64,000 nt of DNA from Bacillota bacterium (GTDB taxonomy: Bacteria; Macinerneyibacteriota; Macinerneyibacteria; Macinerneyibacteriales; DSCS01). The stretch spans positions 7,864-71,863 of the forward strand of contig DSCS01000064.1 in assembly GCA_011048995.1 (NCBI GenBank), read 5' to 3'. The position numbers and the translations under genes were made by a program. A model generated the notes under the pieces. The model made no database searches and was not told where the DNA came from. It saw only the letters and a program-made list of their open reading frames with translations. Below are positions 1-64,000 of the stretch, piece by piece (positions within the stretch are counted from its first letter, which is position 1; every line of letters starts with the position of its first letter).

Positions 1-359
1 TGCGACCCTTCAATTTTTACAGCTGAAGCTCCCGTGGCGCTCATGAGTCTTCCGGCATTTCGAATCCCTTCTTCCATAGAGACCTGAAAAGACATAAAGG
101 GCATATCCACAACGACATAGGCCCTTTTCGCTCCTCTGCAAACTGCTCTCCCGTGGGAGATCATCTGATCCATGGTCACCCTGAGGGTATTCGCCTCTCC
201 GTAGACGACCATTCCCAGAGAATCTCCCACTAAAATCATGTCCACACCGGCTCTGTCCACCGCGTGTGCCATAGAATAGTCATACGCTGTCAATGCGGAA
301 ATACGCTCTCCGCCGGACTTCATCTTCATGATATCCTTAGAGGTCAAACGCCGTTCCAT
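1..359 (-). CDS. panB: 3-methyl-2-oxobutanoate hydroxymethyltransferase (ketopantoate hydroxymethyltransferase), N-terminal part only; gene runs off the window start
   Basis: Not in the ORF track because it is open at the window edge. Reverse-complement translation from the ATG at 359 gives [84 protein letters not shown], a typical PanB N-terminus ([18 protein letters not shown]). The start overlaps the folK stop by 16 nt. Confidence 0.85.
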
Positions 360-1150
360 AGGTCCTCCCATGTTTTTAAGCGAGTTAATTTCCCCCCGTT
401 TTTCAGTTTTGCGGTTTCCCCGGTGACAGGGTCCCTGAATTCTCCCATAATCTCAATGAGAGGATTCAAAACAAAGGCCCTTTCCATACGGCCCTTATGG
501 GGCAGGGTCAATACAGCCGAATCCCTTTTCTCCGCGGCATAATAGATAATATCAATATCAATGGTCCGGGGCCTGTTTCGCTTAGCCCAATCCCGGCCCA
601 GATCGTTTTCAATCTCCTTTAACGCCGTTAAAAGAGCTTCGGGAGATAATTTTGTCCGGCCTTTCATCACCATATTGACATAACAGGGCTGATCCGCATA
701 CCCCACAGGATCTGATTCATAAAGAGACGAAAAAGCGTCCCCATAGACGACTCTCCGTCGATTCATCTCCTGAATCGCTTTTTTAATCGTCTCTTCCCTC
801 TTGCCAAGGTTACTCCCGAGAGCCAGGACCACAGGGAAACATTCTTCACGAGCCAATGAGCTGAAAGTGTCCTCCCCGTCATGCCCCCATCGGATTGCGG
901 CTTCAAAATATTCGGCGGGAAGAGAGGGCATTATAAATTGGACAAGTGCCCGGGGCAGCGTATCAAGAGTGGGCTCCTGCAAGGAATTGTTTTGAAAAAA
1001 AGAATCCGTTATGCGGCTCAGCTCTTCTGCTGAAAACAAAGGAAAGCGGGAAAAAAGAGAATAATATCCCGCCTTCAAAGAAAGAGTCCCTTCTCTTTCC
1101 CCCTCGCCGAAGGGGATGATGATTGCCCGGGATATCGCGATTTCATCCAT
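344..1150 (-). CDS. folK: 2-amino-4-hydroxy-6-hydroxymethyldihydropteridine pyrophosphokinase (HPPK) with a ~105-aa N-terminal extension of unknown function
   Basis: The C-terminal ~160 aa carry HPPK signatures: [49 protein letters not shown]. The N-terminal 105 aa are not recognisable. There is no SD before the ATG at 1150. Confidence 0.85.
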
Positions 1151-1198
1151 ATGCCCATCATACCATATCCCACTTTGATGTCAATATGAGGGGGTGAC

Positions 1199-2008
1199 TC
1201 AACCAAGAGCTACATCTAAAAGCATCATCACGGCAAACCCCGATGTAAAACCCAGGGTGGAAAGATCGATGTTTCCGTTTTGCTGAGAGTCCGGAACAGC
1301 ATCTTCGATGACCACAAAGATCATAGCTCCTGCGGCAAAAGCCAAAGCGAAGGGCAAAAGAGGCTTTATTGCGACCACAGTCAATGCTCCGATGACAGCG
1401 GAGAGCGGCTCTACAAAGCCGGAAAGCTGTCCGAAGAAAAAGCTTTTCCGCCTGCTGAGCCCTTCATTGCGCAAAGGAAGAGAGACAGCGGCCCCCTCAG
1501 GGAAGTTTTGAATCCCTATCCCCAAGGCCAGGGCCACCGCCCCGGCCAGGGAAGCCGATGGGATGTTTTGGGGCAAAGCTCCGAAGGCCACCCCTACGGC
1601 CAGTCCCTCGGGAATATTATGCAGGGTAATGGCTAAAACCAAAAGCGCACTTTTTTTCAACCCTGTAGGCAGGCCTTCAGCTTGGCCGATGTCCAATCCC
1701 GGATGAAGATGCGGCAGAATCCGGTCTAAACCCCACAAAAAGAGAACGCCCGCCAAAAAACCCGCCACGGCAGGAACCCAAGCAGGATAGGAAAATTCCT
1801 CAGCCATCTCAATGGCAGGAGCTAAAAGAGACCAATAACTGGCCGCTGTCATAACACCTGCGGCAAAGGCCAGCATGGCATCGTTCATCTTTTGATTAAC
1901 ACCCTTTGCAAAAAAGACGACCCCGGCGCCCAAAGAGGTCATAAGCCATGTAAAAATCCCTGCTGCCAATGCTTGGGCAAGAGGGCTCAGACGAAGAAAA
2001 GCTTCCAC
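1199..2008 (-). CDS. ZIP-family divalent metal transporter (ZupT-like)
   Basis: 269-aa polytopic membrane protein with the ZIP signature [13 protein letters not shown] and a second NFPEGAAVS motif. Confidence 0.85.
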
Positions 2009-2023
2009 ATCCTCCCCTTTTTT

Positions 2024-3193
2024 TTATTCCATCCTGTTATGGGCGATTTCGCCGTCGATCACCGTCAATCGACAGACAGAATTCATGTCAAAGGGATCCC
2101 CGTCAAATACGGCAATATCAGCGTCTTTTCCGGGTTCAAGGCTTCCGATACGGTCGGCACAGTCACAGATCTGAGCAGCATGAAGAGTCACGGACTTCAG
2201 GGCTCCTTCTTCCGAAAGGCCGTTTTTCCGTGCAAGCCCCACCATCAGAGGCAGATAATCGATAGGAATCACCGGTGCATCCGTCATAATGGCCACTTTG
2301 ACCCCCGCTTTTTCCAAAACGCCCGCAGTGGCAAAGGTAATGTCCTTGAGCTCCTCTTTGACCCGGGCGCTCATCGAAGGCCCGATAATGGCGTCGATTT
2401 TATTTTCGGCCAGGAAAGGAGCAATTTTATGGCCGTCTGTGCAATGCTCGATACGCAGCTTGAAGCCAAACTCCTTTTGAATACGGATAATCGTGATGAT
2501 ATCGTCAAAGCGATGCGCATGGCAGCGGGCTGTCAGTTTTCCTTCTAAAACAGAAGACAAAATCTCATTCTGCAGATCGAATTCAGGAGCTTTTTCGGGA
2601 TCCTTTTTCCCTTTTTTCTTCTTTTCCATATAGTTTTTCGCTTTATAAAAGGCCTCTCTCATAACAGCGGCGTTGCCCATACGTGTTGAAGGAAATTGAT
2701 TCTTTCCCACCCCGTAGACTCTTTTCGGGTTTTCCCCCAAAGCCATTTTGAGTCCTGCAGGATCCTTGACGACACGCTCATCCACAATAGAGGAACCGGC
2801 AGTCTTCATCACCAAAGACTGTCCGCCGATAACATTAGCGCTTCCGGGGCCTGTAAAAAGAGCCGTTATTCCGGATTTGCAGGCATCCTGAAACGCAATA
2901 TCGTCAGGGTTGACCGCATCGATCGCGCGCAAATGGGGTGTAGCGGGATTAGTCATTTCATTCCCGTCGGAGCCGGCCCATCCGTTGCTTTCTTCCCACA
3001 TTCCGACATGACAATGCGAATCGATAAGCCCCGGTGTGATAACCATACCCCGGCAGTCAATAACCCGGCATCCCTTGGGCACAGTGATGGCTTTGCCCAC
3101 TTTGACGATCTTTCCTTTATCGGATAAAACGTCGCATTTTTCTGTTTTGTTTCCCAATCCGTCGTAAACAGTCCCGTTTTGCAGTAACAGCAT
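2024..3193 (-). CDS. Metal-dependent amidohydrolase (amidohydrolase superfamily; substrate unknown)
   Basis: N-terminus MLLLQNGTVYDG...VITPGLIDSHCHVG (HxH metal motif). The ATG at 3193 is preceded by AGGAGG. The longer ORF to 3385 would overlap the glf 3' end. Confidence 0.8.
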   Translation of the reverse strand: MLLLQNGTVYDGLGNKTEKCDVLSDKGKIVKVGKAITVPKGCRVIDCRGMVITPGLIDSHCHVGMWEESNGWAGSDGNEMTNPATPHLRAIDAVNPDDIAFQDACKSGITALFTGPGSANVIGGQSLVMKTAGSSIVDERVVKDPAGLKMALGENPKRVYGVGKNQFPSTRMGNAAVMREAFYKAKNYMEKKKKGKKDPEKAPEFDLQNEILSSVLEGKLTARCHAHRFDDIITIIRIQKEFGFKLRIEHCTDGHKIAPFLAENKIDAIIGPSMSARVKEELKDITFATAGVLEKAGVKVAIMTDAPVIPIDYLPLMVGLARKNGLSEEGALKSVTLHAAQICDCADRIGSLEPGKDADIAVFDGDPFDMNSVCRLTVIDGEIAHNRME

Positions 3194-3203
3194 AAAGCCT
3201 CCT

Positions 3204-4352
3204 TTAAGGTTTAATGGATTTCCCGGCGGCATGAAAAGCCGCTTCCATAGCCTGAGCCATATTATAATACTTATACTCCGCAAGCCGCCCGACAGGATGC
3301 AGATTTTTAAACCGGGAAGCTCGAAGTGCATATTTCTGATAAAGAGCTGCATTCTCTTCCCGCGGAATGGGATAATAAGGAACATCGCCTTCCCTCAGAG
3401 AACAGGAGTGGGGGTATTCATAAGCAACTGTTGTTCCCTTTACTATCTGGCCGGTACAATGCTTGAACTCCGTAATACGGGTAAAAGCTTCTTCATTCGG
3501 GTAATTCACAGTACAGGCCGGCTGAAAAGTATCCAAAGGATAATGAGTAAATTCAAAAAGGAGGCTTCGATAGGGCAATTCGCCATAACAAAAATCAAAA
3601 AGCTCATCTAAAGGGGCCGTAAAGTAAACGTCCCCCTGAAAGCGCTCTCCTTTAAGAAAGATCTCCTTTTGAGACAGATCCAGCCATTCCCGCCATGTGG
3701 TCTCCCGTTCCACCCTGATACGGGCATGACAGATCATCCGTTCGAAAAGCCGGGTATAACCCATGTCAGGCATCGATTGAAAGGGGTCGGTGAAATAACG
3801 CCCATCCCGGCTGATTGCCACCGGAACACGGCTGAGCACATCGGGATTAAGCTCTTGGGGCTCCATCTCCCACTGTTTTTTTGTGTAGTGGTAAAAGATC
3901 TTATCGTAAACAAATTCTCCCAACTGACGTATATCATCGTCTCCGGATTGGAGAAGACTCCAAATATCCGTGTTGGCCCCATCTCCGAAAGCTTCCTTGA
4001 GTTTTTTTTCAAGGACGGAGGCTTTATCAGAAGAATAAAGCTTGTCCAGCGAGTCCAGGTTAAAGGGAACAGGAACAAATTGGCCATTCACTGCAGCCAA
4101 TACTTTATGCTCATAAGGATGCCATCCCGTGAATTGAGAAAGAAAACTCACAAGAGCCGGATTATCTGTATGAAAAAGATGCGGGCCATATCGGTGGACA
4201 AGAATACCATGCGCGTCTGTCTCATCATAGGCCTGGCCGGCAATATGCGGACGTTTCTCCAACATGAGGATATTGCAGCCTTTATCAGCCAACAAGCGGG
4301 ACAGAGTACAGCCCGCAACGCCGGCTCCGATGACGACAGCATCAACGGTCAT
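3204..4352 (-). CDS. glf: UDP-galactopyranose mutase
   Basis: MTVDAVVIGAGVAGC Rossmann motif, then LMLEKRPHIAGQAYDE, HRYGPHLFHT, YNMAQAM-type C-terminus, which is typical of Glf. The ATG at 4352 overlaps the upstream gene stop by 11 nt. Confidence 0.9.
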   Translation of the reverse strand: MTVDAVVIGAGVAGCTLSRLLADKGCNILMLEKRPHIAGQAYDETDAHGILVHRYGPHLFHTDNPALVSFLSQFTGWHPYEHKVLAAVNGQFVPVPFNLDSLDKLYSSDKASVLEKKLKEAFGDGANTDIWSLLQSGDDDIRQLGEFVYDKIFYHYTKKQWEMEPQELNPDVLSRVPVAISRDGRYFTDPFQSMPDMGYTRLFERMICHARIRVERETTWREWLDLSQKEIFLKGERFQGDVYFTAPLDELFDFCYGELPYRSLLFEFTHYPLDTFQPACTVNYPNEEAFTRITEFKHCTGQIVKGTTVAYEYPHSCSLREGDVPYYPIPREENAALYQKYALRASRFKNLHPVGRLAEYKYYNMAQAMEAAFHAAGKSIKP

Positions 4353-6060
4353 GTACTGGCACCTTCTCCCGCTGAGGCACATACCTGATGGCAAGAAGCG
4401 TGATATCATCGTTTCGCAGGCTGTTCCCGCTGAAACGGTTGTTTTCTTTTAAAAGTTTTTTAATCAGCCCTACGGCGCCTAAAGAGGCATAACGGCCGAC
4501 AGCTTTCTTTACACGCTCTTTTCCGAAGAGATCTCCTTTTGCGTTCATGCGGTCGGTGATCCCGTCGGTATAAAAAAAGAGCATATCACCGGGAGAGAGC
4601 CATATACGCTGTTTTTCGGTAAAAGTCCCGAAAGAAGGGTTATCCAACAGATTAAATCCGATTCCTTTGGATACGAGGAAGGAACTCTTCTCTTTTGCAT
4701 GATCATATAAAATCGGCTCATCGTGGCCGCAGCGTATCCAGTCAAAATAACCGTTCATCGTATCGATGACACCGATGATCATTGTCACAAAAAAGCCCCT
4801 TTTCTTTGTTTTTCTCAAATAGTTGTTGATAAAAAGCCCGACATCCATGATATCGTTCTCAAAAGAAAAAGCAGAATTAATAGCCCCTTTCAGCTCTGCC
4901 ATAAAAAAAGCCGCAGATACCCCTTTCCCCGAAACATCGCCGACCACAAATCCGTATTTATCCTGGCCCAACGGGACAAAATCATAATAGTCGCCGCCCA
5001 CGACCATGGAAGGAATATAAGCCGCCTTGATGTCCAGTCCCGAGAGAGAAAGGTTCCGTCGGGGTAGTAGCTCCATCTGAATTTTTTTGGCGATTTCCAT
5101 TTCTCTTTTCATACGCTGATTCTCAATCGTTTCCGTAAGGTCTTCAAAGGAGATAATCGCACTCACCAGAGAAAGATGCTCTTCGCCCTCATAAAACCGT
5201 TTCAGATCCTCTTGCCGGGAGACAAAGGGGACAATACGGAACTGCAGATAAGCTCCCTTATGCCAAAACTTAACGGTGTAAGATTCCAATGTTTTGAAGG
5301 CTTTATCCACTGCTTCAGCCAGACGCTCCAAATCAGGGGCTTCAAAAATATCGTGGAGATCGACCAGATGCTTTCCTCTGTATTCACATTGGGTCCGATT
5401 ACAGGAGTAACACATTCCCATTCCGGTGCAGATGATCCCTGACTGTTCACCCAAACCCAGAATATTACGGCCCGCAGAATTGATGTTAGCCAGAAGACTG
5501 CGGTCTACAGACATCAGCCCGAAGGGGATTCCCTCATAAAGGGCCGCATTAATATTGACAAAGGAGCGTAAAGCGCCAAAAGCACTGTAACGGATGGCGT
5601 ATTGATTGACCAAAAGGGCTAACTGAACAATCTCCCTCTCAGTAATGGCATTAGCCCTTTTAAAACCGATATACATAAGGTCTTTCAAATCAAAATAAAA
5701 CTCCCTGTTTTGAAAGGCAGGCTTAGAGCGAAACTCCATCCGTAACGGGATAAAAAGTGAAGTCCGGCATCCGGTCTTCTCATAGACAGCAGAAAAAAAA
5801 GAATCGGCAGAAGCATCCAGCGAATAGTGAACATCTCCTTTACCCGAAAAACCTTCGATAAAAGGCCGCATCCACTCTTCGATCTCATACCCTTTTTTTT
5901 CGACTCCGTAATGAAGACATTTTTGATGATCCATATCAAGAAGAAAAAGAGTGTCGATCCCGTAAGTATGCCGCAAAACTCCGAAAACATCCTTAAAAAA
6001 ATTAAAAGCATCATCATTAAAATATATTTTAAACCGGGAAAAAAAATCGATTTTTTTCAT
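4342..6060 (-). CDS. SpoIIE/RsbU-type PP2C serine phosphatase with N-terminal GAF-like and PAS-like sensor regions
   Basis: The C-terminal ~240 aa show MVVGGDYYDF, VVGDVSGKGVSAAFFMA, FYTDGITD and NDDITLLAIRY, the SpoIIE-family motifs. The N-terminal ~330 aa look like sensor domains. ATGA overlap with the upstream cNMP gene. Confidence 0.85.
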   Translation of the reverse strand: MKKIDFFSRFKIYFNDDAFNFFKDVFGVLRHTYGIDTLFLLDMDHQKCLHYGVEKKGYEIEEWMRPFIEGFSGKGDVHYSLDASADSFFSAVYEKTGCRTSLFIPLRMEFRSKPAFQNREFYFDLKDLMYIGFKRANAITEREIVQLALLVNQYAIRYSAFGALRSFVNINAALYEGIPFGLMSVDRSLLANINSAGRNILGLGEQSGIICTGMGMCYSCNRTQCEYRGKHLVDLHDIFEAPDLERLAEAVDKAFKTLESYTVKFWHKGAYLQFRIVPFVSRQEDLKRFYEGEEHLSLVSAIISFEDLTETIENQRMKREMEIAKKIQMELLPRRNLSLSGLDIKAAYIPSMVVGGDYYDFVPLGQDKYGFVVGDVSGKGVSAAFFMAELKGAINSAFSFENDIMDVGLFINNYLRKTKKRGFFVTMIIGVIDTMNGYFDWIRCGHDEPILYDHAKEKSSFLVSKGIGFNLLDNPSFGTFTEKQRIWLSPGDMLFFYTDGITDRMNAKGDLFGKERVKKAVGRYASLGAVGLIKKLLKENNRFSGNSLRNDDITLLAIRYVPQREKVPVHDR

Positions 6061-6512
6061 TGATCTCTGTGAAGGACATCCTGGAAAAACTTTTGAAACG
6101 TTTCATCAGATCTTCTGAGACGGGTCACCATTTCCGTAATAAAGGAGCGATAGACCTTATACCGGATAAGCTCATGCTCTCCCAAGATGCGCTCAAAATC
6201 GCTTTTTAAGAGCACCAAAACTTCGACATCGGTCTTCGCTTTGGCATTTGCAAATCTTCCCTTGGAATCGATAATACCCACTTCGCCGAAGAAATCCCCT
6301 GCTTTAAGATCCATCACCGTCTGCCGTGGCTTTTCCCGGATATAGCGAAAAATCTCCACATCCCCTTTTTGTATGATATAAAAGGCGTCAGCCGCTTCTC
6401 CCTCTTCAAAGATCATCGTGCCTGTTTCATAGGCTTTAAGAAAAAGGCGTTTTTCAATCAAAGCCGACTCTTCAGGATCCAGAAGAGAAAAGAGATAATA
6501 TTTTTCGATCAT
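6057..6512 (-). CDS. Stand-alone cyclic-nucleotide-binding (CAP_ED) domain protein, divergent phosphate-binding cassette
   Basis: 151 aa. FFGEVGIIDSKGRFANAKA resembles the cNMP cassette FGE..L....R[ST]A, with Phe replacing Ser/Thr. There is no output domain. Confidence 0.8.
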   Translation of the reverse strand: MIEKYYLFSLLDPEESALIEKRLFLKAYETGTMIFEEGEAADAFYIIQKGDVEIFRYIREKPRQTVMDLKAGDFFGEVGIIDSKGRFANAKAKTDVEVLVLLKSDFERILGEHELIRYKVYRSFITEMVTRLRRSDETFQKFFQDVLHRDQ

Positions 6513-6513
6513 A

Positions 6514-6978
6514 TCAGCCCCCCATATCCATCAGATAAAACATATTTAACTTATCACTGGTCGAACGGATTCTCCCGCTCAGTTTCTTTATCAGATTGTC
6601 AAGGATAACGGTCGCATAAGGAGAAGATTCTTCAATAAGCGAAAGAAAGTCTTTTCGGCTGATACGAAGCGTCTCTGTCCCTTTATGGGCAACAGCGGTG
6701 GCACTTCTCACCTCACCATCGATTATCGCCATTTCGCCCATAAAATCAAAAGGTTTGAGAATGGCCACTTCTTCCTCCCCGATATTGGGGATATTCAAGA
6801 TAATGCTGATATTACCGGCTCCCAGAATAAAAATATCATCCCCCACATCACCTTGCTGAAATATCACTTCACGCTTGTCATAACTGATCTTTTCGAACAA
6901 AGAGATGACTGTGGGGAAAAAAGCTAACGGGATTCCCTTAAAAAGGTCTGTCTGTTTTAAGATTTCAATTTTTTCCAC
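6514..6978 (-). CDS. Stand-alone cyclic-nucleotide-binding (CAP_ED) domain protein
   Basis: 154 aa. LFKGIP...FMGEMAIIDGEVRSATAVA matches the canonical phosphate-binding cassette (GE..., RSA). There is no output domain. Confidence 0.85.
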   Translation of the reverse strand: MEKIEILKQTDLFKGIPLAFFPTVISLFEKISYDKREVIFQQGDVGDDIFILGAGNISIILNIPNIGEEEVAILKPFDFMGEMAIIDGEVRSATAVAHKGTETLRISRKDFLSLIEESSPYATVILDNLIKKLSGRIRSTSDKLNMFYLMDMGG

Positions 6979-7733
6979 AATGCATCCTCCATTGTCCTCA
7001 TTTTATCCAAAGCTTGATAATCTGTCAAATCAAACTTCAGGGGAGTCATGGAGATCATCCCTTTCATCAGCGCTCCGTCATCGCTTCTCAGATCCTCATC
7101 GGGAATCAGCCTTCCGGAAAACCAATAATACTTCTCCCCCATCGGATCCGTGCGCTCCACAAGCTCAGTCTGTGTCATACTGCTTCCCTGGTGCGTAAAT
7201 CGGATTCCGCCGGTTTTTTTTATGGGGAGATCGGGGATATTGACGTTCAAGACCAATTTCTCTTTGAAAAAAGGGCTTTCTTTCCAAAAAGGAAGAAAAT
7301 CAGTGATAAAACCGGCAATTTCTATAAACCGCTTTGATTGAAAGGCCGTAGAAACAGCCATAGAAGGGATCTCAGCCATATACCCCTCAGCGGCTGCCGA
7401 TACCGTACCGGAATAGAGAATATTGTTCGAGGTGTTAAAACCGCGGTTGATCCCGGAAATAAGACAATCGAAGGTATACTCTTTTTTGATATGAGTCAGG
7501 GCTATCTTGACACAGTCGGCAGGAGTACCGGTCACGCCCCAACCTGAAAACCCCTCACGGCGCTGAACTTCTTCGATCCGTAAAGGATGAAAAAGGGTGA
7601 TCGCATGTCCTGTTGCCGACTGCTCCTCCAACGGAGCCACGACGACGACGTCATGTTCACGGCTCAAAGCTTTCCACAGAGCATGGATCCCGTCTGAATA
7701 GATCCCGTCATCATTGACTAAAAGAATCTTCAT
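6957..7733 (-). CDS. surE: 5'/3'-nucleotidase SurE
   Basis: MKILLVNDDGIYSDGI N-terminus, SGINRG and YSGTVSAA motifs. Confidence 0.92.
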   Translation of the reverse strand: MKILLVNDDGIYSDGIHALWKALSREHDVVVVAPLEEQSATGHAITLFHPLRIEEVQRREGFSGWGVTGTPADCVKIALTHIKKEYTFDCLISGINRGFNTSNNILYSGTVSAAAEGYMAEIPSMAVSTAFQSKRFIEIAGFITDFLPFWKESPFFKEKLVLNVNIPDLPIKKTGGIRFTHQGSSMTQTELVERTDPMGEKYYWFSGRLIPDEDLRSDDGALMKGMISMTPLKFDLTDYQALDKMRTMEDALWKKLKS

Positions 7734-7735
7734 CT

Positions 7736-8476
7736 TTAATGCTGAACCGGGCTTACCGAGTCGCGCTCTTTATTCCATTTCACCCATGAAGACTGCTCTT
7801 CTGCACTTTGCGTATTGATGGACTGCATGCGGACAACACGTCCCTGGCTGTCGATTCTCAGCTCCATCATTTCACGGACCAGAATGGTCCACTCTTCAAG
7901 TGTGACTTCCCGGGGGCCGGCCACTTCTGTGGGCCCGGAAATCTCTGCAGGTTCTTCAGAGAGCGCTTTATCCTTTTGGGGACCCACCGGCTTCCCGGAG
8001 ACTTCCACATTTCCCCTGTAGACCTTGATCAAAGTCCCTTCATCTCCTGTGTTGATGCGGAAAACAGTTCCGATGATGGATGAGGAGACCGATGTTGAAT
8101 CCACAGAAAAAAGCTCATCCTCTCCGGCCTTGTTCACATTCCCCCAGATCTCTCCTTCAGCCACTTGAATATTCGTGACGATCTGGTCTTCGGCCTCCTC
8201 ATAGAGTTTATTCATATTAATGGTCGTTTTGGGGGCCAGGCGGATCACAGAACCTCTTAAAAGGGAGATCTCCGCAAAAGAATCAGGCAAGGTTCTGACC
8301 ATCTCTTTGGCATAGACATCCATCTCTAAGGCTGTTTCCAACCAGTCAGCTTCAGGGGCTGTCCGTTTTTCGGCTTCCCCCTGCAGGGCTGTGATCACAC
8401 CGCGTCCTGTATCCTGAGCTAAGGCGGACGCACAAAAAAGAACAGCTATAGTAAATAAAATCATACTTTTCTTCAT
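7736..8476 (-). CDS. Secreted FecR-domain protein (paralog of 14277..14969)
   Basis: Signal peptide MKKSMILFTIAVLFCASALA after a GGAGGTG RBS. FecR-like core (GTVFRI, KVYRGNVEV). The C-terminal GPREVTLEEW...SQG...W.KWN.ERD block is shared with the other paralog. Confidence 0.7.
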   Translation of the reverse strand: MKKSMILFTIAVLFCASALAQDTGRGVITALQGEAEKRTAPEADWLETALEMDVYAKEMVRTLPDSFAEISLLRGSVIRLAPKTTINMNKLYEEAEDQIVTNIQVAEGEIWGNVNKAGEDELFSVDSTSVSSSIIGTVFRINTGDEGTLIKVYRGNVEVSGKPVGPQKDKALSEEPAEISGPTEVAGPREVTLEEWTILVREMMELRIDSQGRVVRMQSINTQSAEEQSSWVKWNKERDSVSPVQH

Positions 8477-8545
8477 ACACACCTCCGGTTTATTGGGCCT
8501 AATGAAATCATACCATCGAAATGGATGAATCACAAGGAAGGAGAA

Positions 8546-8962
8546 TTACTCCCCGATAATTTTTATCAAGACGCGCTTTTTCCTGCACCCGTCAAATTCA
8601 CCGTAAAAGACTTCTTCCCATGGCCCGAAATCCAAAGATCCCCCGGTCACGGCAATAACAACTTCCCGGCCCATCAACTGACGCTTAATATGCGCATCGC
8701 CATTCTCTTCCCCTGTACGGTTATGCTCATAAAGAGAAGGGTCATGAGGAACTTTCTCTTCCAGCCACCGCTCATAATCCCGGTGAAGGCCCGATTCATT
8801 ATCATTAATAAATACACTGGCCGTAATATGCATGGGACTGACCAGGCAGAGCCCTTCATTGATCCCGCTTTCCCTTAAGGCCTCTTTTACCCGGGATGTG
8901 ATATTGATAAAAGCGATCCGGGTGGATGTTTCAAACCACAACTCTTTTCGATATGATTTCAT
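8546..8962 (-). CDS. yjbQ: YjbQ/UPF0047 family protein (secondary thiamine-phosphate synthase-like)
   Basis: 138 aa. ITS.V.EA...SGI.EGL..V...[20 protein letters not shown] and FGPWE..FY.EFDG are characteristic of UPF0047. Confidence 0.85.
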
Positions 8963-8992
8963 TTGCCCTCCCTTATCTTCATCAATTTTACC

Positions 8993-9020
8993 TTGACAGC
9001 GAAAGGTTAAGGATTATAAT
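8993..9020 (+). promoter_or_regulatory. Sigma70-type promoter for tRNA-Leu
   Basis: TTGACA (8993-8998), 16 nt spacer, TATAAT (9015-9020), about 14 nt upstream of the mature tRNA 5' end. Confidence 0.6.
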
Positions 9021-9034
9021 TCAACCGCCTTTAT

Positions 9035-9119
9035 GCCGAAGTGGCGGAATTGGTAGACGCGCTGGATTCAAAATCCAGTGGAGGTTAACTTCGTAAGGGT
9101 TCGAGTCCCTTCTTCGGCA
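9035..9119 (+). tRNA. tRNA-Leu, anticodon CAA (class II, long variable arm), no encoded CCA
   Basis: Acceptor GCCGAAG/CTTCGGC plus discriminator A. Anticodon stem CTGGA/TCCAG with loop TTCAAAA. 4-bp variable arm. T-arm AAGGG-TTCGAGT-CCCTT. Followed by TTTT. Confidence 0.95.
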
Positions 9120-9122
9120 TTT

Positions 9123-10091
9123 TCAAGGCTCTCTTTTATTTCGGCTGAGATCCAGTTCTCTCATGAGGCGCGACAGATAACTTGGCTGTATCCCCATTTC
9201 GCGTGCCGTCTTTCTTTGATTCCATCTGTTTTTTTCCAGCCGGTACCGGATATATTTTTTTTTGAACTCCTGCTGCGCTTCTTTAAAGGGAAGAGCATAC
9301 AATTCCGAATTCATCTGTTCGGGCAGGATTGCCATCGGATGAATATGCTCTTTCACATCATCAAGACAAAGCGGACCCTCCCCTTTATAGAAGATCAAAA
9401 CACGCTGAATGTTATTGGATAGTTCTCTGATATTTCCCCGCCATTGGAAATCTTGAAGATACTCAAAGAATGCGGGTTCAATATCCGGGATAAAACCTAA
9501 TTCCCGGTGTATCATATATCGGACCAGAGGAGGAATATCTTCAGGACGCTCATGGAGAGGGGGAATTGTAAGGGTGATGACATTTAACCGATAATAAAGG
9601 TCTTCCCGGAAAAGTCCCTCAGATATCATTGACTCCAGGTCCCGGTGGGTCGCAGCGACAAACCGGACATCGGCCTCAAGAGAGTCCACTCCCCCTAAAC
9701 GCTCAAAGCTCTTTTCCTGAAGGACACGTAACAGTTTGACCTGAAGCGGCAGCGGGAGGTCTCCGATCTCATCCAGAAAGAAACTTCCTCCCTCGGCCGT
9801 TTCGATTTTTCCGGGTTTGCGTCCTTCAGCGCCGGTAAAAGCCCCTTTTTCATACCCGAAGATCTCGGACTCTATGAGTTTTTCAGGGAAAGCACCGGCA
9901 TTAACAGCCACAAAGGGACTTTCACGCCGCATGCTGAGATAATGGATCCATCGGGCGGCGACCTCTTTCCCCGCTCCGCTGGGCCCCCGGATGAGAACCG
10001 TGTTCTCAAATGAAGCGACCCGCCGTATCAGGCGCCTCACTTCACGGAGTGCCGGTGATATCCCTATAAGAGGCAAAGGCCTTTTCAACAT
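9123..10091 (-). CDS. Sigma54-dependent transcriptional activator (bEBP) made only of an AAA+ domain and a C-terminal HTH; no N-terminal sensor/receiver domain
   Basis: Walker A GPSGAGKE at aa ~37, GAFTGA loop (EKGAFTGA), Walker B FFLDEI, R-finger region, C-terminal Fis-type HTH (WNQRKTAREMGIQPSYLSRLMREL). The protein starts directly at the AAA+ core. Confidence 0.9.
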   Translation of the reverse strand: MLKRPLPLIGISPALREVRRLIRRVASFENTVLIRGPSGAGKEVAARWIHYLSMRRESPFVAVNAGAFPEKLIESEIFGYEKGAFTGAEGRKPGKIETAEGGSFFLDEIGDLPLPLQVKLLRVLQEKSFERLGGVDSLEADVRFVAATHRDLESMISEGLFREDLYYRLNVITLTIPPLHERPEDIPPLVRYMIHRELGFIPDIEPAFFEYLQDFQWRGNIRELSNNIQRVLIFYKGEGPLCLDDVKEHIHPMAILPEQMNSELYALPFKEAQQEFKKKYIRYRLEKNRWNQRKTAREMGIQPSYLSRLMRELDLSRNKREP

Positions 10092-10121
10092 AAAACGACT
10101 CCCGCCTGATGATAATACTTT

Positions 10122-11126
10122 CTATTCAAGGGCAAGCTCTTTTTTAACATCACACTCTAAAATTTTGACCAGAAGCTTGACTGTTTCTTCAATGTCGCTC
10201 AAAGAAGCTGTCTCCGATACAGAATGGATATACCGAGTCGGAATAGAAAGGCAGCCGGCCAGAATGCCCGATTTAGACAGATTGATCGCCCCGGCATCTG
10301 TCCCTCCGAAGGTGAGGATCTCAGGCTGATGCCTGATCTTATTCCTTTCAGCGACGGCCATAAAAAACTCTTTTACTTTTTTGGGAACCAAAAGAGAGCT
10401 GTCTTTGATCTTAATGGCCACTCCGTTTCTCAACTTCATAGGCATTTTAGCCGACTCCGGCGTGTCTCCGGTTCCGGTAACATCCAGGGCAATGCCTAAT
10501 TCCGGTTCAATACGAAAAGCCGCCGCTCTCGCCCCGCGAAGGCCGACCTCTTCCTGAACGGTAAAGACAAAATGAATTTCATTGGGGCTTTTCTTAAGCC
10601 GGCGGGCCGCTTCAATGGCGACAACGCATCCGATGCGGTCATCTAAAGATTTTGCCGCGATGAGATCATTCAATTCTGTCATCTCATTCAAAAAGGCCCC
10701 GAAACGTCCCTCGCCGGCCAGGGACCGGGCTTCATCTTCATCTTTCGCCCCGATATCGACATACAACTTGGAAAAATCGATCTCATTATTGTTTTTTACG
10801 GGTTCGACTCCGATGACACCTTTCACTCCGTTATCTAAAAGAACACGTTGATAAAGACAGCGGACAGGAGCGACCCCTCCTACCGGAGAAATTCTCAAAA
10901 AGCCCATCTTATCAATATGAGTTACGACAAAACCGATCTCATCCATGTGGGCGGCCACCATGACCCGGGCTCCGGCCCCCTTTTTCACAGCATGAAGGTT
11001 TCCCATGGTGTCAACGGCCAAAGAATCCACGAAGGGTTCGATTTCTTTCTTTATGATTTCTCTTATGGAATCCTCACGCCCGGAGGGGCCGAAGGTTTCC
11101 ACGACTTTTTTAATCAATGTCTTCAT
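10122..11126 (-). CDS. M42 family (TET/FrvX-like) aminopeptidase, paralog 1
   Basis: GPSGRED, AHMDEIGF, DDR.G and VQEEVGLRGA motifs. ATGA overlap with paralog 2. Confidence 0.9.
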   Translation of the reverse strand: MKTLIKKVVETFGPSGREDSIREIIKKEIEPFVDSLAVDTMGNLHAVKKGAGARVMVAAHMDEIGFVVTHIDKMGFLRISPVGGVAPVRCLYQRVLLDNGVKGVIGVEPVKNNNEIDFSKLYVDIGAKDEDEARSLAGEGRFGAFLNEMTELNDLIAAKSLDDRIGCVVAIEAARRLKKSPNEIHFVFTVQEEVGLRGARAAAFRIEPELGIALDVTGTGDTPESAKMPMKLRNGVAIKIKDSSLLVPKKVKEFFMAVAERNKIRHQPEILTFGGTDAGAINLSKSGILAGCLSIPTRYIHSVSETASLSDIEETVKLLVKILECDVKKELALE

Positions 11127-12154
11127 AAGACCTCCTTAAAATTCATCAACGCCTCTTTCGCCAGACAGATGGCATTTTTATAATCTTCTACAGCCAATAT
11201 CCCTTTCGGGGCATGAATATACCGGACCGGTACGGAGAGAACCAGAGAAGGGATCCCCCCTTTCATGTGAATAACGCCGATATCCGTCCCGCCGGAAACT
11301 GTTTTTTTGTATTGATACGGGATATTCTTGATTTTTGCTGTTTGGCTGAAATGATCGATCAATTTGTCCGAGCCGATAGCCGTCCGGTCCATGAAACTGA
11401 GAGCGGGGCCTTTTCTCATTTCCGTTGAAGGGCTCTCCGAGGGTCCCCGGGGCACATCTCCGGCAGTGGTCCCTTCAAAAGCAATACAATAATCGGGCCG
11501 GACACGCTCTGCAAGAATCGACGCCCCCCGAAGGCCGACTTCTTCCTGAACAGTGAAAACAGCGGTGATATGCACGGGATATTCTTCATCGTCTTCAGTC
11601 ATCAGCAGCTCCGTTAAAAGGGAGCATCCGGCGCGGTCATCAAAAGCTTTGCCTAAAACCACATCCCGTTGTGATTCGAAGACAGTTTGAAATGTACCGA
11701 AAGTCCCTAACGGCACTTTTGCGGAAGCTTCCTTTTCATCTGAAGCCCCTATATCGATGTAAAGGGCAGAAAGAGGCAGCGGGGATTTCCACTCATTACG
11801 GTCCTGAAGGTGAATGGGTTTGGCGCCGATGACACCCGGAACCCTTTCTTTTCCCAGCAAGATCCTTTTTGACACCAGGAGCCGGGAATCCACGCCCCCG
11901 ACAGGAGAAAAACGAAGCAATCCGTTACTCTCCGTCCCGGTCACCATAAGCCCCACCTCATCCATATGGGCGACAAGGAGGACATGGGGGGCATTTTTGG
12001 CCTTTGTTGGTTTTACGGCGTAAAGGTTACCCATAAAATCAACGGATACAGATTCCACATGATCTTTTATTGTCTCTTCAATCAGAGCCCTGATTTCATC
12101 TTCATTTCCCGAAACGCCTATTGCATTGGAGAATTTCTCTAAAATATGAATCAT
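11123..12154 (-). CDS. M42 family (TET/FrvX-like) aminopeptidase, paralog 2
   Basis: GVSGNEDE, AHMDEVGL, FDDRAG and VQEEVGLRGA motifs. 4-nt overlaps with both neighbours. Confidence 0.9.
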   Translation of the reverse strand: MIHILEKFSNAIGVSGNEDEIRALIEETIKDHVESVSVDFMGNLYAVKPTKAKNAPHVLLVAHMDEVGLMVTGTESNGLLRFSPVGGVDSRLLVSKRILLGKERVPGVIGAKPIHLQDRNEWKSPLPLSALYIDIGASDEKEASAKVPLGTFGTFQTVFESQRDVVLGKAFDDRAGCSLLTELLMTEDDEEYPVHITAVFTVQEEVGLRGASILAERVRPDYCIAFEGTTAGDVPRGPSESPSTEMRKGPALSFMDRTAIGSDKLIDHFSQTAKIKNIPYQYKKTVSGGTDIGVIHMKGGIPSLVLSVPVRYIHAPKGILAVEDYKNAICLAKEALMNFKEVL

Positions 12155-13194
12155 CCTACGACCTCCCCGTGAATCTCATCTATATGAGCGGCAAAAAGGG
12201 CTAAAAGGCGCCCTGCACGGCGAATATCCTGAAGGTCCAGAGTCTCCACGGTCGTATGCATATAGCGCAAAGGGATACTGACCTGCACCATAGGCACTCC
12301 CCGGGCTGCAATCTGCATAGAGACGGCATCAGTGCCTCCCGGCCGCGGATTAAATTCTTTCTGAAAAGGAATCTCCCAATCTTGGGCCAGTGCTATCAGC
12401 CGCTCTGTCAGCTGTGGATGGAAATTTGGCCCCACGGCAACAGCCCCTCCGCCTCCGAGCTTAGACGTCTGCCGATCGGGAATACCGGGGAAATCTCCGA
12501 AGGTCACGTCGATGGCAATACCGACATCAGGTTTTATTTCATAGGCTGTCAGCGCTCCGCCGCGTGTCCCGACCTCTTCCTGAACCGTTCCGACCATGTA
12601 GACATCCCATTGATGCTTTAGCCCTTTCAAAATTCTTAATGTCTCTAACAGGACAAGGACGCCGGCCCTGTTATCCATAGCGGCAGCTGAATAATAGCCT
12701 CCTGCCATCCGGGTACAGACATTGTCAAAAAGAACAGGGTCGCCGATCCGTAATCTGGCTTTGACATCCTCTTCTTTCAGTCCGGTATCCACATAAAGCT
12801 CTTCAAGAGCTGTCACCTTCCCTGTATCCCCGCTCTTTTGAAGATGCGGGGGCGTTGTCCCAATGACCCCGCGGATGATCTCTTTTCCGTAAATTATAAC
12901 ACTTTGACCCGGAAGAACACGGGGATCATGCCCGCCGATAGGGGCAATGCGAATAAAACCGCCCTCTTCAAAGGTATGGACAAGAAATCCTATCTGATCA
13001 ATATGAGCTGCCATCATCACTTTCCCGGCGGACGAGGTTCCCTTTTTGATACCGATGACATTATTGAACTTATCGATAAAGGCCTCATCCGTCAATCGGG
13101 CAAAATAATTCCTGAGAAGATGCGCGACATCTTCCTCCGATCCGGATATACCGGGAGCTTCTGTCAACGCTTTCAGCATATCTTCAGTTTTCAA
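12151..13194 (-). CDS. M42 family (TET/FrvX-like) aminopeptidase, paralog 3
   Basis: GISGSEED, AHIDQIGF, MDNRAG and VQEEVGTRGG motifs. The start is uncertain: TTG at 13194 lies 7 nt after GGGAGGAG, and ATG at 13179 is the alternative. The track ORF start at 13347 would run through the divergent promoter and gene. Confidence 0.85.
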   Translation of the reverse strand: MKTEDMLKALTEAPGISGSEEDVAHLLRNYFARLTDEAFIDKFNNVIGIKKGTSSAGKVMMAAHIDQIGFLVHTFEEGGFIRIAPIGGHDPRVLPGQSVIIYGKEIIRGVIGTTPPHLQKSGDTGKVTALEELYVDTGLKEEDVKARLRIGDPVLFDNVCTRMAGGYYSAAAMDNRAGVLVLLETLRILKGLKHQWDVYMVGTVQEEVGTRGGALTAYEIKPDVGIAIDVTFGDFPGIPDRQTSKLGGGGAVAVGPNFHPQLTERLIALAQDWEIPFQKEFNPRPGGTDAVSMQIAARGVPMVQVSIPLRYMHTTVETLDLQDIRRAGRLLALFAAHIDEIHGEVVG

Positions 13195-13223
13195 AATGAC
13201 TCCTCCCTTTCTAATGTGCCACC

Positions 13224-13251
13224 TTGACACTGTTTCGATTTTATTTATAAT
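13224..13251 (+). promoter_or_regulatory. Sigma70-type promoter for the TPR lipoprotein gene
   Basis: TTGACA (13224-13229), 16 nt spacer, TATAAT (13246-13251). The ATG at 13292 is preceded by GGAGG. Confidence 0.55.
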
Positions 13252-13266
13252 CAGAGGGACTGTCAA
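13238..13266 (-). promoter_or_regulatory. Sigma70-type promoter for the M42 x3 / bEBP operon, interleaved with the divergent promoter
   Basis: Minus strand: TTGACA (13266-13261), 17 nt spacer, TAAAAT (13243-13238). Confidence 0.45.
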
Positions 13267-13291
13267 GATATTAAGCAAAAGGAGGACGATT

Positions 13292-14236
13292 ATGAAAAAG
13301 ATTTTTATCATCACCGGGCTGATATTCGCAGCCTGCGCATTAGTCACAGCCCAGAACTCTACGGCTCTTTATAATGAAGGGGTCACACTGCTCGCTGAAG
13401 GGCAGTATCAGGAAGCGGTGGAACGATTCAAATCAGCCGCTATTGAAGACTCCGCTCATTTGGAAGCCCGGCTGGGACTGGCTCAGGCTTATTATAAACT
13501 CTCTCAATGGGAAAATGCTGAAATTGCTCTGAAGGAGGCTTTACAATTGGATCCCGGCAACCCCGATGCTTTGGAAATGGCTGCCAAAGTCAAATTCAAA
13601 CTGAAAAAATACGATGATGCCGCGAAAGTCCTGGAAACACTGACAAAAGACACGGCAGACCCCGGCCACCTTTCTCTTTTGGGCAAGGCCTATTATTACG
13701 CGAAAAAGCGCAACTCAGCTGTCAATGCTTTTGAACGCTCTCTTGAAAACGGAAACGAGAATACAGGCGATCATCGGAAGTTAAGCTCTCTTTATTTCCA
13801 GAATTTCAAACAAAAGAAAAATAAAGCTGATCTAAAACGGTGCTATGAAATCTTAGATAAAGCTCTGGAAATCCAGGAGGAAGCCGAGACTTTTTATTTA
13901 AAAGGGCAATATGCCTATTTAGCCAAAGAGCCGGAAACAGCCAAAGAGGCTTTAATCCGTGCGGTTTCTTTAGAAGCCTCCCATGAAAATGCTCTCTATT
14001 ATCTCACCCGAACACTTTTTCAGCTTCATGAATATGAAGAGGCCCTGACTTACGGGAAACAACTTCTCATGGTCGGCAAAAATTCGAAATACTACGCTCT
14101 CTTGGGTGATATTTGCCGGGAAGGCGGAGATCTCGAAAACGCTTCAGCATTTTACAGGCAGGGAGCCTCTTATTCGGATAAGACAGGGCAATATTGTGCT
14201 CAATATCTTGATTATTTGAATCAGCCCAAACAGTGA
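13292..14236 (+). CDS. TPR-repeat lipoprotein/secreted protein
   Basis: Signal/lipobox MKKIFIITGLIFAAC, followed by several 34-aa TPR-like repeats (YNEGV..L.EGQYQEAVE.F, A...LAQAYYKL..WE.A). Confidence 0.75.
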   Translation: MKKIFIITGLIFAACALVTAQNSTALYNEGVTLLAEGQYQEAVERFKSAAIEDSAHLEARLGLAQAYYKLSQWENAEIALKEALQLDPGNPDALEMAAKVKFKLKKYDDAAKVLETLTKDTADPGHLSLLGKAYYYAKKRNSAVNAFERSLENGNENTGDHRKLSSLYFQNFKQKKNKADLKRCYEILDKALEIQEEAETFYLKGQYAYLAKEPETAKEALIRAVSLEASHENALYYLTRTLFQLHEYEEALTYGKQLLMVGKNSKYYALLGDICREGGDLENASAFYRQGASYSDKTGQYCAQYLDYLNQPKQ

Positions 14237-14242
14237 GCGAGC

Positions 14243-14277
14243 AAGAGGCTTGCGGGAAAATCTTCCGCAAGCCTCTT
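14243..14277. terminator. Bidirectional stem-loop terminator between convergent genes
   Basis: 13-bp perfect stem AAGAGGCTTGCGG / CCGCAAGCCTCTT with a 9-nt loop. T-rich on the plus side. It overlaps the stop codon of the minus-strand gene. Confidence 0.6.
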
Positions 14278-14969
14278 TATTCCAAGGCGTCCCGCTCAAG
14301 ATTCCACTGAACCCATGGGTCTTTTTTATCTTCTTCTGCATCAAAGGGAGCGGGCTCTGTCGGGGACCCCTGAGATGAGATCGCAATCACGTTCAATTTT
14401 TCGACTATTTTGACCCACTCTTCCATGCTGACCTCACGGGGGCCTTCGATCTCAACCGGGCCATTGATTTCCTGAGGCTCCAAAAGAGAAGGATCTTTTT
14501 CGAAGACAGGCCTTTCCCCCTTGACTTCAACGCGGCCGTCGTAGACAAAAAGCCGGGCAGAATTATCTTCAAACTGATCGAGACGATACACTGTTCCCCG
14601 AACCCCGGCTGTTCCTGTTCTGAATGTCACATTATATTCATCCCGGGCCACCAGTTTTTTGACTTTCGTCCAAAAACGCCCTAATGTGACTTTTATAGAG
14701 ACTTTTTTCTTTCCTTTTTCTTCTGTAAGAGATTCAAAATAGACTTTGGAATCAGGCCCGATACGCACCAAAGTCCCGTCGTTAAGGGCGATTTCAATTT
14801 TGCCCCTGTGCGTCTGAATATAATCGCCCTGCTGAACAATCTGCCGCAATTCCGCAGGAGCATAGTTCACCTGGGCATACCCTTCAATATAAGTGACTTT
14901 CCCTTTCATAGCCATGAGAGACACAGAAAAAGCAAAAACTGACAACAAAAAAATCAATAACCGTTTCAT
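14277..14969 (-). CDS. Secreted FecR-domain protein (paralog of 7736..8476)
   Basis: Signal peptide MKRLLIFLLSVFAFSVSLMA. GTAGVRGTVYRL, FVYDGRVEVKG, GPREVSMEEW and W.QWNLERD motifs. ATGA overlap with the upstream membrane protein gene. Confidence 0.7.
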   Translation of the reverse strand: MKRLLIFLLSVFAFSVSLMAMKGKVTYIEGYAQVNYAPAELRQIVQQGDYIQTHRGKIEIALNDGTLVRIGPDSKVYFESLTEEKGKKKVSIKVTLGRFWTKVKKLVARDEYNVTFRTGTAGVRGTVYRLDQFEDNSARLFVYDGRVEVKGERPVFEKDPSLLEPQEINGPVEIEGPREVSMEEWVKIVEKLNVIAISSQGSPTEPAPFDAEEDKKDPWVQWNLERDALE

Positions 14970-15406
14970 ACCGATTCCTCTCTTTTTTCTTTCCACATAA
15001 ACTCAATATTCCTCGCAAGCTCCTCATACCGCTCCAAAGCTGAGGGAATAAGCATCTCTGTCTTATGCCCTTGCAGGAAAAGTCCGTTTTTATACCGGGT
15101 GACAGACGTTATCTCCGTAAAACGGATGATCTCTTTGGGGCGGCCCGGAGCTGATTTCTGTATTCCCCTGTCATCTAGAATATAACGCGTTGTCGATATT
15201 TTTAAAAAGAGCCGGCTGTATTTCAATACCGGGAAGAAAATAATAAAAGCCCCGACAAGAAAATAGTCTGCAGAACTTTCGGCTTTCCCCGGGCTCCTGA
15301 AATAAAAATAAGCGCCAACAGCCAAGGCCATGGCAAAGAGCAGAGCCCGGGATAAATAGGCCATCTTGCGGACAGCCGACTTTTTGTAGGCATATTTTTC
15401 AAACAT
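14966..15406 (-). CDS. Two-TM membrane protein with a C-terminal bacterial PH-like (YdbS/bPH_2-like) domain; candidate anti-sigma component
   Basis: 146 aa. Two hydrophobic helices (aa ~18-38 and 50-68) followed by YILDDRGIQK....IRFTEITSV...NGLFL......MLIP. It sits between the ECF sigma gene and the FecR-domain gene. Confidence 0.55.
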   Translation of the reverse strand: MFEKYAYKKSAVRKMAYLSRALLFAMALAVGAYFYFRSPGKAESSADYFLVGAFIIFFPVLKYSRLFLKISTTRYILDDRGIQKSAPGRPKEIIRFTEITSVTRYKNGLFLQGHKTEMLIPSALERYEELARNIEFMWKEKREESV

Positions 15407-15417
15407 CTTTTCTCCCG

Positions 15418-16023
15418 TTACTCATCGAAATAATCCTTCAGCATCTCTTCTAACAGCTTCCGGGCTCGGAACAAACGGCTTTTGACCTGTCCGCTCGTAA
15501 GGTCCAGTTCTTCCCCGATCGTTTCATAACTTTTCCCTTCAAGAGCCGCCTTGACGATCACTTTACGATAATGCGCGGGAAGATCGTCAATGGCCTCCTC
15601 CACCGCCCGGGAGATCTCCCTGTACTCCATAGCCTCCTCCAGAGAATGCCGCTTTCCGTGCTCCATACGGTCCAGCGCCTCTTCAGAGTTCGGGACAAAG
15701 TGCCGTTTGACCAGATTCCGCAAATACATCTTCCACTCATTAGAGACAACGGTTGAAAGCCATGCGGAAAAAGATCCGTCCCCCTTATAGGTATTTATCT
15801 TATAGTATATCGTAATAAAGACGTTTTGAAAAAGCTCTTCTGCAATTTCTTCATCCCGCGCCAATTTCCGCACATGTTTCATCACAAATAATGTGTACCG
15901 GCACACTAATTCATCAAAGCTTTTCACATCTCCCTTTTGCACTTGCTGAATCAGTTTTTTTTCTTCCAGATCCTGCAGATCACGGCTTGTATTAATATTT
16001 TTCCAGAATTTCATAAACATCAC
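15418..16023 (-). CDS. ECF-type sigma-70 family RNA polymerase sigma factor
   Basis: Region 2 (FDELV.RY...V........D.E.AEEL.Q..F, SAWL) and region 4 HTH (LP..YR.V......EG.SYE.IGEELD...G.VKSRL.RAR..L). The start is ambiguous (GTG 16023, ATG 16020 or ATG 16014). It overlaps the folC 3' end. Confidence 0.88.
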   Translation of the reverse strand: MMFMKFWKNINTSRDLQDLEEKKLIQQVQKGDVKSFDELVCRYTLFVMKHVRKLARDEEIAEELFQNVFITIYYKINTYKGDGSFSAWLSTVVSNEWKMYLRNLVKRHFVPNSEEALDRMEHGKRHSLEEAMEYREISRAVEEAIDDLPAHYRKVIVKAALEGKSYETIGEELDLTSGQVKSRLFRARKLLEEMLKDYFDE

Positions 16024-17263
16024 CCATCAGATAAAAAGAGCCGTGAATGACAAGAACGTCTCCCTCCTCTGACAGCTCAAGAGCTTTATTCAACGCTTCT
16101 TTCAAGTCTTTGACAGAAAGGCTTTTTCCGGGCCCGCTCGCAGCGGCCAACTCTTCAGTCTTGGCCCCTCTGAAGGAGGAGTTTTCAGTAAAAATCAGTT
16201 CTTGTGCATACTTTTTATCCAAGGCCACCATTCCGGAAATATTTTTCCCGTGAGAATAGGAAATGACAGAAACAATCCTTTTCCCGGGAAACTTTTTATT
16301 CACGACTGTGTAAAGGCTGTCCACAGACTCCAGGGTATGCCCCACATCCAGAACCAAAAAGCGGCTTTCAAAGGGGCGGATTTCAACACGCCCTCCGACA
16401 GTCGTCTTTTCCGCAGCCCCGATCAGAGTTTTTTTATTCTTCCACATGCCGGCTGATTTCAGAGCCTGTAGAGCACAAGCACAGTTTTTTAGCTGATGTT
16501 CTCCCTCAAGAGCTAAATGTACGGGCCCGATTTTCTCTTCACCCAGATAAATCTCATCTCTGTCTACGGTAAAATCATTGCCGTAAACGACCGGAATCCC
16601 GCCGGCGTCAATGGCCAATTGAATAAGATAATCCCTTATCTCATCTTTTTGAGGCCCGATAACAACAGGGATTCCCTTTTTGACGATTCCGGCCTTTTCC
16701 CGGGCGATATGCTGCAGCGTCGGGCCTAAAGTCTCCGTATGATCCAGCCCCAATGTGTTGATGACAGCACAGCGGGGGGAGATAATATTCGTGCTGTCCA
16801 GACGCCCCCCCATGCCGACTTCAAAAACGGCCCAATCGACATTTTCCCGTTGAAAATAGAGAAAACTCATCAATGTCATCAGTTCAAAAAAGGTGCGGTA
16901 ACGCTTTTCCCTGTCCGCCGTTGCCGGACGGATCGTTTCTACGAGAGAGGCAAAGCTTTCTTCACTGATCCATGCATCATCGATTCTGATCCTCTCCCTG
17001 ATATTAAAGAGATGGGGTGATGTAAAAGTCCCCACCCGATAGCCCTGCACCATAAGCATATTTTTTAAAAATTCAACGACACTCCCTTTCCCCTTAGTCC
17101 CCGTCACATGAATGGCGGGATACGCGTTGAAAGGAGAGTTGAATTCTTCTGCCAATTCTCTGAAAGCTTCCAGGTTATAATGGTTTTCATTGTAGGTGAT
17201 ATCTTTTTTTATCTCGTAATTGATAAAAGAATTCAAATAGTTTAGAGCATCCTGATAGTCCAT
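15992..17263 (-). CDS. folC: Folylpolyglutamate synthase / dihydrofolate synthase
   Basis: MDYQDALNYL start after a GGTGAGGA RBS. P-loop HVTGTKGKGS, plus GLDHT, GGRLD and Mur-ligase-like C-terminal features. Confidence 0.9.
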   Translation of the reverse strand: MDYQDALNYLNSFINYEIKKDITYNENHYNLEAFRELAEEFNSPFNAYPAIHVTGTKGKGSVVEFLKNMLMVQGYRVGTFTSPHLFNIRERIRIDDAWISEESFASLVETIRPATADREKRYRTFFELMTLMSFLYFQRENVDWAVFEVGMGGRLDSTNIISPRCAVINTLGLDHTETLGPTLQHIAREKAGIVKKGIPVVIGPQKDEIRDYLIQLAIDAGGIPVVYGNDFTVDRDEIYLGEEKIGPVHLALEGEHQLKNCACALQALKSAGMWKNKKTLIGAAEKTTVGGRVEIRPFESRFLVLDVGHTLESVDSLYTVVNKKFPGKRIVSVISYSHGKNISGMVALDKKYAQELIFTENSSFRGAKTEELAAASGPGKSLSVKDLKEALNKALELSEEGDVLVIHGSFYLMGDVYEILEKY

Positions 17264-17317
17264 ATCGTCCTCACCTTTAACCACAAAAATAACACAAAAC
17301 GAAGGAAATGCCAATTG

Positions 17318-17348
17318 AAAACAAAAGAAAGGGCGGAAAAACCCGCCC
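17318..17348 (-). terminator. Rho-independent terminator after the flavoenzyme pair
   Basis: Minus strand: GGGCGG-GTTTTT-CCGCCC followed by TTTCTTTTGTTTT, 5 nt after the stop at 17353. Confidence 0.75.
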
Positions 17349-17352
17349 AATT

Positions 17353-18513
17353 TTACTTAAAGGTCTCCTGGCCTGAGAAATCACGATAGAGTGTCAGGTC
17401 GTTGAGGGTCTCCTTGTCTATCCCTGTGAGTTCTCCGACAATGTCCTTTGCGGCATAATAGCCTAATCCCGGCCCCAGCATATAACCCTGGCCGCACATT
17501 CCCACAAGGTTGTAATAGTTCTTGACTTCACGGGTATAACCCACAATGGGGAACCCGTCCGGAGTATTGGGATAAAGTCCCCGCCAAGTCCGCCTTACAT
17601 TCAAATTTTTCAAAACAGGCATCAAATCGATCATTCTTTGAGAGATCTGGGGCAAAAACCGGGATGTAGGACGCTCATCTGTTCCCAAAATCGCCGGAGA
17701 AGGTGTAATGCAGAAGATAAACTGCCCCGTTTTATGTTGATAAAAATAATAGTTCTTTGAGCCCGGAGCTTCTCTCATATCCACGATCATCGTGGGGAGA
17801 AGAGGCAGAACAGCATCAGTGATCCCGCCCTCATGGGAATCAGGATTGACAGGGACTTCGATCCCGGCCATTCGGGCGATTTCTGCGGCATATCCCCCGG
17901 CTGCATTCACAACGGCATCGGCTTTATATTCCTCCTTGTCTGTTCTTACAGAAACTAATTTTTCACCCTTTATCTCCATGGCAGTGACTTTTTCCTTAAA
18001 ACGAAAAATCACCCCATTCTTCAATGCGTTAAAATAAAAGGCATTGACCGAACGCATAGGGGAGGCTGAGCCGTCATCGGGAGAAAAAGTTCCGCCGCGG
18101 AGCCCTTCAGGATTGATCATCGGAAATCGCTCAAGATATTCATCTCTTTCGATCCAGTCGATATTTAGCCCGTACTCTTTTTGTTTGACAAGCAATTCTT
18201 TATAAGTCTTTTCATGGGCCTCCGTATAGGCCGGATAAGAATAACCTCCTTTTTCCCATTCGATATTGTCGCCGTAAGTCTCTTCCCATGTCGAAAAGAT
18301 CTCAAGGCTTTTCTGGCAAAGAAGGATCTTCGAGCGGTCAGAGTGAGTGGCCCGGATTCCTCCGATGGCTCTTTTATTCTGCCCCTGCCCGGGAGAAGGC
18401 TTTTCATCGATCACCAGGACTTTTTTCCCGTCCTGCCCTAAATACATGGCCAGAGGGGTACCGACACTTCCGGCCCCGATAATGATAATATCATAATGAT
18501 TCATTTGTCCCAT
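17353..18513 (-). CDS. FAD-dependent oxidoreductase, sarcosine oxidase beta / L-proline dehydrogenase beta / opine oxidase B family
   Basis: YDIIIIGAGSVGTPLA dinucleotide motif and DAO-family length (386 aa). It overlaps the upstream alpha-like gene by 23 nt. Confidence 0.8.
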   Translation of the reverse strand: MGQMNHYDIIIIGAGSVGTPLAMYLGQDGKKVLVIDEKPSPGQGQNKRAIGGIRATHSDRSKILLCQKSLEIFSTWEETYGDNIEWEKGGYSYPAYTEAHEKTYKELLVKQKEYGLNIDWIERDEYLERFPMINPEGLRGGTFSPDDGSASPMRSVNAFYFNALKNGVIFRFKEKVTAMEIKGEKLVSVRTDKEEYKADAVVNAAGGYAAEIARMAGIEVPVNPDSHEGGITDAVLPLLPTMIVDMREAPGSKNYYFYQHKTGQFIFCITPSPAILGTDERPTSRFLPQISQRMIDLMPVLKNLNVRRTWRGLYPNTPDGFPIVGYTREVKNYYNLVGMCGQGYMLGPGLGYYAAKDIVGELTGIDKETLNDLTLYRDFSGQETFK

Positions 18514-20590
18514 CCTCCTTTATTCCGGCAAAATAGCCCAGCGGTGTATCAAAAAAGAGAGGCCTTAAAGTATCCTTTGTAACATCTTTCATGTCGACTC
18601 CCTCTTCACGCATCAGACGCAAGATAATACTTTGGCATGTCTTTCCTCCGCAGGCCCCCATTCCGGCCCGTGAAACAGCTTTCAACTGGTTGATGTCCCG
18701 GATTCCCTTACGGATCAACTCTCTGATCTCTCCGGCTGTAACACGCTCACAGCGGCAAACGATCTCGTCATCTCTGATTTCCGGAATATATTCTTTAAGG
18801 GGATCGGTTATTTCCCGGTCCGCCTGTACCAGCAGACCTGCCGCTTTTTTTGCCGCTTCCGCCGGCATTTGAAATTGGACAAGATATGTCGCCGACACTT
18901 TTCCGGCCTTTTTTAAACTGACGACCTCATATTCTCCCAATGGATGGCCCTCTTTGTCTGTCACGACAGCGTTGTCCCCGACGGCAAGTTTTTTATCTCC
19001 GAATTCATAAGGCAGGGTGACAAGAGGGTGTCTGCTTTCTTTTCTGAAATCCACCAATGTGACAGCCAATCCCGGACAGATAGCCACGCATTGCATACAG
19101 CCGATGCAGCCCTTTTCTTCAATAAAGACGGGGACATCCATCATATTATCCGGATCGATATAAATAGCTTGCCGAGGGCAAACTGATGTACAGGGGTTGC
19201 AGGGAATTTCCTGGCCGCAGTTGAAGATAGGATAAACGCCTTCATTCGGACGGTCCTTTTCAGATTTTATATCTTTACCGGGCCGGCTTTTGAGTATTCC
19301 CATTTTACGGGTCCACTCTTCAGGGATCTCTTTTTTCTTCTCTTTTAATTTTCCGGCTAATTCCAATCCCTTAATCTTCCCGCTGAACATTGCCGCTGAA
19401 GCCTCGGCGATTTCTTCTGCATCACCCGCCAGAAAACTTTCCATACCAAAATCACAGGCCTGAAAATGAAACTCATTAACGGGATCCAACCCTACGGCGA
19501 TAAGGAGGGTATCACAGGCGAAAGTCTTTTCACTTCCCGGCAGGACACGGAAACGCTCATCCACTTCTGCAATTGTCACACTCTCTACACGCTCTTTGCC
19601 GTTGGCACTCACCACTGTATGACGGGTATAGACAGGAACGCCCATCCGCATCAATTTATCTTTATGAACTTTATACCCGCCTACTTCTTTTTGCGCTTCG
19701 ATCAATCCGACCACATCGATGCCGGCCTGAAGGGCATGATACCCTGCGATCAGCCCCACATTCCCGCCTCCGACGATAAAGAGCTTGTCAGAAGCCTTTA
19801 CCAGATCCCGATTAACCAACGTCTGAAAGGCCCCGGCTCCGTATACTCCCGGCAATGTATTCCCGGGAAAAGGCAAACTTTTTTCACGGGCCCCCGTCGC
19901 GTTCAAGATCATTTTAGGCTGAACAAGAACATAACGATTATTATCTTTTAAAACACCGACCTTTTTGTCACTATAAACGGCAATAGCCGCGGTGTTTAAC
20001 CAAATATCCACTTCCGAGAGTTTTCGAACCTCTTTTTCGAGAATCTCTCCTATCTCAAAACCGCGCGTTCCGGCAAACGAGTCCTCAACGGAACCAAAAA
20101 ATTTATGCGTTTGGAGAACCAGTTTCCCTCCCAATTTTTCTTTATCATCGATCAGAAGGACTTTCACGCCGGCTTTTCCTAATTCCAACGCCGCAGTCAA
20201 CCCCGCAGGGCCGCCGCCGATGATTAAAACTTCTGTCTTGACTTCTTCTATTTCATGAAACTCTCCCGGGGCAGCCTCCTCTGGCAAAGCCGGGAGGCCC
20301 CGAAGAGGTTCAATTCGCATATTTTGACGTAAAGGAGTCATACAAGCCTTGAGCGGCCGGCCATTGATAAGGACCGTACATTGCCCGCATTGTCCATTGG
20401 CGCAAAAAAGGCCCAAGGGAGCCCCGTCCTTACTGTGATATGAGAATGTTCGCACTCCGTTGGCAAAGAGAGCGGCGGAGACCATCTCCCCTTCTCTTCC
20501 TTTCATCTGATGCCCTTCCCAAAAAAACACAATATCATTTCCGGAATTAATATCCAGAACCGGGTGCTCCTTAATACGGTAATCAGCCAT
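18491..20590 (-). CDS. Multi-domain Fe-S flavoprotein: N-terminal 2Fe-2S (SoxA/HcnA-like) + FAD/NAD(P) pyridine-nucleotide-disulfide oxidoreductase + 2x[4Fe-4S] ferredoxin + BFD-like [2Fe-2S] domain
   Basis: CANGQCGQCTV..NG...ACMT (2Fe-2S). VLIIGGGPAGLTAA and FIVGGGNVGL (two Rossmann motifs). C..C..CP and CIGCMQCVAICP (ferredoxin). CRCERVT......I......GACGGKTC (BFD-like). Confidence 0.8.
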   Translation of the reverse strand: MADYRIKEHPVLDINSGNDIVFFWEGHQMKGREGEMVSAALFANGVRTFSYHSKDGAPLGLFCANGQCGQCTVLINGRPLKACMTPLRQNMRIEPLRGLPALPEEAAPGEFHEIEEVKTEVLIIGGGPAGLTAALELGKAGVKVLLIDDKEKLGGKLVLQTHKFFGSVEDSFAGTRGFEIGEILEKEVRKLSEVDIWLNTAAIAVYSDKKVGVLKDNNRYVLVQPKMILNATGAREKSLPFPGNTLPGVYGAGAFQTLVNRDLVKASDKLFIVGGGNVGLIAGYHALQAGIDVVGLIEAQKEVGGYKVHKDKLMRMGVPVYTRHTVVSANGKERVESVTIAEVDERFRVLPGSEKTFACDTLLIAVGLDPVNEFHFQACDFGMESFLAGDAEEIAEASAAMFSGKIKGLELAGKLKEKKKEIPEEWTRKMGILKSRPGKDIKSEKDRPNEGVYPIFNCGQEIPCNPCTSVCPRQAIYIDPDNMMDVPVFIEEKGCIGCMQCVAICPGLAVTLVDFRKESRHPLVTLPYEFGDKKLAVGDNAVVTDKEGHPLGEYEVVSLKKAGKVSATYLVQFQMPAEAAKKAAGLLVQADREITDPLKEYIPEIRDDEIVCRCERVTAGEIRELIRKGIRDINQLKAVSRAGMGACGGKTCQSIILRLMREEGVDMKDVTKDTLRPLFFDTPLGYFAGIKEDGTNESL

Positions 20591-20658
20591 ATCCCCTCCT
20601 CGTCTGTTATACCTTCGGGATTATCGATCATTATCTGAAGGATTATTTTTTCAGTAGC

Positions 20659-20686
20659 ATTATACCAAAGGAAATTGTGTTGTAAA
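20659..20686 (-). promoter_or_regulatory. Sigma70-type promoter with extended -10 for the flavoenzyme operon
   Basis: Minus strand: TTTACA (20686-20681), 16 nt spacer, TGGTATAAT (extended -10; TATAAT at 20664-20659). Confidence 0.5.
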
Positions 20687-20719
20687 TCACTTTTTTAGGA
20701 ATACGAAAGAGAAATCCTG

Positions 20720-20980
20720 TTATCGAGATGTCCGGGAAGAGCTCCAATGGTTTTTTCTTTTTTTCAGATAGGCTCTGTGGCATTTTTTTCGAAAAAAGGA
20801 AAAAAAGAGAAGAGCGGCAAAAAGAAAAAAGAAAAACTGAAGGGCCGGGTCCTTTGTCACTAAAGAGAACAATCCCGTCAACAAAGCTGCAATCCCTAAT
20901 CCGGCGCTGTAAAAATGCAAGCTGGTCCATTCCAGGGCCAGAAAAAAAACTCCGACAAAAATCCAGAACAGCAGTGTCAT
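20720..20980 (-). CDS. Small two-TM membrane protein with a basic C-terminal tail (NfeD-N-like?)
   Basis: MTLLFWIFVGVFFLALEW...GLGIAALLTGLFSL. ATGA overlap with the nadE stop. The downstream half is low-complexity, so the exact frame and end are uncertain. Confidence 0.4.
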   Translation of the reverse strand: MTLLFWIFVGVFFLALEWTSLHFYSAGLGIAALLTGLFSLVTKDPALQFFFFLFAALLFFSFFRKKCHRAYLKKRKNHWSSSRTSR

Positions 20981-21792
20981 CCTCTTTCCCTTCCCGGCAA
21001 TGAAAACAGAGGGGGAGGCAGGCATTTATGCCCGGCTTTTTGTATCATCAGAGCCACCGCTGTTTCAACTTTTTCCGGCTCTTCGGGGATAACACGCTCT
21101 TCAGCAAGAGGCATTCCGTAAAACATCCGAATACCGTATTCCAGTTCATCGTAGGTGTATCCGATTTCTCCTTCATCGGTTTGGCCGTTCCACAATCCTC
21201 CCGACGGAACCCGCTTTAAAATCTCTTCAGGGGCACCCAATTCTCGTCCCAACGTGATGACTTCTCTTTTAAAAAGGCCTCCTAAAGGCAAAAGATCGGC
21301 CCCGCCGTCACCGTATTTTGTAAAATAGCCGATCTCGATCTCCGTTTTATTTCCGGTCCCCAAAACCAGGTAATTACGCTTTTGGGCATAAGCATACAGC
21401 AAAGTCATCCTCATACGCGCTTTGATATTGGCTAAAGCAAGTTTTTCTTTACGGTCTTCCACATGAGTCAGGTCCGGAGCCGTTTTTCCGGAGCCTGTGA
21501 GAAGAGCAAATGGCTGAAAAACTGCGGCCAGGTCTAAAAACAAAAACGGGACATCATATGACTCACATAGACTGCGGGCTAAACGCTCATCATCCCGATG
21601 ATTTCCACATGGCATGATCAGCCCCAGAATATCACGGGGGAATGCTTTCCGTGCAGCCAAAAGAGTTACGGCAGAATCAACCCCTCCAGAAACACCCAAA
21701 ACAACGCCCTGTGCTCCGGCATTACGCACATGCTCATAGATCCACAAAGCCATCTCTTCGCTCAAACTCTGATAATCGATCCTAGCCTCCAT
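20977..21792 (-). CDS. nadE: NH3-dependent NAD+ synthetase
   Basis: PP-loop VVLGVSGGVDSAV, TGNKTE..IGYFTKYGDGG, and KR.PSGGLW.GQTDE.E.G. Confidence 0.92.
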   Translation of the reverse strand: MEARIDYQSLSEEMALWIYEHVRNAGAQGVVLGVSGGVDSAVTLLAARKAFPRDILGLIMPCGNHRDDERLARSLCESYDVPFLFLDLAAVFQPFALLTGSGKTAPDLTHVEDRKEKLALANIKARMRMTLLYAYAQKRNYLVLGTGNKTEIEIGYFTKYGDGGADLLPLGGLFKREVITLGRELGAPEEILKRVPSGGLWNGQTDEGEIGYTYDELEYGIRMFYGMPLAEERVIPEEPEKVETAVALMIQKAGHKCLPPPLFSLPGRERG

Positions 21793-22117
21793 GTGTCCTG
21801 ATCCATCCCTTTCCGATACGTCTCTCCCAGTCTTTTATTTTATAAACAGCGCCGTGAATCCCCGGCATGGCCCGGATCTGTCTGTCCAGAGCTTCTAACG
21901 TATAACGGTATTCGTGACTGAGTTTCTCCTGCATCATCTCTTGAGAAAAGGCATAATCCCGCCGGATCTTCATAATTGTCACATCCTGCCGCTCGATCTT
22001 TCCTTTTATGTAAGCCACTCCGTTAATGACCGTAATATCCAGCAGCGAAGTCTGAAGCCCCAAACTGACAATAACTCTTCTGATCATGGACGTTAATTGA
22101 AAATCACTGATGCTCAT
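21782..22117 (-). CDS. Hypothetical protein, weak BON-domain-like pattern
   Basis: 111 aa. The pattern I.V.VINGVAYIKGKI ... MPGIHGAVYKI resembles BON-domain periodicity. It is coupled by overlaps to both neighbours. Confidence 0.4.
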   Translation of the reverse strand: MSISDFQLTSMIRRVIVSLGLQTSLLDITVINGVAYIKGKIERQDVTIMKIRRDYAFSQEMMQEKLSHEYRYTLEALDRQIRAMPGIHGAVYKIKDWERRIGKGWIRTHGG

Positions 22118-23255
22118 GCCTGATATACCGCTTTATTGCTTCACGGCCCTCTTCTTCGGAAATAAGCTTCTCCCGGACCAATGATTCAAAAAGGTCTTCC
22201 AAATAGGCCTTGTCAACCATACGGATCATATCGTCCCATAGCCCTTCGATGATCTCCTCTTTTAGAAGGGGTAAGTCTTTTAAAAGCTCTGTAACACGAT
22301 GTTTATCGGTTTTAGTTTTCATTGCAAAAAAGATTTGGAAGATTCCGGCCATGGGGTGTCCTTCAAGAGAGCCGATAAAGTCTTCCAAGGCGTCGGTTGC
22401 GTCCTTCACCATTAAAAGTCGGAATTTCAGCATATTAGCCGAATAATAGGACGGATTTACAGCCAGCGCGCGGTTGCAATAATCAAGTGCTTTTTCGATA
22501 TTATGATCTGAATAATAATATTCCGCCAACCGATAGGCCACATCCGGCCAATCAGGGTGCTGAGCAAAGACATCCAGGAGCAATTCCCTGGCCCTGTCAA
22601 AACGTCCTACCTCAGATTCCACATAGGAGAGCTCCAACCCCATCTTATCATGATGGGGGTTTGTTTTCAGCCCTTCCCCTAAAGCCTGTGCAGCCAGTGT
22701 CAGCTCTCCCTGGCTGTAACAAAGCTGTCCCAGGGAAAATAAAAGGTCATCCTTTTTTCCCCCTGCATAAAAAGATGCAAAGAAGTAGAGAAAAGACCGT
22801 CTCCAACGGCTGTCTGCCTGAGACATATGCCCCAAAATAGAATAATAATGAGAAGCGAATTCACCCGTGAAAAAAAGCTTCTTCAAAAGGGCTTTGTTTT
22901 TCTCAAGCTGGGTCGTCACATCCAGGAACTCAACGGAAGGATAATTTTTCGGGAATACCCCGTCTGCTGCCGCTCCCTGAGCCATAGCCGCCCGGGCTCT
23001 GGTGTATAACTCATAATGATCGTTGATCCGGTTCAGCTCCTCCATATATTTTCCGGCCTCTTCTGTGGCCCCTGCACAATAAAGAAGAACAGAATACGGA
23101 AACAGAATATCAGGATACCCTTTTTTTTCCTTAAGCATTTGTTTAAAGAATACAAATGCCTCCCGTGTATCCTCCTCCACCCTTTGGGCCAGGACAGTCA
23201 ACTCTTCTTCGCGAATGGGTTTTCTTATATTTTCATCCATTGTTAAAGATATCAC
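22104..23255 (-). CDS. Cytoplasmic TPR-repeat protein
   Basis: 383 aa with multiple TPR-like repeats (e.g. A.RLAEYYYSDHNIEKALDYCNRALAVNP). The GTG start is coupled (GTGA) to the upstream stop. ATG at 23240 is the alternative. Confidence 0.65.
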   Translation of the reverse strand: MISLTMDENIRKPIREEELTVLAQRVEEDTREAFVFFKQMLKEKKGYPDILFPYSVLLYCAGATEEAGKYMEELNRINDHYELYTRARAAMAQGAAADGVFPKNYPSVEFLDVTTQLEKNKALLKKLFFTGEFASHYYSILGHMSQADSRWRRSFLYFFASFYAGGKKDDLLFSLGQLCYSQGELTLAAQALGEGLKTNPHHDKMGLELSYVESEVGRFDRARELLLDVFAQHPDWPDVAYRLAEYYYSDHNIEKALDYCNRALAVNPSYYSANMLKFRLLMVKDATDALEDFIGSLEGHPMAGIFQIFFAMKTKTDKHRVTELLKDLPLLKEEIIEGLWDDMIRMVDKAYLEDLFESLVREKLISEEEGREAIKRYIRHEHQ

Positions 23256-24448
23256 CTGTTTCTGTACTTCTCAAGTGCTAACCCCAATAATTGAATGCTT
23301 CGCTTCATGTCTTCCTCTTTCAACACATACGCAATACGGATTTCATCAGTCCCTTTTCCGGGAGTTCCGTAAAATCCGCTCGCAGGAGACACCATAACTG
23401 TTTCATTTTTATAAGAAAAGCTTTCCAAAAGCCAACGGGCAAAATCCTCGGCATCTTCAACCGGTAATTTGACCACCGTATAAAAGGCTCCGGCCGGTTT
23501 ATGAAAGGTTACACCTTCGATGTGTCCCAGTTCTTCAAAAACGACATCCCGCCGTTTTTTATACTCGAGACGCGCTTCTTTCAGATAATCATTTTTGACT
23601 TCATACATGGCTACGGCCATGACCTGGTCGATAGTGGGCGGACAGAGACGGGCCTGAGCCAAAACCATAGCCGCATCAATAAAATCCGTATTTTTTGTGA
23701 TCATCGCACCGATCCGTGCACCGCAGGCCGAATAACGCTTTGAGACAGAATCAATTAAAATGACACGTCGGGCCTGGTCAGGAAAGTGCATAACACTGAC
23801 ATATTCACGGTTGTCATAGACAAATTCATTATAAACCTCGTCTCCGATCACTGTCAGATCATATTCATCAGCCAACCGGAAGACTTTTTCCATATCCTCA
23901 CGGGTATGAACAGTGCCTGTGGGGTTATTCGGCGAGCAGATGAGTATCGCCCGAGTCTTATCGGTCATGGAACGTTTGATCTCTTCTTCGGAAGGAAGAT
24001 GAAAACCGTTTTCCACTTTCGTCGTCAGCGGTTTGATTTTGACACCGGCCATTTTCGCAAAACCGTTATAATTTGCATAATAAGGCTCAGGAATCAGGAC
24101 TTCATCGCCTGTATCCAAAGAAATCATAAAGGCAAAGTAGATGGCTTCACTTCCTCCATTGGTTACCATAATATTTTTTTCTGCAATATCATACCCGATC
24201 CCTTTAAAATACCCGGCCATTGCATGGCGCAATTGGGGTATGCCGTTGGAAGGAGCATATGAGAGCACCTTTTCATCGAACCTTCTCATGGCCTCAAAGG
24301 CTTCCGGTGGAGTGGGCACATCCGGCTGGCCGATATTAATATGATAGACTTTGATCCCCCTTTTTTTTGCAGCATCGGAAAAAGGCACTAATTTCCTTAT
24401 AGGTGACGGGGGAATGGTACTCATTCGCTTGCTTACAGGCATTTTCAT
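23252..24448 (-). CDS. Class I pyridoxal-phosphate-dependent aminotransferase (aspartate/aromatic type)
   Basis: INIGQPD, NGGSEA, NPTG, and SVSKRYSACGARIG (the PLP-lysine motif SxSK....G.R.G). Confidence 0.88.
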   Translation of the reverse strand: MKMPVSKRMSTIPPSPIRKLVPFSDAAKKRGIKVYHINIGQPDVPTPPEAFEAMRRFDEKVLSYAPSNGIPQLRHAMAGYFKGIGYDIAEKNIMVTNGGSEAIYFAFMISLDTGDEVLIPEPYYANYNGFAKMAGVKIKPLTTKVENGFHLPSEEEIKRSMTDKTRAILICSPNNPTGTVHTREDMEKVFRLADEYDLTVIGDEVYNEFVYDNREYVSVMHFPDQARRVILIDSVSKRYSACGARIGAMITKNTDFIDAAMVLAQARLCPPTIDQVMAVAMYEVKNDYLKEARLEYKKRRDVVFEELGHIEGVTFHKPAGAFYTVVKLPVEDAEDFARWLLESFSYKNETVMVSPASGFYGTPGKGTDEIRIAYVLKEEDMKRSIQLLGLALEKYRNR

Positions 24449-24461
24449 CTCCTTGTCATTA

Positions 24462-24498
24462 AAAAAAAGGCACGAAGATCAATGTTCTCCGTGCCTTA
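24462..24498 (-). terminator. Rho-independent terminator after tonB
   Basis: Minus strand: AAGGCACG - 15 nt loop - CGTGCCTT followed by a T-run of six. Confidence 0.6.
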
Positions 24499-24522
24499 TC
24501 CATTTAGAGTCGTAAAAACGTA

Positions 24523-25149
24523 TCAGTGAAGGGTAAAATTGTACGTGAAACCCCACCATACGCCAATGGGAACTCCATTGTTTTCTGCCGGTTTAAACTT
24601 TGCTTTGAGAGCGGCCCTCATCGCAGACTGATCCAGAGCCGGGGAAACACCCTTAAGCAACACGACATCTTTAACATTTCCGTCGACATCGACATAGACC
24701 TTGAGAGAAACACGGCCTTCCAGCTGTGCTTTTCGGGCCATTTCAGGATATTCCGGCATGGGTTTACTCAAAGTGACCGGAGCATTAGAATACGGAATAA
24801 AGGCATCAGGCGGAGGAATCGTTGTATCCACCGCTTTTTGATCCAAGTCAAGATCCGTATCCGCAATGGTCGCCTCTTCGTCGATTTCCTCATCAGGTTC
24901 GGCTTCTACGACCTGCTTAGGCTTCTGAATGACCTGAGGCTCCGTGGGCTCCTGAATCACTTCTGTCTGTTCGACAACATCGATGTTGACATCTCTGATC
25001 TTCTTAGGCCTGTATGGAGTAGGCTTTGGGCTGGGTATGGTCCACATCATCAGAAGCATCAGCGCAAAACTTGCAATGAGCGCTATCCGCGTAATCTGCG
25101 GAGACATGTCCTGCAGACGTCTTACATGCTGTTCTGCCATACTCATCAC
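24523..25149 (-). CDS. tonB: TonB-family energy transducer
   Basis: N-terminal TM anchor, Pro/Glu/Lys-rich spacer (PTPYRPKK..EP.EPQV.QKPKQ), and C-terminal TonB_C domain (YPE.A.....EG.V...V.V...G.V). Confidence 0.85.
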   Translation of the reverse strand: MMSMAEQHVRRLQDMSPQITRIALIASFALMLLMMWTIPSPKPTPYRPKKIRDVNIDVVEQTEVIQEPTEPQVIQKPKQVVEAEPDEEIDEEATIADTDLDLDQKAVDTTIPPPDAFIPYSNAPVTLSKPMPEYPEMARKAQLEGRVSLKVYVDVDGNVKDVVLLKGVSPALDQSAMRAALKAKFKPAENNGVPIGVWWGFTYNFTLH

Positions 25150-25568
25150 CTCCCGCCACTTTCAACATTCGCGCCCAAAACGACCCGGAGAGCCTGAGCC
25201 TCTTTCAATTCCTCAAAGACAGCATCCACGATGCCGTAACGGGCATTGCGGTCTGCTTTGATTTGAACGATCAACTCACCGTTGGTCTCAAACATCTTTT
25301 GGTCCATAAGATTGCTGACAAATTCCAAGGGGACAAATTTGTCCTCAATGGCCACTTTTCCCTGATCGGTGATCCAGATAATAGCCAAATTCTTCATTTG
25401 CAGCTTTTCAACTTTTTCAGCCAAGGGGAGTTGCAGATCGACACCGCTGTCTACCTTGAACACCGTAGTCACCATAAAGAATATGAGCAAAAGGAATGCT
25501 ATATCCGCCATAGATGAAGTCGGTATTTTGGCGTCAACGCCTTTCTTTTTTCGTTTGATAATTGCCAT
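25146..25568 (-). CDS. exbD: ExbD/TolR family protein
   Basis: 140 aa. SSMADIAFLLLIFFMVTT is the signature TM segment. Overlaps tonB by 4 nt. Confidence 0.88.
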   Translation of the reverse strand: MAIIKRKKKGVDAKIPTSSMADIAFLLLIFFMVTTVFKVDSGVDLQLPLAEKVEKLQMKNLAIIWITDQGKVAIEDKFVPLEFVSNLMDQKMFETNGELIVQIKADRNARYGIVDAVFEELKEAQALRVVLGANVESGGR

Positions 25569-25579
25569 GACTTCCCTCG

Positions 25580-25990
25580 CTATCGTTTCTTATTCACTTG
25601 TAACGAAATCTTTTTCATTCCGATTTTCTTCATTTCGTCGAAGATTCGCAACATCCAGTCATAACGGGCATTTTCATCTGTTTTGATAATAACGACCAGC
25701 TTGTCATTTTCTTTCATACGCGCTTCCACATAACCGGAAATCGTCGCCGTGTCCTGCATAAGCTGATCATCCACATAGATGTTTCCCAGACTGTTAATAA
25801 AAATCTTACACAGATTCTGTTTGGGGATCTTCGCCGAACCTTGAGCTTCTCCGGGTAACATGATAGAAAGGCCTTTATCATTAAAAAAACCGGTGGTTAC
25901 CATGAAAAAGATCAATAATAGGAATGCAATATCCGCCATGGATGAATCGGGGATATCTTCATTCGTTTTTAAACGGCTTTTCCTTAACAT
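25580..25990 (-). CDS. exbD: ExbD/TolR family protein (second copy)
   Basis: 136 aa. SSMADIAFLLLIFFMVTT and the K.D....Y..........K motif. Confidence 0.88.
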   Translation of the reverse strand: MLRKSRLKTNEDIPDSSMADIAFLLLIFFMVTTGFFNDKGLSIMLPGEAQGSAKIPKQNLCKIFINSLGNIYVDDQLMQDTATISGYVEARMKENDKLVVIIKTDENARYDWMLRIFDEMKKIGMKKISLQVNKKR

Positions 25991-26004
25991 GCGTCCCCCT
26001 TCAA

Positions 26005-26628
26005 TTATTTCGCTGCAGATTGAGTTTTCAGAATTTCAATAAATTCTCTTGTGCTTTCCTCGACACTCAAAATGATTGAAGAGACTTTAGCTGTAAAATA
26101 GTTGTAGAAAAGGTTAACAGGAATAGCAATTGCCAGACCTGAAGCTGTTGTGATCAACGCTTCTGAAATACCGGAAGCAACAACTGTCGCCTCAACACTT
26201 CCTGCCATGGCGATCGCATCAAAGGCATGGATCATCCCAAGAACAGTGCCGAGAAATCCGATCATAGGCGCGATGGTAAACCCGGTGACCAAGAAAGTCA
26301 GGTTCTTTTCCAGGAAAGCAAGCTCAGTGTTGGCTATGCTCTCAATTGATTTTTCAACTTCGACCATATTCCCGTTTGTCTGCTGGAATTTCAACAATCC
26401 GGCTCTCATAATGGAAGGCACCGGGCCGGGAGTCATCTCACACACCTCGATAGCTTCATCAACATTTCCCTGAACAAGGTGAGACTTGAATTCCACCAAG
26501 AATTTTTTTGCTGAACGTGTTGATTTGGCATAAACGATAAAACGTTCGATGATAACAAAGAGTGACATCAAAGCCACGACGGCGAGAAGATACATTACCG
26601 TTCCACCTCTTACAAAAAGTTCCATCAT
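26005..26628 (-). CDS. exbB: ExbB/MotA/TolQ family proton channel
   Basis: 207 aa, three TM segments. The conserved region APM.GFLGTV.GMI.AF and SEALITTA.GL.IAIP. Confidence 0.9.
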   Translation of the reverse strand: MMELFVRGGTVMYLLAVVALMSLFVIIERFIVYAKSTRSAKKFLVEFKSHLVQGNVDEAIEVCEMTPGPVPSIMRAGLLKFQQTNGNMVEVEKSIESIANTELAFLEKNLTFLVTGFTIAPMIGFLGTVLGMIHAFDAIAMAGSVEATVVASGISEALITTASGLAIAIPVNLFYNYFTAKVSSIILSVEESTREFIEILKTQSAAK

Positions 26629-26659
26629 AATAAAAACCTCCCTGTTCTGTTTTTTTACA

Positions 26660-26688
26660 AGTATAGGTTCCGCTCAGGCAGAAGTCAA
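26660..26688 (-). promoter_or_regulatory. Sigma70-type promoter for exbB-exbD-exbD-tonB
   Basis: Minus strand: TTGACT (26688-26683), 17 nt spacer, TATACT (26665-26660). Confidence 0.45.
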
Positions 26689-26796
26689 TAGAAATATTAT
26701 TCTGTAAAGGAGGAAAACCCTTTTCCCTTTCTTCTTTCATATGAGAAGAAATGAGAGGCGGCAAAAACGAAATATATTAATAATGAGAGTCTGGCT

Positions 26797-27336
26797 TCAT
26801 CCCTTTTTGTAATATGCAGGGATTTTCCTGACGATGAGCGTAACAGCCAAAGCTTTAAGAATATCTCCCGGAAGAAACGGAAGGATACCGAAAAGGAAAA
26901 CCTGTGACAAGGAAACAGGAGCTGCTAAATAAACATTTTTCATAACGTAGAACCAAAGCCCCCCCACCCCATAGACAAGGGCCACCCCGCACAAAAGCGC
27001 CCCCAGTTCCCGGCCGAAACTGGGACTTTTCGGGTAAAGGTATCCGGCCAGCCAGCTTCCTGCCACAAATCCCAACAGATAACCGAATGTGGGAGAAAAA
27101 AGATACCCGGGTCCTCCGCCTCCGGAAAAAACCGGAAGCCCGGCCAATCCCAGCAGAAGATAAAGCAGAGACGGAAGCATTCCCCTCACACCTAAAAGAG
27201 CCGGCCCGAGAAGAACAAAAAAAAGCTGAAGAGTCAGGGGCACTCCTCCCGGCAGGGGGATACGAACAAAAGAACCGGCCATGAGAAGGGCTGTCAAGAC
27301 TCCGGTCAAAGCTAAATCATATGTTTTCTTTTTCAT
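26797..27336 (-). CDS. bioY: Biotin transporter BioY (ECF S-component)
   Basis: 179 aa, ~6 TM. FVRIPLP.GVP.TLQ.FFV.L.G..LG and P.F.GG.GG.....PT.GYL.GF motifs. Confidence 0.85.
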   Translation of the reverse strand: MKKKTYDLALTGVLTALLMAGSFVRIPLPGGVPLTLQLFFVLLGPALLGVRGMLPSLLYLLLGLAGLPVFSGGGGPGYLFSPTFGYLLGFVAGSWLAGYLYPKSPSFGRELGALLCGVALVYGVGGLWFYVMKNVYLAAPVSLSQVFLFGILPFLPGDILKALAVTLIVRKIPAYYKKG

Positions 27337-27929
27337 AAGCGTATCCAGGCTCCGTTTCTTTTGTCGGTCTTGTCCCGGCGGAAACTGAAGAACCCGGGAG
27401 AACAGATGGAACAGCGGGAATCTGTTGTGACAGAGCGGCAGCCGGACTCTTTCAGCGTATTCTCTAAAAATGACGGGATATTCAGATAATATTTCCCGCT
27501 TCTTTCCTCAATAAAGAGCTGCATGGCTTCGGGGATATGCATAAAGACATCTTCTTTGATCTCATAACAGCATGAACGGGCTGAGGGGAAAAAACGGGCA
27601 GAGATCTCTTCGGGGCCGATACCTTCCTCTTGAAAGACGGCTAAGCCTTTTTGGAGGATTCCTTTTGCAGCCCCGCGCCAGCCTGCATGAAGGACCATGG
27701 CGGCCTTTCGGCCCGCCCAAAGGGCCAGAGCCGTGCAGTCAGCCACCCGGATCATCAGCGTTAAACCGGGTGTAAACGTAAAAAGACCGTCACAAGACGG
27801 GTAAAGCCCTTCTTTTTCAACACGGGCGATCTCTGTCCCGTGCACCTGACAGCATAAAGCAGCCGGTTGCAAAAAAAGCGGGACCTCGCCCCCGGAAACA
27901 TCGTCAAGGTGAAAACCGGTTTCAGCCAC
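27333..27929 (-). CDS. pgeF: YfiH/PgeF (DUF152) family purine-nucleoside/peptidoglycan-editing enzyme
   Basis: Q.HG..., ADC.A....., HAGWRGAAKGI, and C.....FFSFRRD. GTG start. Overlaps the bioY start by 4 nt. Confidence 0.8.
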   Translation of the reverse strand: MAETGFHLDDVSGGEVPLFLQPAALCCQVHGTEIARVEKEGLYPSCDGLFTFTPGLTLMIRVADCTALALWAGRKAAMVLHAGWRGAAKGILQKGLAVFQEEGIGPEEISARFFPSARSCCYEIKEDVFMHIPEAMQLFIEERSGKYYLNIPSFLENTLKESGCRSVTTDSRCSICSPGFFSFRRDKTDKRNGAWIRL

Positions 27930-27931
27930 GC

Positions 27932-30900
27932 CTAATCCTCATATTTAGGCCAGCAGCAATGCTTATATTTTTTCCCGGAACCGCAAGGGCAGGGGTCATT
28001 TCGCCCTACTTTTGATTTCTTTGTAATGGTCCGGGCCTTCCCTCTTTCGCCCATGGCGACATTAGTCGTTGTACTGTATTCTAACCGGGCGGCTTCTGCT
28101 TCAGCCGTTTTATCTTTTTTCTCGACAGAAACATGAAACACAGCACGAACGATATAATGCTCAATGGTGCTGTCCAGTTGGGAAAACATCTCAAAAGACT
28201 CCTTTTTGTATTCAAAAAGCGGGTCTTTCTGAGCATAAGCCCTTAAGTTGATCCCCTCCATAAGATTATCAATGGCATAAAGATGCTCTCTCCAATTCCG
28301 GTCGATTGTGTCCAGCATGACAAGACGCTGAATATTACGCATGGTCTCTTCCCCGAACTCTTCTTCGCGAATTGTATAAAGCTTCCCGACACCATCCATG
28401 ATCATATTTTTTAAATCGTCACGGCCGGAGTCTTTTTCAGCATCAAAAGGGAATCCAAGAGCAAAATATTCCAACAAATAATCATTGAGCCCTTCGTAAT
28501 CCCAATCATAGGAGCGAATATCCGCCGGACAATAAAGGTCCAACCCTTCATCGACGATACGTTCCATCATATTAAAGATCTCATCTTTCAGAAGATCCCT
28601 TTTGTTTAATTTCAGACGCCCGCCATCGGTTTTTTCAACAAGCTCATACTTATCCAGAAGCTCCAGAAGAAGACGCTCAAAACCCAAATCCTCAACGACT
28701 CCGCGCAGCTCAGAGCGGTTTACGAAGGATTCCGTTTTTGCTGCTTCAAAAAAAGCAGCGATATAGGCTGTCTCCAAGACAAAGTTTCTGTTTTCATAGA
28801 TCACAGCCCTCTGCTTGTTCATAACATCATCATATTCCAACGTATGCTTTCGGATCTGAAAGTTGCGCTGCTCGACTTTTTTTTGAGCCCCCTGAATCTG
28901 TCTGGAAATCAGGGGATGCTCAATAGCCTGCCCCTCTTCCATATGCAGACGGTCAAGAACTGAAATGATCCGGTCTGAGCCGAAAAGACGCATAAGGTTA
29001 TCTTCCAAAGAGACAAAAAAACGGGAACGCCCGGGATCCCCCTGACGCCCGCTTCGTCCTCTGAGCTGACGGTCGATCCGCCGGCTCTCATGGCGTTCTG
29101 TGCCGATGACATAGAGCCCGCAGGGAACATCAGCCATACACTGCTCTATAGGATACGGAGGCTCTCCTTCGTGATCCTCGCCGACAAGGAAACACTCCCG
29201 GCATTCCTTGACTCCGGCTCCCAATTTAATATCTGTTCCACGTCCGGCCATGTTTGTGGCGATGGTCACAGCTCCCGGCTCACCGGCATTGCTGATGATC
29301 TCAGCTTCCTTCAAGTGATTCTTAGCATTCAGTACATTGGCTTTTATCCCTTTACGTGTCAGCATACGGGCTAACAGTTCTGAATCTTCCACAGATACCG
29401 TGCCCACCAGAATAGGCTGTCCTGCTTTATTTTTTCTTTCGATCTCATCAATAACGGCGTGAAACTTCTCTTTTTTCGTCTTAAAGACAAGGTCATTATA
29501 ATCGATGCGCCGGACGGGTTTATTGGTCGGGATAACGATGACTTCCATGCCGTATATCTCTTTGAGCTCCCCGGCCTCTGTAACCGCCGTTCCTGTCATA
29601 CCCGAAAGTTTGTCATACATGCGGAAAAAATTCTGTAAGGTGATCGTTGCAAAAGTCTGAGTCTCCCCTTCAATAGTGACCCCCTCTTTTGCTTCCAGAG
29701 CCTGATGCAGCCCGTCACTGAAACGCCGCCCGGGCATAAGCCGTCCGGTATATTCATCGACGATCAAAACTTTATTGTCCTGTACGACATATTCTACATC
29801 TTTTTCAAAAAGGGAATAAGCGCGCAAAAGCTGTGAAACGGCATGAAGGATCTCGCTCTTTTCCGAATACTCCCGCTGAATCCTTCTCTTTTCCTTCTCC
29901 CGCTCCTTTTCATCAGCCACTGTCTCATCAATATGGACGAACGCCTCCCCGATATCGGTCAATTCAAAGAGAGCCGGATTATCCGGAGAGAGCAGTCTGC
30001 GGCCGTTTTCGGTGAGATCGGCGACATGCCTTTTTTCATCAATAACATAATAAAGGTCCTCTTCAAGCACATGAAGGCTTTTATCCCTTAAATAGGCCAA
30101 TTCCGTATCTCCGATCAAACGCTGAATCCCTGTATCCTGTTTCATCTTCATCAGCTGTTTATGCTTCGAAAGCCCTTTTTCTGCCGTCAGAAGCAATTTG
30201 CCGGCTTTTCGCTCATCCCGGCTCTCCATCGCCTCCTGGGCTTCCCGGACAAGACGGGAGACCCTATCCTTCTGTTTACTGACAAGAGACCTGATTTTAG
30301 GGTTAAAATCCCTGAAATAAGAATTATTGCTTCTTTGTACCGGGCCTGAAATGATCAGCGGTGTCCTGGCCTCATCAATAAGGATGGAGTCCACCTCATC
30401 GATAATAGCGAATTCCCTGTATTTCTGAACCTGTTCTTCTAAAGACCATACCATATTATCACGAAGATAATCGAACCCGAATTCGCTGTTGGTCCCGTAG
30501 ACAATATCAGCCCCGTAGGCTTCTTTTCTTTGGACAGTATCCATTCCGTTCTGAAGACATCGCACTTTCAGCCCCAATGTCTCGAAGAGAAGCCCCATCC
30601 ACTGGCTGTCACGCAAGGCCAGGTAATCATTGACGGTCACAATATGGACCTGCCCCTTCAGCGCATTGAGAAAAGCCGGCATCGTTGCCACCAGAGTCTT
30701 TCCTTCTCCTGTGGCCATCTCAGCGATCTGGCCGTCGTGGATGACCATGCCTCCGACCAGCTGGACATCAAACGGGACCATATCCCAGACTTTGTCATGT
30801 CCCGTAACCTGAGTCGACACTTCGTGGTCCACAAGATAGCGGCAAACTCGTTTTACCAGGCCGAAGGCCTCTCCCAACAGGTCATCTGTCGTTTTTCCAC

Positions 30901-31069
30901 GGCGTATGCTTTCCCGGAAAGCTTCAGTCTTCTTTATAAAATCCTCAGGGGTCTTCAGCGTATCTAAAAAAACATTGTAATATCCGTTGACAATATCCAC
31001 GCGCTTGCTGTATCGCTTCACAACCTTTTCCTGATAATTCCCGAATACTCTTTTGATGATGTTTGCCAT
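27932..31069 (-). CDS. secA: Preprotein translocase ATPase SecA (long form, 1045 aa)
   Basis: MATGEGKTL (Walker A), DEVDSILIDEARTPLIISG, TNMAGRGTDI, and the C-terminal zinc-binding tail RNDPCPCGSGKKYKHCC. The preprotein cross-linking region is long. Confidence 0.97.
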   Translation of the reverse strand: MANIIKRVFGNYQEKVVKRYSKRVDIVNGYYNVFLDTLKTPEDFIKKTEAFRESIRRGKTTDDLLGEAFGLVKRVCRYLVDHEVSTQVTGHDKVWDMVPFDVQLVGGMVIHDGQIAEMATGEGKTLVATMPAFLNALKGQVHIVTVNDYLALRDSQWMGLLFETLGLKVRCLQNGMDTVQRKEAYGADIVYGTNSEFGFDYLRDNMVWSLEEQVQKYREFAIIDEVDSILIDEARTPLIISGPVQRSNNSYFRDFNPKIRSLVSKQKDRVSRLVREAQEAMESRDERKAGKLLLTAEKGLSKHKQLMKMKQDTGIQRLIGDTELAYLRDKSLHVLEEDLYYVIDEKRHVADLTENGRRLLSPDNPALFELTDIGEAFVHIDETVADEKEREKEKRRIQREYSEKSEILHAVSQLLRAYSLFEKDVEYVVQDNKVLIVDEYTGRLMPGRRFSDGLHQALEAKEGVTIEGETQTFATITLQNFFRMYDKLSGMTGTAVTEAGELKEIYGMEVIVIPTNKPVRRIDYNDLVFKTKKEKFHAVIDEIERKNKAGQPILVGTVSVEDSELLARMLTRKGIKANVLNAKNHLKEAEIISNAGEPGAVTIATNMAGRGTDIKLGAGVKECRECFLVGEDHEGEPPYPIEQCMADVPCGLYVIGTERHESRRIDRQLRGRSGRQGDPGRSRFFVSLEDNLMRLFGSDRIISVLDRLHMEEGQAIEHPLISRQIQGAQKKVEQRNFQIRKHTLEYDDVMNKQRAVIYENRNFVLETAYIAAFFEAAKTESFVNRSELRGVVEDLGFERLLLELLDKYELVEKTDGGRLKLNKRDLLKDEIFNMMERIVDEGLDLYCPADIRSYDWDYEGLNDYLLEYFALGFPFDAEKDSGRDDLKNMIMDGVGKLYTIREEEFGEETMRNIQRLVMLDTIDRNWREHLYAIDNLMEGINLRAYAQKDPLFEYKKESFEMFSQLDSTIEHYIVRAVFHVSVEKKDKTAEAEAARLEYSTTTNVAMGERGKARTITKKSKVGRNDPCPCGSGKKYKHCCWPKYED

Positions 31070-31077
31070 GCGGTCAC

Positions 31078-32031
31078 CTACCTTAATATTTTTAGCGGAT
31101 TAATCGTTTCATTGTTAATGCGTAATTCAAAATGAAGATGCGGCCCCGTAGAACGTCCTGTAGACCCCAAAAATCCGATAATGCTGCCTTTTTCAACATA
31201 ATCGCCGTTTTTCACGCTGCACAGGCTTAAGTGTCCGTACCGGGAAGAGAATCCTCCTCCGTGGTCCAGAATCACGAGATTCCCGTATTCTCCGGCCATC
31301 CCGCTCCAAAGCACACGTCCCCGCTCTGTTGCAAAGATCGGGCTTCCCATGCTGTGGGCCAGGTCAAGACCGTTATGAAAAAAAAACTCCCCGGTCAACG
31401 GATCCCAGCGTGTCCCGTAATAGGATGTGATATGTCCTCCCCTGACAGGCCACAGGGGACGCATTCCACGGTTATAAACATATCTGTTGATCAGAGTCTC
31501 TTCCTCGGCGGAAAGAACCCAGTCCAGAGCGTCCAGTTTACGGCTGATATGAGAATAGACAGCAGAAAAAGCGTTCATATTCTTGTCATGAAAAAGAAGC
31601 CTGACTTGTTCGGCGCCTGCGCCGCCCACACTCTCCTTGTTGAAAAAAGAATCCCCCCGGAGTCGGGCCACATGAGAGACCTTGTGCTCCAGATCATTGT
31701 AGCGTTTTTCAGCCTCCCGCTGCCAATTCAAGAAGACAAAAGTCACCTTCCGCAATTCATCATGAAGAGACTCGGCATTTTTCCGTAAGGCCAAATTCTG
31801 TTTTTGAAGCCAGGAATTTTCTTCAAAGACGGGAGCCGCTTCATGTTTTAATGTCCTGTAATCGGTATACCAGATCCCGCCTAAAAACAAAAGAGCCGAA
31901 AAAAGACAGATGAAGACAATCAGTCCCAGCCTCATCCACTTGTGTTTCACCGAGAAGCGTCGGATCTCTGATGTATCTTCTCCGAGAATGATGATATGAT
32001 AGCGTTTATTGTCCATGGATACGAGACACAC
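31078..32031 (-). CDS. M23 (LytM-domain) peptidoglycan endopeptidase with N-terminal TM and coiled coil
   Basis: HNGLDLA, GYGN-like YGNLVILDHG, STGPHLHFEL. The start may be the ATG at 32016. Confidence 0.85.
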   Translation of the reverse strand: MCLVSMDNKRYHIIILGEDTSEIRRFSVKHKWMRLGLIVFICLFSALLFLGGIWYTDYRTLKHEAAPVFEENSWLQKQNLALRKNAESLHDELRKVTFVFLNWQREAEKRYNDLEHKVSHVARLRGDSFFNKESVGGAGAEQVRLLFHDKNMNAFSAVYSHISRKLDALDWVLSAEEETLINRYVYNRGMRPLWPVRGGHITSYYGTRWDPLTGEFFFHNGLDLAHSMGSPIFATERGRVLWSGMAGEYGNLVILDHGGGFSSRYGHLSLCSVKNGDYVEKGSIIGFLGSTGRSTGPHLHFELRINNETINPLKILR

Positions 32032-32947
32032 CCCTCAAGACTTTGTTTTCTTCCGGAATGAGGTATTTCAAGGGATCATCTAATTTCCCATTATGGATCA
32101 CTTCATAATGAAGATGGGTCCCTGTGCTGCGTCCGCTGTCTCCCATGGTTCCAAGATATTGCCCTTTAGATACGTACTGGCCTTTTCTGACATGGATCGA
32201 ATCCATATGCCCGTAACGGGTCTCATATCCGAAACCATGCTCGATCATTACGACATTTCCGTAAACACCAAACCAGCCCGCATAGACAACGTATCCGTTA
32301 GCTGCGGCTTTGATAGGTGTTGCCGGCATATTGGCGATATCCAGCCCTGTATGGAATTCCCTCTGTCCGTTGAAAGGCGATTTCCTCCAACCGAATTTTG
32401 AAGAAACCCACCCGTCTGCAGGCCAGATCGTAGGGACATGTTCCCATTTCTGAACACTGTTCTCCATCTTCTCAATCACACGGTAGAATCCTGTCTTTAC
32501 CAGATTCATCTTTAACTCGACTTGTGAAAAGACAATGTTGAAATCATGGGTCATGGCGCTTTCATCGGCCTGAGAGACATCCGACATATCCGAAAGCCCG
32601 ATCCCTCCCATGGAAAGGTTCTCTTTGCCCTGAAAAAGCGGGGGAAGAGAATTCAAAATCAGGACATTGTCGCAGATCTCCTGAAGTTCGACCAATTTCG
32701 CGTCAAAATCCCCTAATTTGTTTTCTAATTTCCTATAATGTGTTTTCAGATGCGTATTCTTCTCTTTAAGCAGGGCCACATGGGCTTTTTCGGAAAGATT
32801 TGCAGCAGGTCCCGCCAAATTGAGCAGGGACAGAAGAACAATTAAAAAAACTCCGATTGCAATGAACCAAAAAAGAGTAGACGGCAGGGCCACCTGAATG
32901 ACACGGCGATGAGAAGGAGGGATGATTTTAACTGTAAAATCTTTCAT
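32006..32947 (-). CDS. M23 (LytM-domain) peptidoglycan endopeptidase with N-terminal TM and coiled coil
   Basis: HTGLDIA, YGNVVMIEHG, STGTHLHYEV. ATGA overlap with the upstream SLT gene. Confidence 0.85.
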   Translation of the reverse strand: MKDFTVKIIPPSHRRVIQVALPSTLFWFIAIGVFLIVLLSLLNLAGPAANLSEKAHVALLKEKNTHLKTHYRKLENKLGDFDAKLVELQEICDNVLILNSLPPLFQGKENLSMGGIGLSDMSDVSQADESAMTHDFNIVFSQVELKMNLVKTGFYRVIEKMENSVQKWEHVPTIWPADGWVSSKFGWRKSPFNGQREFHTGLDIANMPATPIKAAANGYVVYAGWFGVYGNVVMIEHGFGYETRYGHMDSIHVRKGQYVSKGQYLGTMGDSGRSTGTHLHYEVIHNGKLDDPLKYLIPEENKVLRGVSRIHGQ

Positions 32948-33609
32948 CTTTTCTCCTTTTTATAGATCTCATTGGTAATGACCAAACCCTCCGAAGATTT
33001 CTCCACACGAAGGGGAGTGCCGGAAACTCCCCGCCCTCCCGATTCCTGAAAAAGACGAATGATCTTTTCCACATAATTGATCGTCTCCGGATAGGGAGGG
33101 ATTCCTCCATAGGTCTCAACAGCCGACGGGCCGGCATTATAAGCTGCCAAAGCAAGGCGCAGATTCCCGTTAAAACGATGATACATCAGTTTGAAATACC
33201 GCACTCCTCCGAAAATATTCTCTTCAATGTCAAAAGGATTGGAAACCCCCAGCATCCTCGCCGTATCCGGCATCAATTGCATGAGGCCCATGGCGCCGAC
33301 ACGCGACACCGCAAAGGGATGAAAGCGAGATTCGACCTGAACAATCGCCTCAACAAGCCGACGGTCCACATCATATTGCTGCGAAGCTTTACGTATCACT
33401 TCCGAAATCACATCACTTTGACCCCCGGTCTCATAATAACGGCTATACTGATACCCGGTGGCGGATATTTTTCCCCTCGGCAATGTTTCCTCTTCAGTTT
33501 CTTTTTTGATAATAGACAATTCCTGTTTCTCCCCCCGATGGATGACGATTTCTCCGTGAAGAGGCAAGACGCTGAGGCAGAAAAGCAAAACAGAAAAAAT
33601 AAATCTCAT
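32944..33609 (-). CDS. Soluble lytic transglycosylase (SLT domain) protein
   Basis: Signal peptide, VESRF.P.AVS..GAMGLMQLMP.TA and AYNAGP motifs. Confidence 0.88.
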   Translation of the reverse strand: MRFIFSVLLFCLSVLPLHGEIVIHRGEKQELSIIKKETEEETLPRGKISATGYQYSRYYETGGQSDVISEVIRKASQQYDVDRRLVEAIVQVESRFHPFAVSRVGAMGLMQLMPDTARMLGVSNPFDIEENIFGGVRYFKLMYHRFNGNLRLALAAYNAGPSAVETYGGIPPYPETINYVEKIIRLFQESGGRGVSGTPLRVEKSSEGLVITNEIYKKEKR

Positions 33610-35408
33610 TCTTCTCCTAATGCTGTGGGTTTTAACTGTCGTGTATCGGTCACAAATGCCCTGACCATCCCTTTTTGATCACCGGCAATAACCGTCCCCT
33701 CCCAAAGGCAGGGCTTCCCCTGGATAGGGCCACTCAGAGAGCCCTTCCAGACCAAGTCCCCTTTTTCTGCTGTCAGGGCATAAAGATTCCCGTCATAGCT
33801 TCCGATGTAGAGAATGCCGTCATGGACAACAGCACCGGAGCGGACAACTCCGTTCGTAGCTTTATTCCATAACACAGCCCCCGTTTTGATATCCAGGACA
33901 TATATATTCATATCCTCAGAACCAAAATAGACCGCATGATTGTCTGCGTAGATCTGTCCGGCGATTTCTTTTCCGGCGGTAAAACTCCAAAGGACCTCTC
34001 CTGTCATCCGGTTCAGGGCATATAGTTTATAATCATCACACCCGACGTAAACAGCCTCCTCCGTAACAAAAAGAGTGGAATAGATCTTGTCTCCCAAAGT
34101 CCTGGACCAAATCCGCTTTCCTGTTTTTTTGTCCAAAGCGTAAACAGTATGATCCAATGACCCGGCATAAAGCATCTCTCCCTTGATAAAGGGAGCTGTC
34201 CATACAGGGTTTTTTGTAGGATGCCGCCACACTTCCCCTCCGTCTTTCTTGCGAACAGCATAAATATAGCCATCTTCAGAACCAAAATAAATGAGCTCCT
34301 CGTCTCCGACAGCCTCAGACACGATACGTCCGCCCGTTTTGAAACGCCACTCTATCGAACCGTCTTCTTTTTTCAGCCGGTACATCAGATTTTTAAACGT
34401 TCCGATATAAAGCGCATCACTGTCAACAAGGGGAGCAGCTGCCATGCTGTAGGCCATTCTCGCTCTCCATGCAAGTTCACTCCCTTGAGCTTTATACGCG
34501 TATAAGTATTTATCTTTGGAAGCGATAAAGAGCATTTCGTCTGTTCCTACGGGAGATGCGTCAACACTTTTTCCGAATGTCTTCTCCCAGGCGATCTTAG
34601 ATTCCAACGGGAGATTCTTTTGCAAATATGTGACGGAAACGGCAGAATCTCCTTTATTCGGAGACACAGGGAGATCACGAACCGGCAAGGCAGACCCCGG
34701 AGCCCGTTGACTTTTGACAGCTCGAAAAATAAAGAGTCCCAAGAGAGCCAGAGCCGCCACTGTTCCTATGACTTTCCAGGGGATGATGATCTGCGGCGCC
34801 GAAAAATCCAATGTCAATGTCAGCACCTCGGACTGTCCCAACTGGTCTTTTTCGTGGGCCCGTTCCGCCAACTCTTTAGCCGCAACCTGAATCGTATATT
34901 CGTTTAGAATATCGGAAAAAGCTTTTTCGGTTACCGCCTCAGAAATATTTTCCGAAACCACAGCGATCTTGTCGCCGGGAGACAGGATGTACTCCCCGAA
35001 TTGCACTGTATTTTCCCAATGACACCGATCATTGCTTTCCCCATTGACATGCCATAACTCATCTTTTCGGGATAAAAAGGCTTTATATCTGTCCGAACAG
35101 GCAAAGTAGAGCCGTTTATGTGAGATGACACCGATAAAAAAATCACCTTCAGGGCTCAACTCTCTTAAGGTCAATTTGAGGGCCATGAGAATGGCCCCTT
35201 TCTCTGCCTTTTCAATATAACGGTCGATGACAGAGACAACCCATTCCTCCTGAATAAGAGGATTAGCAATGACCGAAAAGAGATATCCGAACCGGGACAT
35301 GTCTTTACGGGTATAGACATTATGATAGTGAAAATGCTTTTTTCCGAGGGTTTCTTGCTTTAACGGAGTGGACTCCCCAACGATTACCGGATATTTTGCC
35401 ATAGACAC
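33606..35408 (-). CDS. Bitopic protein: degenerate PP2C-like cytoplasmic domain - TM - periplasmic PQQ-like (BamB-type) beta-propeller
   Basis: aa ~1-195 follow PP2C block order but lack the metal-binding Asp residues. The TM helix is IGTVAALALLGLFIF. The C-terminal ~330 aa contain at least 7 repeats of the type LYA....G...W (PQQ_2-like). Confidence 0.7.
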   Translation of the reverse strand: MSMAKYPVIVGESTPLKQETLGKKHFHYHNVYTRKDMSRFGYLFSVIANPLIQEEWVVSVIDRYIEKAEKGAILMALKLTLRELSPEGDFFIGVISHKRLYFACSDRYKAFLSRKDELWHVNGESNDRCHWENTVQFGEYILSPGDKIAVVSENISEAVTEKAFSDILNEYTIQVAAKELAERAHEKDQLGQSEVLTLTLDFSAPQIIIPWKVIGTVAALALLGLFIFRAVKSQRAPGSALPVRDLPVSPNKGDSAVSVTYLQKNLPLESKIAWEKTFGKSVDASPVGTDEMLFIASKDKYLYAYKAQGSELAWRARMAYSMAAAPLVDSDALYIGTFKNLMYRLKKEDGSIEWRFKTGGRIVSEAVGDEELIYFGSEDGYIYAVRKKDGGEVWRHPTKNPVWTAPFIKGEMLYAGSLDHTVYALDKKTGKRIWSRTLGDKIYSTLFVTEEAVYVGCDDYKLYALNRMTGEVLWSFTAGKEIAGQIYADNHAVYFGSEDMNIYVLDIKTGAVLWNKATNGVVRSGAVVHDGILYIGSYDGNLYALTAEKGDLVWKGSLSGPIQGKPCLWEGTVIAGDQKGMVRAFVTDTRQLKPTALGEE

Positions 35409-35480
35409 TCCCTCCCTTGCGCTATTATAAAGTAAATCCCTGCTATTTCAAGAGTTTTCCCGTCCTTCGCGAGGCTCTTT

Positions 35481-37022
35481 ATGATATCCTTTTCTGTTGC
35501 AAAACAACACATTTTTGGTATAATCCTTTTTATGATTTCTTTTCAGTGGATATTGATTCTTCTTCAAGCTGAAGGCCTGCATGCTTCAGCTACGGGAGGG
35601 ACGGATCTTTTACGCCGTGTCCCTGATTTCTTTTCTTCGGTCCAATACTCTTTGGAAAGCCGTTTTTTGGCCCTTACCAACACGATATGGATCTCCCTTT
35701 TTATCTTTACCCTGACATTGGTCGCTCTTCTCATCCTGATCAGTTGCCGCTATCTTGATACGGTGAAATTCCGGACTCTCAGAAGTTTTTATATGGATTC
35801 CCCCTCACCTCTTATCGTTTTATTGGTCAATATTCTTGCCAGTCTTGCTTTTTTCCTGGGAGGATGGATTTTTGTTTTTTTTCTCAATATTCATAATTTA
35901 TCCAAAAAAGAACTCTATACCCTCTTGGTCTGGGCTCTTCTTATTTTTTTGCCTTTTGGCATCATCCTTTCCTCGCCGGGCTGGTTCGACGGATTGATCG
36001 CACAGACTCCGTCAGCTTTGCTAAGGGCTTATGACCGGTCGGATCTCTCGCATGTCCGCTTATACAGAGATGATCCCTTTATCCGTGAGAATCCCCTGTA
36101 TCTTTGCCTTTTGGCTCAACACAATCAATCTTCAGGAACGGCCTCCGGAAACAAACAAAATGCAGCCCTTCTTCAAAGAGCTTTATCCGGAGGATATACA
36201 TCGACAGCTGTCTATAATAATCTGGGGAACGCCATGCTGATGCTGAATTCATCTGATGCCGCTCTTTCCCATTATGACAGAGCCCTCTCGCGCGCTCCCG
36301 AAGACCCGATCGTCCTCTATAATATCTCGCAATACTATTTGTTTCGGAATGATTATGATACAGCTAAAGTCTTCTATGACAAGGCCTTCACCCTGAAAGG
36401 GCAGCTGGAACTCCCTGTCCTGGACTGGGAAAACATCATCCTGTTAGAAAAGACACTTGACCCCGATTTTGTCTGGCGTTTCTTTTTGGGCGAGACAGCT
36501 CGCCGGGAATTTCCGCAGAAAGCCTTTTCTCAGCCCCAGCTTTTCCTCTTTCCGGGAATTTCCGTTTTTCTTATTCTCCTTATTATTTTCCTCTTCCCGC
36601 TGACATCTAATTGGGCTTCATTTGTAACTTGTGAATCCTGCGGCATACCGATTATCCCCGGGTCTGCGACGTCATCCCATCAAGGCCGGATCTTTTGTTC
36701 CCGCTGCCATCTTATGCTCCCGGTTTACCTCAATCAAAAGCTGGGAAAAGATTCCATGGCGACAAAGATCGATACTTTGAAACATATACTCTTCAACCTG
36801 ATTATTCCCGGGGGCGGTTATATCTTAAAAGGACACACCCTTAAAGGCCTTTTTTGGCTTCTTCTCACAACAACGGTTCTGACTTTCAGTTTTTTTAATA
36901 AATATTTTCTCATTACTGATTATTCGCTTCTGTCTGCTTTTAACAGGACCCTGGATCTTTACCCCGCTGTCTCTTTTGTATCCACGGTGTTACTTCTCTT
37001 TTGTAAAGGACGGAAATCATGA
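35481..37022 (+). CDS. Polytopic membrane protein with central TPR repeats and a CxxC...CxxC zinc-ribbon
   Basis: 513 aa. At least 5 hydrophobic helices. TPR-like YNNLGNAMLMLNSSDAALSHYDRALSRAP / YNISQYYLFRNDYDTAKVFYDKA. CESCG-x18-CSRCH at aa 384-409. The start is uncertain (ATG 35481 or 35532). Confidence 0.6.
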   Translation: MISFSVAKQHIFGIILFMISFQWILILLQAEGLHASATGGTDLLRRVPDFFSSVQYSLESRFLALTNTIWISLFIFTLTLVALLILISCRYLDTVKFRTLRSFYMDSPSPLIVLLVNILASLAFFLGGWIFVFFLNIHNLSKKELYTLLVWALLIFLPFGIILSSPGWFDGLIAQTPSALLRAYDRSDLSHVRLYRDDPFIRENPLYLCLLAQHNQSSGTASGNKQNAALLQRALSGGYTSTAVYNNLGNAMLMLNSSDAALSHYDRALSRAPEDPIVLYNISQYYLFRNDYDTAKVFYDKAFTLKGQLELPVLDWENIILLEKTLDPDFVWRFFLGETARREFPQKAFSQPQLFLFPGISVFLILLIIFLFPLTSNWASFVTCESCGIPIIPGSATSSHQGRIFCSRCHLMLPVYLNQKLGKDSMATKIDTLKHILFNLIIPGGGYILKGHTLKGLFWLLLTTTVLTFSFFNKYFLITDYSLLSAFNRTLDLYPAVSFVSTVLLLFCKGRKS

Positions 37023-38350
37023 GCCCGCAAAGCATTCCTTTACAGTATGATACCTTTAAGAAAACAGTGGAAAATATCACCCTTCTGGAGAAGACCGGAA
37101 CCCTTGAAGTCGTCAACCGGGCCAATAGCCGCTCCTACTTTTTTTACATAAAAAAAGGAGAGATCATCTACATTGAGGAGCATCCTGTCCGTCTGGAAAA
37201 CAGGATCGGTGATTACCTCCTCAAACAGGGACTTATCAATGAGGAGCAACTCCGCCAGGCATTGGGAAAACAAAAAACGAATAAATATGAATTTTTGGGA
37301 GATCTGCTCCTGAAAGAAGGCTTTATTTCTCCCACGGAACTTCTGCAAAGCCTTACCCATCAAATTGAAAACGTTCTTTTTCTTATTTCACTTATCACCG
37401 ACGGCTTTTTTACTTTTGCTGAAGGCGATACCCCTGAAAGAATGCCTCAAATCCCTTATACGATTACTCTGAGCAATCTTCTTATGATTTTCCTCAACTC
37501 TTCTGAGATCATTGTCAAGATGCCTTTTCTGAAAGAGACCTTGAACCTGGGCTTTCAGGTGGACAAAGTCGCTGTCAACATCAACAAACTCAATCCCATG
37601 GAACAGTGGATCGTCGATGCCCTGCGCAGAGGCGCTACGGTGTTCGCTATTCTCGACCAGGCGAAAAATACCAACTACATCACCCTGATGTCTGTTATCT
37701 ACAGCCTCTATGACCGGAATATTATCAGAAACCCGGAACCCCAAGATTCTCCGGGGAAACAACCCCCTCCCCCCGGGCCTCTTCGACCGGGAAGAGAGTC
37801 TTCTTTTCCCAAGACATTCCCCGCTGACACTCCACCACCCCCAAAACTCCCGAAAGAAGAAAAAAAACGTCTTCCCTCCGAGCCCATCGAATTTGTCTAC
37901 AGGTCCGAACCGGAACCCTACCCGTCTAAACCCAAACAACAGCCCCAGCCCTCTTCTCAAAAAAATCCTGCAGAAAAGAGCCCTGCCCGGCCGGCCGCAC
38001 GACAGCCACTCCGCCAGACAAAAAAGAAAAAAACATACCGGCCCATGTCTTATGCTTTAGCGGACATTTTATCTTTTCTTGCGGTTCTTGTTTTATTGAT
38101 TCTCTATCTGGGAATGCTTCGCCCTCTGTTTAAAACTCCGGTGACGGAACACTTCCATCTCATGACACCGGAAACACTGGAAGAGGTCAAAATACAGCGC
38201 ACATTGAACATGGGAAAGACACTGACATCAGAAGAACTTCTGGAACGAAAAGACTTTTGGCAAAACTCTTTTTACTCAAAAAAAGGAGAAACCTTTTCCA
38301 GCGGTCCGGACGGAATACCCGATACCCCCGACGATTTTCGGGTCATGTAG
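37019..38350 (+). CDS. DUF4388-type protein with tandem MshEN-like c-di-GMP-binding motifs, Pro-rich linker, TM helix and C-terminal GspG-like pseudopilin module
   Basis: ATGA-coupled to the upstream gene. TGTLEV...FFYIKKGEIIY (DUF4388-like). RIGDYLLKQGLINEEQLRQALGKQ and FLGDLLLKEGFISPTELLQSLTHQ. aa 239-335 are P/K/Q-rich. TM YALADILSFLAVLVLLILYLG. C-terminal DFWQNSFYSKKGETFSSGPDGIPDTPDDF. Confidence 0.7.
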   Translation: MSPQSIPLQYDTFKKTVENITLLEKTGTLEVVNRANSRSYFFYIKKGEIIYIEEHPVRLENRIGDYLLKQGLINEEQLRQALGKQKTNKYEFLGDLLLKEGFISPTELLQSLTHQIENVLFLISLITDGFFTFAEGDTPERMPQIPYTITLSNLLMIFLNSSEIIVKMPFLKETLNLGFQVDKVAVNINKLNPMEQWIVDALRRGATVFAILDQAKNTNYITLMSVIYSLYDRNIIRNPEPQDSPGKQPPPPGPLRPGRESSFPKTFPADTPPPPKLPKEEKKRLPSEPIEFVYRSEPEPYPSKPKQQPQPSSQKNPAEKSPARPAARQPLRQTKKKKTYRPMSYALADILSFLAVLVLLILYLGMLRPLFKTPVTEHFHLMTPETLEEVKIQRTLNMGKTLTSEELLERKDFWQNSFYSKKGETFSSGPDGIPDTPDDFRVM

Positions 38351-39683
38351 GCGGCTTCTTTTCCCGATCATCTTCAATAGGGTTCATATGTCCGGCCATT
38401 TGAACGATTTCCCGTGAAAGTTTTCTTAAGCGTTCCTTCAAAATGACAGGGCAATCATAGATGCTCACGTCTTTTCCGATAATAATATCCTCTGCCAAAT
38501 CATAACAAGTGGGACATCCGCACATCCCGCAATTCAGCTGGGGGAGAAGGCGGTTGACTTCTTCGATCTTCTTCATCTTTTTCAATGCCTCCTTGATATC
38601 ACTATCCAGGGGGCTGATCGGGCGAGGCTTGAGGGGCATCCCGATCGAGCAGATTTCATCCCTGTCAAAGGGAAGGGGGATCTCGGGATTATCGGGTAGT
38701 TCTTCGGCAATCTTCTTGATCCTGTACTCTGCAATAAAAGCATCCTCTTTCGTAAAAACACCCCCGACGCAAGCATTATCACATGAATACATATCCACAA
38801 AATCAATATCCTTGACTTCTCCGTTTTCCAAACGCTCCAAAAACCTGATGGCATTCTGAATCCCATCAATGCGGAGATTGACCGATTCGTTAAACTTATT
38901 CTCCACATCGCCTAAAGCACTCCATCTGAGAGCAAATTTGGACGAAAGAATCGTTTCTTCCAATTCAAAATGCGCAAAATCTTGTTTTTCCATAATACGC
39001 CGGATCTCATTATACATGTCCCCCAGACTGAACACTCCGTTAAAGATCCGCTTCTCTTCCGCTTCAGGCTGATAGATAGCTACAACTTTGGCGGGACAGG
39101 GAGAGAGATAAAAAAGGCCTATCTCATCATCCAAAACCCCTGTTTGCTCTTTATAATTGTGTTTGATGTATTCTCCGGCGACATCCATCAAATTCCTTAA
39201 GGGAAGCAAATGATTGATCAGCGAGGGAAACTTCACCTGGATCAGCCGGACAACAGCCGGGCAATTGGTGGAGATATAGGGGCGGTATATATTTTTTCTG
39301 TCCTTAAGAAAGCTTTTTATAATATCCGAAATAATCACGCCGCCGGTGTCTACTCCTATAATATCGTCAAATCCCAATAATTTAAAAATACCCAGAATCT
39401 TTTTGACATTGTCGAATTTTCGGAATTGACCGAAAAAGACAGGAGAGTAGACTAAAAGTTTGTGTTTATATCCTGAAATCATCTCAAGGGCATCCACTTT
39501 GGCTGAAATGGCCTTCTGTGGACAGACACGCATGCATTCACCGCAATCAATGCATTTGTTTTCCAGGATAACAGCCTTCCCGTGGCGTATGCGCATGGCC
39601 TGTGTAGGGCAGACCCGGAGACAGCGTGTACACCCGTTACAACGGTTCTGATCCACATAAACAGCATGAAAATAATCGGACAT
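38343..39683 (-). CDS. [FeFe]-hydrogenase-like Fe-S protein: 2x[4Fe-4S] ferredoxin + H-cluster-type domain with altered motifs + C-terminal 'putative Fe-S cluster' domain
   Basis: CNGCTRCLRVCP and CIDCGECMRVCP. STNCPAV (vs TSCCP), SPCPAK (vs MPCxxK), MYSCDNACVGG (vs MxCxxGCxxGG). C-terminal CGMCGCPTC...DCP. Confidence 0.75.
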   Translation of the reverse strand: MSDYFHAVYVDQNRCNGCTRCLRVCPTQAMRIRHGKAVILENKCIDCGECMRVCPQKAISAKVDALEMISGYKHKLLVYSPVFFGQFRKFDNVKKILGIFKLLGFDDIIGVDTGGVIISDIIKSFLKDRKNIYRPYISTNCPAVVRLIQVKFPSLINHLLPLRNLMDVAGEYIKHNYKEQTGVLDDEIGLFYLSPCPAKVVAIYQPEAEEKRIFNGVFSLGDMYNEIRRIMEKQDFAHFELEETILSSKFALRWSALGDVENKFNESVNLRIDGIQNAIRFLERLENGEVKDIDFVDMYSCDNACVGGVFTKEDAFIAEYRIKKIAEELPDNPEIPLPFDRDEICSIGMPLKPRPISPLDSDIKEALKKMKKIEEVNRLLPQLNCGMCGCPTCYDLAEDIIIGKDVSIYDCPVILKERLRKLSREIVQMAGHMNPIEDDREKKPPT

Positions 39684-39692
39684 AATAGCTTT

Positions 39693-40136
39693 TTATCCTT
39701 TCTCAATATAAAAGGTCATCGTGACTTCCGTCCCGTTATCGATTTCACTGGCGATCTCCATCTCATCACTGTTGCGTTTCATATTCGGCAGTCCCATACC
39801 TGCTCCAAAGCCCATTTCACGCACTTCAGGACTGGCTGTCGAATACCCCTCTTCCATGGCCTTATCGATATCAGGGATTCCGGGGCCGCGATCTGTTACT
39901 ACGACTTTGACCTTAGACTCATCCATATAAAAAGCGATGGTACCACTGTAGGCATGAGCCACCACATTCAATTCTCCTTCATAGGCCGCCACAAGAACAC
40001 GGCGGATAAAGGTAGGCGGAAGCCCTAATTTTTTCAAATATTCTTTGATCATACCGGAAGATTCTCCTGCATTGAGGAAATCTCCTCCTTTGATTTTAAA
40101 GTCCATCAGCAATTCCATATCTTCGCCCCTAATCAT
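39693..40136 (-). CDS. GHKL-type ATPase, anti-sigma-factor/RsbW-like serine kinase fold
   Basis: 147 aa. N-box-like AAYEGELNVVAHA, G1 TDRGPGIPD, G2 GFGAGMGLPN. The start overlaps the upstream stop by 8 nt. Confidence 0.75.
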   Translation of the reverse strand: MIRGEDMELLMDFKIKGGDFLNAGESSGMIKEYLKKLGLPPTFIRRVLVAAYEGELNVVAHAYSGTIAFYMDESKVKVVVTDRGPGIPDIDKAMEEGYSTASPEVREMGFGAGMGLPNMKRNSDEMEIASEIDNGTEVTMTFYIEKG

Positions 40137-40680
40137 TCAATTGCAGTTCAGCCAATCCGCTTTCGATATCTTCTTCCAGAGCCCCGAGAACCTGAGGAGT
40201 ACTGAGGTCAATATCTCCCATGATTTCCCGGACGATCCGGGTATCAAACTCATATTTGTCTTTCCCTTTTTTCACCATGACATAAAGATCGATTTCGGGA
40301 TGTCCCACAATCAGCGAAATAATCGTGTCTGTCATATTCCCTAAAGGCGGACGGTCAATATGGGAAAGCTTCATGGTCACAGTGACCCGGGTATATGATC
40401 CCTTTTCTGACATAATGGAAAAACCGCCGTCACAAGCCTCTGCGGTCTGAATGAAAAGAGGAATTCCCAGCCCCCACCCTTTGCCTTTTTTTGTGGAAAA
40501 CAACGGGTCCATGGCTTTTCCAATCATCTCTGTATCCATTCCTTTCCCGTTATCCACAACAGTGATCGTAATGGTATCGTTTTGTGTATCAATATCGATA
40601 AATAAATCCAAATGCCAGGCTCCTGCGGCAATGCCGTTTTCCATGATATCCATAATATGCATAGAAAGTTCAGGCATCAT
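40129..40680 (-). CDS. GHKL-type ATPase domain protein with a ~90-aa C-terminal extension
   Basis: MDIMENGIAAGA (N-box), VVDNGKGM (G1), GWGLGIPL (G2). The ATG at 40680/40677 overlaps the PHP gene stop. The track ORF start at 40794 lies inside the PHP gene. Confidence 0.7.
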   Translation of the reverse strand: MMPELSMHIMDIMENGIAAGAWHLDLFIDIDTQNDTITITVVDNGKGMDTEMIGKAMDPLFSTKKGKGWGLGIPLFIQTAEACDGGFSIMSEKGSYTRVTVTMKLSHIDRPPLGNMTDTIISLIVGHPEIDLYVMVKKGKDKYEFDTRIVREIMGDIDLSTPQVLGALEEDIESGLAELQLND

Positions 40681-41407
40681 AGCAGACTCCCCGGCCTTCT
40701 CTGCCTTGTAATGCCATGCGAAACTCTTCAAAGGAAGGTGTTTGCATCTTATATGTTGTAAAAGCGCATCCGACATCTTCCAAAAGATGGGCATCCGAAT
40801 TGGTCACAAAGGGCCAGTGCCCGTATCGGGCATATTTTTTTCTGGCCTGCTCCAGAGACAGATGCCGGGAGATCTCGATCCCGTCGATCTTCGAATCCGA
40901 AGGGATAAATCCCAATTGGGAGATCACACTGTAGGAATCCCTGTCAATGTGTGAAAAAAGCACAACGCCGCCCCGGCCATGCACCTCTTCAATGATTTCT
41001 TCCATTTCCATTTCAACCGATTGCAAAAGTAATTTATCCTCCATTTTGATAATCCGGTCTTCGGCATCTACAACGACCTGATCTCCAAAATATTCCGGAT
41101 TATTTGGAATATCAGGCAGATAGCTGTAAAGAAAATCCCCCATGGCTTCGGCCTTTTCTCGGTTTCCGAAAAGCGTCAGCAAATGAGTTTCCGAAGCGCT
41201 CTGTATTTCCAACCCGAAAAAAAGGGCGATTTTTTCCAGGGCCGCATCCTCCAAAGCCTTCAAATTCCCCGCGCTGTTATGGTCTGCAAGAGCAATAATA
41301 TCCATTTTCTTTTCAAGGGCCTTTTTCACAATCGCCGCGGGGGACATATCCAGCCCCCCGCAAGGCGATAAAACAGAATGAATATGAAGGTCGGCCTTCA
41401 GGTACAT
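40670..41407 (-). CDS. PHP-domain metal-dependent phosphoesterase
   Basis: ADLHIHSVLSPCG, LADHNS, FSHIDR and NSDAH: the four His/Asp-rich PHP motifs. Confidence 0.85.
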   Translation of the reverse strand: MYLKADLHIHSVLSPCGGLDMSPAAIVKKALEKKMDIIALADHNSAGNLKALEDAALEKIALFFGLEIQSASETHLLTLFGNREKAEAMGDFLYSYLPDIPNNPEYFGDQVVVDAEDRIIKMEDKLLLQSVEMEMEEIIEEVHGRGGVVLFSHIDRDSYSVISQLGFIPSDSKIDGIEISRHLSLEQARKKYARYGHWPFVTNSDAHLLEDVGCAFTTYKMQTPSFEEFRMALQGREGRGVCYDA

Positions 41408-41740
41408 CTACTTCACAGAAGGGTAAAGCAAGCCGGCGCAGGTGAAGGCGTCCTTTTCCGTGGCAAAAAGAGGAACGCCGACTTTTTCGGCCGCTTCCAC
41501 AAGCCCGGCCTCCGGCTCCACGCCGTTCACCACTACGATCCCCGCGATATCTTTAGCTGTCGCGACTGCAATCACATTTTTATGACGTTGAATGGTAAAC
41601 CAAAGGCATCCGCTGCAGGCATGGGCCAGGACATCACTCAACAGATCCCCGGCGTAGCCTCCCTGAATCTCTGTTTTTTCCCATTCACACTGTGTCAGGG
41701 GTTTCAACCCCAGTTTATCAGCAGCCTCTTTTAAAGTCAT
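41408..41740 (-). CDS. DRTGG-domain protein
   Basis: 110 aa. GDLLSDVLA, then a nucleotide-binding-like fold I.AV.TAKDIAGIVVVNG and GVPLFAT. It abuts the PHP gene with no intergenic nucleotides. Confidence 0.75.
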   Translation of the reverse strand: MTLKEAADKLGLKPLTQCEWEKTEIQGGYAGDLLSDVLAHACSGCLWFTIQRHKNVIAVATAKDIAGIVVVNGVEPEAGLVEAAEKVGVPLFATEKDAFTCAGLLYPSVK

Positions 41741-41743
41741 CCT

Positions 41744-42112
41744 CTACACCTCACTTGCAGGGCGGTTCTTACACGGGCGTATGCCGTTTTTGTAAAGAAT
41801 GCCGCTTGTTTCAAACATGGTCTTTTTCGTTACGATCATCGGGATATTGAGCCTTTTACGCGCGACTTCCATAACATCATCCGAAGGCTGTTTCCCCCGG
41901 ATGAAGATAATGGCTGTAATCCCTAAAATTTCCGCTACGCGAATGACCTGCAGGGTCACCGTGCCGGTAATCAGTAAAGTATCGCCCTCTGTCAACGCCA
42001 GGACATCGCTCAACAGATCCGCACTGTACGCAGATGAGATCTCAATCTCCAGGTCATGTTCTCCGGCGATCACTTCCCCATCCAGCAAGTCAATTATTTC
42101 CTTGATCTTCAT
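41744..42112 (-). CDS. DRTGG-domain protein
   Basis: 122 aa. ADLLSDVLA, LLITG, ITAIIFIRG, NIPMIVT. Confidence 0.78.
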   Translation of the reverse strand: MKIKEIIDLLDGEVIAGEHDLEIEISSAYSADLLSDVLALTEGDTLLITGTVTLQVIRVAEILGITAIIFIRGKQPSDDVMEVARKRLNIPMIVTKKTMFETSGILYKNGIRPCKNRPASEV

Positions 42113-42127
42113 GGCCGCTCCTTCAGT

Positions 42128-44191
42128 TTATCGTGACAGCATAATAACATCAACGCGTCTGTTATTCGCCCTTCCTTTAGCCGTTTTATTTGTGTCCACA
42201 GGCATATCGGGACCGTAGGCAACAGAGACAATACGGGCAGAGTCGATTCCGCCTGCAACGAGATATTTCTTTACCATCTCAGCACGGTCGCGGGAAAGCT
42301 TCTCATTCACACTCCGGGCCCCTACATTATCAGTATGCCCCTCTACCCGGACAGTAGACTGAGGATAGGAGACCAATGTCGAGATGATTTTATCCAACTC
42401 TTCTTTTTGAGCTGCCGTCAATGTATACGCATTCTCTTCAAAACGAAGGCGCGCCATAAGAAGCATGGCCGGAATCGGAGGCATCTCCTGTGATATGGGC
42501 GGTTCCACCAACTGAGTCGCCTCTACCGGTACCGTTACAATCAAGCTCTCACCCGTATTCCCTGCTCTGTCTGTCAGCCTGGCAAAGATATTAAGGGAAT
42601 CTCCCTTTTCCGGATATGTTCCGTCAGCTAAAATCCCGCTCCATTCAAAACGGTCCTTATGCCCTTCATAAATGATCTCATGAATTGTTTCTGTTCCCTT
42701 GGTGACAACGATTTGAGTCTTTGCGACATCCACGTTTTCATGGGGAGTCACAGTAAAGGTCAATCCCTCCCCGGGTATCAGTTTATCGGGCATCACGTTG
42801 AGTGTGACTTCCAGAGTCTTGGAACGCACGGCGACGAAAGCTTTATTGCTGCTTCCTTTATTTCCGTAACGGTCCTTCACCGTCATCACCGCTGCATATG
42901 TGCCGTCAGGTACCACGGCGCCTTTATTGTCTTTTCCGTCCCAGGTCATAAAGGGCGGAAGGCTCTTTTTGCCTTTGAAACGGCGAACCTCTTTCCCTCC
43001 CTCATCGGTAAGAGACAAGGTCCAGCTCCTGATGATCTCATTGTCTTTGCTTTCTGCCAGGATACGCACCTGGTCTTTGATACCATCTCCGTTGGGAGAA
43101 AGCCATTCGCTTTCCGCCATGATCCGGACAACCGGAGGAATCTTATACGCTGATGCCATGGTCTTCTCTCCTGTATAGGCCAAAGAAAAGGCCATGGATG
43201 AGCCGGTATACTCACCTGCAAGGGCATACCCGGCATTGACTTCGAAACCGCTGAAACGAAACCCCAGTCCGGCTGTGATCTGTCCCTCTCCGTCGTAGAG
43301 AGGATCAGTCAGCGCTCCTTCATAGAGTGCCGCCCCGTCTTTATAAAAAGTGTTCTGCAGATAACCGGCACGAAGGGCTATCTTCTTGTTCAGAAACCAC
43401 TCTTCCGCCCCCACATGCAGGGCCGTGGAATTAGCATGATTCATCAAATAATCAGCTCCCAGAGAAAAGCTGGCGAGGCCCATCAGCTGATGTTCCATCT
43501 TCAAGCCCAAGCCGGCATTGATTCCCATTGTGACATCCATGGGAGCAATAACATCGGTGAGAGTCAACCCCATGTTAAAAGAAGATCCTGACTCATTCAC
43601 CGGAACGACAGCTAACAGGGAAACATCCCCCCCCATCGCTGAATCCACATAAGTATCCGGAGCGGATGAACTCTGATACTCCTCTTCAAGAGAAGGCATG
43701 ATATATTTGCCTGTAAAGGCAAACGCCAAATCAAAACCGCCCATATTGACTTTTCGTGTCAGGGAAAGGGCCGCCATATCAATAATGCAATCGTCGGGAT
43801 CACTTTCATCGATAGCGTTCGTGGCTACATAAGGAAGAAGAAGAGACGTACGGCTTACGGTCACATTGGCTGTAAACCAATCCATCAGCGGAAAGGTCAC
43901 GCCGAAATACATGTTTTTATAAAGGTCAAGATCCGTATTCAATTCTTTCATAAACAGCCCCATGCCGCCGAAGGCATCCACCCCGTAAGAAAAAGCATAT
44001 CCGGCCGGGTTTTGCAGATTTCCGGAGCTCCGGCTCAGCCCGATTCCGGCACCGCCCATCCCTAAAGATGTCGCATCTGTCAGGCCGATACGGCTGTTTT
44101 CATAAAACGCAGAAGCCGGGTTCTCTCCATCAAGCGCCCAGGCAGAAACCCCCAAGGCCAGCATCAAAACGAACATTATGAATCTCTTCAT
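42128..44191 (-). CDS. Outer-membrane protein: N-terminal beta-barrel + two FlgD-Ig-like domains + C-terminal OmpA peptidoglycan-binding domain
   Basis: Signal peptide. Alternating beta-strand pattern to aa ~340. SPNGDGIKD and DGTY motifs (FlgD_ig-like) twice. C-terminus VEGHTDNVG....N..LS..RA..V..YL...G......V.YG...P.......GRA.NRRV. Confidence 0.8.
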   Translation of the reverse strand: MKRFIMFVLMLALGVSAWALDGENPASAFYENSRIGLTDATSLGMGGAGIGLSRSSGNLQNPAGYAFSYGVDAFGGMGLFMKELNTDLDLYKNMYFGVTFPLMDWFTANVTVSRTSLLLPYVATNAIDESDPDDCIIDMAALSLTRKVNMGGFDLAFAFTGKYIMPSLEEEYQSSSAPDTYVDSAMGGDVSLLAVVPVNESGSSFNMGLTLTDVIAPMDVTMGINAGLGLKMEHQLMGLASFSLGADYLMNHANSTALHVGAEEWFLNKKIALRAGYLQNTFYKDGAALYEGALTDPLYDGEGQITAGLGFRFSGFEVNAGYALAGEYTGSSMAFSLAYTGEKTMASAYKIPPVVRIMAESEWLSPNGDGIKDQVRILAESKDNEIIRSWTLSLTDEGGKEVRRFKGKKSLPPFMTWDGKDNKGAVVPDGTYAAVMTVKDRYGNKGSSNKAFVAVRSKTLEVTLNVMPDKLIPGEGLTFTVTPHENVDVAKTQIVVTKGTETIHEIIYEGHKDRFEWSGILADGTYPEKGDSLNIFARLTDRAGNTGESLIVTVPVEATQLVEPPISQEMPPIPAMLLMARLRFEENAYTLTAAQKEELDKIISTLVSYPQSTVRVEGHTDNVGARSVNEKLSRDRAEMVKKYLVAGGIDSARIVSVAYGPDMPVDTNKTAKGRANNRRVDVIMLSR

Positions 44192-44206
44192 AATTCCCCC
44201 TTTCAG

Positions 44207-44998
44207 TCATTTTCCTAAAAGTAATCTTTCAGCTAAAATATATGGTAAAGGCAGTTCGGACAATTTTTTCTGTGTCTTTCTGACATCGTAGTCAATACGG
44301 TAAAGCTGCACGGTTTTTTCTTCGGTATCCCAGATTAAAAAAGAAGGCAGATAATTTCCGTCACGGGGCTGTCCCACACTTCCGGGATTGATAATATAAG
44401 CCGAAAGGTCGTCCAAAACCCATTTCCGGTCTTCAGGCTCCTGCCCGCTCACCCGCTCTCCGTTGACTTTTTTGATATATAAATAGGGCTTATGGGTATG
44501 AGCCACAAAAGTCAGTTTCCCGGTGTGGGGAAATGATTCGCGGGCCATCTCACTTGAATCCAGATAGTACCAATTCTCAGTCATCTGGGGCGTCGAGTGA
44601 TAAAAAGCAGCTCCGTTAAAACGCGCCGAGTAGGGAAAAGACTTGATAAACCGTTGATGAGAGGGGTTTAGCATCTTTTTTGTCCAGATAATAGCTTCAT
44701 ATGCAATGCGGTTAAAATAACTGATATCAGTGAAATTTATGACCGCGGCATCATGATTGCCCATAATCAGGTCTACGGAAAAACCCGACGCCAGAGTCCG
44801 CTCTTCATCGGAAAGGGATACTCCGGGATCTCCTTTCATCGCCATAAACAGTTCCAGGCATTTCACCGGGTCAGGGCCGTATCCCACGACATCTCCCAAG
44901 TAAATAATCCGCCGCACCTTTTCCTGCTGCAGCATCTCTAAAACGCCAACGAATGCTTCAAAATTTCCGTGTATATCGGCCAAGACGGCTATTCGCAT
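44207..44998 (-). CDS. Calcineurin-like metallophosphoesterase (YfcE/MJ0936-type)
   Basis: MRIAVLADIHGN, YLGDVVGYG, GNHD and AHTH motifs. Confidence 0.85.
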   Translation of the reverse strand: MRIAVLADIHGNFEAFVGVLEMLQQEKVRRIIYLGDVVGYGPDPVKCLELFMAMKGDPGVSLSDEERTLASGFSVDLIMGNHDAAVINFTDISYFNRIAYEAIIWTKKMLNPSHQRFIKSFPYSARFNGAAFYHSTPQMTENWYYLDSSEMARESFPHTGKLTFVAHTHKPYLYIKKVNGERVSGQEPEDRKWVLDDLSAYIINPGSVGQPRDGNYLPSFLIWDTEEKTVQLYRIDYDVRKTQKKLSELPLPYILAERLLLGK

Positions 44999-45007
44999 AA
45001 TTCCTCT

Positions 45008-45412
45008 CTACTTCAAGCTGTCCAAGTAGGCATGAAGCTTTTTGTCAAAATTCTGTGACGCATATTTATCACTTAAACGCAACCCTTCGGAAATGACCAA
45101 CTTTTTGTCTGTTTTTAAAACGCGGTACTCGTAAATACAAAGAGAAATCAGCGCCTGTTCCACAAGATGAAGCTCCTCGAAAGGACCGTCGAAGGTCTCT
45201 TCAATAAAAAGAGCGATCTCATCCAGATGTCCCTCCAAAAGAGAAAGCGCTCCTTCCAAAGCTGCGTCCTGCCCTTTGCCTCCCGGGAAGAAGGTTTCCT
45301 GGTTCCGCAAATCGACCGGAAAACTGTATTTCTTCGTGAAAAGATACGTGTACAGCCACTGCAGCAAATTATCTCTCAGAGCCTTTTTGTCCCTAATGTC
45401 CATGGACTGCAT
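45008..45412 (-). CDS. nusB: Transcription antitermination factor NusB
   Basis: 134 aa helical protein directly downstream of ribH (the conserved ribH-nusB linkage). R..AL..LY...-type N-terminus. Confidence 0.8.
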   Translation of the reverse strand: MQSMDIRDKKALRDNLLQWLYTYLFTKKYSFPVDLRNQETFFPGGKGQDAALEGALSLLEGHLDEIALFIEETFDGPFEELHLVEQALISLCIYEYRVLKTDKKLVISEGLRLSDKYASQNFDKKLHAYLDSLK

Positions 45413-45415
45413 CGC

Positions 45416-45880
45416 TTACTTCAACTTCGTGCTCAGGTCCATAAGTTCCATCAAAGACAAGGCCGCATCCCATCCCTTGTTCCCCATCTTTGTGCCGGCC
45501 CGCTCAATAGCCTGTTCTATTGTATCGGTGGTCAGCACACCGAAAGCCACCGGTATTTTGCCTTCCAGTGAAATATGGGCGATTCCCTTGGAGACTTCAG
45601 ACGCCACATACTCAAAATGAGGCGTTCCGCCCCGGATAACCGTCGCCAGGCAAATAATTCCGTCATATCCGCCTTTATTGACTAAACGGCGCAAAAGGTA
45701 GGGAATCTCAAAAGCCCCGGGAACAGGATAGACGTCAATGTCATCACTGTCTCCGCCATGCCGGACAAAACAGTCTTCAGCCCCTTCCAACAATTTTCTG
45801 TTGATAAAATCATTAAACCGTCCGATGACCACAGCGATCTTTTTCTTTTCTCCCTTTAAATGCCCTTCAATAAATCTCAT
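45416..45880 (-). CDS. ribH: 6,7-dimethyl-8-ribityllumazine synthase
   Basis: IAVVIGRFNDFI, VPGAFEIP, VIRG.T.HFEYV, GVLT. Confidence 0.95.
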   Translation of the reverse strand: MRFIEGHLKGEKKKIAVVIGRFNDFINRKLLEGAEDCFVRHGGDSDDIDVYPVPGAFEIPYLLRRLVNKGGYDGIICLATVIRGGTPHFEYVASEVSKGIAHISLEGKIPVAFGVLTTDTIEQAIERAGTKMGNKGWDAALSLMELMDLSTKLK

Positions 45881-45889
45881 AAAACCCCC

Positions 45890-47107
45890 TTAAATCTCAT
45901 CAATAAGATGCCCCATCTTCTCTTTTTTTGTCTGAAGATATTTTTTATTATAAACTGATATTTTACCGTATATCGGAACACGCTCCACGACTTCCATCCC
46001 ATATCCCGTGATTGCCACCATTTTTTTGGGATTGTTGGTCAGAAGCCTGATTTTTTTGACCCCCAGATCATGAAGGATCTGAGCACCGATACCGTATTCC
46101 CGAAGGTCCGCCGGAAATCCCAACGCAAGATTGGCTTCAACGGTATCCATCCCTTCATCCTGAAGATGATAGGCGTGGATCTTATTAATAAGGCCGATCC
46201 CCCGCCCTTCCTGGCGGAGATAGACGATGATCCCCCGCTTTTCCTCTTCGATAAGTTCCATGGAACGGTGAAGCTGATCGCCGCATTCGCATTTGAGACT
46301 CCCCAGGGCATCCCCGGTAAGACACTCGGAATGGACGCGCACCAGAACCGGCTCTCCGCCGCCGACATCCCCTTTCACTAAAGCGATATGCTCTTTGCCG
46401 TCTATGCGGTTTTCATAACCGTAAAGGGTAAATTTTCCGTAAGAGGTGGGCATAACCGCCGAAGCCTTGCGAACGATAAAGGGTTCGTTTTCCAGCCGGT
46501 ATTTGATAAGATCCGCAATGGTCAGAAGAAGAAGATGATGTTTACGGGCAAATTTTTTCAATTCCGGAAGACGCATCATATGCCCGTCATCACTCATGAT
46601 CTCACAGATGACACCGGAAGGGTTCATCCCTGCCAGGCGCGTCAGGTCGATGGCGGCTTCCGTATGGCCGGCCCGCTCCAGCACCCCGCCTCCTTTGGCT
46701 TTCAACGGAAAGACATGCCCGGGTTTGACAATATCGGCCGGAGAAGCGTCGGGCCTGATAGCCGTCTGCACCGTTTTAGACCTGTCAAAAGCCGATATTC
46801 CCGTCGTTACACCATGCCGGGCTTCAATGGATTCGGTAAACGCTGTCTCATGGCTCGACTCATTGGCCTCTGTCATCATCTTTAACCCCAACTGTTCCGT
46901 CTGTTCTGCTGTCAGAGAAAGACAGATCAAACCGCGTCCCCGGGCCGCCATAAAGTTGACAGCCTCAGGAGTCGCTTTCTCCGCAGCCATGAGAAGATCC
47001 CCTTCATTCTCTCTTTTTTCGTCATCGACGACAATAATCATCTCTCCCCGGCGCAAGGCTTTGAGAGCGTCCTCTATTGCACAAAAATCATTCTGCTGAT
47101 TCACCAT
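45890..47107 (-). CDS. ribBA: Bifunctional 3,4-dihydroxy-2-butanone-4-phosphate synthase / GTP cyclohydrolase II
   Basis: DDE.RENEGDL, GHTEA..DL (RibB), then [27 protein letters not shown] (RibA). Confidence 0.95.
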
Positions 47108-47736
47108 TCCCGCAATGCCTCCTCAAGAGAAGAATTCTTTGTCATAAAAGAACTCCCCTCTAACATTTTTTTGACATATTTGCCGATAATATCATATTCC
47201 AAATGCACTTTATCTCCGGGCTTCTTTTCCTTTAACGCTGTATATTCCAAAGTATGGGGGATTAACCCGGCCGAAAAATAATCAGACCCGACAGAAGCCA
47301 CTGTCAGGCTGATCCCGTCCACGGCCACAGAGCCTTTTTCCACCATAAGGAAGGCTTTTTCCGGGGGAAAAGCGACCCTCATCATGAGCGATTGTCCTTC
47401 CCGGGAAAAGGAGCGGATCACACCGATACCGTCCACATGACCCTGCACAATATGGCCGTCAAACCTTCCGTTTGCAGGAAGAGCCCGCTCCAGGTTGACC
47501 GAAGCCCCGACCGGCATCTCTTTAAACAAAGTCCTGCGAAGCGTCTCTTCCATGACATCGAAAGTCAGCATATCTTTTTTGCGGTCTGTCAATGTCAGAC
47601 ATACCCCGTTACAAGCCACAGAATCACCTTTTTTTATCTCATCCAGGCCTTGGGCCCGAATCTCCACTGTAAGCAGGGATGACTGCAGCCTTTTAAACCG
47701 GAGCTCGCCCACTTGCTCAATGAGTCCTGTAAACAT
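47101..47736 (-). CDS. ribE: Riboflavin synthase (alpha chain)
   Basis: MFTGLIE.VG, GDS.A.NGVCLT and [11 protein letters not shown] duplicated barrel motifs. Confidence 0.95.
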
Positions 47737-48790
47737 CCCGGAAAAATCCTTTCATCATCATATCTTCGCCAACCTTTTGCCATGACGTCTCAAGCAGCTT
47801 CCGGGCCTGTTCAATGGAAGCAAAACCTTTCTCCCCTGAAGGGGAAAGCCCTCCTCCCAGCAGTTTGGGCGCGATGAAAACGACGACTTCATCGACAGCA
47901 TCTGCTTCAAACATCCTGTGGATCGTAAAGCTTCCCCCTTCCACAAGAAGCGAGGTCACCCCTTCTTTCCATAAGACTTCATAAAAAGCCGCCCGGAAAG
48001 CGGCAGGGTCCTTTGGGAGAGTATAATTTCTAAACCCTTCTCTATCAAGGTATTTTTCCCCTTCTGTAAGAATAAGAGCCTCTCCGCTCAAAGGATGCGA
48101 ATGCCCGATGAGATCACCCCTGGGATCATAAACGACCTTACGGGGCTGCCATCCTTCAGGGTCAACCCGGGCCGTAAGCCGGGGTTTATCCTGTATTACC
48201 GTTCCCGCTCCCACCATAATCCCTTTGACGTTATGGCGGATCAGATGGACTTCTTTGCGGCTTTCCTCACAAGAGATCCAGCGTGAATCACCGTTACAGG
48301 AGGCAATGTATCCGTCTGCAGTCATCGCATATTTAAGAATAACATAAGGCTCTTTGTCGAGAATATTTTTAATGAAGACCCGATTCATCTTCCGTGCTTT
48401 CTTCTCCTGAAAGCCCGCTTGCACCAGGACTCCGGCCTCTTTCAGGCGCCGCAATCCCTGTCCGGAAACCAACGGGTTCGGATCCTTCATGGCTGCATAG
48501 ACTGCTTTGACTTTCTTTTGAATGATCAATTCTGTACAGGGCGGGGTCTTTCCGTAATGATTACAGGGCTCCAATGTCACATAGAGTTCACACCCTTCTG
48601 CTAAGTGGCTGTCTATGGACAAAGCCTGAACCTCGGCATGAGGCCCGCCGAAAGAGTCATGATAGCCTTCTCCTATGATCCGCCCCTCCTTCACAGCCAC
48701 TGCTCCCACATAAGGATTAGGCTGTACAGCGCCATCCCCCCGGGCAGCTAACGCGAAGGCCCGTTTCATAAACAAGGGGTTATACGACAC
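47717..48790 (-). CDS. ribD: Bifunctional diaminohydroxyphosphoribosylaminopyrimidine deaminase / 5-amino-6-(5-phosphoribosylamino)uracil reductase
   Basis: NP.VGAV, HAE..A, TLEPC.H.GKTPPC (CMP/dCMP deaminase zinc motif), and a C-terminal RibD_C reductase domain. Confidence 0.93.
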   Translation of the reverse strand: MSYNPLFMKRAFALAARGDGAVQPNPYVGAVAVKEGRIIGEGYHDSFGGPHAEVQALSIDSHLAEGCELYVTLEPCNHYGKTPPCTELIIQKKVKAVYAAMKDPNPLVSGQGLRRLKEAGVLVQAGFQEKKARKMNRVFIKNILDKEPYVILKYAMTADGYIASCNGDSRWISCEESRKEVHLIRHNVKGIMVGAGTVIQDKPRLTARVDPEGWQPRKVVYDPRGDLIGHSHPLSGEALILTEGEKYLDREGFRNYTLPKDPAAFRAAFYEVLWKEGVTSLLVEGGSFTIHRMFEADAVDEVVVFIAPKLLGGGLSPSGEKGFASIEQARKLLETSWQKVGEDMMMKGFFRDVYRTH

Positions 48791-49904
48791 CGGTCAGCCT
48801 CCTGAATTCGTCCAGGGCGAACCGGTCAGTCATGCCGGCAATATAATCCGCAATGGCCCGCCGGGAAGATGAAAGGGACATCTCCTTTTGATAACGCTCA
48901 GGAAGAATGTTCGGATAGCGTCCATAAAGAGAGAAAAGGGTTTCAATGCAACCTTCCGCACTGATGCGCATGCGCTCCACACGAGGATGATTATAGAGAT
49001 GCGTAAAAAGATACTCCTTGAGCTGGCTTCTTTTCATGTCCATTTCCGGACTAAAACCGACAACGCGTATGTTCTTATCCTTGACAGTTTCAGGAGTCCG
49101 CACCTTTTCTACGGTGATCCGTCCTAATGTCGACTCCACCAAGTCATTGATAAAAAAAGCGATCAACGTGCTGATCGTCCTGTATTTCAAGACTTTTGGA
49201 GACAATCCCGCTCCCTCTCCCTCGACGGCGTCATTCAAGGCTTCCTCCCAAATCTGCACTTCTCCGAGTTTCTCCCACTCTAAAAGGCCTGACTCCAGGC
49301 CGTCATCCAGGTCGTGATTAAGATAAGCGATTTCATCGGCATAATCAATGAGTTGTCCTTCAATTGTCGGGACAACATCCAAATCAAAGATATCCTCCAG
49401 ATCTTTTGTTGAAGGTTTGTCATAAGGAGTGGAATGCTTGATGATTCCCTCCAAAGTCTCATAGGAAAGATTCAGCCCTTTAAATCCTCCGTACCGCTCT
49501 TCCAGATAGGTGACGATGCGGTAGCTTTGTCGGTTATGCTCAAATCCTCCGGCACCATCCATAAGACGGTTAAGCACCTTTTCTCCCGTATGCCCGAAAG
49601 GGGTATGCCCCAGGTCATGGGCCAAAGCAATGGCTTCTACCAGCTCAATGTTCAGCCCCAGGCGCTTGGCCATACTTCTTGCAATCTGAGAGACCTCCAT
49701 GGTATGGGTAAGACGGGTGCGGTAATAATCCCCTTCGTGATTGACAAAGACCTGCGTCTTATATTCCAATTTCCGGAATGCTTCACAGTGAATGATCCGA
49801 TCACGGTCTCGTTCATAGATCCCCCGGTTATCGTGAAATATTTCTTTATTCAACCGTCCGCGGCTTTTTTCATCTTTCATCGCATAATTTGCATATAATT
49901 CCAT
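48780..49904 (-). CDS. dgt: dGTPase-like HD-domain deoxynucleoside triphosphate triphosphohydrolase
   Basis: F.RDRDRI.H..AFR.L..KTQVF, TRLTH..EV.QI.R and HDLGH.PFGH motifs. The ATG at 49904 follows AGGAAGGAGG. Confidence 0.85.
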   Translation of the reverse strand: MELYANYAMKDEKSRGRLNKEIFHDNRGIYERDRDRIIHCEAFRKLEYKTQVFVNHEGDYYRTRLTHTMEVSQIARSMAKRLGLNIELVEAIALAHDLGHTPFGHTGEKVLNRLMDGAGGFEHNRQSYRIVTYLEERYGGFKGLNLSYETLEGIIKHSTPYDKPSTKDLEDIFDLDVVPTIEGQLIDYADEIAYLNHDLDDGLESGLLEWEKLGEVQIWEEALNDAVEGEGAGLSPKVLKYRTISTLIAFFINDLVESTLGRITVEKVRTPETVKDKNIRVVGFSPEMDMKRSQLKEYLFTHLYNHPRVERMRISAEGCIETLFSLYGRYPNILPERYQKEMSLSSSRRAIADYIAGMTDRFALDEFRRLTGVV

Positions 49905-49977
49905 AGTTAGCCTCCTTCCTGAGGATAACATACCCCCTTTTGTTTTGCAATGATTTCTCGATTTTCCTTGACATTAA

Positions 49978-51396
<1,419 letters not shown>

Positions 51397-51425
51397 TTTT
51401 TTTTCTGAACAGGCTGATTATTTTG

Positions 51426-51452
51426 GGGGCGCGTTAAGCGCCCCTTTTTTTT
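51426..51452 (+). terminator. Rho-independent terminator of gdhA
   Basis: GGGGCGC-GTTAA-GCGCCCC followed by a T-run of eight. Confidence 0.85.
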
Positions 51453-51453
51453 C

Positions 51454-51482
51454 TTGCCTTTTTAGCGTTATGTTTATATAAT
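51454..51482 (+). promoter_or_regulatory. Sigma70-type promoter of the wtpA-like gene
   Basis: TTGCCT (51454-51459), 17 nt spacer, TATAAT (51477-51482). An AAGGAGG RBS precedes the ATG at 51505. Confidence 0.5.
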
Positions 51483-51494
51483 TATAACGCTAAA
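51461..51494. promoter_or_regulatory. Perfect 11-bp inverted repeat (candidate operator) embracing the -10 element
   Basis: TTTAGCGTTAT - 12 nt (GTTTATATAATT) - ATAACGCTAAA. The arms are exact reverse complements. Confidence 0.55.
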
Positions 51495-51504
51495 GGAGGT
51501 CACT

Positions 51505-52470
51505 ATGCGTCGTTTATTTATTGTTTTTTTAATGCTGCATTCTCTTCTTTCTGCCTGCACACAAGCCGGCCGGGCCCCCGAAGAGAAGACCCTGAATATG
51601 ATCCATGCCGGCAGCCTTTCTGTGCCCTTTGCCGAATTGGAAACACTTTTCGAAAAGGCGAACCCGGGAACTGATGTCCTCCGGGAAGCTGCGGGAAGCC
51701 GCAAGTGCGCCCGTATGATCTCAGAGTTGGAAAAGGAGGTCAATGTTTTCGGAAGCGCTGATTATATCGTCATAGAAAATCTGCTCTTTGATTCCTATGC
51801 AGACTGGAACATCTCTTTTGTCACCAATGAGATGTCCATCATGTATTCGGACAAAAGTCTTTACCATGATGAGATCAACGCTGAGAACTGGATGGATATC
51901 CTTCTTCGTCCCGAAGTCGGTGTGGGACGCAGCAATCCCAATGCCGACCCCTGCGGATACCGGGCTCTTCTGACCTGGCAACTGGCAGAACTTCATTACA
52001 ACCGTCCGGGCCTTTATGAAAAACTTTTCAATAAAAAGAAGACTTTTATCCGGGATAAAGAGACTGACCTCATCGCCCTGGTCGAAACAGGCGAGCTGGA
52101 TTACCTTTTTATTTACCGCTCCGTTTCGCAACAGCACAAGGCTCCTCATGTTATCCTTCACGATGCTGTCAACTTGAAATCTCCTGAGTATGCAGACTTT
52201 TACTCCAATGCTAAAGTCGAAGTCAGCGGGGCAAAGCCGGGAGAGATCATTACTCATCAGGGAGCTCCCATGATCTATGGTATCACGATCCCGAAAAATG
52301 CTCCCAATCCCGCATTGGCGGAAAGATTCATCCTCCATCTCTTATCTGATGAAGGGCGTTCTCTTATGGAAAAGAACGGCCAGCCTTTCATCTATCCCCC
52401 GATAATCACAGGGGACAGGGGGAAAGTCCCCAAAGCCGTCATAAAAGCTGTTGACAAGTTAAAACGCTGA
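51505..52470 (+). CDS. wtpA: Tungstate/molybdate-type ABC transporter substrate-binding lipoprotein (WtpA-like), orphan
   Basis: Lipobox LLSAC. HAGSLSVPF, AAGS, GSADY, NPN.DPCGYR and DYLFIYRSV blocks match the WtpA-type oxyanion-binding family as I recall it. No permease or ATPase gene is adjacent. Confidence 0.7.
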   Translation: MRRLFIVFLMLHSLLSACTQAGRAPEEKTLNMIHAGSLSVPFAELETLFEKANPGTDVLREAAGSRKCARMISELEKEVNVFGSADYIVIENLLFDSYADWNISFVTNEMSIMYSDKSLYHDEINAENWMDILLRPEVGVGRSNPNADPCGYRALLTWQLAELHYNRPGLYEKLFNKKKTFIRDKETDLIALVETGELDYLFIYRSVSQQHKAPHVILHDAVNLKSPEYADFYSNAKVEVSGAKPGEIITHQGAPMIYGITIPKNAPNPALAERFILHLLSDEGRSLMEKNGQPFIYPPIITGDRGKVPKAVIKAVDKLKR

Positions 52471-52473
52471 CTT

Positions 52474-52504
52474 AAAAAAAGGCCGGCATCTGCCGGCCTT
52501 TTTT
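52474..52504. terminator. Bidirectional rho-independent terminator (wtpA-like gene / speE)
   Basis: A7 - GGCCGGCA TC TGCCGGCC - T6 between convergent stops. Confidence 0.85.
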
Positions 52505-52505
52505 C

Positions 52506-53348
52506 TTATTCTCCTTTTAACAGATCTTTGACAAAATTAGGCAAAGCGAAAGCCGCTTTGTGAATCTCGGCGTTATAATACTTCAGGTCGGAGACAAAAG
52601 AAGGTTCTTTTGTCACGGTTTCAGGATGGCCTTTTTTAGCCCCGAAACCGAAAAGCCAATGGCCGGAAGGATAGGTGGGAATAAAGGCCTGATAAAAAGA
52701 AAAGACCGGAAAGATCTTTTGCATCTTCTGATTGATGCCGGTTACCCATTCGGGGGAGTAGTGGGGATTTTCGGCCTGATTGACGATGATTCCTTCCTCG
52801 CCGAGAATATCAAAACAGGAACGGTAGAAATGTGTTCCGAAAAGTCCCTCTCCCGGCCCGACCGGATCTGTCGAATCAACGATGATCAGGTCATAAGGCT
52901 CCCCGCTATATTCTTCGATATAAGAGACTCCGTCTCTTAACATCAAATTGACCCGGGGATCATGATTCCCGATTGTCAGAGACGGAAGATAAAGCTGGGA
53001 CAATTCCACGACTTTTCCGTCGATCTCCACCCAGTCAATGGTTTTGACTCCCGGGTGACGCGTTAATTCTCTGATCGTCCCTCCGTCTCCGGCTCCGATG
53101 ACCAGGACCCTCTGAATGCCGGGGCAAACAGAAAAAGCCGGGTGGACGATCATCTCATGATAAACGAATTCATCCCGTGTGGTGAGCATGGTAACGCCGT
53201 CAATGGCCATAACCCGGCCGAAGAAAGCATTCTCAAAGATCAAAATCTCCTGAAAAGAGCTTTTTTCACGGCAAAGGACGTTATCTATTTTGAACGAAAG
53301 AGACGCCTGATGGCGGTAAGTGGACGCTTCGGTGAACCATTCTCCCAT
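52506..53348 (-). CDS. speE: Spermidine synthase
   Basis: WFTE, YHEM..H, VLVIGAGDGGT.REL, IIVDSTDP.GP and YP.G.W motifs. An alternative TTG start at 53369 is coupled (TTGA) to the speH stop. Confidence 0.92.
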   Translation of the reverse strand: MGEWFTEASTYRHQASLSFKIDNVLCREKSSFQEILIFENAFFGRVMAIDGVTMLTTRDEFVYHEMIVHPAFSVCPGIQRVLVIGAGDGGTIRELTRHPGVKTIDWVEIDGKVVELSQLYLPSLTIGNHDPRVNLMLRDGVSYIEEYSGEPYDLIIVDSTDPVGPGEGLFGTHFYRSCFDILGEEGIIVNQAENPHYSPEWVTGINQKMQKIFPVFSFYQAFIPTYPSGHWLFGFGAKKGHPETVTKEPSFVSDLKYYNAEIHKAAFALPNFVKDLLKGE

Positions 53349-53365
53349 AATACTTCCGAAAACGA

Positions 53366-53782
53366 TCAAACGCTGATTTCTTTTTGAGGCTTATGAGTCA
53401 ATTGGACCTGATTAATATGAGAATATTTTTTTACCTTTTCCACGATTCCGCGGGAAATTTCCTGGGTCTCTGTGTGTTCAGCAGCGAAAACCTCTTTTAA
53501 ATACTCAAATCCGGTCCAGGGGTTCACTTCATCACCGCATGTAAAAATATCCACAGCGGCGTACTTATATTCCGGCCAGGTGTGGATACTTAAATGAGAC
53601 TCGGAAATAACCACGACTCCGCTGACGCCCCAGGGTTCAAAAGTATGAAAATTTGTCCCGATCACCGTAGCGCCTGATATCCGCGCAGCTTCGGCCATGG
53701 CCGACTCAATAAAACCGACATTATTCATAACACTCTCGCTGCAATTATAAAATTCTGCAAGGATATGTCTTCCCAGCCTCAT
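53366..53782 (-). CDS. speH: S-adenosylmethionine decarboxylase proenzyme (class 1, SpeH-type)
   Basis: 138 aa. [19 protein letters not shown] (self-processing ES|S site) and DIFTCG. Confidence 0.92.
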
Positions 53783-53913
53783 AGCCGCCTCCTTTCAACA
53801 GGGAGATAATGACATGCAAGCCGTATACAGCGGATACTGTCCGCACGGCAACTCTTCAGCGATGGACAAAGCAACGACATCTCCGATGGAAATATCTGAC
53901 GTCAAGCCGATTA

Positions 53914-53941
53914 ATTATAAAAAGCAGACCCCCACTGTCAA
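53914..53941 (-). promoter_or_regulatory. Consensus sigma70 promoter of speH-speE
   Basis: Minus strand: TTGACA (53941-53936), 16 nt spacer, TATAAT (53919-53914). This predicts a ~125-nt leader. Confidence 0.6.
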
Positions 53942-54004
53942 GTTAAAATTTGACATCATAGCTTATTATTTTTGATTATTCGCTTTTATTCACCGAAAAC
54001 GGCT

Positions 54005-54676
54005 TTACTTTTTTAGAATCAGCCTCACACCGGGCTCTTCAAACGCTTCTTCTTCCAACGATGCGGCATCATAGCTCCAGACAAGCGCATTGCCTGTCTT
54101 GTTTTCTTTATGCTTTCCCGCAGAACAATTCACTTCTTCGGCAGTGCATGCTCCGGGGTCATGCAGAGTCAATGTCTGAATCGCGTCCTGAGCGGTCTCT
54201 CCTGTCATGAAAAGATACCGTAATGAGCCTGATTCCAAAGAGAGCTCCCATTGAATATCCAGTATCCATTGAGATACGCCTCCTTTAACAAGAAGTTGGA
54301 CAAACGGCAGCCCTCCGGACATATCTTTATCATGGATCACTTCATAACTAAACCCTTCCAGTCCTTTATTATTCAGAAAAACAATGTCCCGGCTTTCAGG
54401 GTCTCTTCGAAGCAGGCGGAAATCTGTCAGACGGAAATCGTTAAAGCCATAGGCATGTACATCGGCCAGAGGATAAAGGTGAAGAGTTTCTTCATTGAAT
54501 ATTTTTATGATAAGGCGTCCCCTTAAAAGAAAACCCGATTCAAACTGAGGATAGATGCTGCATTCCCTGGCCATTATAGCATAGGAATAAGCTCCCCCTT
54601 TTTTTACACTTGCCCCGGCCCGGGCCGTAAAACAAAGGATAACAGCAATAAGCGTCATAAGGGTTCTTCTTTTCAT
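54005..54676 (-). CDS. Hypothetical secreted protein
   Basis: Signal peptide MKRRTLMTLIAVILCFTARAGA. No recognisable motifs. Divergent from the B12 riboswitch/receptor unit. Confidence 0.5.
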   Translation of the reverse strand: MKRRTLMTLIAVILCFTARAGASVKKGGAYSYAIMARECSIYPQFESGFLLRGRLIIKIFNEETLHLYPLADVHAYGFNDFRLTDFRLLRRDPESRDIVFLNNKGLEGFSYEVIHDKDMSGGLPFVQLLVKGGVSQWILDIQWELSLESGSLRYLFMTGETAQDAIQTLTLHDPGACTAEEVNCSAGKHKENKTGNALVWSYDAASLEEEAFEEPGVRLILKK

Positions 54677-54744
54677 GGCTGAATAATAACAGGGCGAAAA
54701 AAAAAGACAAGTTTTCATTGACCCTTTTTATCAAAGGCTTATAC

Positions 54745-54895
54745 TTTCATCGTTCAGAAGGGAAACGGGTGAGAATCCCGTGCTGCCCCGCAACTGTAAA
54801 CGGAACGAAAACCCGGACGAAGCCACTGTGTGTGATACACGGGAAGGCGGGCAAGTAGGCAGCCGTAAGCCAGGACACCCAATGAACAGAGGCTA
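54745..54895 (+). promoter_or_regulatory. Cobalamin (B12) riboswitch
   Basis: AAGGGAAACGGGTGAGAATCCCGTGCTGCCCCGCAACTGTAA core, GCCACTG....GGGAAGGC element, and B12-box AGCCAGGACACC. It sits directly upstream of a TonB-dependent receptor. The boundaries are approximate. Confidence 0.9.
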
Positions 54896-54925
54896 TCACA
54901 TTGAACCAACTCGAGGGGGTTGACT

Positions 54926-56866
54926 ATGCGTATGTTTTTTTGTGTTATTGTGTTGTTTCTTTTTGTCTCCCGCACACCGGCTGAAGAATACCTGATCACT
55001 GCCAATCGGGTTCCCGAAGACCCGGCGAAATCAACTGCGGACATCACCATCCTGGACACAGAAGAGCTTGATGAAAAACAAAGTGAGGATTTGAATGCCC
55101 TTTTGACCGCCCTTCCACCTTTTTTGGTGGCGGAATACGGGTCATGGGCCGGATCCTCCATCCGTCTGGGAGGCAGCTCGTCAAAAAACCTTTTAATCCT
55201 TCTTGACGGTATTCCCCTGATCAATCCCACGGGCATCGACCGGGGTTTCAGTTTGCCGAATTTTTCCATGAGCGGCATCCGGCGCGTTGAAGTCGTTCGA
55301 GGAGCCAACAGTGCACTGTACGGCTCCAATGCCGTGACGGGAGTCATTAATCTTATGACTTCCACGGAACGCGACAGATCCGGGCTTTCACTGGGATTCA
55401 AAGGAGGGAGCCACGGTTATTACATGGCCGATGCTGAATGGATGAAATCCTACGACAGAGGCTCTTATATCTTGAGTGGAGAATATATGCAGGTGGAAGG
55501 ATACAATATCTCTCCTGCCGGAGATGAAAAAGACGGGGCCCGGAGCCATACTTTATCGGCCTCTGTCAATCATGCCTTGTCAGACAACTTTTCAATGACA
55601 GGCCGCTGCCATTTAGCCTTCTCCTCTTCCGATTATGATGCATGGACCCATCAGGCTGCCGATGCCCCGCTGACTGATGAAAACATCAATTTTTTAGCCG
55701 CTCTGAAAGGAGAGGGAGAATTATTTTCCCGACATCGCAGCTCATTTTCTCTCAGCTTTAACCGGGCCCGTCGCCTTTACGAAGACAACAAAACTGAGAC
55801 GGACCGCTATGAAGGAAATACCTTGAGGCTTTCTTTTCAAGATGATTATGCCGTCACCTCCTCAGTCACCATCACTGCAGGGAGTGACCTTTCCTGGGAA
55901 AGTGCCCGGCAAATCACATCTTATGATTACAATATGGAACGCAGGAGACTTTTCATCCCGGAAGTCTTCACAGGGATCTCTGTTCACATTTCCGAATCTC
56001 TTTCTCTCAACGGAGCTCTTCGATACCTTCACTCTGATACAGGAGACAAAAAAGATACCTTTGTCTACAAGGGAGGCCTGCATTGGGATCTTCCTTTGTC
56101 GCTATGGGACTCCTCGCTGGCGCTCAATTACGGGACTTCTTTTAACCTGCCCACGCTTTTTCAGCTCTACGGGAAAGCCCTGGACTGGATGACATCTTCT
56201 CCCATCACAGTAGGAAATCCCGATCTGAAGCCTGAGAAAGGACAAAACTTGAATATTTTGTGGAAAAACGCTCTCATTGATGATCACGTCTTTTGTGACC
56301 TATTTTGGAGCCGTGAAATATTTGAGGATTATATCGCCATGGACTATTCGGCTAATACCTATGTCAATCATCAAAGCGCCGAGATTGAAAATTTCGAGAT
56401 CCGCCCCACCCTCGTCATTCGCCCGGGGAAATGGGAGCTTTCTCTTTTCAGCCATCTTATCTTCACTCAGGCCACAGACACCACAGACGGATCAAAAAAA
56501 GACTTGCCCATGGTTCCGGAACAAACCTCTCAAATTGGAATCCGCGCCGCGCATAAACCCGTCTCCGTCTCTCTTTACTGGAATAGGACAGGGCAGCGCT
56601 TAGCCGGATATCCTGTCCTGGAGATGCCGGCCTACTCCCTCCTAAACGCGGCAATGACATGGAACGTCTCCTCACAGGTCTCTTTGCAGCTCAAAGGGGA
56701 TAACCTGGCCGATGAAAAATATCGTCAAACCGTTGAACTTGTAGACTCCGGCTACGGACCTGTTCCGACGATTACTGAAGTCAGCGGCTATGTTCATTAC
56801 CCCGGCTATCAGACACCCGGACGATCCTTCCAGGCAGGGATCACATATTTTCTTCCCGTCCGATAA
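54926..56866 (+). CDS. btuB: TonB-dependent outer-membrane receptor, BtuB-like (cobalamin/corrinoid uptake inferred from the riboswitch)
   Basis: Signal peptide, TonB-box-like YLITANRVPE, plug motifs (RVEVVRGANSALYGSNAVTGVINL), and a C-terminal beta-barrel ending in an aromatic residue context. The ATG at 54926 lies 6 nt after GAGGGGG. Confidence 0.88.
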   Translation: MRMFFCVIVLFLFVSRTPAEEYLITANRVPEDPAKSTADITILDTEELDEKQSEDLNALLTALPPFLVAEYGSWAGSSIRLGGSSSKNLLILLDGIPLINPTGIDRGFSLPNFSMSGIRRVEVVRGANSALYGSNAVTGVINLMTSTERDRSGLSLGFKGGSHGYYMADAEWMKSYDRGSYILSGEYMQVEGYNISPAGDEKDGARSHTLSASVNHALSDNFSMTGRCHLAFSSSDYDAWTHQAADAPLTDENINFLAALKGEGELFSRHRSSFSLSFNRARRLYEDNKTETDRYEGNTLRLSFQDDYAVTSSVTITAGSDLSWESARQITSYDYNMERRRLFIPEVFTGISVHISESLSLNGALRYLHSDTGDKKDTFVYKGGLHWDLPLSLWDSSLALNYGTSFNLPTLFQLYGKALDWMTSSPITVGNPDLKPEKGQNLNILWKNALIDDHVFCDLFWSREIFEDYIAMDYSANTYVNHQSAEIENFEIRPTLVIRPGKWELSLFSHLIFTQATDTTDGSKKDLPMVPEQTSQIGIRAAHKPVSVSLYWNRTGQRLAGYPVLEMPAYSLLNAAMTWNVSSQVSLQLKGDNLADEKYRQTVELVDSGYGPVPTITEVSGYVHYPGYQTPGRSFQAGITYFLPVR

Positions 56867-56870
56867 TCCA

Positions 56871-56893
56871 AGGGGGCTCGACAGCCCCCTTTT
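56871..56893 (+). terminator. Rho-independent terminator of the receptor gene
   Basis: AGGGGGCT-CGAC-AGCCCCCT followed by TTTT. Confidence 0.75.
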
Positions 56894-56934
56894 CTCCCTC
56901 TTTACTTTCACCCGCCCTGTGATAAGATAAAACA

Positions 56935-58098
56935 ATGAAACCCTTTGACTCTGTCATCGTAACAGGCCTTTCACCCAAAGGTTTTTTCACCGGCACAGGC
57001 CAAACAGGACGTGAGTTTTACTGCCTTTATACGGATATCGGCGAAACTGTCTCAGGAGAGGCTTTTCGTAAAAACCGCAAAAATTATCTAAGGGCTGATG
57101 AAATCGAGAAAGCGCCCTCTCCTTTCCGTATTCTGCCTCCATGCCCCTATTTCACTCAATGCGGAGGCTGTGACCTTCAACACCTTTCAATAGTCCGTGA
57201 AGAGGAGCTGAAGACAGAGATCGCTTCCGCCCTTCTTAAGAGACCCCCTGAACGCCTGATATCCTCTCCTTTGACTTACGGATACCGCAACAACATGGAA
57301 TTCACCTATACATCGGATGCTGTGGGCCTTCATCGAAAATTATCGCGCAGGCTTTTGGATATTCCACAATGTTCGTTGGCTGAGGCCTCTATTAATGAGG
57401 CCTTAGCATCCTTTCGAAGCCGATCCCCCGAAGGAGAGGGGGAAATTCGTTTCATATCCACAGATCACGGAGTCTTGGAGCGCATCTATCCTAAATATCA
57501 GTCAAAAGAAACAGATATCGAACAACTGATCTACGGGACAAAGACTGTAGACGATATCATTTACCACGTTTCTCCCGACACCTTTTTTCAGTCCAATGAT
57601 TCTATTCTCCCTTTGTGGCTGAACACTCTTTTAGAATGGTCTCGGGAGGTCGCTTCTCCTGCAGATTCATGTCTAGACCTTTATTGCGGATCGGGGACCA
57701 TCACATTAAAACTGGCCTCTTTTTTCAGCCGGGTAACGGGAATAGAAGGAAATCCTCTTTCGCTGTTTCTTTTTGAAAAGAGCCGGAAAGCCAACGGCTT
57801 GACTTGGAGAGAGATCCATTTCATTCAGGGAGACCTCTTCACCCATGACCTGAAAAGGGTATCCGGGGACCTTCTTGTCGTCAATCCCCCACGCGGGGGG
57901 CTTTCCGCCCTGGTCAAGTCTTTTATCCGCGAAAAGAATTTCCCTTACATTCTTTACAGCTCCTGTAATGTTCAGACTTTTGCCCGTGATCTCGCTGAGC
58001 TGCCTTCTTACCGACTTGAAAAATATCTTATTCTGAATATGTTTCCCCGGACATTCCACTTTGAAATTGTTGGACGTTTAAAATTGAAGGAGGATTAA
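56935..58098 (+). CDS. RumA/RlmD/TrmA-family [4Fe-4S] RNA (uracil-C5)-methyltransferase
   Basis: Cys cluster CPYFTQCGGCDLQH plus a distal Cys. SAM motif DLYCGSGTI. C-terminal NPPR.G and SCN motifs. Confidence 0.85.
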   Translation: MKPFDSVIVTGLSPKGFFTGTGQTGREFYCLYTDIGETVSGEAFRKNRKNYLRADEIEKAPSPFRILPPCPYFTQCGGCDLQHLSIVREEELKTEIASALLKRPPERLISSPLTYGYRNNMEFTYTSDAVGLHRKLSRRLLDIPQCSLAEASINEALASFRSRSPEGEGEIRFISTDHGVLERIYPKYQSKETDIEQLIYGTKTVDDIIYHVSPDTFFQSNDSILPLWLNTLLEWSREVASPADSCLDLYCGSGTITLKLASFFSRVTGIEGNPLSLFLFEKSRKANGLTWREIHFIQGDLFTHDLKRVSGDLLVVNPPRGGLSALVKSFIREKNFPYILYSSCNVQTFARDLAELPSYRLEKYLILNMFPRTFHFEIVGRLKLKED

Positions 58099-58100
58099 GC

Positions 58101-58574
58101 GTGGTCGAAAAAACATTTATCATGGTGAAGCCTGACGGGCTTCAGAGAGCTCTTGTAGGTGACGTGATCACCCGCTTTGAGACCAAAGGCCTGAAACTCG
58201 TTGCCTTAAAACTTCTGCTTTTGGACAAACCCACGGCTGAACACCACTATTCTGTACATGCCCAAAAAGAATTTTATAAAGATCTTATCGAATTCATCAC
58301 TTCAGGGCCTGTGGTCGCCATGGTCTGGGAAGCCGATAATGCCGTTTACATCGGGCGCAAGCTCACCGGGCCGACGACACCCAACGAAGCCCCTCCCGGG
58401 ACCATTCGCGGTGATTATTGCCTGAATACTCAATTCAACGTGATTCACGCATCAGACACAGTGAAAAACGCCCAAAGGGAGATCGATATATTCTTTCGGC
58501 CCGAAGAGATCCTCCATTATGATAAAAGCATCCGACATTGGCTGGGATTAGACGGTTTGGAGCCGGCCCGTTAG
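58101..58574 (+). CDS. ndk: Nucleoside diphosphate kinase
   Basis: EKTFIMVKPDG, GP.VAMVWE, TIRGD....N..HASD (active-site His). GTG start. Confidence 0.95.
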   Translation: MVEKTFIMVKPDGLQRALVGDVITRFETKGLKLVALKLLLLDKPTAEHHYSVHAQKEFYKDLIEFITSGPVVAMVWEADNAVYIGRKLTGPTTPNEAPPGTIRGDYCLNTQFNVIHASDTVKNAQREIDIFFRPEEILHYDKSIRHWLGLDGLEPAR

Positions 58575-58581
58575 GGCCGGC
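58562..58581. terminator. GC-rich stem-loop between convergent ndk and the OMP gene (no U-tract)
   Basis: GCCGGCCC-GTTA-GGGCCGGC, overlapping the ndk stop codon. Confidence 0.4.
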
Positions 58582-58593
58582 AAACCGCATTCA

Positions 58594-59223
58594 CTAAAAC
58601 ATCAACAGATTGATTCCGGCGCGGAACATCAACCCCGAAGAGTTCAATGTGGTATAGTATCCGCCCTCTTCGTCTTTATTGAATTTTGCTCCGTTATAAA
58701 GTATTTCTCCAATGAGGCTGGATCGGGACCCGATGCGATAAAGGATTCCGCCGCCTGCCTGCCAGACTAAACCTGTATAGGTCAACGATTCTTTCTGAGC
58801 GTCTCCTCCGCCGTCTGCCATATCCGTAAAGGAGATATGCGTATACCCCACCCCCAAACCGGCAGTGATGAAAGGCTTGATCGACGAATAATGGTCCAGA
58901 GGTACAGCTATTCTGATTTTCGCTGTCAAAGGCAAATGAAAGCCCTTCCATTGGCTCAAATAGCGTCCGGTCTCCAAATTGACGCCCACACTTTCGGTGT
59001 CACCCAGGTCTTCTTTGTTGTCTATGGTTTTCCAATAAAGATCCGCTCCGAAAAGCAACGCCACGTTCTCATCAACGGCATATCCGTATTCCATCCCCCA
59101 GATAACACCGGCTTTAAGATCCGCCGGCGCATAAAGACCCGCTTTGAAAGTGAGATTTTTACTGGCAGAAACTGAAAGGACTCCCGAAAAAAGAAGAATT
59201 AAAAATAAGCTTAACCGTTTCAT
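58594..59223 (-). CDS. Small outer-membrane beta-barrel protein (OmpW/OMP_b-brl-like)
   Basis: Signal peptide MKRLSLFLILLFSGVLSVSA, alternating amphipathic strands, C-terminal ...GINLLMF (terminal Phe). Confidence 0.7.
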   Translation of the reverse strand: MKRLSLFLILLFSGVLSVSASKNLTFKAGLYAPADLKAGVIWGMEYGYAVDENVALLFGADLYWKTIDNKEDLGDTESVGVNLETGRYLSQWKGFHLPLTAKIRIAVPLDHYSSIKPFITAGLGVGYTHISFTDMADGGGDAQKESLTYTGLVWQAGGGILYRIGSRSSLIGEILYNGAKFNKDEEGGYYTTLNSSGLMFRAGINLLMF

Positions 59224-59282
59224 TGTTTCCTCCTTGTCTTTCTAACAGAGTATAACGATGATTTTTTGAATCGGCAAGCCGG

Positions 59283-59444
59283 TTACTCTCTTTTCTCTTC
59301 TTCGGGTTCCCGATTCTTAAATGCACATCCGCGGGCGAAGGAGCATCCTTCACAGGAAGCACAACGCCCTTTTCTCCGCCTTATCATCATGTAAAGAAGG
59401 ACTCCCGCCATGAGTCCTGTGCCGGCAATGAGCAGATCGGTCAT
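59283..59444 (-). CDS. FeoB-associated Cys-rich small membrane protein (53 aa)
   Basis: Below the ORF-track size cutoff. The ATG overlaps the feoB stop (ATGA). Translation: MTDLLIAGTGLMAGVLLYMMIRRRKGRCASCEGCSFARGCAFKNREPEEEKRE, i.e. one TM helix plus CxxCxxC....C. Confidence 0.7.
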   Translation of the reverse strand: MTDLLIAGTGLMAGVLLYMMIRRRKGRCASCEGCSFARGCAFKNREPEEEKRE

Positions 59445-61609
59445 AAAACACCCCATCCCAAAAGCAGCCCCCCCTGATAGACAAGAAGAGAGACGATCCA
59501 GGGGACAAACAAGGTTAAGAGGAGAACATAAAAGAGCATTTTCCAGCCGAATTCATGTTTTACGGCTGCTAAGACAGCCACACAGGGGACAAAAAGGAGT
59601 ATAAAAACCATATAGGAAAGAGCAGAAAGAGGCGTGAAATCATTTTGAATGCGCTCCGTCAGACCGGTTTCTTCCTCTTCGGGCATCTCAAACGCTCCAA
59701 GGGCGTGAATTCCGAAAATCCCTTTAACAGAATCTACAGCGGCACGGCCGAATCCGACAGCCTCATCAGCAAAATCACGAAGGGGAGCCAAGGCCTTTTC
59801 TTCTTCTTCCTCTTTTTCTTCTGTTGTGGCATGATACATCTGGCCCAAGGCGCCTACGACAACCTCCTTAGCCACAATACCGGGAATCAAGGCTGCAACG
59901 GGTTCGACACGGGCAAAACCGTTAAGCTTAAAAGCCGGCGTTATCAATCGGGCTCCCCGCCCTAATACTGTCTCTTCGGCAGGGGTTCCGTAAGGCAGAT
60001 TCATCATCACCCACAGAATAACCATCGTCACCAAAATCAGAGTCCCCGCTTTTCGGACGAAGGACTTGGTCCGTAAATAGATAGAATTCCATATCATCTT
60101 CCCTGTCGGAATGCGATATGGGGGAAGCTCCATGATCAGCGGAGCTTCCTGGCCCCGAACAAAGAAAATTTTATAAATAAGGCCTATCACCATAGCGATG
60201 ACAATGCCCCCGGCATAGAGGCCAAAGATCACCGTGGTCGCCGTTTCCTTGAAAAAAACAGCTGTAAAGAGGGCATAAACAGGCAAACGGGCCGCGCATG
60301 ACATAAAGGGGGTCATCAAAGCTGTCAGTTTCCGCTCTCTTTCGCTTTCCAAAGTCCGGGAAGCATAGATGGCAGGAACATTACATCCAAACCCGATGAG
60401 GAGCGGAACAAAAGCTTTTCCCGGCAAACCCACAGAACGCATCACCCGGTCCATGACAAAAGCCGCCCGTGCCATGTACCCGCTCTCTTCCAAAAGCCCT
60501 AAAAAGAAGTAGAGAAAAGCCATAAGCGGAACAAAGGATAAAACGGCTCCGACACCGCCGACGATACCGTCTCCTACGAGCGACCGCAGCCAATCTGCGG
60601 CACCCAATGCACCCATCCCGGCGTCGATATAGCGCCCCACAAAAGATGTCAGGAAAGAATCGGCCCAATCAATGAACGGCGCGCTGCCCTCGAAGGTAAA
60701 GCGAAACATCACATACATCATCAAAAAGAAAAGCGGGATCCCTAAAAAAGTGTTGAGAACCACGGAGTCGATGAGGTCTGTCCATTGACGTCTTATTTTT
60801 CCGGTCTGTTTATAACAGGAATGAAGCAGCCCCTTGATATATCCGGATCTGATATCCGAGATGACATCAGGCACGCTTTGTTTATGATAGTTGCGGATCG
60901 CCGCCCTGAGAGGCTCAAAACTGTCTTCAATCTGACAGCGTTTCAGCCGCTCAAGGGTCTCCGTATCACCTTCCAGAGCCTTCACACTCATCCAATGCAG
61001 CGGATAGCGCCCCTTCAGCCCGCAGGCCTCCAGGACACGCGAAGCCTCTTTGACTTTTTCTTCCACCATGGTATCTGTCATGTGTTTATACACGGGAATT
61101 CGCGGAATATAAGGGTTCTCGGCAAGTCTGACGGTTTCACGAATGAGCTCATCCACCCCATCACCGGAGCGCGCCACGGTCTTTACAGCCGGCAGGCCGA
61201 TCTCTTTGGAAAAAAGGCTGACATTGAACTCTCCCCCTAAATGGGTGAACTCGTCCCACATATTCAGAGCCAGCACCATGGGAATCCCCAACTCCATCAT
61301 CTGAAGGGTAAGAGAAAGATTTCTTTCCACATTGGTCATATCGATGACATTGATGATCAAATCGGGCCGTTCTTCCAGCAAGAAGTCACGGGCCACCTTT
61401 TCTTCAAGCGAATAGGGCGTTAAAGCATAGATTCCGGGAATATCCACTCCTCGGAAACGCTTCCCCTCCCGGGTAAAGACAGCCTCTTTTTTTTCAACTG
61501 TCACTCCCGGCCAATTCCCCACCTGAAGAGAACTCCCGGAGATGGTGTTCATCAGTGCAGTCTTCCCGACATTGGGGTTCCCTGCAAAAGCAATGACAAA
61601 ATCTTTCAT
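59441..61609 (-). CDS. feoB: Ferrous iron transporter FeoB
   Basis: N-terminal G-domain GNPNVGKT, DIPG and NMWD, followed by a polytopic membrane domain with gate motifs. Confidence 0.96.
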   Translation of the reverse strand: MKDFVIAFAGNPNVGKTALMNTISGSSLQVGNWPGVTVEKKEAVFTREGKRFRGVDIPGIYALTPYSLEEKVARDFLLEERPDLIINVIDMTNVERNLSLTLQMMELGIPMVLALNMWDEFTHLGGEFNVSLFSKEIGLPAVKTVARSGDGVDELIRETVRLAENPYIPRIPVYKHMTDTMVEEKVKEASRVLEACGLKGRYPLHWMSVKALEGDTETLERLKRCQIEDSFEPLRAAIRNYHKQSVPDVISDIRSGYIKGLLHSCYKQTGKIRRQWTDLIDSVVLNTFLGIPLFFLMMYVMFRFTFEGSAPFIDWADSFLTSFVGRYIDAGMGALGAADWLRSLVGDGIVGGVGAVLSFVPLMAFLYFFLGLLEESGYMARAAFVMDRVMRSVGLPGKAFVPLLIGFGCNVPAIYASRTLESERERKLTALMTPFMSCAARLPVYALFTAVFFKETATTVIFGLYAGGIVIAMVIGLIYKIFFVRGQEAPLIMELPPYRIPTGKMIWNSIYLRTKSFVRKAGTLILVTMVILWVMMNLPYGTPAEETVLGRGARLITPAFKLNGFARVEPVAALIPGIVAKEVVVGALGQMYHATTEEKEEEEEKALAPLRDFADEAVGFGRAAVDSVKGIFGIHALGAFEMPEEEETGLTERIQNDFTPLSALSYMVFILLFVPCVAVLAAVKHEFGWKMLFYVLLLTLFVPWIVSLLVYQGGLLLGWGVL

Positions 61610-61626
61610 GATGACTCCCTGAAAAC

Positions 61627-61872
61627 TCAGACAAGACGACAGATAATCTTCATCGCCTGTTTATAGCCTAATCCAATGCGGCAATTATCCACTTTGACAA
61701 GAAGGGGGCCCGGGCCGCTTTTGAGAATTTCAATTGTTTTACCCCGGGACAATCCTAATGCTTGGAGCCTGTAGATGAATTGACAGCCCCCTTGGATTTC
61801 TTCGATCATCAACCGGTTTCCCTTTTGAAATTGAGATAAAGGGGCCATGCTCTCGCCTTTCTTTTCTCCCAT
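61627..61872 (-). CDS. feoA: FeoA family protein
   Basis: 81 aa SH3-like protein. L..L..G........I.....RL..LG...G..I. The AAGGAG RBS lies 6 nt upstream of the ATG at 61872. Confidence 0.85.
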   Translation of the reverse strand: MGEKKGESMAPLSQFQKGNRLMIEEIQGGCQFIYRLQALGLSRGKTIEILKSGPGPLLVKVDNCRIGLGYKQAMKIICRLV

Positions 61873-61967
61873 AGGGTGCTCCTTAAATTATCCAAAGCTA
61901 ACTTTATGAGTCAAGAATAACACGGCTTCTCCCGTTGTCAAGAAGAATGTTAGAAAAACAGGCCTCT

Positions 61968-62783
61968 TTAAAAAATATCTTCAGGAATTCCGCCGTAAAC
62001 GTCATCTGCCGGAATTTGAAGCAATGTCCCTTTCCCGTTCTCTTTCAAGTCTATTCCTGCCTGCTTTAAAAGCTGATACAGCTGAGCAGCGGCCTTGTCA
62101 TCATCGGTGATACCGAAATAGACTTTATTATACCGTCCCCGTGATTTTCCGAAACCCATGGCCGTAAAATAAGAGATCAACCCCAGGCTGCCGCTCAGGT
62201 TGCGTCCCTGTAATTCCGTTACCAGTCCGACACCGATCTCTGCAAAAAAAGATGAGATCTTGGCTTCCTCAATATCCTCGTTCAGGCTCAGAAGGACAAA
62301 GAACTTTTTATCTTTGTTGTTTTCGACATTGATATGAAGAGAATATTTTTTTACGGCATGTATGATGTCCTCTTTGATCTCAGAGCGCTTTATTTCATCT
62401 AAGAATGCCGTATTGCTCACAAGACGGGAAATCGAGGCCAAAAGCTTCAGATAATTTTGATCTCCTTCGGGCACACCGATATAAAAGACGATTTGAGCCA
62501 TTTTCCCTTTGGCCCCGTCATAAGGGATTCCGTCAGTATCATAGGCGACAAGGACAAAAAGCGATTTCACGAACGGGCCGCGGGCATGAGGCAAAACGAT
62601 ATGGGGTTTCAGCTCTACAACCCCTTCAGCTTCTTTTGAGCGTACGCTGTCGTTCATCTCCTCGACAGAAGTGATCCACCCTTCATCCAGGGCCTTGCGG
62701 GCCATAAGTTTAAAAAGAGCCTCTTTGTTCTCCGTTTTTGGCCCGAAAAAAACCTTTGAAACATCCAATAACCTCTGGAGCAT
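61968..62783 (-). CDS. PTS EIIA(Ntr)-type (PTS_EIIA_2) domain protein with an extra ~120-aa C-terminal domain of unknown function
   Basis: aa 1-150 show an EIIA-2 pattern with candidate phospho-His in HIVLPHARG. aa 155-271 are unassigned. It lies 12 nt downstream of the CPA2 antiporter gene. Confidence 0.6.
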   Translation of the reverse strand: MLQRLLDVSKVFFGPKTENKEALFKLMARKALDEGWITSVEEMNDSVRSKEAEGVVELKPHIVLPHARGPFVKSLFVLVAYDTDGIPYDGAKGKMAQIVFYIGVPEGDQNYLKLLASISRLVSNTAFLDEIKRSEIKEDIIHAVKKYSLHINVENNKDKKFFVLLSLNEDIEEAKISSFFAEIGVGLVTELQGRNLSGSLGLISYFTAMGFGKSRGRYNKVYFGITDDDKAAAQLYQLLKQAGIDLKENGKGTLLQIPADDVYGGIPEDIF

Positions 62784-62794
62784 ATGATCCTCCT

Positions 62795-63949
62795 TTAATC
62801 CCTAAACAGAAATTTTAACAAAAACGGTGTAATCACAGCGGTCACAGCGACCATAATCACAACAGCGCTAAAATGGGACTCAGTGAAGTGAGCACCTTTC
62901 ATCTGAGTAGCAACGAGAGATGCCATAACCAGGGCCACCTCCCCACGGGGTATCATACCCGCCCCGATAGAAAGAGAGCGGCGCCAGCCGAATCCGACAC
63001 CCTTCGCCGCCAGCCCCGATCCCAGAAGCTTTCCCCCGACAGCAGCCAATAAGATGATAATAGTGAAAAGAATATTAAGATTGGCGACTTTCAGGTTCGT
63101 CTCTACTCCGATAAAAATAAAGAAAAGTGAAATAAAGACCGTATGTCCCACCATTGAGACTCCTTCTGTAATACGATGACGAAAAGGTGTCTGCCCCATA
63201 AAGAGTCCTGCTAAGTAGGCCCCCGTTATTGCTGCGATCTCAGCCTTTTGAGCCGCCCAGGCAAAGCAGAAAAGCAACGCTAAAGCGATGGACACCACCG
63301 GCCGTTCAGCTTTCATTTTACTGGCGAAATTTAAAATCCCCGGAAAGAGAAAAATCCCAAAGAGAGCCGCTCCGATAATATAGAGAAAAATAATGACAAC
63401 CGAAGAAAAAACACCGCCTTCTGATGCTCCCGAAAAACCAAACAAAAAAGTCAGCATCAAAATGCCCAGGATATCATCGATGATAGCTGCCCCGAGAATA
63501 ATATTTCCTTCAACGGTCTTGAGTTTTTTCATATCCATCAGGGTCATCACGGTGATGGAGACCGACGTAGCCGTTAAAATGACTCCCATGATCAAAGAAG
63601 TCATAACAGAGTGATAAAAGAGATAGGTCACTCCGACCCCAAGCCCCAGGGGGACGAACACCCCGGCCAAAGCGACAGTAAAGGCATTTTTCCCTACTTT
63701 TCTCATCTGCAAAAGATCCGTTTCAAGCCCGGCCATGAAAAGGAGTATCGTCACGCCGATATCCGCAAAAAACTTGAGTTTATCATAATCGGCTGTTTCA
63801 GGAGCGATAAAAGAAAAGCCGCTGGGCCCGAGAATAAGTCCGATAATAATCATCCCTAAAACAGGAGGAAGATTGATCTTATAAAAAAAGTCTGTCAGCA
63901 GTTTTGAGAAAAAAATAAAAATTGCCAGAAGGATCAATGCATTACTCAC
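62795..63949 (-). CDS. Cation:proton antiporter, CPA2 / Na+/H+ exchanger family (membrane domain only)
   Basis: 384 aa, ~12 TM. N-terminal LPPVLGMIIIGLILGPSGF, FFADIGVTILLFMAGLE and IPRGEVAL motifs. GTG start. Confidence 0.85.
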   Translation of the reverse strand: MSNALILLAIFIFFSKLLTDFFYKINLPPVLGMIIIGLILGPSGFSFIAPETADYDKLKFFADIGVTILLFMAGLETDLLQMRKVGKNAFTVALAGVFVPLGLGVGVTYLFYHSVMTSLIMGVILTATSVSITVMTLMDMKKLKTVEGNIILGAAIIDDILGILMLTFLFGFSGASEGGVFSSVVIIFLYIIGAALFGIFLFPGILNFASKMKAERPVVSIALALLFCFAWAAQKAEIAAITGAYLAGLFMGQTPFRHRITEGVSMVGHTVFISLFFIFIGVETNLKVANLNILFTIIILLAAVGGKLLGSGLAAKGVGFGWRRSLSIGAGMIPRGEVALVMASLVATQMKGAHFTESHFSAVVIMVAVTAVITPFLLKFLFRD

Positions 63950-64000
63950 GAGTTCTTTTCCGCCTTTTTTCCGACATTATATCCTTATTTGGCCAAAGGT

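What the first reader, a model, noticed from the sequence alone, without database searches (positions are those of the whole stretch)
38343..42112. Orphan six-gene [FeFe]-hydrogenase-like sensory/phospho-signalling module (DRTGG x2 - PHP - GHKL x2 - HydA-like Fe-S protein) with no hydrogenase genes nearby
Six genes are packed with gaps of 0-9 nt or overlaps of 8-11 nt. They encode:
- two DRTGG-domain proteins that share an (A/G)DLLSDVLA motif
- a PHP phosphoesterase
- two different GHKL ATPases, one RsbW/anti-sigma-kinase-like and one with a 90-aa C-terminal extension
- a 446-aa protein with two ferredoxin CxxCxxCxxxCP motifs, a hydrogenase H-domain-like core and a C-terminal CGMCGCPTC...C Fe-S domain

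In the H-domain the four cluster-ligating Cys positions appear to be retained: STN-C141-P, SP-C196-PAK, MYS-C301-DNA-C305-VGG. The first Cys of the canonical TSCCP motif, which sits near the active site, is Asn. Sets of such accessory genes occur next to NADH-dependent/bifurcating [FeFe] hydrogenase operons in anaerobes and are, to my knowledge, functionally uncharacterised.

Here the set stands alone. It is flanked by an OmpA-type gene and a convergent c-di-GMP/pseudopilin-like gene, and there are no HydABC/NuoEF or HydEFG genes in 64 kb. My working inference is that an H2 or redox signal read by the Fe-S protein drives GHKL-kinase phosphorylation of the DRTGG proteins, and that the PHP enzyme acts as the opposing phosphatase. 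That would be an analogue of partner switching without STAS or sigma components.
Basis: partly seen in the sequence, partly recalled or inferred. Interest (0 to 1): 0.8.

Follow-up and report, generated by a model that had tools for sequence, protein, structure and literature searches.

The report
Detached hydrogen-sensor gene cassette (HydS module)
Six tightly packed genes encode a sensor-type [FeFe] hydrogenase (group D HydS) with five little-studied helper proteins; this known but uncharacterised cassette sits here away from any hydrogenase, in a rearranged rare variant, and gene fusions elsewhere name three helpers as likely HydS partners.

Summary
Six co-oriented minus-strand genes at 38343-42112 encode two DRTGG proteins, a PHP phosphoesterase, two GHKL ATPases, and a 446-aa protein with 2x[4Fe-4S], an H-domain and a C-terminal Fe-S domain. 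All four H-cluster cysteines are kept, and Asn replaces the proton-relay Cys.

It is not a new kind of system. The Fe-S protein is a group D (M2e) putative sensory [FeFe] hydrogenase of the TamHydS family. The other five genes are the set that normally accompanies it beside NADH-dependent HydABC hydrogenases.

- **Not rare as an orphan.** 16 of 44 well-flanked loci from other genomes also lack an adjacent hydrogenase.
- **Sister lineages differ.** The same gene order lies next to a HydABC hydrogenase in one and next to an NAD-linked formate dehydrogenase in another.
- **What is new.** A rare clade (Ca. Mcinerneyibacteriales and relatives; one 50%-identity cluster among 302 scoring E<=1e-30) has the order Da-Db-PHP-K1-K2-HydS and a remodelled H-cluster pocket.
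- **Fusion evidence.** Recurrent K2-HydS, DRTGG-HydS, HydS-DRTGG and DRTGG-K2 fusions point to one physical sensor complex.

Phosphotransfer, the PHP substrate, and whether this genome has any hydrogenase or HydEFG remain untested. Verdict: new variant of a known kind, moderate interest.

The parts
41744..42112 (-). DRTGG protein 'Da' (122 aa); first gene of the cassette
   Evidence: Pfam DRTGG 3.6e-7. It carries the conserved motifs S-A-D-L-L-S-D-V-L-A, LLTG and RGK. It is 91% identical to the L095 orthologue, against 73-76% for flanking genes. Da-type domains occur fused to the HydS N-terminus (P0459, P0462) and to K2 (L068).
42118..42124 (-). Ribosome-binding site GAAGGAG for Da, inside the 15-nt spacer after the OmpA-like gene
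   Evidence: Read directly from the sequence. The spacer leaves no room for a promoter, and the promoter scan shows none there.
41408..41740 (-). DRTGG protein 'Db' (110 aa)
   Evidence: Pfam DRTGG 1.5e-6. The D-L-L-S motif is conserved in at least 95% of orthologues. Db is followed directly by PHP in 70 of 71 loci. Db-type domains occur fused to the HydS C-terminus in six clusters. A Db-type gene heads a hydrogenase-plus-hydGEF operon in L098.
40670..41407 (-). PHP-family phosphoesterase (245 aa)
   Evidence: Pfam PHP 5e-8 and PHP_C 3.5e-9. The metal-site motifs DLHIHS, DHN and SDAH are conserved. Nearest named relatives are the TrlF N-terminal PHP domain (70 bits), CehA/McbA and Ppl, and EndoQ among solved structures.
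40129..40680 (-). GHKL ATPase 'K1' (183 aa): Bergerat fold plus a conserved C-terminal domain of about 80 aa (SHIDRxPLG motif)
   Evidence: Pfam HATPase_c 6.8e-11 and HATPase_c_3. The N-box, DNGxGM and GLGIPL motifs are conserved. AF2 pLDDT is 88.7. Foldseek full-length matches are to MutL, PMS2, MLH1, TopoVI-B and SMCHD1, while histidine-kinase CA domains cover only about 100 columns. In other genomes it lies between hydC and hydD.
39693..40118 (-). RsbW/SpoIIAB-like GHKL protein 'K2' (141 aa; alternative ATG at 40136 gives 147 aa)
   Evidence: Pfam HATPase_c_2 6.3e-12. NCBIfam spIIAB 2e-15, below the family cutoff. PDB SpoIIAB 4e-7 and RsbW 1e-3. The N, G1 and G2 boxes are intact. It directly precedes HydS in 74 of 74 loci. 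A K2-HydS fusion, P0393, is seen in 6 members on at least 10 contigs. The RBS AGGGG lies at 40126-40130.
38343..39683 (-). Group D (M2e) putative sensory [FeFe] hydrogenase HydS, divergent subclade (446 aa)
   Evidence: - Domains: two Fer4 motifs, Fe_hyd_lg_C 2.2e-21 and PF04060 FeS 2.8e-10.
- Cluster ligands kept: Cys141/196/301/305, K199, and C385/388/393/411.
- Pocket changes: C299->N140, M353->S194, M497->Y299, Tam E252->V260, Tam E289->D297.
- Similarity: 327 bits to the Thermoanaerobacterium group D orthologue, against 30 bits to a group A H-domain.
- Fold: match to [FeFe] hydrogenases.
42128..44998 (-). Context only: the OmpA-like gene (42128-44191) and the Metallophos gene (44207-44998). 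Both are co-oriented and lie 15 nt apart, and they probably share the cassette's transcript
   Evidence: Pfam. This arrangement is conserved in all subclade-I relatives, down to 57% HydS identity.

Best explanation
**What it is.** This is an intact, selectively maintained copy of the regulatory cassette built around a group D (M2e) putative H2-sensing [FeFe] hydrogenase, HydS. In most genomes that cassette lies directly upstream of an NADH-dependent, HydABC-type (electron-bifurcating) [FeFe] hydrogenase.

**Lineage.** The window comes from a relative of a Candidatus Mcinerneyibacteriales MAG. Its clade has the cassette rearranged to Da-Db-PHP-K1-K2-HydS. In this lineage the cassette has moved to the end of a rib-nusB-metallophos-ompA gene string.

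**Proposed mechanism**
1. HydS carries an H-cluster and binds or slowly turns over H2. This is inferred from retained ligands and from the behaviour of TamHydS.
2. HydS forms one physical complex with the RsbW/SpoIIAB-like ATPase K2 and the two DRTGG proteins. This is inferred from near-invariant adjacency and from recurrent K2-HydS, Da-HydS, HydS-Db and Da-K2 fusions.
3. H2-dependent conformational change in HydS alters K2's ATP-dependent action on the DRTGG proteins. That action could be phosphorylation of the conserved DLLS serine or nucleotide-dependent binding and release. PHP, which is always next to Db, reverses or processes the signal. This step is pure inference.
4. K1 is a MutL/TopoVI-B-like ATPase normally encoded between hydC and hydD. 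It couples the sensor to the NuoE/NuoF-type module of the target enzyme. This is inferred from gene position.

**Output.** The output is most likely control, at the protein level, of a NuoEF-type hydrogenase or formate dehydrogenase encoded elsewhere in this genome. The cassette contains no DNA-binding component.
For: **Identity**
- Domain architecture and conserved ligands.
- 36-40% full-length identity to more than 5000 homologues with the same architecture.
- The fold matches [FeFe] hydrogenases.
- The literature definition of M2e/group D: no PAS domain, a C-terminal Cx2Cx4Cx16C motif, C299 lost, and M353->Ser/Thr (PMC8163306).

**Canonical context**
- Da-K2-S-Db-P followed by C-K1-d-B-A, with adjacency counts K2->S 74/74, Da->K2 70/72, S->Db 72/72 and Db->P 70/71.

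**Same order next to target enzymes in sister lineages**
- Next to a group A6 HydABC hydrogenase in L088/L089.
- Next to Fdh-alpha with NuoE/F subunits and Rex in L090/L093/L094.

**Maintained function when detached**
- The position is conserved across relatives with 57-100% HydS identity.
- Against the closest relative (L095), dN is 0.07-0.18 with saturated dS.
- Da, K2 and HydS are the slowest-evolving genes locally.

**Physical complex**
- Fusions are reproducible across independent assemblies, including a cultured isolate.

**Individual components**
- K2 has intact ATP-binding boxes and its closest solved relatives are SpoIIAB and RsbW.
- K1's fold is described.
- TamHydS has sensor-like kinetics, and H2 induces secondary-structure change without reducing the C-terminal cluster (PMC8163306, PMC13104023).
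Against: - No phosphorylation, complex formation or H2 response has been shown for any of these accessory proteins.
- The target enzyme was not found. Whether this genome has any hydrogenase, formate dehydrogenase or HydEFG maturase is unknown, because only 64 kb are visible.
- This clade has lost residues proposed to form the group D proton path (Tam E252->Val, S249->Leu). The E252V variant of TamHydS is strongly impaired (PMC10407848), so H2 chemistry here may differ or be absent.
- PHP's nearest relatives are nucleases or nucleotide phosphoesterases, not protein phosphatases.
- There is no STAS partner, PP2C or sigma factor, so the partner-switching analogy rests on K2 alone.
Confidence: 0.55

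Rival explanations
1. The cassette would be a self-contained, hydrogenase-independent phospho-signalling device. Both GHKL proteins would be kinases that phosphorylate the DRTGG proteins in response to H2 or redox state, and PHP would be the opposing protein phosphatase.
For: - K2 is SpoIIAB/RsbW-like with intact ATP-binding motifs.
- Both DRTGG paralogues share a serine conserved in at least 95% of orthologues, in a D-L-L-S motif that is not the generic DRTGG signature.
- Da-K2 and DRTGG-HydS fusions exist.
- PHP-family protein tyrosine phosphatases exist (CpsB, YwqE; from my own knowledge).
- No hydrogenase lies within 64 kb.
Against: - K1 lacks any kinase-specific feature. It resembles GHL ATPases over its full length and normally lies inside the hydrogenase structural operon.
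- PHP resembles TrlF/EndoQ-type enzymes.
- The same cassette is adjacent to HydABC or FDH in sister lineages.
- Detachment is common in the family, at 16 of 44 loci.
Confidence: 0.2
2. The HydS-like protein in this clade no longer holds a [2Fe] subcluster. Like the eukaryotic Nar1/NARFL proteins, it would act as an Fe-S based redox (ferredoxin/NADH) or O2/CO sensor. The cassette would then report redox state rather than H2.
For: - All 16 clade members differ from 104 other group D sequences at positions that are otherwise invariant. Tam E252 becomes V/P, G251 becomes D, E289 becomes D, the P324 position becomes L/M/I, the M497 position becomes Y, and the C299 position becomes N.
- No maturase genes occur in the window.
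- In one sister lineage the neighbour is a formate dehydrogenase, not a hydrogenase.
Against: - All four H-cluster cysteines and the CN-binding Lys (K199) are invariant in the clade. Retention would not be expected if the site were empty.
- The same remodelled pocket occurs in subclade II, which sits directly beside a group A6 hydrogenase.
- A Db-type gene heads a hydrogenase-plus-hydGEF operon in L098, although the lineage of that MAG is unresolved.
Confidence: 0.1
3. The accessory proteins are assembly, repair or chaperone factors for NuoEF-type Fe-S/flavin enzymes. The GHKL proteins would act as Hsp90- or MutL-like ATP-driven clamps, and PHP and DRTGG as cofactor-processing or adaptor proteins. 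HydS would be a scaffold or quality-control subunit rather than a signal sensor.
For: - K1 is embedded between structural genes hydC and hydD and has a GHL-like fold.
- There is no DNA-binding or classical output domain.
- The cassette co-occurs with both hydrogenase and FDH complexes that share NuoE/F modules.
Against: - TamHydS behaves like a sensor: low turnover, low Km for H2 and CO tolerance (PMC8163306).
- K2 is of the anti-sigma-kinase type.
- Many HydABC operons function without these genes (from my own knowledge of T. maritima and A. woodii HydABC; not tested here).
- The cassette persists when detached from any target genes.
Confidence: 0.1
4. HydS is simply a low-activity catalytic ferredoxin-linked hydrogenase used for H2 evolution or uptake, and the neighbouring genes are unrelated regulators.
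For: TamHydS catalyses reversible H+/H2 interconversion at low rates (PMC8163306).
Against: - The proton-relay Cys is absent, and the group D substitute path is also lost here.
- Near-invariant gene adjacency and fusions tie the neighbours to HydS.
Confidence: 0.05

Closest known systems
TamHydS, the group D (M2e) putative sensory [FeFe] hydrogenase of Thermoanaerobacter mathranii (PMC8163306, PMC10407848, PMC13104023)
   Same: - The architecture matches: 2x[4Fe-4S], an H-domain and a C-terminal 4-Cys Fe-S domain, with no PAS domain.
- C299 is lost and M353 is Ser.
- Full-length identity to Thermoanaerobacteraceae and Thermoanaerobacterium orthologues is about 38-39%.
- The same neighbouring gene families are present; the paper mentions only a 'histidine kinase-like ATPase'.
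   Different: - Asn replaces Ala at the C299 position.
- Tam E252->Val, S249->Leu, E289->Asp, the P324 position->Leu, and the M497 position->Tyr.
- The C-terminal motif is Cx2Cx4Cx17C.
- The gene order is rearranged, with K1 inside the cassette.
- There is no adjacent HydABC.
Group C sensory [FeFe] hydrogenases (T. maritima HydS, R. albus HydS, Thermoanaerobacterium HfsB)
   Same: - They are H-domain proteins with a disrupted proton path and a C-terminal Fe-S domain.
- They are proposed to report H2 to an adjacent Ser/Thr kinase. Deleting hfsB has a regulatory phenotype (PMC5707799).
   Different: - Group C carries a PAS domain; none is present here.
- The partner genes are different.
SpoIIAB-SpoIIAA-SpoIIE and RsbW-RsbV-RsbU partner switching
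   Same: K2 is a single-domain HATPase_c_2 protein whose closest solved relatives are SpoIIAB and RsbW. Small single-domain partner proteins and a phosphoesterase are encoded alongside it.
   Different: - There is no STAS domain, no PP2C and no sigma factor in the cassette.
- The partners are DRTGG domains, and the phosphoesterase is of the PHP type.
- K2 scores far below the spIIAB and rsbW family cutoffs.
HoxBC-HoxJ-HoxA regulatory [NiFe] hydrogenase H2 sensor of Cupriavidus necator (as summarised in PMC5707799)
   Same: The logic is the same: a low-activity hydrogenase acts as an H2 receptor bound to a kinase-type transducer.
   Different: - The metal site and protein families are unrelated.
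- HoxJ is a true histidine kinase paired with a response regulator, whereas here there is no HisKA domain and no response regulator.
DRTGG domain of CBS-pyrophosphatase (PDB 3L2B/3L31)
   Same: It is the only solved relative of Da, and a weak one (E=0.3). It is a regulatory or dimerisation module.
   Different: - Here DRTGG is a stand-alone protein.
- The family's GDR and TGG residues are replaced (LLTG..., RGK).
- A subfamily-specific D-L-L-S-D-V-L motif is added.

Membership tests
[FeFe] hydrogenase, group D / M2e (HydS) | H-domain fold (Fe_hyd_lg_C) | tested here: met
   Pfam 2.2e-21. The AF2 model (pLDDT 89.5) matches only [FeFe] hydrogenases in the top 50 PDB hits, TM 0.60-0.67.
[FeFe] hydrogenase, group D / M2e (HydS) | Four Cys ligating the H-cluster, plus the CN-binding Lys | tested here: met
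   C141, C196, C301, C305 and K199 align to CpI C300, C355, C499, C503 and K358. All are invariant in 120 homologues.
[FeFe] hydrogenase, group D / M2e (HydS) | N-terminal 2x[4Fe-4S] and a C-terminal Cx2Cx4Cx16C domain, with no PAS domain | tested here: met
   Two CxxCxxCxxxCP motifs. PF04060 2.8e-10. C385/388/393/411, with 17 rather than 16 spacer residues. No PAS hit.
[FeFe] hydrogenase, group D / M2e (HydS) | Proton-relay Cys (C299) absent; M353 replaced by Ser/Thr | tested here: met
   N140 and S194. The criteria come from PMC8163306.
[FeFe] hydrogenase, group D / M2e (HydS) | Group-D-specific proton path: E252, E289, S249 and D265 (TamHydS numbering) | tested here: not met
   V260, D297, L257 and D273. 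Only D265 is kept, and E289 changes conservatively. E252 is E in 103 of 104 other group D sequences but V/P in all 16 clade members. The protein is therefore filed as a divergent subclade, not a typical member.
[FeFe] hydrogenase, group D / M2e (HydS) | Phylogenetic placement inside group D against groups A-G | tested here: inconclusive
   Only score comparisons were made: 327 bits to a Thermoanaerobacterium group D orthologue against 30 bits to a group A H-domain. The next-nearest 50%-identity clusters share the architecture. No group B, C, E, F or G sequences were at hand for a tree.
[FeFe] hydrogenase, group D / M2e (HydS) | An H-cluster is actually present and H2 reactivity occurs; HydE/F/G are present in the genome | not testable with these tools
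   Only 64 kb of the genome is visible and it holds no maturases. Confirmation needs the full MAG and biochemistry.
HydS accessory cassette beside HydABC | Presence of Da, K2, Db, PHP and K1 orthologues | tested here: met
   Reciprocal phmmer to Thermoanaerobacterium orthologues gives 83, 145, 46, 134 and 119 bits.
HydS accessory cassette beside HydABC | Canonical order Da-K2-S-Db-P, adjacent to HydC-K1-HydD-HydB-HydA | tested here: not met
   The order here is Da-Db-P-K1-K2-S, seen in 0 of 80 sampled genomes. No Hyd genes lie in the 64 kb.
RsbW/SpoIIAB partner-switching module | HATPase_c_2 kinase with N, G1 and G2 boxes | tested here: met
   K2: Pfam 6.3e-12, conserved motifs, and SpoIIAB as best PDB hit.
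RsbW/SpoIIAB partner-switching module | STAS-domain antagonist, PP2C phosphatase and sigma-factor target | tested here: not met
   None occurs in the cassette. A SpoIIE-type PP2C (4342-6060) and an ECF sigma (15418-16023) exist 22-34 kb away but are not linked.
Two-component histidine kinase | HisKA/DHp domain with a phospho-acceptor His, and a cognate response regulator | tested here: not met
   K1 and K2 contain only the catalytic ATP-binding domain. There is no HisKA or Response_reg hit in the cassette.
GHL ATPases (MutL / TopoVI-B / MORC-like), for K1 | Bergerat fold followed by a transducer-like domain | tested here: inconclusive
   Foldseek full-length alignments (about 190-200 columns) are to MutL, PMS2, MLH1, TopoVI-B and SMCHD1. 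However, TM is only 0.50-0.57 and rmsd is 6-9 A.
PHP phosphoesterase superfamily | N-terminal HxH and further His/Asp metal ligands | tested here: met
   PHP and PHP_C hits. DLHIHS, DHN and SDAH are conserved in 75 orthologues. The substrate was not testable.

The most novel reading that the evidence does not exclude
In this candidate-phylum lineage the cassette may have become an autonomous gas or redox signalling device that no longer serves a hydrogenase. A HydS variant with a rebuilt pocket (Asn/Asp-Val-Glu/Tyr in place of Ala/Gly-Glu/Leu) would be tuned to a different ligand or threshold. It would form a complex with an RsbW-like ATPase and two DRTGG adaptors. Its output would be wired elsewhere, for example to the co-transcribed OmpA-like envelope protein. 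If so, it would be a new type of partner-switching system, built from DRTGG and PHP parts instead of STAS and PP2C.
Probability: 0.12. Interest if true: 0.8.

Novelty: new variant of a known kind. Interest (0 to 1): 0.5.

Why it matters
Group D [FeFe] hydrogenases are widespread in anaerobes: this search found more than 5000 homologues at 90% clustering. They have been studied spectroscopically since 2020 as presumed H2 sensors. How they signal is an explicit open question; PMC13104023 (2026) calls identification of the interaction partners critical.

This locus and its relatives name concrete candidates. The candidates are the RsbW-like ATPase K2 and the two DRTGG proteins, supported by near-invariant adjacency and by recurrent natural fusions with HydS. 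K1 appears to be the link to the HydC/HydD module.

The cassette also sits beside an NAD-linked formate dehydrogenase in one lineage. Its target may therefore be NuoEF-type bifurcating enzymes in general, not only hydrogenases.

The window's clade is a natural variant in which the proposed group D proton path is replaced. That makes it useful for testing what the pocket residues do.

H2 sensing controls fermentation product balance in biofuel strains and in syntrophic and gut communities, so a defined signalling pathway would have practical use.

Tried and rejected
1. **Genome-wide orphan test.** I searched with the HydA of the nearest hydrogenase-linked relative and looked up the 69%-identical hit P0260. 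It lies in a different MAG (GCA_964634755.1).
   - Tetranucleotide correlation could not tie that MAG to the window's lineage. Same-genome controls give 0.97, L098 against the window gives 0.78, and L098 against unrelated low-GC loci gives 0.93.
   - The question is left open.
2. **Genome-contig scan.** Close relatives had to be found through exact-protein look-ups instead.
3. **Host guess.** I first guessed a spirochaete or termite-gut origin from DUF4388, DUF3996 and the sample names. A supplement search found nothing. A named 80%-identical K1 orthologue and a fully syntenic MAG point instead to Ca. Mcinerneyibacteriales.
4. **The DLLSDVL motif.** I suspected it was just the generic DRTGG signature. 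Alignment to the CBS-PPase DRTGG domain places it N-terminal of the family's GDR/TGG residues, so I rejected that idea. The alignment is weak.
5. **dN/dS.** Synonymous sites are saturated against every available relative, so only upper bounds (<=0.1-0.15) could be obtained for some genes.
6. **Literature.** Searches combining DRTGG or PHP with hydrogenase found no functional work. Reviews of multimeric hydrogenases and a Hydrogenedentota survey do not discuss these genes.
7. **hfsC/hfsD identities.** My recollection of these as a PP2C/anti-sigma kinase pair could not be confirmed from PMC5707799, so I did not use it.
8. **Complex prediction.** It was not possible with the tools, which predict monomers only.

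Full report

Yes. Six minus-strand ORFs occupy 38343-42112. Pfam assigns them as follows:

| Gene | Coordinates | Pfam domains |
|---|---|---|
| Da | 41744-42112 | DRTGG |
| Db | 41408-41740 | DRTGG |
| PHP | 40670-41407 | PHP + PHP_C |
| K1 | 40129-40680 | HATPase_c plus an extension of about 80 aa |
| K2 | 39693-40118 or 40136 | HATPase_c_2 |
| HydS | 38343-39683 | two 4Fe-4S ferredoxin motifs, Fe_hyd_lg_C (2.2e-21), PF04060 Fe-S domain |

The spacings between genes are 3, 0, -11, +10 (or -8) and +9 nt.

K2 most likely starts at 40118. An AGGGG ribosome-binding site lies 7 nt upstream, and two gene callers give 141 aa.

- TSCCP becomes STN-C141-P.
- MPCxxK becomes SP-C196-PAK.
- MxCxxxC becomes MYS-C301-DNA-C305.

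These residues and K199 are invariant in 120 homologues. An AlphaFold model (pLDDT 89.5) matches only [FeFe] hydrogenases among the top 50 PDB hits, with TM 0.60-0.67.

The 64-kb window holds no HydA/B/C/D, NuoE/F or HydE/F/G gene. I checked every real ORF of 150 aa or more by Pfam or from the gene table. I also ran phmmer with HydA/B/C/D seeds against all ORFs of 50 aa or more.

There are two corrections to the flanks:
- The convergent downstream gene is a PatA_N/DUF4388 protein.
- The cassette has no promoter room of its own. Only 15 nt, containing a GAAGGAG ribosome-binding site, separate it from the OmpA-like gene. Gaps of 9-15 nt continue upstream through Metallophos, nusB and the riboflavin genes.

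**2. What is it?**

The 446-aa protein belongs to a large family. More than 5246 clusters at 90% identity score E<=1e-10, and nearly all share this architecture at about 430-450 aa.

The architecture and two hallmark substitutions define the M2e subclass, or group D, of [FeFe] hydrogenases (PMC8163306). The features are:
- no PAS domain;
- a C-terminal four-Cys motif;
- loss of the proton-relay Cys299;
- Met353 replaced by Ser or Thr.

TamHydS from Thermoanaerobacter mathranii is the characterised member. It is a slow, reversible enzyme with a low Km for H2, and it is regarded as a putative sensor. Its signalling partners were still unknown in 2026 (PMC13104023).

The window protein scores 327 bits against a Thermoanaerobacterium group D orthologue and 30 bits against a group A H-domain.

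**3. The usual genomic setting**

A scan of species-representative genomes returned 80 loci. I mapped them with phmmer seeds and checked a reference locus with Pfam.

The dominant arrangement has two parts. The first is Da-K2-HydS-Db-PHP. After a median gap of 144 nt comes HydC(NuoE)-K1-HydD-HydB(NuoF)-HydA.

Adjacency is nearly absolute:

| Pair | Loci with direct adjacency |
|---|---|
| K2 -> HydS | 74/74 |
| Da -> K2 | 70/72 |
| HydS -> Db | 72/72 |
| Db -> PHP | 70/71 |

K1 normally belongs to the hydrogenase structural operon. It was found in 47 loci with Hyd genes, and in only one short contig without HydA/B/C; that contig still carried HydD.

Literature searches found no functional study of them.

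**4. Is 'orphan' unusual?**

No. Among the 44 loci with at least 6 kb on both sides of the module, 28 contain HydA/B/C genes and 16 do not.

What is unusual is the gene order here, Da-Db-PHP-K1-K2-HydS. It occurs in 0 of the 80 sampled genomes. It is confined to a clade that collapses into a single 50%-identity cluster, out of 302 representatives scoring E<=1e-30. The next-best representative is only 39% identical.

An 80%-identical K1 orthologue is named Candidatus Mcinerneyibacteriales bacterium. Its MAG (GCA_035391585.1) is syntenic with the window across the 20.5 kb compared.

Within the clade there are three settings:
1. **Window and relatives** down to 57% HydS identity. The cassette always follows rib-nusB-Metallophos-OmpA, the downstream genes vary, and no hydrogenase lies within about 10 kb.
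2. **A 57%-identical lineage.** The cassette lies directly downstream of HydC-HydD-HydB-NuoE-NuoF-HydA. The HydA matches the group A6 model at 839 bits against a cutoff of 765.
3. **A 51-53% lineage.** The cassette is convergent with an operon of NuoE, a HydD-like gene, HydB, NuoE, Fdh-alpha (TIGR01591, 875 bits against a cutoff of 666) and NuoF. A Rex gene is adjacent.

The detached cassette is under purifying selection. Against L095, dN is 0.07-0.18 while dS is saturated. Da, K2 and HydS are 90-91% identical, against 73-76% for the flanking OmpA-like and Metallophos genes.

Whether the organism has a hydrogenase or HydEFG elsewhere could not be determined.

**5. A remodelled active-site pocket**

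All 16 clade members differ from 104 other group D sequences at positions that are otherwise invariant or nearly so.

| Position | Clade (16 sequences) | Other group D (104 sequences) |
|---|---|---|
| C299 (CpI numbering) | Asn or Ser | Ala, Ser or Phe |
| P324 (CpI numbering) | Leu, Met or Ile | Pro in 104/104 |
| TamHydS G251-E252 | Asp-Val or Asp-Pro | Gly 104/104, Glu 103/104 |
| Residue after E252 | Glu or Asp | Ser, Ala, Gly or Thr |
| TamHydS E289 | Asp | Glu in 104/104 |
| M497 (CpI numbering) | Tyr | Leu, Gln, Asn or Arg |

E252 and E289 are the proposed start of the group D proton path, and E252V cripples TamHydS (PMC10407848). The change is clade-wide, including the hydrogenase-adjacent lineage, so it is not a consequence of detachment.

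**6. Evidence on mechanism**

*Gene fusions.* Ten of the 150 best 50%-identity representatives that were clearly longer than the typical ~430-450 aa were scanned with Pfam, and nine of the ten proved to be fusions:
- **K2-HydS:** P0393, 607 aa. Six member sequences lie on at least 10 contigs, in Ca. Fermentithermobacillaceae.
- **Da-type DRTGG-HydS:** P0459 and P0462. P0459 includes a cultured isolate.
- **HydS-Db-type DRTGG:** P0379, P0391, P0454, P0518, P0448 and P0449.
- **Da-K2:** one further in-frame fusion occurs in L068.

No fusions involving PHP or K1 were seen. Fusions are good predictors of physical association. I therefore infer that HydS, K2, Da and Db form one complex.

*K2.* It has intact N, G1 and G2 boxes. 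Its closest solved relatives are SpoIIAB and RsbW.

*Da and Db.* They share a D-L-L-S motif whose Asp and Ser are conserved in at least 95% of orthologues. On a weak alignment, the motif is not the generic DRTGG signature.

*K1.* Over its full length its model resembles MutL, TopoVI-B and SMCHD1. Only the core resembles histidine-kinase CA domains. The scores are modest.

*PHP.* It keeps its metal ligands, but its nearest relatives are TrlF-, CehA- and EndoQ-type enzymes.

**7. Best explanation and its limits**

I conclude that this is a detached, rearranged but functional copy of the group D HydS regulatory cassette.

- **Shown:** the identity of the parts, their conservation, their usual and alternative neighbours, and the fusions.
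- **Inferred:** HydS holds an H-cluster and responds to H2. K2 acts on the DRTGG proteins in an ATP-dependent way. PHP resets the signal. K1 couples to the NuoE/HydD module. The output acts at the protein level on a NuoEF-type hydrogenase or formate dehydrogenase encoded elsewhere.

It is weak for K1 and PHP, and the 'orphan, hydrogenase-independent' framing is not supported.

The main alternative worth keeping is that this clade's HydS has changed or lost its H2 chemistry.

**8. Novelty and score**

The family and its hydrogenase linkage are known. The following appear to be undescribed:
- the accessory proteins as fusion-supported HydS partners;
- the link to formate dehydrogenase;
- the clade with a rebuilt pocket and a six-gene order.

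I rate it a new variant of a known kind, with interest 0.5.

Noticed in passing
window 4342-6978 (-): A 572-aa SpoIIE-type PP2C phosphatase lies immediately downstream of two tandem single-domain cyclic-nucleotide-binding proteins (151 and 154 aa). This may be a cNMP-controlled phosphatase module, unrelated to the cassette.
   Followed up: no
window 10122-13347 (-): Three tandem paralogues of M42 (TET/FrvX-type) aminopeptidase. This fits a peptide- or amino-acid-fermenting lifestyle.
   Followed up: no
window 54714-56866 (+): A cobalamin riboswitch (87 bits) lies directly upstream of a TonB-dependent receptor, probably a BtuB-like B12 importer. TonB and ExbB genes at 24523-26628 confirm a diderm cell.
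   Followed up: no
window 9123-10091 (-): A sigma-54 activator of only 322 aa, with an AAA+ core and lid but no N-terminal receiver or sensor domain detected.
   Followed up: no
window 17353-20590 (-): A DAO-family FAD oxidoreductase lies next to a 699-aa protein with Fer2_4, Pyr_redox_2, Fer4 and BFD-like [2Fe-2S] domains. The pair looks opine- or sarcosine-oxidase-like, with unknown substrate.
   Followed up: no
window 7736-8533, 14277-14996, 15418-16023 (-): Two FecR-domain proteins and an ECF-type sigma-70 factor. This sigma is the only sigma factor gene identified among the ORFs scanned in the window, and it lies 22 kb from the RsbW-like K2.
   Followed up: no
window 38343-38350: The 3' ends of HydS (minus strand) and the convergent PatA_N/DUF4388 gene (37019-38350, plus strand) overlap by 8 bp. 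No terminator-like hairpin lies between them.
   Followed up: partly
L098 3623-17850 (GCA_964634755.1): A Db-type DRTGG gene heads a hydrogenase operon. The order is Db, HydC, HydD, a 1025-aa HydB fused to a GltD-like Pyr_redox_2 domain, NuoE, NuoF, HydA, two TM1266-like genes, HydG, an 86-aa ORF, an aspartase-like lyase, HydE and HydF. There is no HydS, K2 or PHP nearby.
   Followed up: partly
L090, L093, L094 (about 11.3-18.7 kb in L090): An apparent hybrid NuoEF-type formate dehydrogenase operon with two NuoE and two NuoF-type subunits plus a HydD-like protein. It mirrors the double-set hydrogenase operon of L088, with Fdh-alpha in place of HydA, and Rex lies alongside.
   Followed up: partly
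L056, L069, L031, L053, L062: Reduced versions of the cassette exist. Da-HydS occurs without K2 in Anaerosolibacter, K2-HydS alone in Oceanispirochaeta, Da-K2-HydS in Cloacimonadales, and HydS alone in a Selenomonadales MAG.
   Followed up: partly
L097 10683-11936 (JGI 3300009778): In this close relative the HydS gene is called 29 aa shorter (417 aa) and with only a weak Fer4 hit. This may reflect a different start or a sequencing error at the 5' end.
   Followed up: no

Follow-up and report, generated by a model that had tools for sequence, protein, structure and literature searches.

The protein described here carries, nested in its PATAN (DUF4388/PatA_N) domain, a tandem-motif module homologous to the c-di-GMP receptor domain MshEN_N of MshE, and the homology together with the predicted fold makes it likely that this protein binds c-di-GMP. 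The PATAN domain is followed by a helical subdomain, a disordered linker, a single transmembrane helix, and a small end resembling the pseudopilin GspG, and the gene is paired with that of a TPR/zinc-ribbon membrane protein. For the window (the whole stretch of 64,000 nucleotides that was analyzed), the results mainly give an annotation to a hypothetical protein from a poorly known candidate phylum and define a conserved two-gene membrane module. An earlier note on this DNA had proposed tandem MshEN-type motifs in a membrane-anchored DUF4388-type protein, and its claims are taken up below where the results bear on them.

Table 1. Features of the PATAN gene and its partner, in window coordinates
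Feature	Coordinates	Strand	Residues	Details or basis
Partner gene, polytopic membrane protein with TPR repeats and CxxC...CxxC zinc ribbon	35481..37022	+	513 aa	upstream
PATAN/DUF4388 gene with MshEN_N insertion, transmembrane helix, and GspG-like end	37019..38350	+	443 aa	
PATAN core, N-terminal part	37046..37189	+	aa 10-57	helix and three beta-strands; PF14332, AF2
MshEN_N motif 1	37202..37273	+	aa 62-85	RIGDYLLKQGLINEEQLRQALGKQ
Spacer	37274..37291	+	aa 86-91	KTNKYE, 6 residues
MshEN_N motif 2	37292..37363	+	aa 92-115	FLGDLLLKEGFISPTELLQSLTHQ
PATAN core, C-terminal part	37364..37468	+	aa 116-150	end of helix 4, strand 129-135
Helical subdomain	37469..37723	+	aa 151-235	AF2 helices 151-232; relatives align through aa ~235
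Disordered Pro/Lys-rich linker	37724..38041	+	aa 236-341	pLDDT <50 over aa 242-341
Single transmembrane helix	38042..38131	+	aa 342-371	hydropathy scan; AF2 helix 343-371
GspG-like extracytoplasmic head	38132..38347	+	aa 372-443	profile against PDB
S-x-G-x-D-G-x-x-D-T-x-D-D loop	38297-38335	+	aa 427-439	resembles GspG calcium site

An MshEN_N module nested in a PATAN domain

The NCBIfam model NF053729 ('cyclic di-GMP-binding domain, MshE-related') matches the protein with 51.5 bits, against a curated cutoff of 38, and aligns residues 62-115 with model positions 1-53 of 53. Weak matches are also obtained with the models of NfrB and EpsG. When the motifs were compared with PDB sequences by phmmer, the top match was MshE (5HTL, E=2.6e-8), with motif aligned to motif. 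Moreover, throughout the six reading frames of the window, the MshE-style pattern is found at just these two sites, whereas composition predicts about 2e-5 single occurrences. The NF053729 score, the match to 5HTL, and the rarity of the pattern rule out a chance motif. For the surrounding domain, the DUF4388 assignment of the earlier note is confirmed by Pfam model PF14332 (DUF4388/PatA_N, PATAN), which scores 62.7 bits against a gathering cutoff of 25 (E=4.3e-17) and is the sole Pfam assignment on the protein. The profile search that the note had proposed thus succeeded with PF14332 and NF053729 but not with T2SSE_N: neither T2SSE_N (PF05157) nor T2SSE matches the protein even at E<=10. This indicates that the protein contains just the MshEN_N subdomain of 53 residues, with neither the MshEN_C/N1E subdomain nor an ATPase, which agrees with the claim that no secretion ATPase is attached.

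In the translation of the gene, the two 24-residue motifs and the six-residue spacer between them lie where the note had placed them, residue 62 beginning at 37202 and residue 115 finishing at 37363. The statement that motif 1 fits every fixed position holds for the relaxed search pattern, but position 2 is Ile and not Leu, so the literal formula of the published abstract (RLG...) is not satisfied. Likewise, motif 2 had been said to deviate only at the first Arg; this position is indeed Phe (Phe92), but position 11 is also Phe and falls outside the (L/V/I) of that formula. The same Phe at position 11 of motif 2 is present in V. cholerae MshE itself. Both motifs were therefore scored at the 11 key positions of an extended consensus, (R/K/L)LGxx(LVI)(LVI)xxG(LVIF)(LVI)xxxxLxxxLxxQ, of which motif 1 keeps 11/11 and motif 2 keeps 10/11, Phe92 being the sole miss. 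The spacer of six residues departs from the five of MshE; this five-residue rule is probably not strict, since the inserts of 118 related PATAN domains have spacers of 4-7 residues (commonest 5, then 6) and aligned PilB/PilF homologues have longer ones. Two antisense ORFs, 37040-37363 and 37388-37960, lie inside this conserved coding frame and are without support as genes.

The full-length protein was modeled with AF2 from a 10-sequence alignment, with a mean pLDDT of 69.5 that rises to about 80 over residues 1-235, and with low confidence at residues 58-60, just ahead of motif 1. In this model, the N-terminal core has the secondary structure H10-22, E27-33, E38-45, and E48-55, and the insertion contributes four helices (63-69, 75-87, 93-99, and 105-124), which places it between the PATAN strands 27-55 and the strand 129-135. 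An invariant PxRMPQIPYTITLS segment lies within the C-terminal part of the core. For the model of residues 56-122 (pLDDT 81.7), the best structural match is c-di-GMP-bound MshE, with a TMq of 0.77, an rmsd of 1.1 Å, and 45% identity, and the next-best matches are PilF GSPII-B c-di-GMP complexes, with rmsd values of 0.6-0.9 Å. In the predicted model, then, the insertion is a compact four-helix bundle like that of ligand-bound MshE and PilF, and the structure-prediction check suggested for the motifs agrees with their MshEN-type identity. Together with NF053729, 5HTL, and PF14332, this superposition identifies the motifs as genuine MshEN_N homologues within a DUF4388/PATAN protein.

Clear structural matches were obtained solely with the isolated 67-residue fragment. 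A Foldseek search of the PDB with the full-length model gave no significant match (best E about 0.9), and a 63-residue fragment used as a query of the word-indexed protein database gave no matches.

As in MshE (5HTL) and PilF GSPII-B (8PDK), two tandem 24-residue helix-turn-helix motifs build the four-helix bundle, with the same G-D pairs, hydrophobic triads, and terminal Gln, and with a predicted fold within about 1 Å; as in PilF GSPII-B, a hydrophobic residue opens motif 2. However, the module is nested inside another domain instead of lying N-terminal to a secretion ATPase, and its bundle leads into the PATAN strands, there being no MshEN_C/N1E subdomain. Motif 2 opens with Phe, unlike in the characterized binders, and the spacer has 6 and not 5 residues.

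The alpha-clip insertion among orthologues and PATAN relatives

According to Han et al. (bioRxiv 10.1101/2021.06.11.447907, with reference to Makarova 2006), the insertion of PATAN domains, the 'alpha-clip', consists of an antiparallel pair of helices present in two copies, and the same repeats start the N-termini of T2SS/T4P ATPases, including GspE/PilB. The DUF4388 model itself covers the motif region, residues 2-43 of a fragment (about residues 60-101 of the protein) aligning with model positions 49-88. Moreover, NF053729 is matched by 68 of 69 related PATAN proteins (E<=1e-5). These two observations indicate that the tandem motif is an ordinary PATAN alpha-clip, and the sequence comparison presents the alpha-clip of the window protein as a very MshE-like state of a family-typical insertion. 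The new c-di-GMP effector architecture announced in the earlier note is accordingly not supported as regards motifs inside DUF4388, which correspond to the known alpha-clip, a trait of the family; only the joining of such a domain to a membrane anchor and to a head of pseudopilin-like type seems undescribed. The same would apply to the membrane-anchored, pseudopilin-tailed PATAN subfamily with its TPR partner, which also appears undescribed.

The window protein shares with Synechocystis PixG/PixE/PilG and with Anabaena PatA the PATAN family, the position of the insertion, and its two-repeat nature. In contrast to these cyanobacterial proteins, it has no receiver (REC) domain, preserves the MshE-type consensus much better, and is membrane-anchored with an extracytoplasmic head. 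Other proteins use MshEN_N alone: Wang et al. 2016 list Bd2402 (REC-MshEN_N-UNK), EpsG (MshEN_N-AAA_31), and NfrB (GT2-MshEN), in which the 53-residue module serves as a portable c-di-GMP sensor on non-ATPase outputs, as is predicted here, but none of these architectures is nested in PATAN or joined to a pseudopilin-like domain. The sole DUF4388 entry of that work is MshEN-HD-GYP-REC-DUF4388, with the two domains far apart, and the Synechocystis PATAN regulators are absent from its list of MshEN proteins. In a literature search, no paper was found testing or explicitly claiming c-di-GMP binding by any PATAN insertion.

To place the insertion among its relatives, an exhaustive phmmer search with residues 1-235 was used, which gave 1643 cluster representatives (50%-identity clusters) at E<=1e-3. 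The 156 proteins analyzed are the best 150 of these 1643 and six other close orthologues; a PATAN domain aligns contiguously across the insertion in 102 of the 156, and the match is confined to the MshEN_N part in 47. Key positions were scored over 118 non-orthologous PATAN domains with an insert, a sample enriched by likeness to the query. Both motifs keep at least 10/11 key positions in 14 of these domains, at least 9/11 in a further 25, and at least 8/11 in a further 32, just one motif keeps at least 9/11 in 33, and 14 are weak.

The window protein and the orthologues close to it keep 21/22 key positions, and no part of the protein is more conserved among these orthologues than motif 2. In the M. 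aminivorans-type orthologues (L007, L009, P0021, and P0014), which have the same gene pair, motif 2 is down to 5-7/11 key residues, with K in place of Q and the turn glycine missing. Motif 1 has lost its turn glycine in P0008 and P0009. From this decay of the motifs in distant orthologues, it follows at the level of sequence that ligand binding is not conserved across the orthologous group.

Regarding the distribution of the gene, a profile of the N-terminal alignment gave 3 weak matches only in the word-indexed protein database. A search with a narrow alignment (A6) gave 8 loci, of which 7 are in MAGs with the gene or a relative (two Mcinerneyibacteriota and five unclassified) and one, in a Desulfobulbus MAG, is motif-only. 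The homologues with a named source come from Candidatus Mcinerneyibacteriota MAGs; the literature on Mcinerneyibacteriota / LCP-89 yielded nothing on c-di-GMP or pili.

Predicted ligand binding and its alternatives

All the ligand-contacting positions described for MshE are kept in the window protein, namely the G-D backbone pairs, the hydrophobic triads, the turn glycines, and the terminal glutamines. By analogy with MshE and PilF, the insertion bundle would take up one monomeric c-di-GMP, with its guanines stacked on the hydrophobic triads I63/L108/L112 and L93/L78/L82 and capped by R62 and F92. The guanine edge would be read by the backbone amides of G64/D65 and G94/D95, and the ribose-phosphate would be held by Q85 and Q115. 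The departure at Phe92 seems tolerable, because Leu occupies the same position in a nanomolar binder. PilF GSPII-B, which has Leu196 at this place, binds with a KD of 6 nM; binding is 4-fold weaker in L196R, and K167L, at position 1 of motif 1, tightens the KD to 2 nM (PMC11731258). The same study extended consensus position 1 to (R/K/L) and found that a large hydrophobic residue there favors binding (PMC11731258). Also, an isolated MshEN_N of 62 residues suffices for c-di-GMP binding (PMC5013675).

A different reading, judged less likely, is that the insertion is a structural or protein-protein module, following the 'alpha-clip' idea, that binds no c-di-GMP and forms an envelope-complex scaffold with the TPR partner. 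MshEN homologues that do not bind are documented: PilF GSPII-A is a non-binder despite its motif homology (PMC12002112), an extended helix 1 blocking the site, and XpsE is a non-binding MshEN homologue (PMC5013675). These two, together with P. aeruginosa PilB, are the parallels proposed for such a reading, and since PilF GSPII-A and XpsE fail to bind owing to context, a near-consensus motif is no guarantee of binding. A purely structural role is also consistent with the protein contacts through which cyanobacterial PATAN domains work, those of Synechocystis binding the membrane machinery PilB1 and PilC (Han et al. 10.1101/2021.06.11.447907), and with the decay of motif 2 in distant orthologues that retain the gene pair. 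However, all ligand-contacting positions are kept in the clade of the window protein itself, with motif 2 the most invariant, and disruptive changes of the XpsE type (G11V, L29R, G40L, and Q61V; PMC5013675) are not seen here.

The gene content of the region could be added in favor of a non-binding module, as no c-di-GMP turnover gene is present in the window or in related loci. When essentially every long ORF of the window was compared with Pfam, no GGDEF, EAL, HD-GYP, PilZ, T2SS, or T4P gene was found, and a signature regex found no c-di-GMP turnover gene in the window and related loci, so that both methods agree with the earlier statement that genes of the GGDEF, EAL, and HD-GYP types are absent from the window. 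Nonetheless, with about 4 turnover genes per Mb (a figure quoted in PMC12943098), about 0.3 would be expected in 64 kb, and the absence from the window is thus uninformative about the genome.

It is improbable that the ligand of the module is another cyclic dinucleotide, for example 3'3'-cGAMP, instead of c-di-GMP. The aromatic cap provided by Phe92 is unlike known binders, and a passage of PMC5013675 reports that V. cholerae MshEN binds cGAMP, more weakly. However, both motifs retain the G-D pair by which guanine O6/N7 is read (G64/D65 and G94/D95), and this favors two guanines.

If c-di-GMP is bound as predicted, the ligand would make the insertion more rigid or shift its orientation with respect to the PATAN sheet and to the helical subdomain behind it. 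Then, the insertion could alter protein-protein contacts at the membrane, and the most likely contact partner would be the co-translated TPR/zinc-ribbon membrane protein; the binding of PilB1 and PilC by Synechocystis PATAN domains is in line with such an output. What the analysis establishes is homology, fold, and gene linkage, whereas we infer both binding and output. A wider proposal, put forward only tentatively, is that alpha-clips with the MshE consensus are true c-di-GMP sensors and that this subfamily couples sensing via the transmembrane helix to the head and to the TPR partner. Bacterial genomes encode many cyclases, more than the known c-di-GMP receptors can account for; if the proposal is true, PATAN proteins, of which several thousand are in databases, would be a large overlooked class of c-di-GMP effectors. 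Also, a membrane-spanning type of c-di-GMP effector would be added, such a transmembrane output device not having been described.

Membrane helix, GspG-like head, and TPR partner

As a PATAN (DUF4388/PatA_N) family member from a Candidatus Mcinerneyibacteriota bacterium, the protein would be bitopic in the inner membrane, with the predicted sensor joined through the disordered linker and a single transmembrane helix to a small periplasmic head that resembles GspG. The helical subdomain that precedes the linker is common to many PATAN relatives and is possibly winged-helix-like; weak matches to TrmB are found in relatives. The length and sequence of the linker vary among orthologues. At its end, a basic KKKK patch stands ahead of the hydrophobic helix, which suggests an N-in/C-out topology with KKKK cytoplasmic.

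In the AF2 model, the head consists of a small helix plus a hairpin and carries D412-x-W414. The last ~75 residues finish with D-x-W ... S-S-G-P-D-G-I-P-D-T-P-D-D, and this segment is kept in orthologues. When the orthologue profile was compared with PDB sequences, the best match was GspG (3G20, E=0.022), and for a broader family profile, the top four matches are all GspG, with marginal E values of 0.0033, 0.011, 0.031, and 0.78, followed in fifth place by PilA. The GspG entries matched by the profiles are 3G20, 29jd, 5wda, and 1t92; the similarity is concentrated on DPWG...GPDG..DT.DD, and one alignment covers both helix and head. The Pfam model T2SSG (PF08334) has no match on the C-terminus of the window protein at E<=10; it scores below threshold in the relatives P0096 and P0127 (17.6 and 16.6 bits against a cutoff of 21). 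Thus, the membrane anchorage claimed in the earlier note is borne out by one C-terminal transmembrane helix followed by the small GspG-like end, and 'pseudopilin-like end' is a reasonable description of the latter, weakly supported at the sequence level.

As in GspG (3G20, 1T92, and 5WDA), a hydrophobic helix is followed by a small head, which ends in a D-P-W-G ... S-x-G-P-D-G-x-x-D-T-x-D-D loop, a putative counterpart of the GspG calcium-site region. However, the head of the window protein is much shorter, has neither a prepilin-peptidase site nor a T2SSG match, and comes after a 340-residue cytoplasmic domain, with no T2SS genes nearby. The periplasmic head might bind calcium, or it might dock to or sense an envelope structure. 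The arrangement PATAN[MshEN_N]-helical subdomain-linker-TM-GspG-like head is found also in the cluster representatives P0014, P0021, P0047, and P0058, and the same overall architecture, with longer heads, in P0096, P0127, P0101, and P0146.

Because the head is GspG-like and some relatives have pilin-like helix starts (G-NVLAE in P0047 and PG-TYALVE in P0002), the C-terminal part might be thought prepilin-like, cleavage by prepilin peptidase freeing the cytoplasmic sensor from an assembling pseudopilin, but this is very improbable: the window protein, whose helix starts with RPMSYALADILSF and has no Gly at -1 (RPMSYALAD), lacks a class III signal peptide, which is marked by Gly at -1, Glu at +5, and a leader that is short and basic, the acidic residue at the helix start is not kept in P0008 and P0009, where Arg or Lys replaces it, a leader of about 340 residues would be unprecedented, and no T2SS, T4P, or peptidase gene is nearby.

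The start ATG of the PATAN gene shares 4 nt (ATGA) with the stop codon of the upstream partner gene, and AAGGA, a Shine-Dalgarno-like sequence, precedes the ORF; with this overlap, the two genes are translationally coupled. The partner-PATAN pair is kept in L001, L002, L007, L008, and L009, with 23-38% identity, and the 4-nt overlap is also present in L001, L002, and L009. Moreover, the pair persists where the flanking genes differ and is conserved across Mcinerneyibacteriota. PATAN-TPR fusions occur among the relatives (P0157, and 11 of 69 related PATAN proteins). The conservation of the pair and these fusions support a functional link between the two genes. Elsewhere in the window, an HD-domain gene (48780-49931) was considered as a candidate HD-GYP gene and rejected, as its domains are HD and HD_assoc, and it is read as dNTPase-like.

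The second MshE-type motif in PATAN orthologues

The second of the two c-di-GMP motifs of the PATAN protein (MshEN_N motif 2, residues 92-115) is intact in the window clade, with 10 of the 11 key residues, versus a decayed form in the M. aminivorans clade (related loci L007, gene 5968-7107, and L009, gene 2368-3507, and the related protein P0021), where 5-7 of the 11 are kept and the terminal Gln is replaced by Lys. Both states occur inside one orthologous gene pair. Judged by sequence, the two clades would provide a natural, putative binder/non-binder contrast usable in experiments.

Genes flanking the PATAN operon

The PATAN gene is convergent with a five-gene cluster whose 3' end shares 8 nt with it; the cluster itself is syntenic in the related loci L001 and L002. 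The Fe-S protein of the cluster is [FeFe]-hydrogenase-like (domains Fe_hyd_lg_C, Fer4 and FeS), and the cluster as a whole resembles a sensory hydrogenase-like signalling module.

Also, four envelope genes are transcribed divergently from the PATAN operon, in an arrangement that is syntenic in L001 and L002 and, among the loci compared, is not kept in L007-L009. One of them codes for a membrane protein of 600 aa that carries a PQQ/BamB-like beta-propeller, another for an SLT lytic transglycosylase and the remaining two for M23 peptidases; a SecA gene comes after them.

Features of the window
Feature	Position	Strand
Two small cNMP-binding-domain proteins, 572-aa SpoIIE/PP2C-type phosphatase	4342-6978	-
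FecR-domain gene	7736-8533	
Sigma-54 activator-type AAA+ protein	9123-10091	
Three tandem, paralogous M42 glutamyl-aminopeptidase genes	10122-13347	-
FecR-domain gene	14277-14996	
ECF sigma factor gene	15418-16023	
ExbB-ExbD-ExbD-TonB gene set	24523-26628	-
Four envelope genes	31078-35408	-
PATAN gene	37019-38350	+
Five-gene cluster: Fe-S protein, two HATPase_c proteins, PHP-domain protein, DRTGG protein	38343-42112	-
Cobalamin riboswitch (Rfam RF00174, 87 bits)	54714-54898	+
TonB-dependent receptor gene (Plug + beta-barrel)	54920-56866	+

Transport and regulatory genes elsewhere

The cobalamin riboswitch lies directly upstream of the TonB-dependent receptor gene, an order that is BtuB-like. 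The ECF sigma factor and FecR-domain genes stand apart from the ExbB-ExbD-ExbD-TonB set. Adjoining the M42 genes is the AAA+ protein, in which no receiver domain was matched. Finally, the cNMP-binding-domain genes neighbour each other and adjoin the phosphatase gene, and together these may constitute a cyclic-nucleotide-linked partner-switching module.

Follow-up and report, generated by a model that had tools for sequence, protein, structure and literature searches.

A membrane protein of Candidatus Mcinerneyibacteriota that joins a predicted c-di-GMP receptor module to a GspG-like C-terminal domain

Pilin and pseudopilin domains are usually regarded solely as cleaved, polymerising subunits. 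Other envelope proteins, GspL and PilN/PilO, connect cytoplasmic components with the periplasmic parts of an envelope machine. In the major T2SS pseudopilin GspG (PulG, OutG, EpsG; PF08334 with PF07963), a basic leader of 6-10 aa that ends in Gly(-1) precedes a single hydrophobic helix with an aromatic residue at +1, an acidic residue at +5, a Pro and helix alpha-1C, in that order, followed by a D-x-W-x-N...S-x-G-P-D-G-x-x-x-T-x-D-D hairpin and loop. The Ca2+ ligands in PulG and OutG are D117, S/T122, D124 and D125 (PMC13081927). The MshEN motif consists of two tandem 24-residue units, RLGxx(L/V/I)(L/V/I)xxG(L/V/I)(L/V/I)xxxxLxxxLxxQ, with a 5-aa spacer (Wang et al. 2016, PMC5013675). PATAN domains are represented by the PATAN-REC response regulators of Synechocystis, which bind the T4P motor PilB1 (bioRxiv 10.1101/2021.06.11.447907). 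Here, we describe a protein in which a PATAN domain with an MshE-type insertion, a transmembrane (TM) helix and a GspG-like domain are found in one chain, i.e., a new domain architecture made of parts that are already known. It is encoded in a 64-kb window, by which we mean the whole stretch of 64,000 nt that was analysed, from a bacterium of a rare candidate phylum (Candidatus Mcinerneyibacteriota), and its family occurs only in a few uncultured lineages. The features of the locus are as follows.

35481..37022, + strand: partner gene, coding for a 513-aa polytopic membrane protein
37019..38350, + strand: fusion ORF of 443 aa (PATAN/MshEN, helical domain, linker, TM helix, GspG-like domain)
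37019..37438, + strand: PATAN (DUF4388/PatA_N) domain, aa 1-140, holding the MshEN insertion (Pfam PF14332, E 4.3e-17)
37202..37363, + strand: predicted MshE-type c-di-GMP motif pair, aa 62-115 (NCBIfam NF053729, 51.5 bits, cutoff 38)
37439..37726, + strand: conserved all-helical domain, assigned to the cytoplasm but to no family, aa 141-236, common to the distant homologues P0015 and P0027
37727..38041, + strand: disordered Pro/Lys/Gln-rich linker, aa 237-341 (~105 aa)
38045..38131, + strand: single TM helix, aa 343-371, with the basic cytoplasmic flank KKKK..R
38132..38245, + strand: Pro-rich periplasmic break (aa 372-383), then helices (aa 384-408) at the position of GspG alpha-1C (AF2 models, global hhalign)
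38246..38347, + strand: GspG-type (T2SSG-like) beta-hairpin and putative Ca2+-binding loop, aa 410-443

The fusion ORF is preceded by an AAGGA ribosome-binding site 7-11 nt 5' of its start. The first-pass annotation, made from the sequence alone, had placed a pseudopilin module at 38045-38347, and these coordinates are exact, with 38045 being base 1 of codon M343 and 38345-38347 the codon of M443, followed by TAG; the two strings it had quoted, KKKKTYRPMS-YALADILSFLAVLVLLILYLG and DFWQNSFYSKKGETFSSGPDGIPDTPDDF, are both found in the ORF. It had also named a chimera of two genes, arising from assembly or a frameshift, as a reading that would overturn its proposal. In such an artefact, a DUF4388 gene would have been joined to a small pseudopilin gene at the A-rich run 38020-38035, and there is indeed a poly-A-rich stretch, aaaaaagaaaaaaaca, just 5' of the TM helix. 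The check was made by comparison and the chimera is not borne out: the same uninterrupted ORF, at 35-96% identity, was recovered from assemblies of independent origin (NCBI, ENA and JGI), and the search for homologues with the identical fusion returned at least nine protein clusters and at least 15 loci with both ends in one frame. The linkers at the other loci are unrelated in sequence and contain no homopolymer, and P0015 and P0027, distant as they are, also keep the fused architecture. Because every assembly shows the same fused ORF, we reject the chimera, which we regard as practically inconceivable; on these comparative grounds the ORF encodes a real, conserved membrane protein.

The N-terminal region scores 62.7 bits against PF14332 (cutoff 25), which places the protein in the PATAN/DUF4388 family, and a precomputed DUF4388 annotation is present in all homologues; AF2 pLDDT over the domain is ~80-89. 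Within the insertion, motif I (RIGDYLLKQGLINEEQLRQALGKQ) matches the MshEN consensus perfectly, and motif II (FLGDLLLKEGFISPTELLQSLTHQ), which follows after a 6-aa spacer, matches it except for Phe at position 1. The best PDB match of this region is MshEN itself (5htl, E 2.6e-8). All four Mcinerneyibacteriota homologues scanned with NF053729 are above its cutoff of 38 (40-54 bits), P0015 is below it, and P0027 has no MshEN insertion altogether. We treat c-di-GMP binding by the cytoplasmic module as a prediction, because motif II starts with Phe rather than Arg and the spacer has 6 aa rather than the 5 of known receptors; the module may bind this nucleotide, and GGDEF genes are present on the homologue contigs L020 and L006. 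The tandem 24-residue motifs are shared with V. cholerae MshE, the PilB/PilF ATPases and the NfrB glycosyltransferase (PMC5013675), in which, however, the motif pair precedes the ATPase or glycosyltransferase, whereas here it is inserted in a PATAN domain. The output part of the present protein, a TM helix with a predicted periplasmic pilin-type domain, does not figure among the partner domains that the main text of that paper gives as examples. Like the PATAN regulators, a family with a functional tie to the type IV pilus machinery, the protein begins with a PATAN domain into which an alpha-helical insertion is set (PF14332); unlike them, it has no receiver domain, is membrane-anchored, carries a periplasmic domain as predicted, and has no T4P genes nearby.

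The DUF4388/MshEN domain read by the first-pass annotation thus stands on the Pfam and NF053729 scores, as does its Pro/Lys/Gln-rich linker on composition (29 Pro and 14 Lys among the 108 residues of aa 237-344). The linker has pLDDT <50 in AF2, is poorly conserved (mean identity 20%) and is far shorter in P0015 and P0027. A disordered region of ~100 aa argues against conformational signalling across the membrane. Beyond it lies the one hydrophobic segment of the protein, flanked N-terminally by KKKK..R, as expected for the predicted N-in/C-out topology, so that a 72-aa tail would lie in the periplasm. Diderm markers, i.e., a TonB-dependent receptor, ExbBD and OmpA, are encoded within the window. 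By functional analogy only, this layout resembles that of GspL and PilN/PilO, in which a single TM helix likewise joins a cytoplasmic domain to a small periplasmic one; neither sequence nor fold showed a relationship to them, and in place of GspM, GspE or PilM the partner is a polytopic TPR/zinc-ribbon protein. The TM helix has nine positions that are invariant within the Mcinerneyibacteriota family (Y345, S352, F353, V356, L360, L362, Y363, L367 and P369), and its mean identity is 57%, against 34% in the adjoining periplasmic helix region, which suggests specific intramembrane contacts.

With the C-terminal profile, hhalign reported 92.4% probability (E 5e-7) against E. coli K-12 GspG, and 0.1-0.5% against GspH, GspI and GspJ, so that the hallmark noticed at first pass is related to the GspG globular domain specifically; the significant similarity is confined to aa 410-441 (~32 aa). 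GspG chains make up four of the top five PDB matches of the profile (3g20, E 0.023). A C-terminal HMM run against 1.84 billion proteins retrieved T2SSG-domain proteins from outside the family, and of the 28 non-family matches scanned, 16 reached the gathering score of Pfam T2SSG. Translation of the 64-kb window in six frames contains a single instance of the hallmark pattern, and D412, W414, S427, G429, D431, T436, D438 and D439 are invariant in homologues down to 20% identity. Since these residues are invariant and the profile finds T2SSG proteins outside the family, the hallmark is not a chance match; profile comparison shows that the C-terminal motif is homologous to GspG. In an alignment to PulG 109-126, D431, T436, D438 and D439 fall on the PulG/OutG ligands D117, S/T122, D124 and D125. 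All Ca2+ ligand positions are therefore shared with GspG at the sequence level, the four equivalent residues being invariant in the family, and the C-terminal domain would be expected to bind Ca2+.

Foldseek with the full-length AF2 model found no match in PDB (best E 0.88); because several domains strung on a disordered linker do not suit such a search, the C terminus was modelled separately. The pLDDT of this second model is 82 overall and 89-93 in the globular part, and the top three PDB matches of the model are GspG 3g20 and PulG 5o2y, all weak (E 0.26-0.9, TM 0.25-0.33), a likeness that comes from a shallow alignment of eight sequences. Helix alpha-1, as predicted, is broken at aa 372-383 by a low-confidence Pro-rich segment, in contrast to the pilin fold, where alpha-1 is a continuous helix of ~50 residues packed on a beta-sheet. 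The long alpha-beta loop of GspG is absent, ~10 residues taking the place of ~45, and 6 aa are missing from the beta1-beta2 turn. The description "complete minimal pseudopilin" was an overstatement on the part of the first-pass annotation, as the significant similarity covers only the last ~32 aa.

Is the protein a pseudopilin by any formal measure? The HMM check proposed earlier came out negative: Pfam T2SSG and N_methyl match no family member (E<=1 to 10), N_methyl (PF07963) and the TIGR02532/NCBIfam pilin models have no match at E<=10 in the 7-8 family members scanned, and scanning the C-terminal 101-108 aa with Pfam and NCBIfam brought up neither a pilin nor a T2SSG match. On the strength of these negative scans, formal membership in the T2SSG or pilin families is rejected. 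The leader differs as well, with 342 extra N-terminal residues in place of the 6-10 aa of GspG and without Gly(-1). Residue -1 is Ser in the present protein, as had been pointed out; the other Mcinerneyibacteriota homologues have T or K at this position, P0015 has G and P0027 has N. The acidic fifth position claimed at first pass holds for the protein itself (D349, equivalent to E+5) and for seven of the nine sequences (D/E); it does not hold for P0008, which has Arg, or P0009, which has Lys.

These positions bear on whether the protein is a precursor, cut near S344/Y345 by a prepilin peptidase-like or other protease into a soluble c-di-GMP sensor and a free pseudopilin of ~100 aa. P0015 (FG|NVLAE), in which -1 is Gly and +5 is Glu, would fit such a site, and close homologues have Gly at -2 (PG-TYALVE). 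On the other hand, Gly(-1) is replaced by S, T, K or N in the other members, the N_methyl and TIGR pilin models match none of them, and a peptidase gene was not found nearby. We know of no precedent among class III signals for a folded "leader" of 340 aa. Since Gly(-1) is not conserved, prepilin peptidase cleavage is rejected, and processing of this kind has in our opinion a very small chance of being right; the residues around the junction show that the class III signal is absent from the protein.

How the GspG-like domain reached its present place is a different question. One account is domain shuffling, in which the globular T2SSG unit (~35-60 aa) alone was mobile, the TM helix is a generic anchor and there is no pilin ancestry; the unit would then be a Ca2+-dependent binding or stability module, or a periplasmic Ca2+ sensor. 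Most of what the C-terminal profile retrieves are uncharacterised metagenomic proteins that lack an N_methyl signal and repeat the T2SSG unit 2-8 times in tandem (for example P0012, P0013, P0024, P0031, P0036 and P0038), in which a D-x-W-G...S-x-G-P-D-G-x-x-x-T-x-D-D unit stands outside the prepilin context, and also P0010, a DUF4190 TM region with three T2SSG units. Also in favor of shuffling are the limits of the significant GspG similarity (aa 410-441) and the TM region, which scores against GspG no higher than any hydrophobic helix does. However, global hhalign sets the whole module collinear with the full prepilin, placing the TM helix on GspG alpha-1N, Y345 on F+1, D349 on E+5 and P369 on P22, although this alignment is not significant alone. 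The coincidence of Y/F(+1), D/E(+5) and Pro speaks against shuffling, and so does the N-in/C-out topology, which is identical to that of a prepilin and makes fusion at the leader the simplest evolutionary route. The tandem-T2SSG proteins have full-size repeats, have neither PATAN/MshEN nor a conserved TPR partner, and are not obvious donors because their full alpha-1C "Y..G.YP" helix is absent from the family studied here. We therefore hold shuffling to be a serious but rather unlikely account; the origin is most probably a whole pseudopilin whose cytoplasmic leader was swapped for a sensor.

The gene directly upstream had been missed in the earlier annotation. Its product, the partner, combines a TPR region (aa ~240-306) with a CxSC...CxxC zinc ribbon that is invariant (C384, C387, C406 and C409), and its stop codon overlaps the start codon of the fusion gene by 4 bp (ATGA). 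The pairing of the two genes is strict: in every locus the fusion gene is translationally coupled to the partner gene or lies just 3' of it, and partner homologues, equally rare, occur only where the fusion family occurs. One MAG (L006) carries two tandem pairs, and the partner in the window is homologous to both of its partners (BLASTP 2e-34). We infer that the two proteins form a physical complex. The topology of the partner by the positive-inside rule is ambiguous. Flanking genes differ between the Mcinerneyibacteriota and L006 lineages, and a functional link to the divergent PQQ-propeller/SLT/M23/SecA cluster is rejected because that neighborhood is absent in L006.

Unlike GspG, the fusion protein is not encoded with gspC-O genes. 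Pfam annotation of the ~60 ORFs in the window found no T2SS/T4P machinery and no prepilin peptidase, in agreement with the first-pass statement that ATPase, platform, secretin and prepilin peptidase genes are missing there; none of these was found in the 10 kb past the right end or at the homologous loci either, and the 64-kb window has no other pilin-like ORF. This weighs on the idea that the TM helix and GspG-like domain enter a T2SS/T4P machine encoded elsewhere in the genome, where the protein, which its large N-terminal part in the cytoplasm would keep from being extracted from the membrane, would anchor, prime, stop or inhibit (pseudo)pilus assembly under the control of c-di-GMP. Such a role would suit the collinearity with full-length preGspG (aromatic +1, acidic +5 in 7/9, Pro at the P22 equivalent), the high conservation of the TM helix, and the origin of the three modules, all of which belong to the T4P/T2SS world, since MshEN is the N-domain of T4P/T2SS ATPases and PATAN response regulators bind PilB1 (bioRxiv 10.1101/2021.06.11.447907). 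It is at odds with the missing Tff machinery, prepilin peptidase and second pilin-like ORF, in the window and beyond as well as near homologues, with Arg or Lys at +5 in two homologues, with the interrupted alpha-1 and the absence of the alpha-beta loop, a contributor to subunit packing, and with the strictly conserved neighbor being a TPR membrane protein rather than a Tff component. We consider this role improbable. A related version, in which a non-cleavable, locked pseudopilin inserts where a type IV filament is assembled, perhaps at a novel site formed around the partner, and through its PATAN-MshEN module makes filament initiation, anchoring or arrest directly dependent on c-di-GMP, seems to us quite doubtful.

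The reading we prefer, and to which we give somewhat better than even chances, is that of an uncleaved bitopic c-di-GMP receptor that belongs to a lineage-specific inner-membrane complex with the partner and has a GspG-derived, Ca2+-stabilised periplasmic domain. In this model, the protein would cross the inner membrane of the diderm Candidatus Mcinerneyibacteriota once, the N-terminus being cytoplasmic and the C-terminus periplasmic. The PATAN domain with its MshE-type insertion and the helical domain would sit in the cytoplasm, joined by a flexible Pro/Lys-rich tether to the conserved TM helix, beyond which would follow a periplasmic mini-domain of ~60 aa, stabilised by Ca2+ and descended from the globular domain of GspG. 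The protein would not serve as a filament subunit. Instead, the TM helix and GspG-like domain may dock it onto the co-translated TPR/zinc-ribbon partner, of which the TPR domain is presumed to be periplasmic and the zinc ribbon cytoplasmic, giving a two-protein inner-membrane complex specific to these lineages. Occupancy of the cytoplasmic module by c-di-GMP may then regulate the complex, or recruit cytoplasmic targets to it.

The practical weight of the finding is limited, as no more than a few uncultured lineages have the family. For these lineages, the protein would represent a pseudopilin head re-used as the periplasmic module of a signalling or scaffolding protein and permanently tethered to a predicted c-di-GMP receptor, and the repertoire of MshEN/PATAN receptors would gain a new output architecture. 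If the module still engages a filament machine, a previously unknown control point at the level of the pilin would be revealed, i.e., if the protein does act as a locked pseudopilin, pilus or endopilus assembly would be controlled via the pilin subunit rather than via the ATPase.

Two overlapping genes and the regions of the second one are considered here:

35481-37022, plus strand: partner gene, a 513-aa polytopic membrane protein with a TPR region and four invariant cysteines (CxSC...CxxC)
37019-38350, plus strand: target gene, a single ORF of 443 aa (ORF call)
target aa 1-236: confident cytoplasmic region (AlphaFold2)
target aa 242-341: disordered segment (AlphaFold2)
target aa 343-371: helix (AlphaFold2)
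target after aa 371: low-confidence break, then a confident helix/beta-hairpin tail (AlphaFold2)

The target has an AAGGA ribosome-binding site 7-11 nt 5' of its start, and its ATG overlaps the stop of the partner gene (ATGA). The first-pass annotation placed a pseudopilin (GspG-like) module at 38045-38347, which is exactly codon M343 to the final codon, and the peptide strings it quoted are found in the protein. We searched 185,579 species genomes and the JGI metagenomes and added exact-protein look-ups, giving about 15 family loci from independent NCBI, ENA, and JGI assemblies. A chimera or frameshift, the outcome that annotation had itself named as refuting it, is excluded, because the N-terminal domain and the C-terminal module share one unbroken frame at every locus and the linkers of homologous loci are unrelated in sequence and lack the A-rich run seen in the window; any assembly artefact has a vanishingly small chance. 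Nine homologous protein clusters (35-96% identity) have the same length and architecture, and named records assign the family to Candidatus Mcinerneyibacteriota. Members are very few: 1.84 billion proteins contain five representative clusters, the JGI metagenomes six loci, and 185,579 genomes at least five species, the last count being a lower bound because N-terminal patterns were used for the scan.

The Pfam T2SSG, Pfam N_methyl, and NCBIfam pilin models match no family member, even at E<=10; the HMM check proposed in the annotation thus fails with these models, but profile methods recover GspG for the last ~32-35 residues. Four of the five matches of a C-terminal 108-aa profile against all PDB sequences are GspG chains (3g20, E 0.023; 29jd; 5wda; 1t92), and the match falls on the S-x-G-P-D-G-x-P-x-T-x-D-D-I segment. 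In hhalign, the family profile matches E. coli K-12 GspG with 92.4% probability (E 5e-7, aa 410-441), and GspH, GspI, and GspJ with 0.1-0.5%. When 1.84 billion representative proteins were searched exhaustively with a C-terminal HMM, 37 matched; of the 28 non-family matches scanned, 16 reach the Pfam T2SSG gathering score, another two fall just short of it, one is a genuine N_methyl prepilin, and no further family recurs among the 28 except Big_5 (n=3). The full-target AlphaFold2 model was built on a 10-sequence family alignment; a separate AlphaFold2 model of the C-terminus has a pLDDT of 82 overall and 89-93 in its globular part. GspG 3g20 and PulG 5o2y make up the three best Foldseek matches of the C-terminal model, the next being ~7-fold worse in E-value, but the scores are weak (E 0.26-0.9, TM 0.25-0.33). 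The PulG/OutG calcium ligands D117, S/T122, D124, and D125 (PMC13081927) align with D431, T436, D438, and D439, which are exactly the residues invariant down to 20% family identity.

The annotation's "complete minimal pseudopilin" does not hold up. In global mode, hhalign aligns the whole module collinearly with preGspG, S|YALAD against G|FTLLE and invariant P369 against P22, and the helix part has no significant score of its own. The glycine at "-1" typical of GspG is absent, as had been noted: the window protein has Ser there, and homologues T, K, G or N. The acidic "+5" residue is borne out in seven sequences (D/E) but not in P0008 (Arg) and P0009 (Lys), two homologues. The predicted alpha-1 helix is broken by a Pro-rich low-confidence stretch (aa 372-383), the alpha-beta loop, ~45 residues in GspG, is cut to about 10, and the beta1-beta2 turn is six residues shorter. 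Given these departures, the C-terminus is best described as an uncleaved TM helix followed by a minimal, divergent GspG-type domain that probably descends from a pseudopilin; proteolytic processing at S344/Y345 is very unlikely. That the T2SSG head alone was shuffled onto a generic anchor is possible but clearly the lesser prospect; speaking for it is the large number of T2SSG proteins that have tandem repeats and lack class III signals. Tandem-repeat T2SSG (PF08334) domains occur in metagenomic P0012, P0013, P0024, P0031, P0036, and P0038, with no N_methyl prepilin signal; that the pseudopilin head is used in this way outside pilins appears to be undescribed.

A PATAN/DUF4388 domain forms the N-terminus (62.7 bits in Pfam against a cutoff of 25), and within it aa 62-115 make up a pair of MshE-type c-di-GMP motifs (51.5 bits in NCBIfam NF053729 against 38; PDB MshEN 5htl, E 2.6e-8). 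Against the published consensus of 24-residue motifs with a 5-residue spacer (PMC5013675), motif I fits perfectly and motif II save for Phe at position 1, with a spacer of six residues. Of the 108 linker residues, 29 are Pro and 14 are Lys. Strong hydrophobicity is confined to one segment, aa 346-364, which has KKKK..R on its N-terminal side, so an N-in/C-out orientation is expected, as in a prepilin. Within the family, mean pairwise identity is 57% in the TM helix, 34% in the adjoining periplasmic helix region, and 20% in the linker, which argues for specific intramembrane contacts of the TM helix.

Partner and target are adjacent at every locus examined, and in a database-wide search full-length partner relatives occur solely where the target family is present too, the remaining matches being generic TPR matches; the partner is obligate for the family. 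The annotation's proposed search for the same fusion found it in Mcinerneyibacteriota, always with the partner adjoining; beyond them, an exhaustive search found the PATAN/TM/GspG-like architecture only in the distant homologues P0015 and P0027. These come from a single contig of an unclassified MAG, where each lies immediately downstream of its own partner copy (BLASTP 2e-34 to the window partner). P0027 is without the MshEN insertion, that of P0015 is sub-threshold (33.6 bits against 38), and both linkers are much shorter. At this locus (L006 8281-13973, also L007 and L012), two tandem pairs of TPR/zinc-ribbon membrane protein and PATAN-TM-GspG-like protein, one target copy without the insertion and the other with a degenerate one, are followed by a gene for a 1009-aa coiled-coil protein and, ~5 kb further, a REC-GAF-GGDEF cyclase.

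Within Mcinerneyibacteriota the flanks are conserved, with SecA, two M23 peptidases, SLT, and a PQQ propeller on one side and Fe-S hydrogenase-like protein, HATPase_c, PHP, and DRTGG genes on the other. They are absent around the pairs of the other lineage, and we therefore draw no functional inference from them. The neighbouring genes are:

33606-35408, minus strand, divergent from the partner: 600-aa protein combining a cytoplasmic N-domain of ~200 aa with a single TM helix and a PQQ/BamB-like beta-propeller; adjoins the pair in Mcinerneyibacteriota, absent in L006
38343-44191, minus strand, convergent with the target and kept in all Mcinerneyibacteriota loci: [FeFe]-hydrogenase-like Fe-S protein (3' end overlapping that of the target by 8 bp), two HATPase_c, PHP phosphoesterase, two DRTGG, OmpA/CHU_C protein

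Elsewhere in the window, a cobalamin riboswitch (54714-54898, plus strand; Rfam RF00174, 87 bits) lies directly 5' of a TonB-dependent receptor gene (54920-56866, plus strand), an ordinary BtuB-type arrangement. Three tandem M42 glutamyl aminopeptidase paralogues (10122-13347, minus strand) fit an amino-acid or peptide-fermenting lifestyle. Next to a 572-aa SpoIIE/PP2C phosphatase, and on its strand, are two small cNMP-binding proteins in tandem (4342-6978, minus); together they may form a cyclic-nucleotide-linked partner-switching module. A stretch of less than 9 kb on the minus strand encodes two FecR-domain proteins, an ECF-type sigma factor, and a sigma-54 activator (7736-8533, 14277-14996, 15418-16023, 9123-10091), and tRNA-Leu(CAA) is at 9034-9120.

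About 60 ORFs were annotated in the window. The reported lack of a T2SS/T4P ATPase, platform, secretin, or prepilin peptidase gene is correct, no other ORF among them has a prepilin motif, and none of these is found in the 10 kb past the right end. The alternative of a membrane-locked pseudopilin that acts on a filament machine encoded elsewhere in the genome lacks genomic support at the window or its flank, and we consider it improbable, even though PATAN domains bind the T4P motor and MshEN originates from T4P/T2SS ATPases. The organism is diderm, as TonB-dependent receptor, ExbBD, and OmpA are encoded. Genes for GGDEF proteins share contigs with family genes; one such protein of 311 aa (L020 1563-2498, on the same ~154-kb contig about 8 kb past position 64000, with four tandem small OMP beta-barrel genes also just outside the window) indicates a capacity for c-di-GMP synthesis.

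We favor a tether-and-recruit model. The target is most likely an uncleaved bitopic inner-membrane protein whose cytoplasmic PATAN-MshEN module would bind c-di-GMP, while the conserved TM helix and a putatively Ca2+-stabilised GspG-type head would anchor it to the co-translated partner. The partner, for which the positive-inside rule is ambiguous, may have a cytoplasmic zinc ribbon, judging by its four invariant cysteines; its TPR domain would then be periplasmic and could bind the GspG-like head there. Rigid transmembrane signaling is unlikely, because the ~100-aa linker is disordered and much shorter in the MAG homologues. Instead, the membrane-fixed c-di-GMP receptor may act at the site of the complex by capturing or releasing cytoplasmic targets.

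PATAN, MshEN, and T2SSG modules are each already known. The main text of Wang et al. 2016 does not name their combination among the partner domains of MshEN, and full-text searches on DUF4388/MshEN, PATAN with type IV pili, and T2SSG/PF08334 returned nothing similar. The homology signal is restricted to a short motif and the lineage is uncultured. The target is a new domain architecture within a new two-gene module, and a pilin-derived domain outside a filament context is surprising to specialists.
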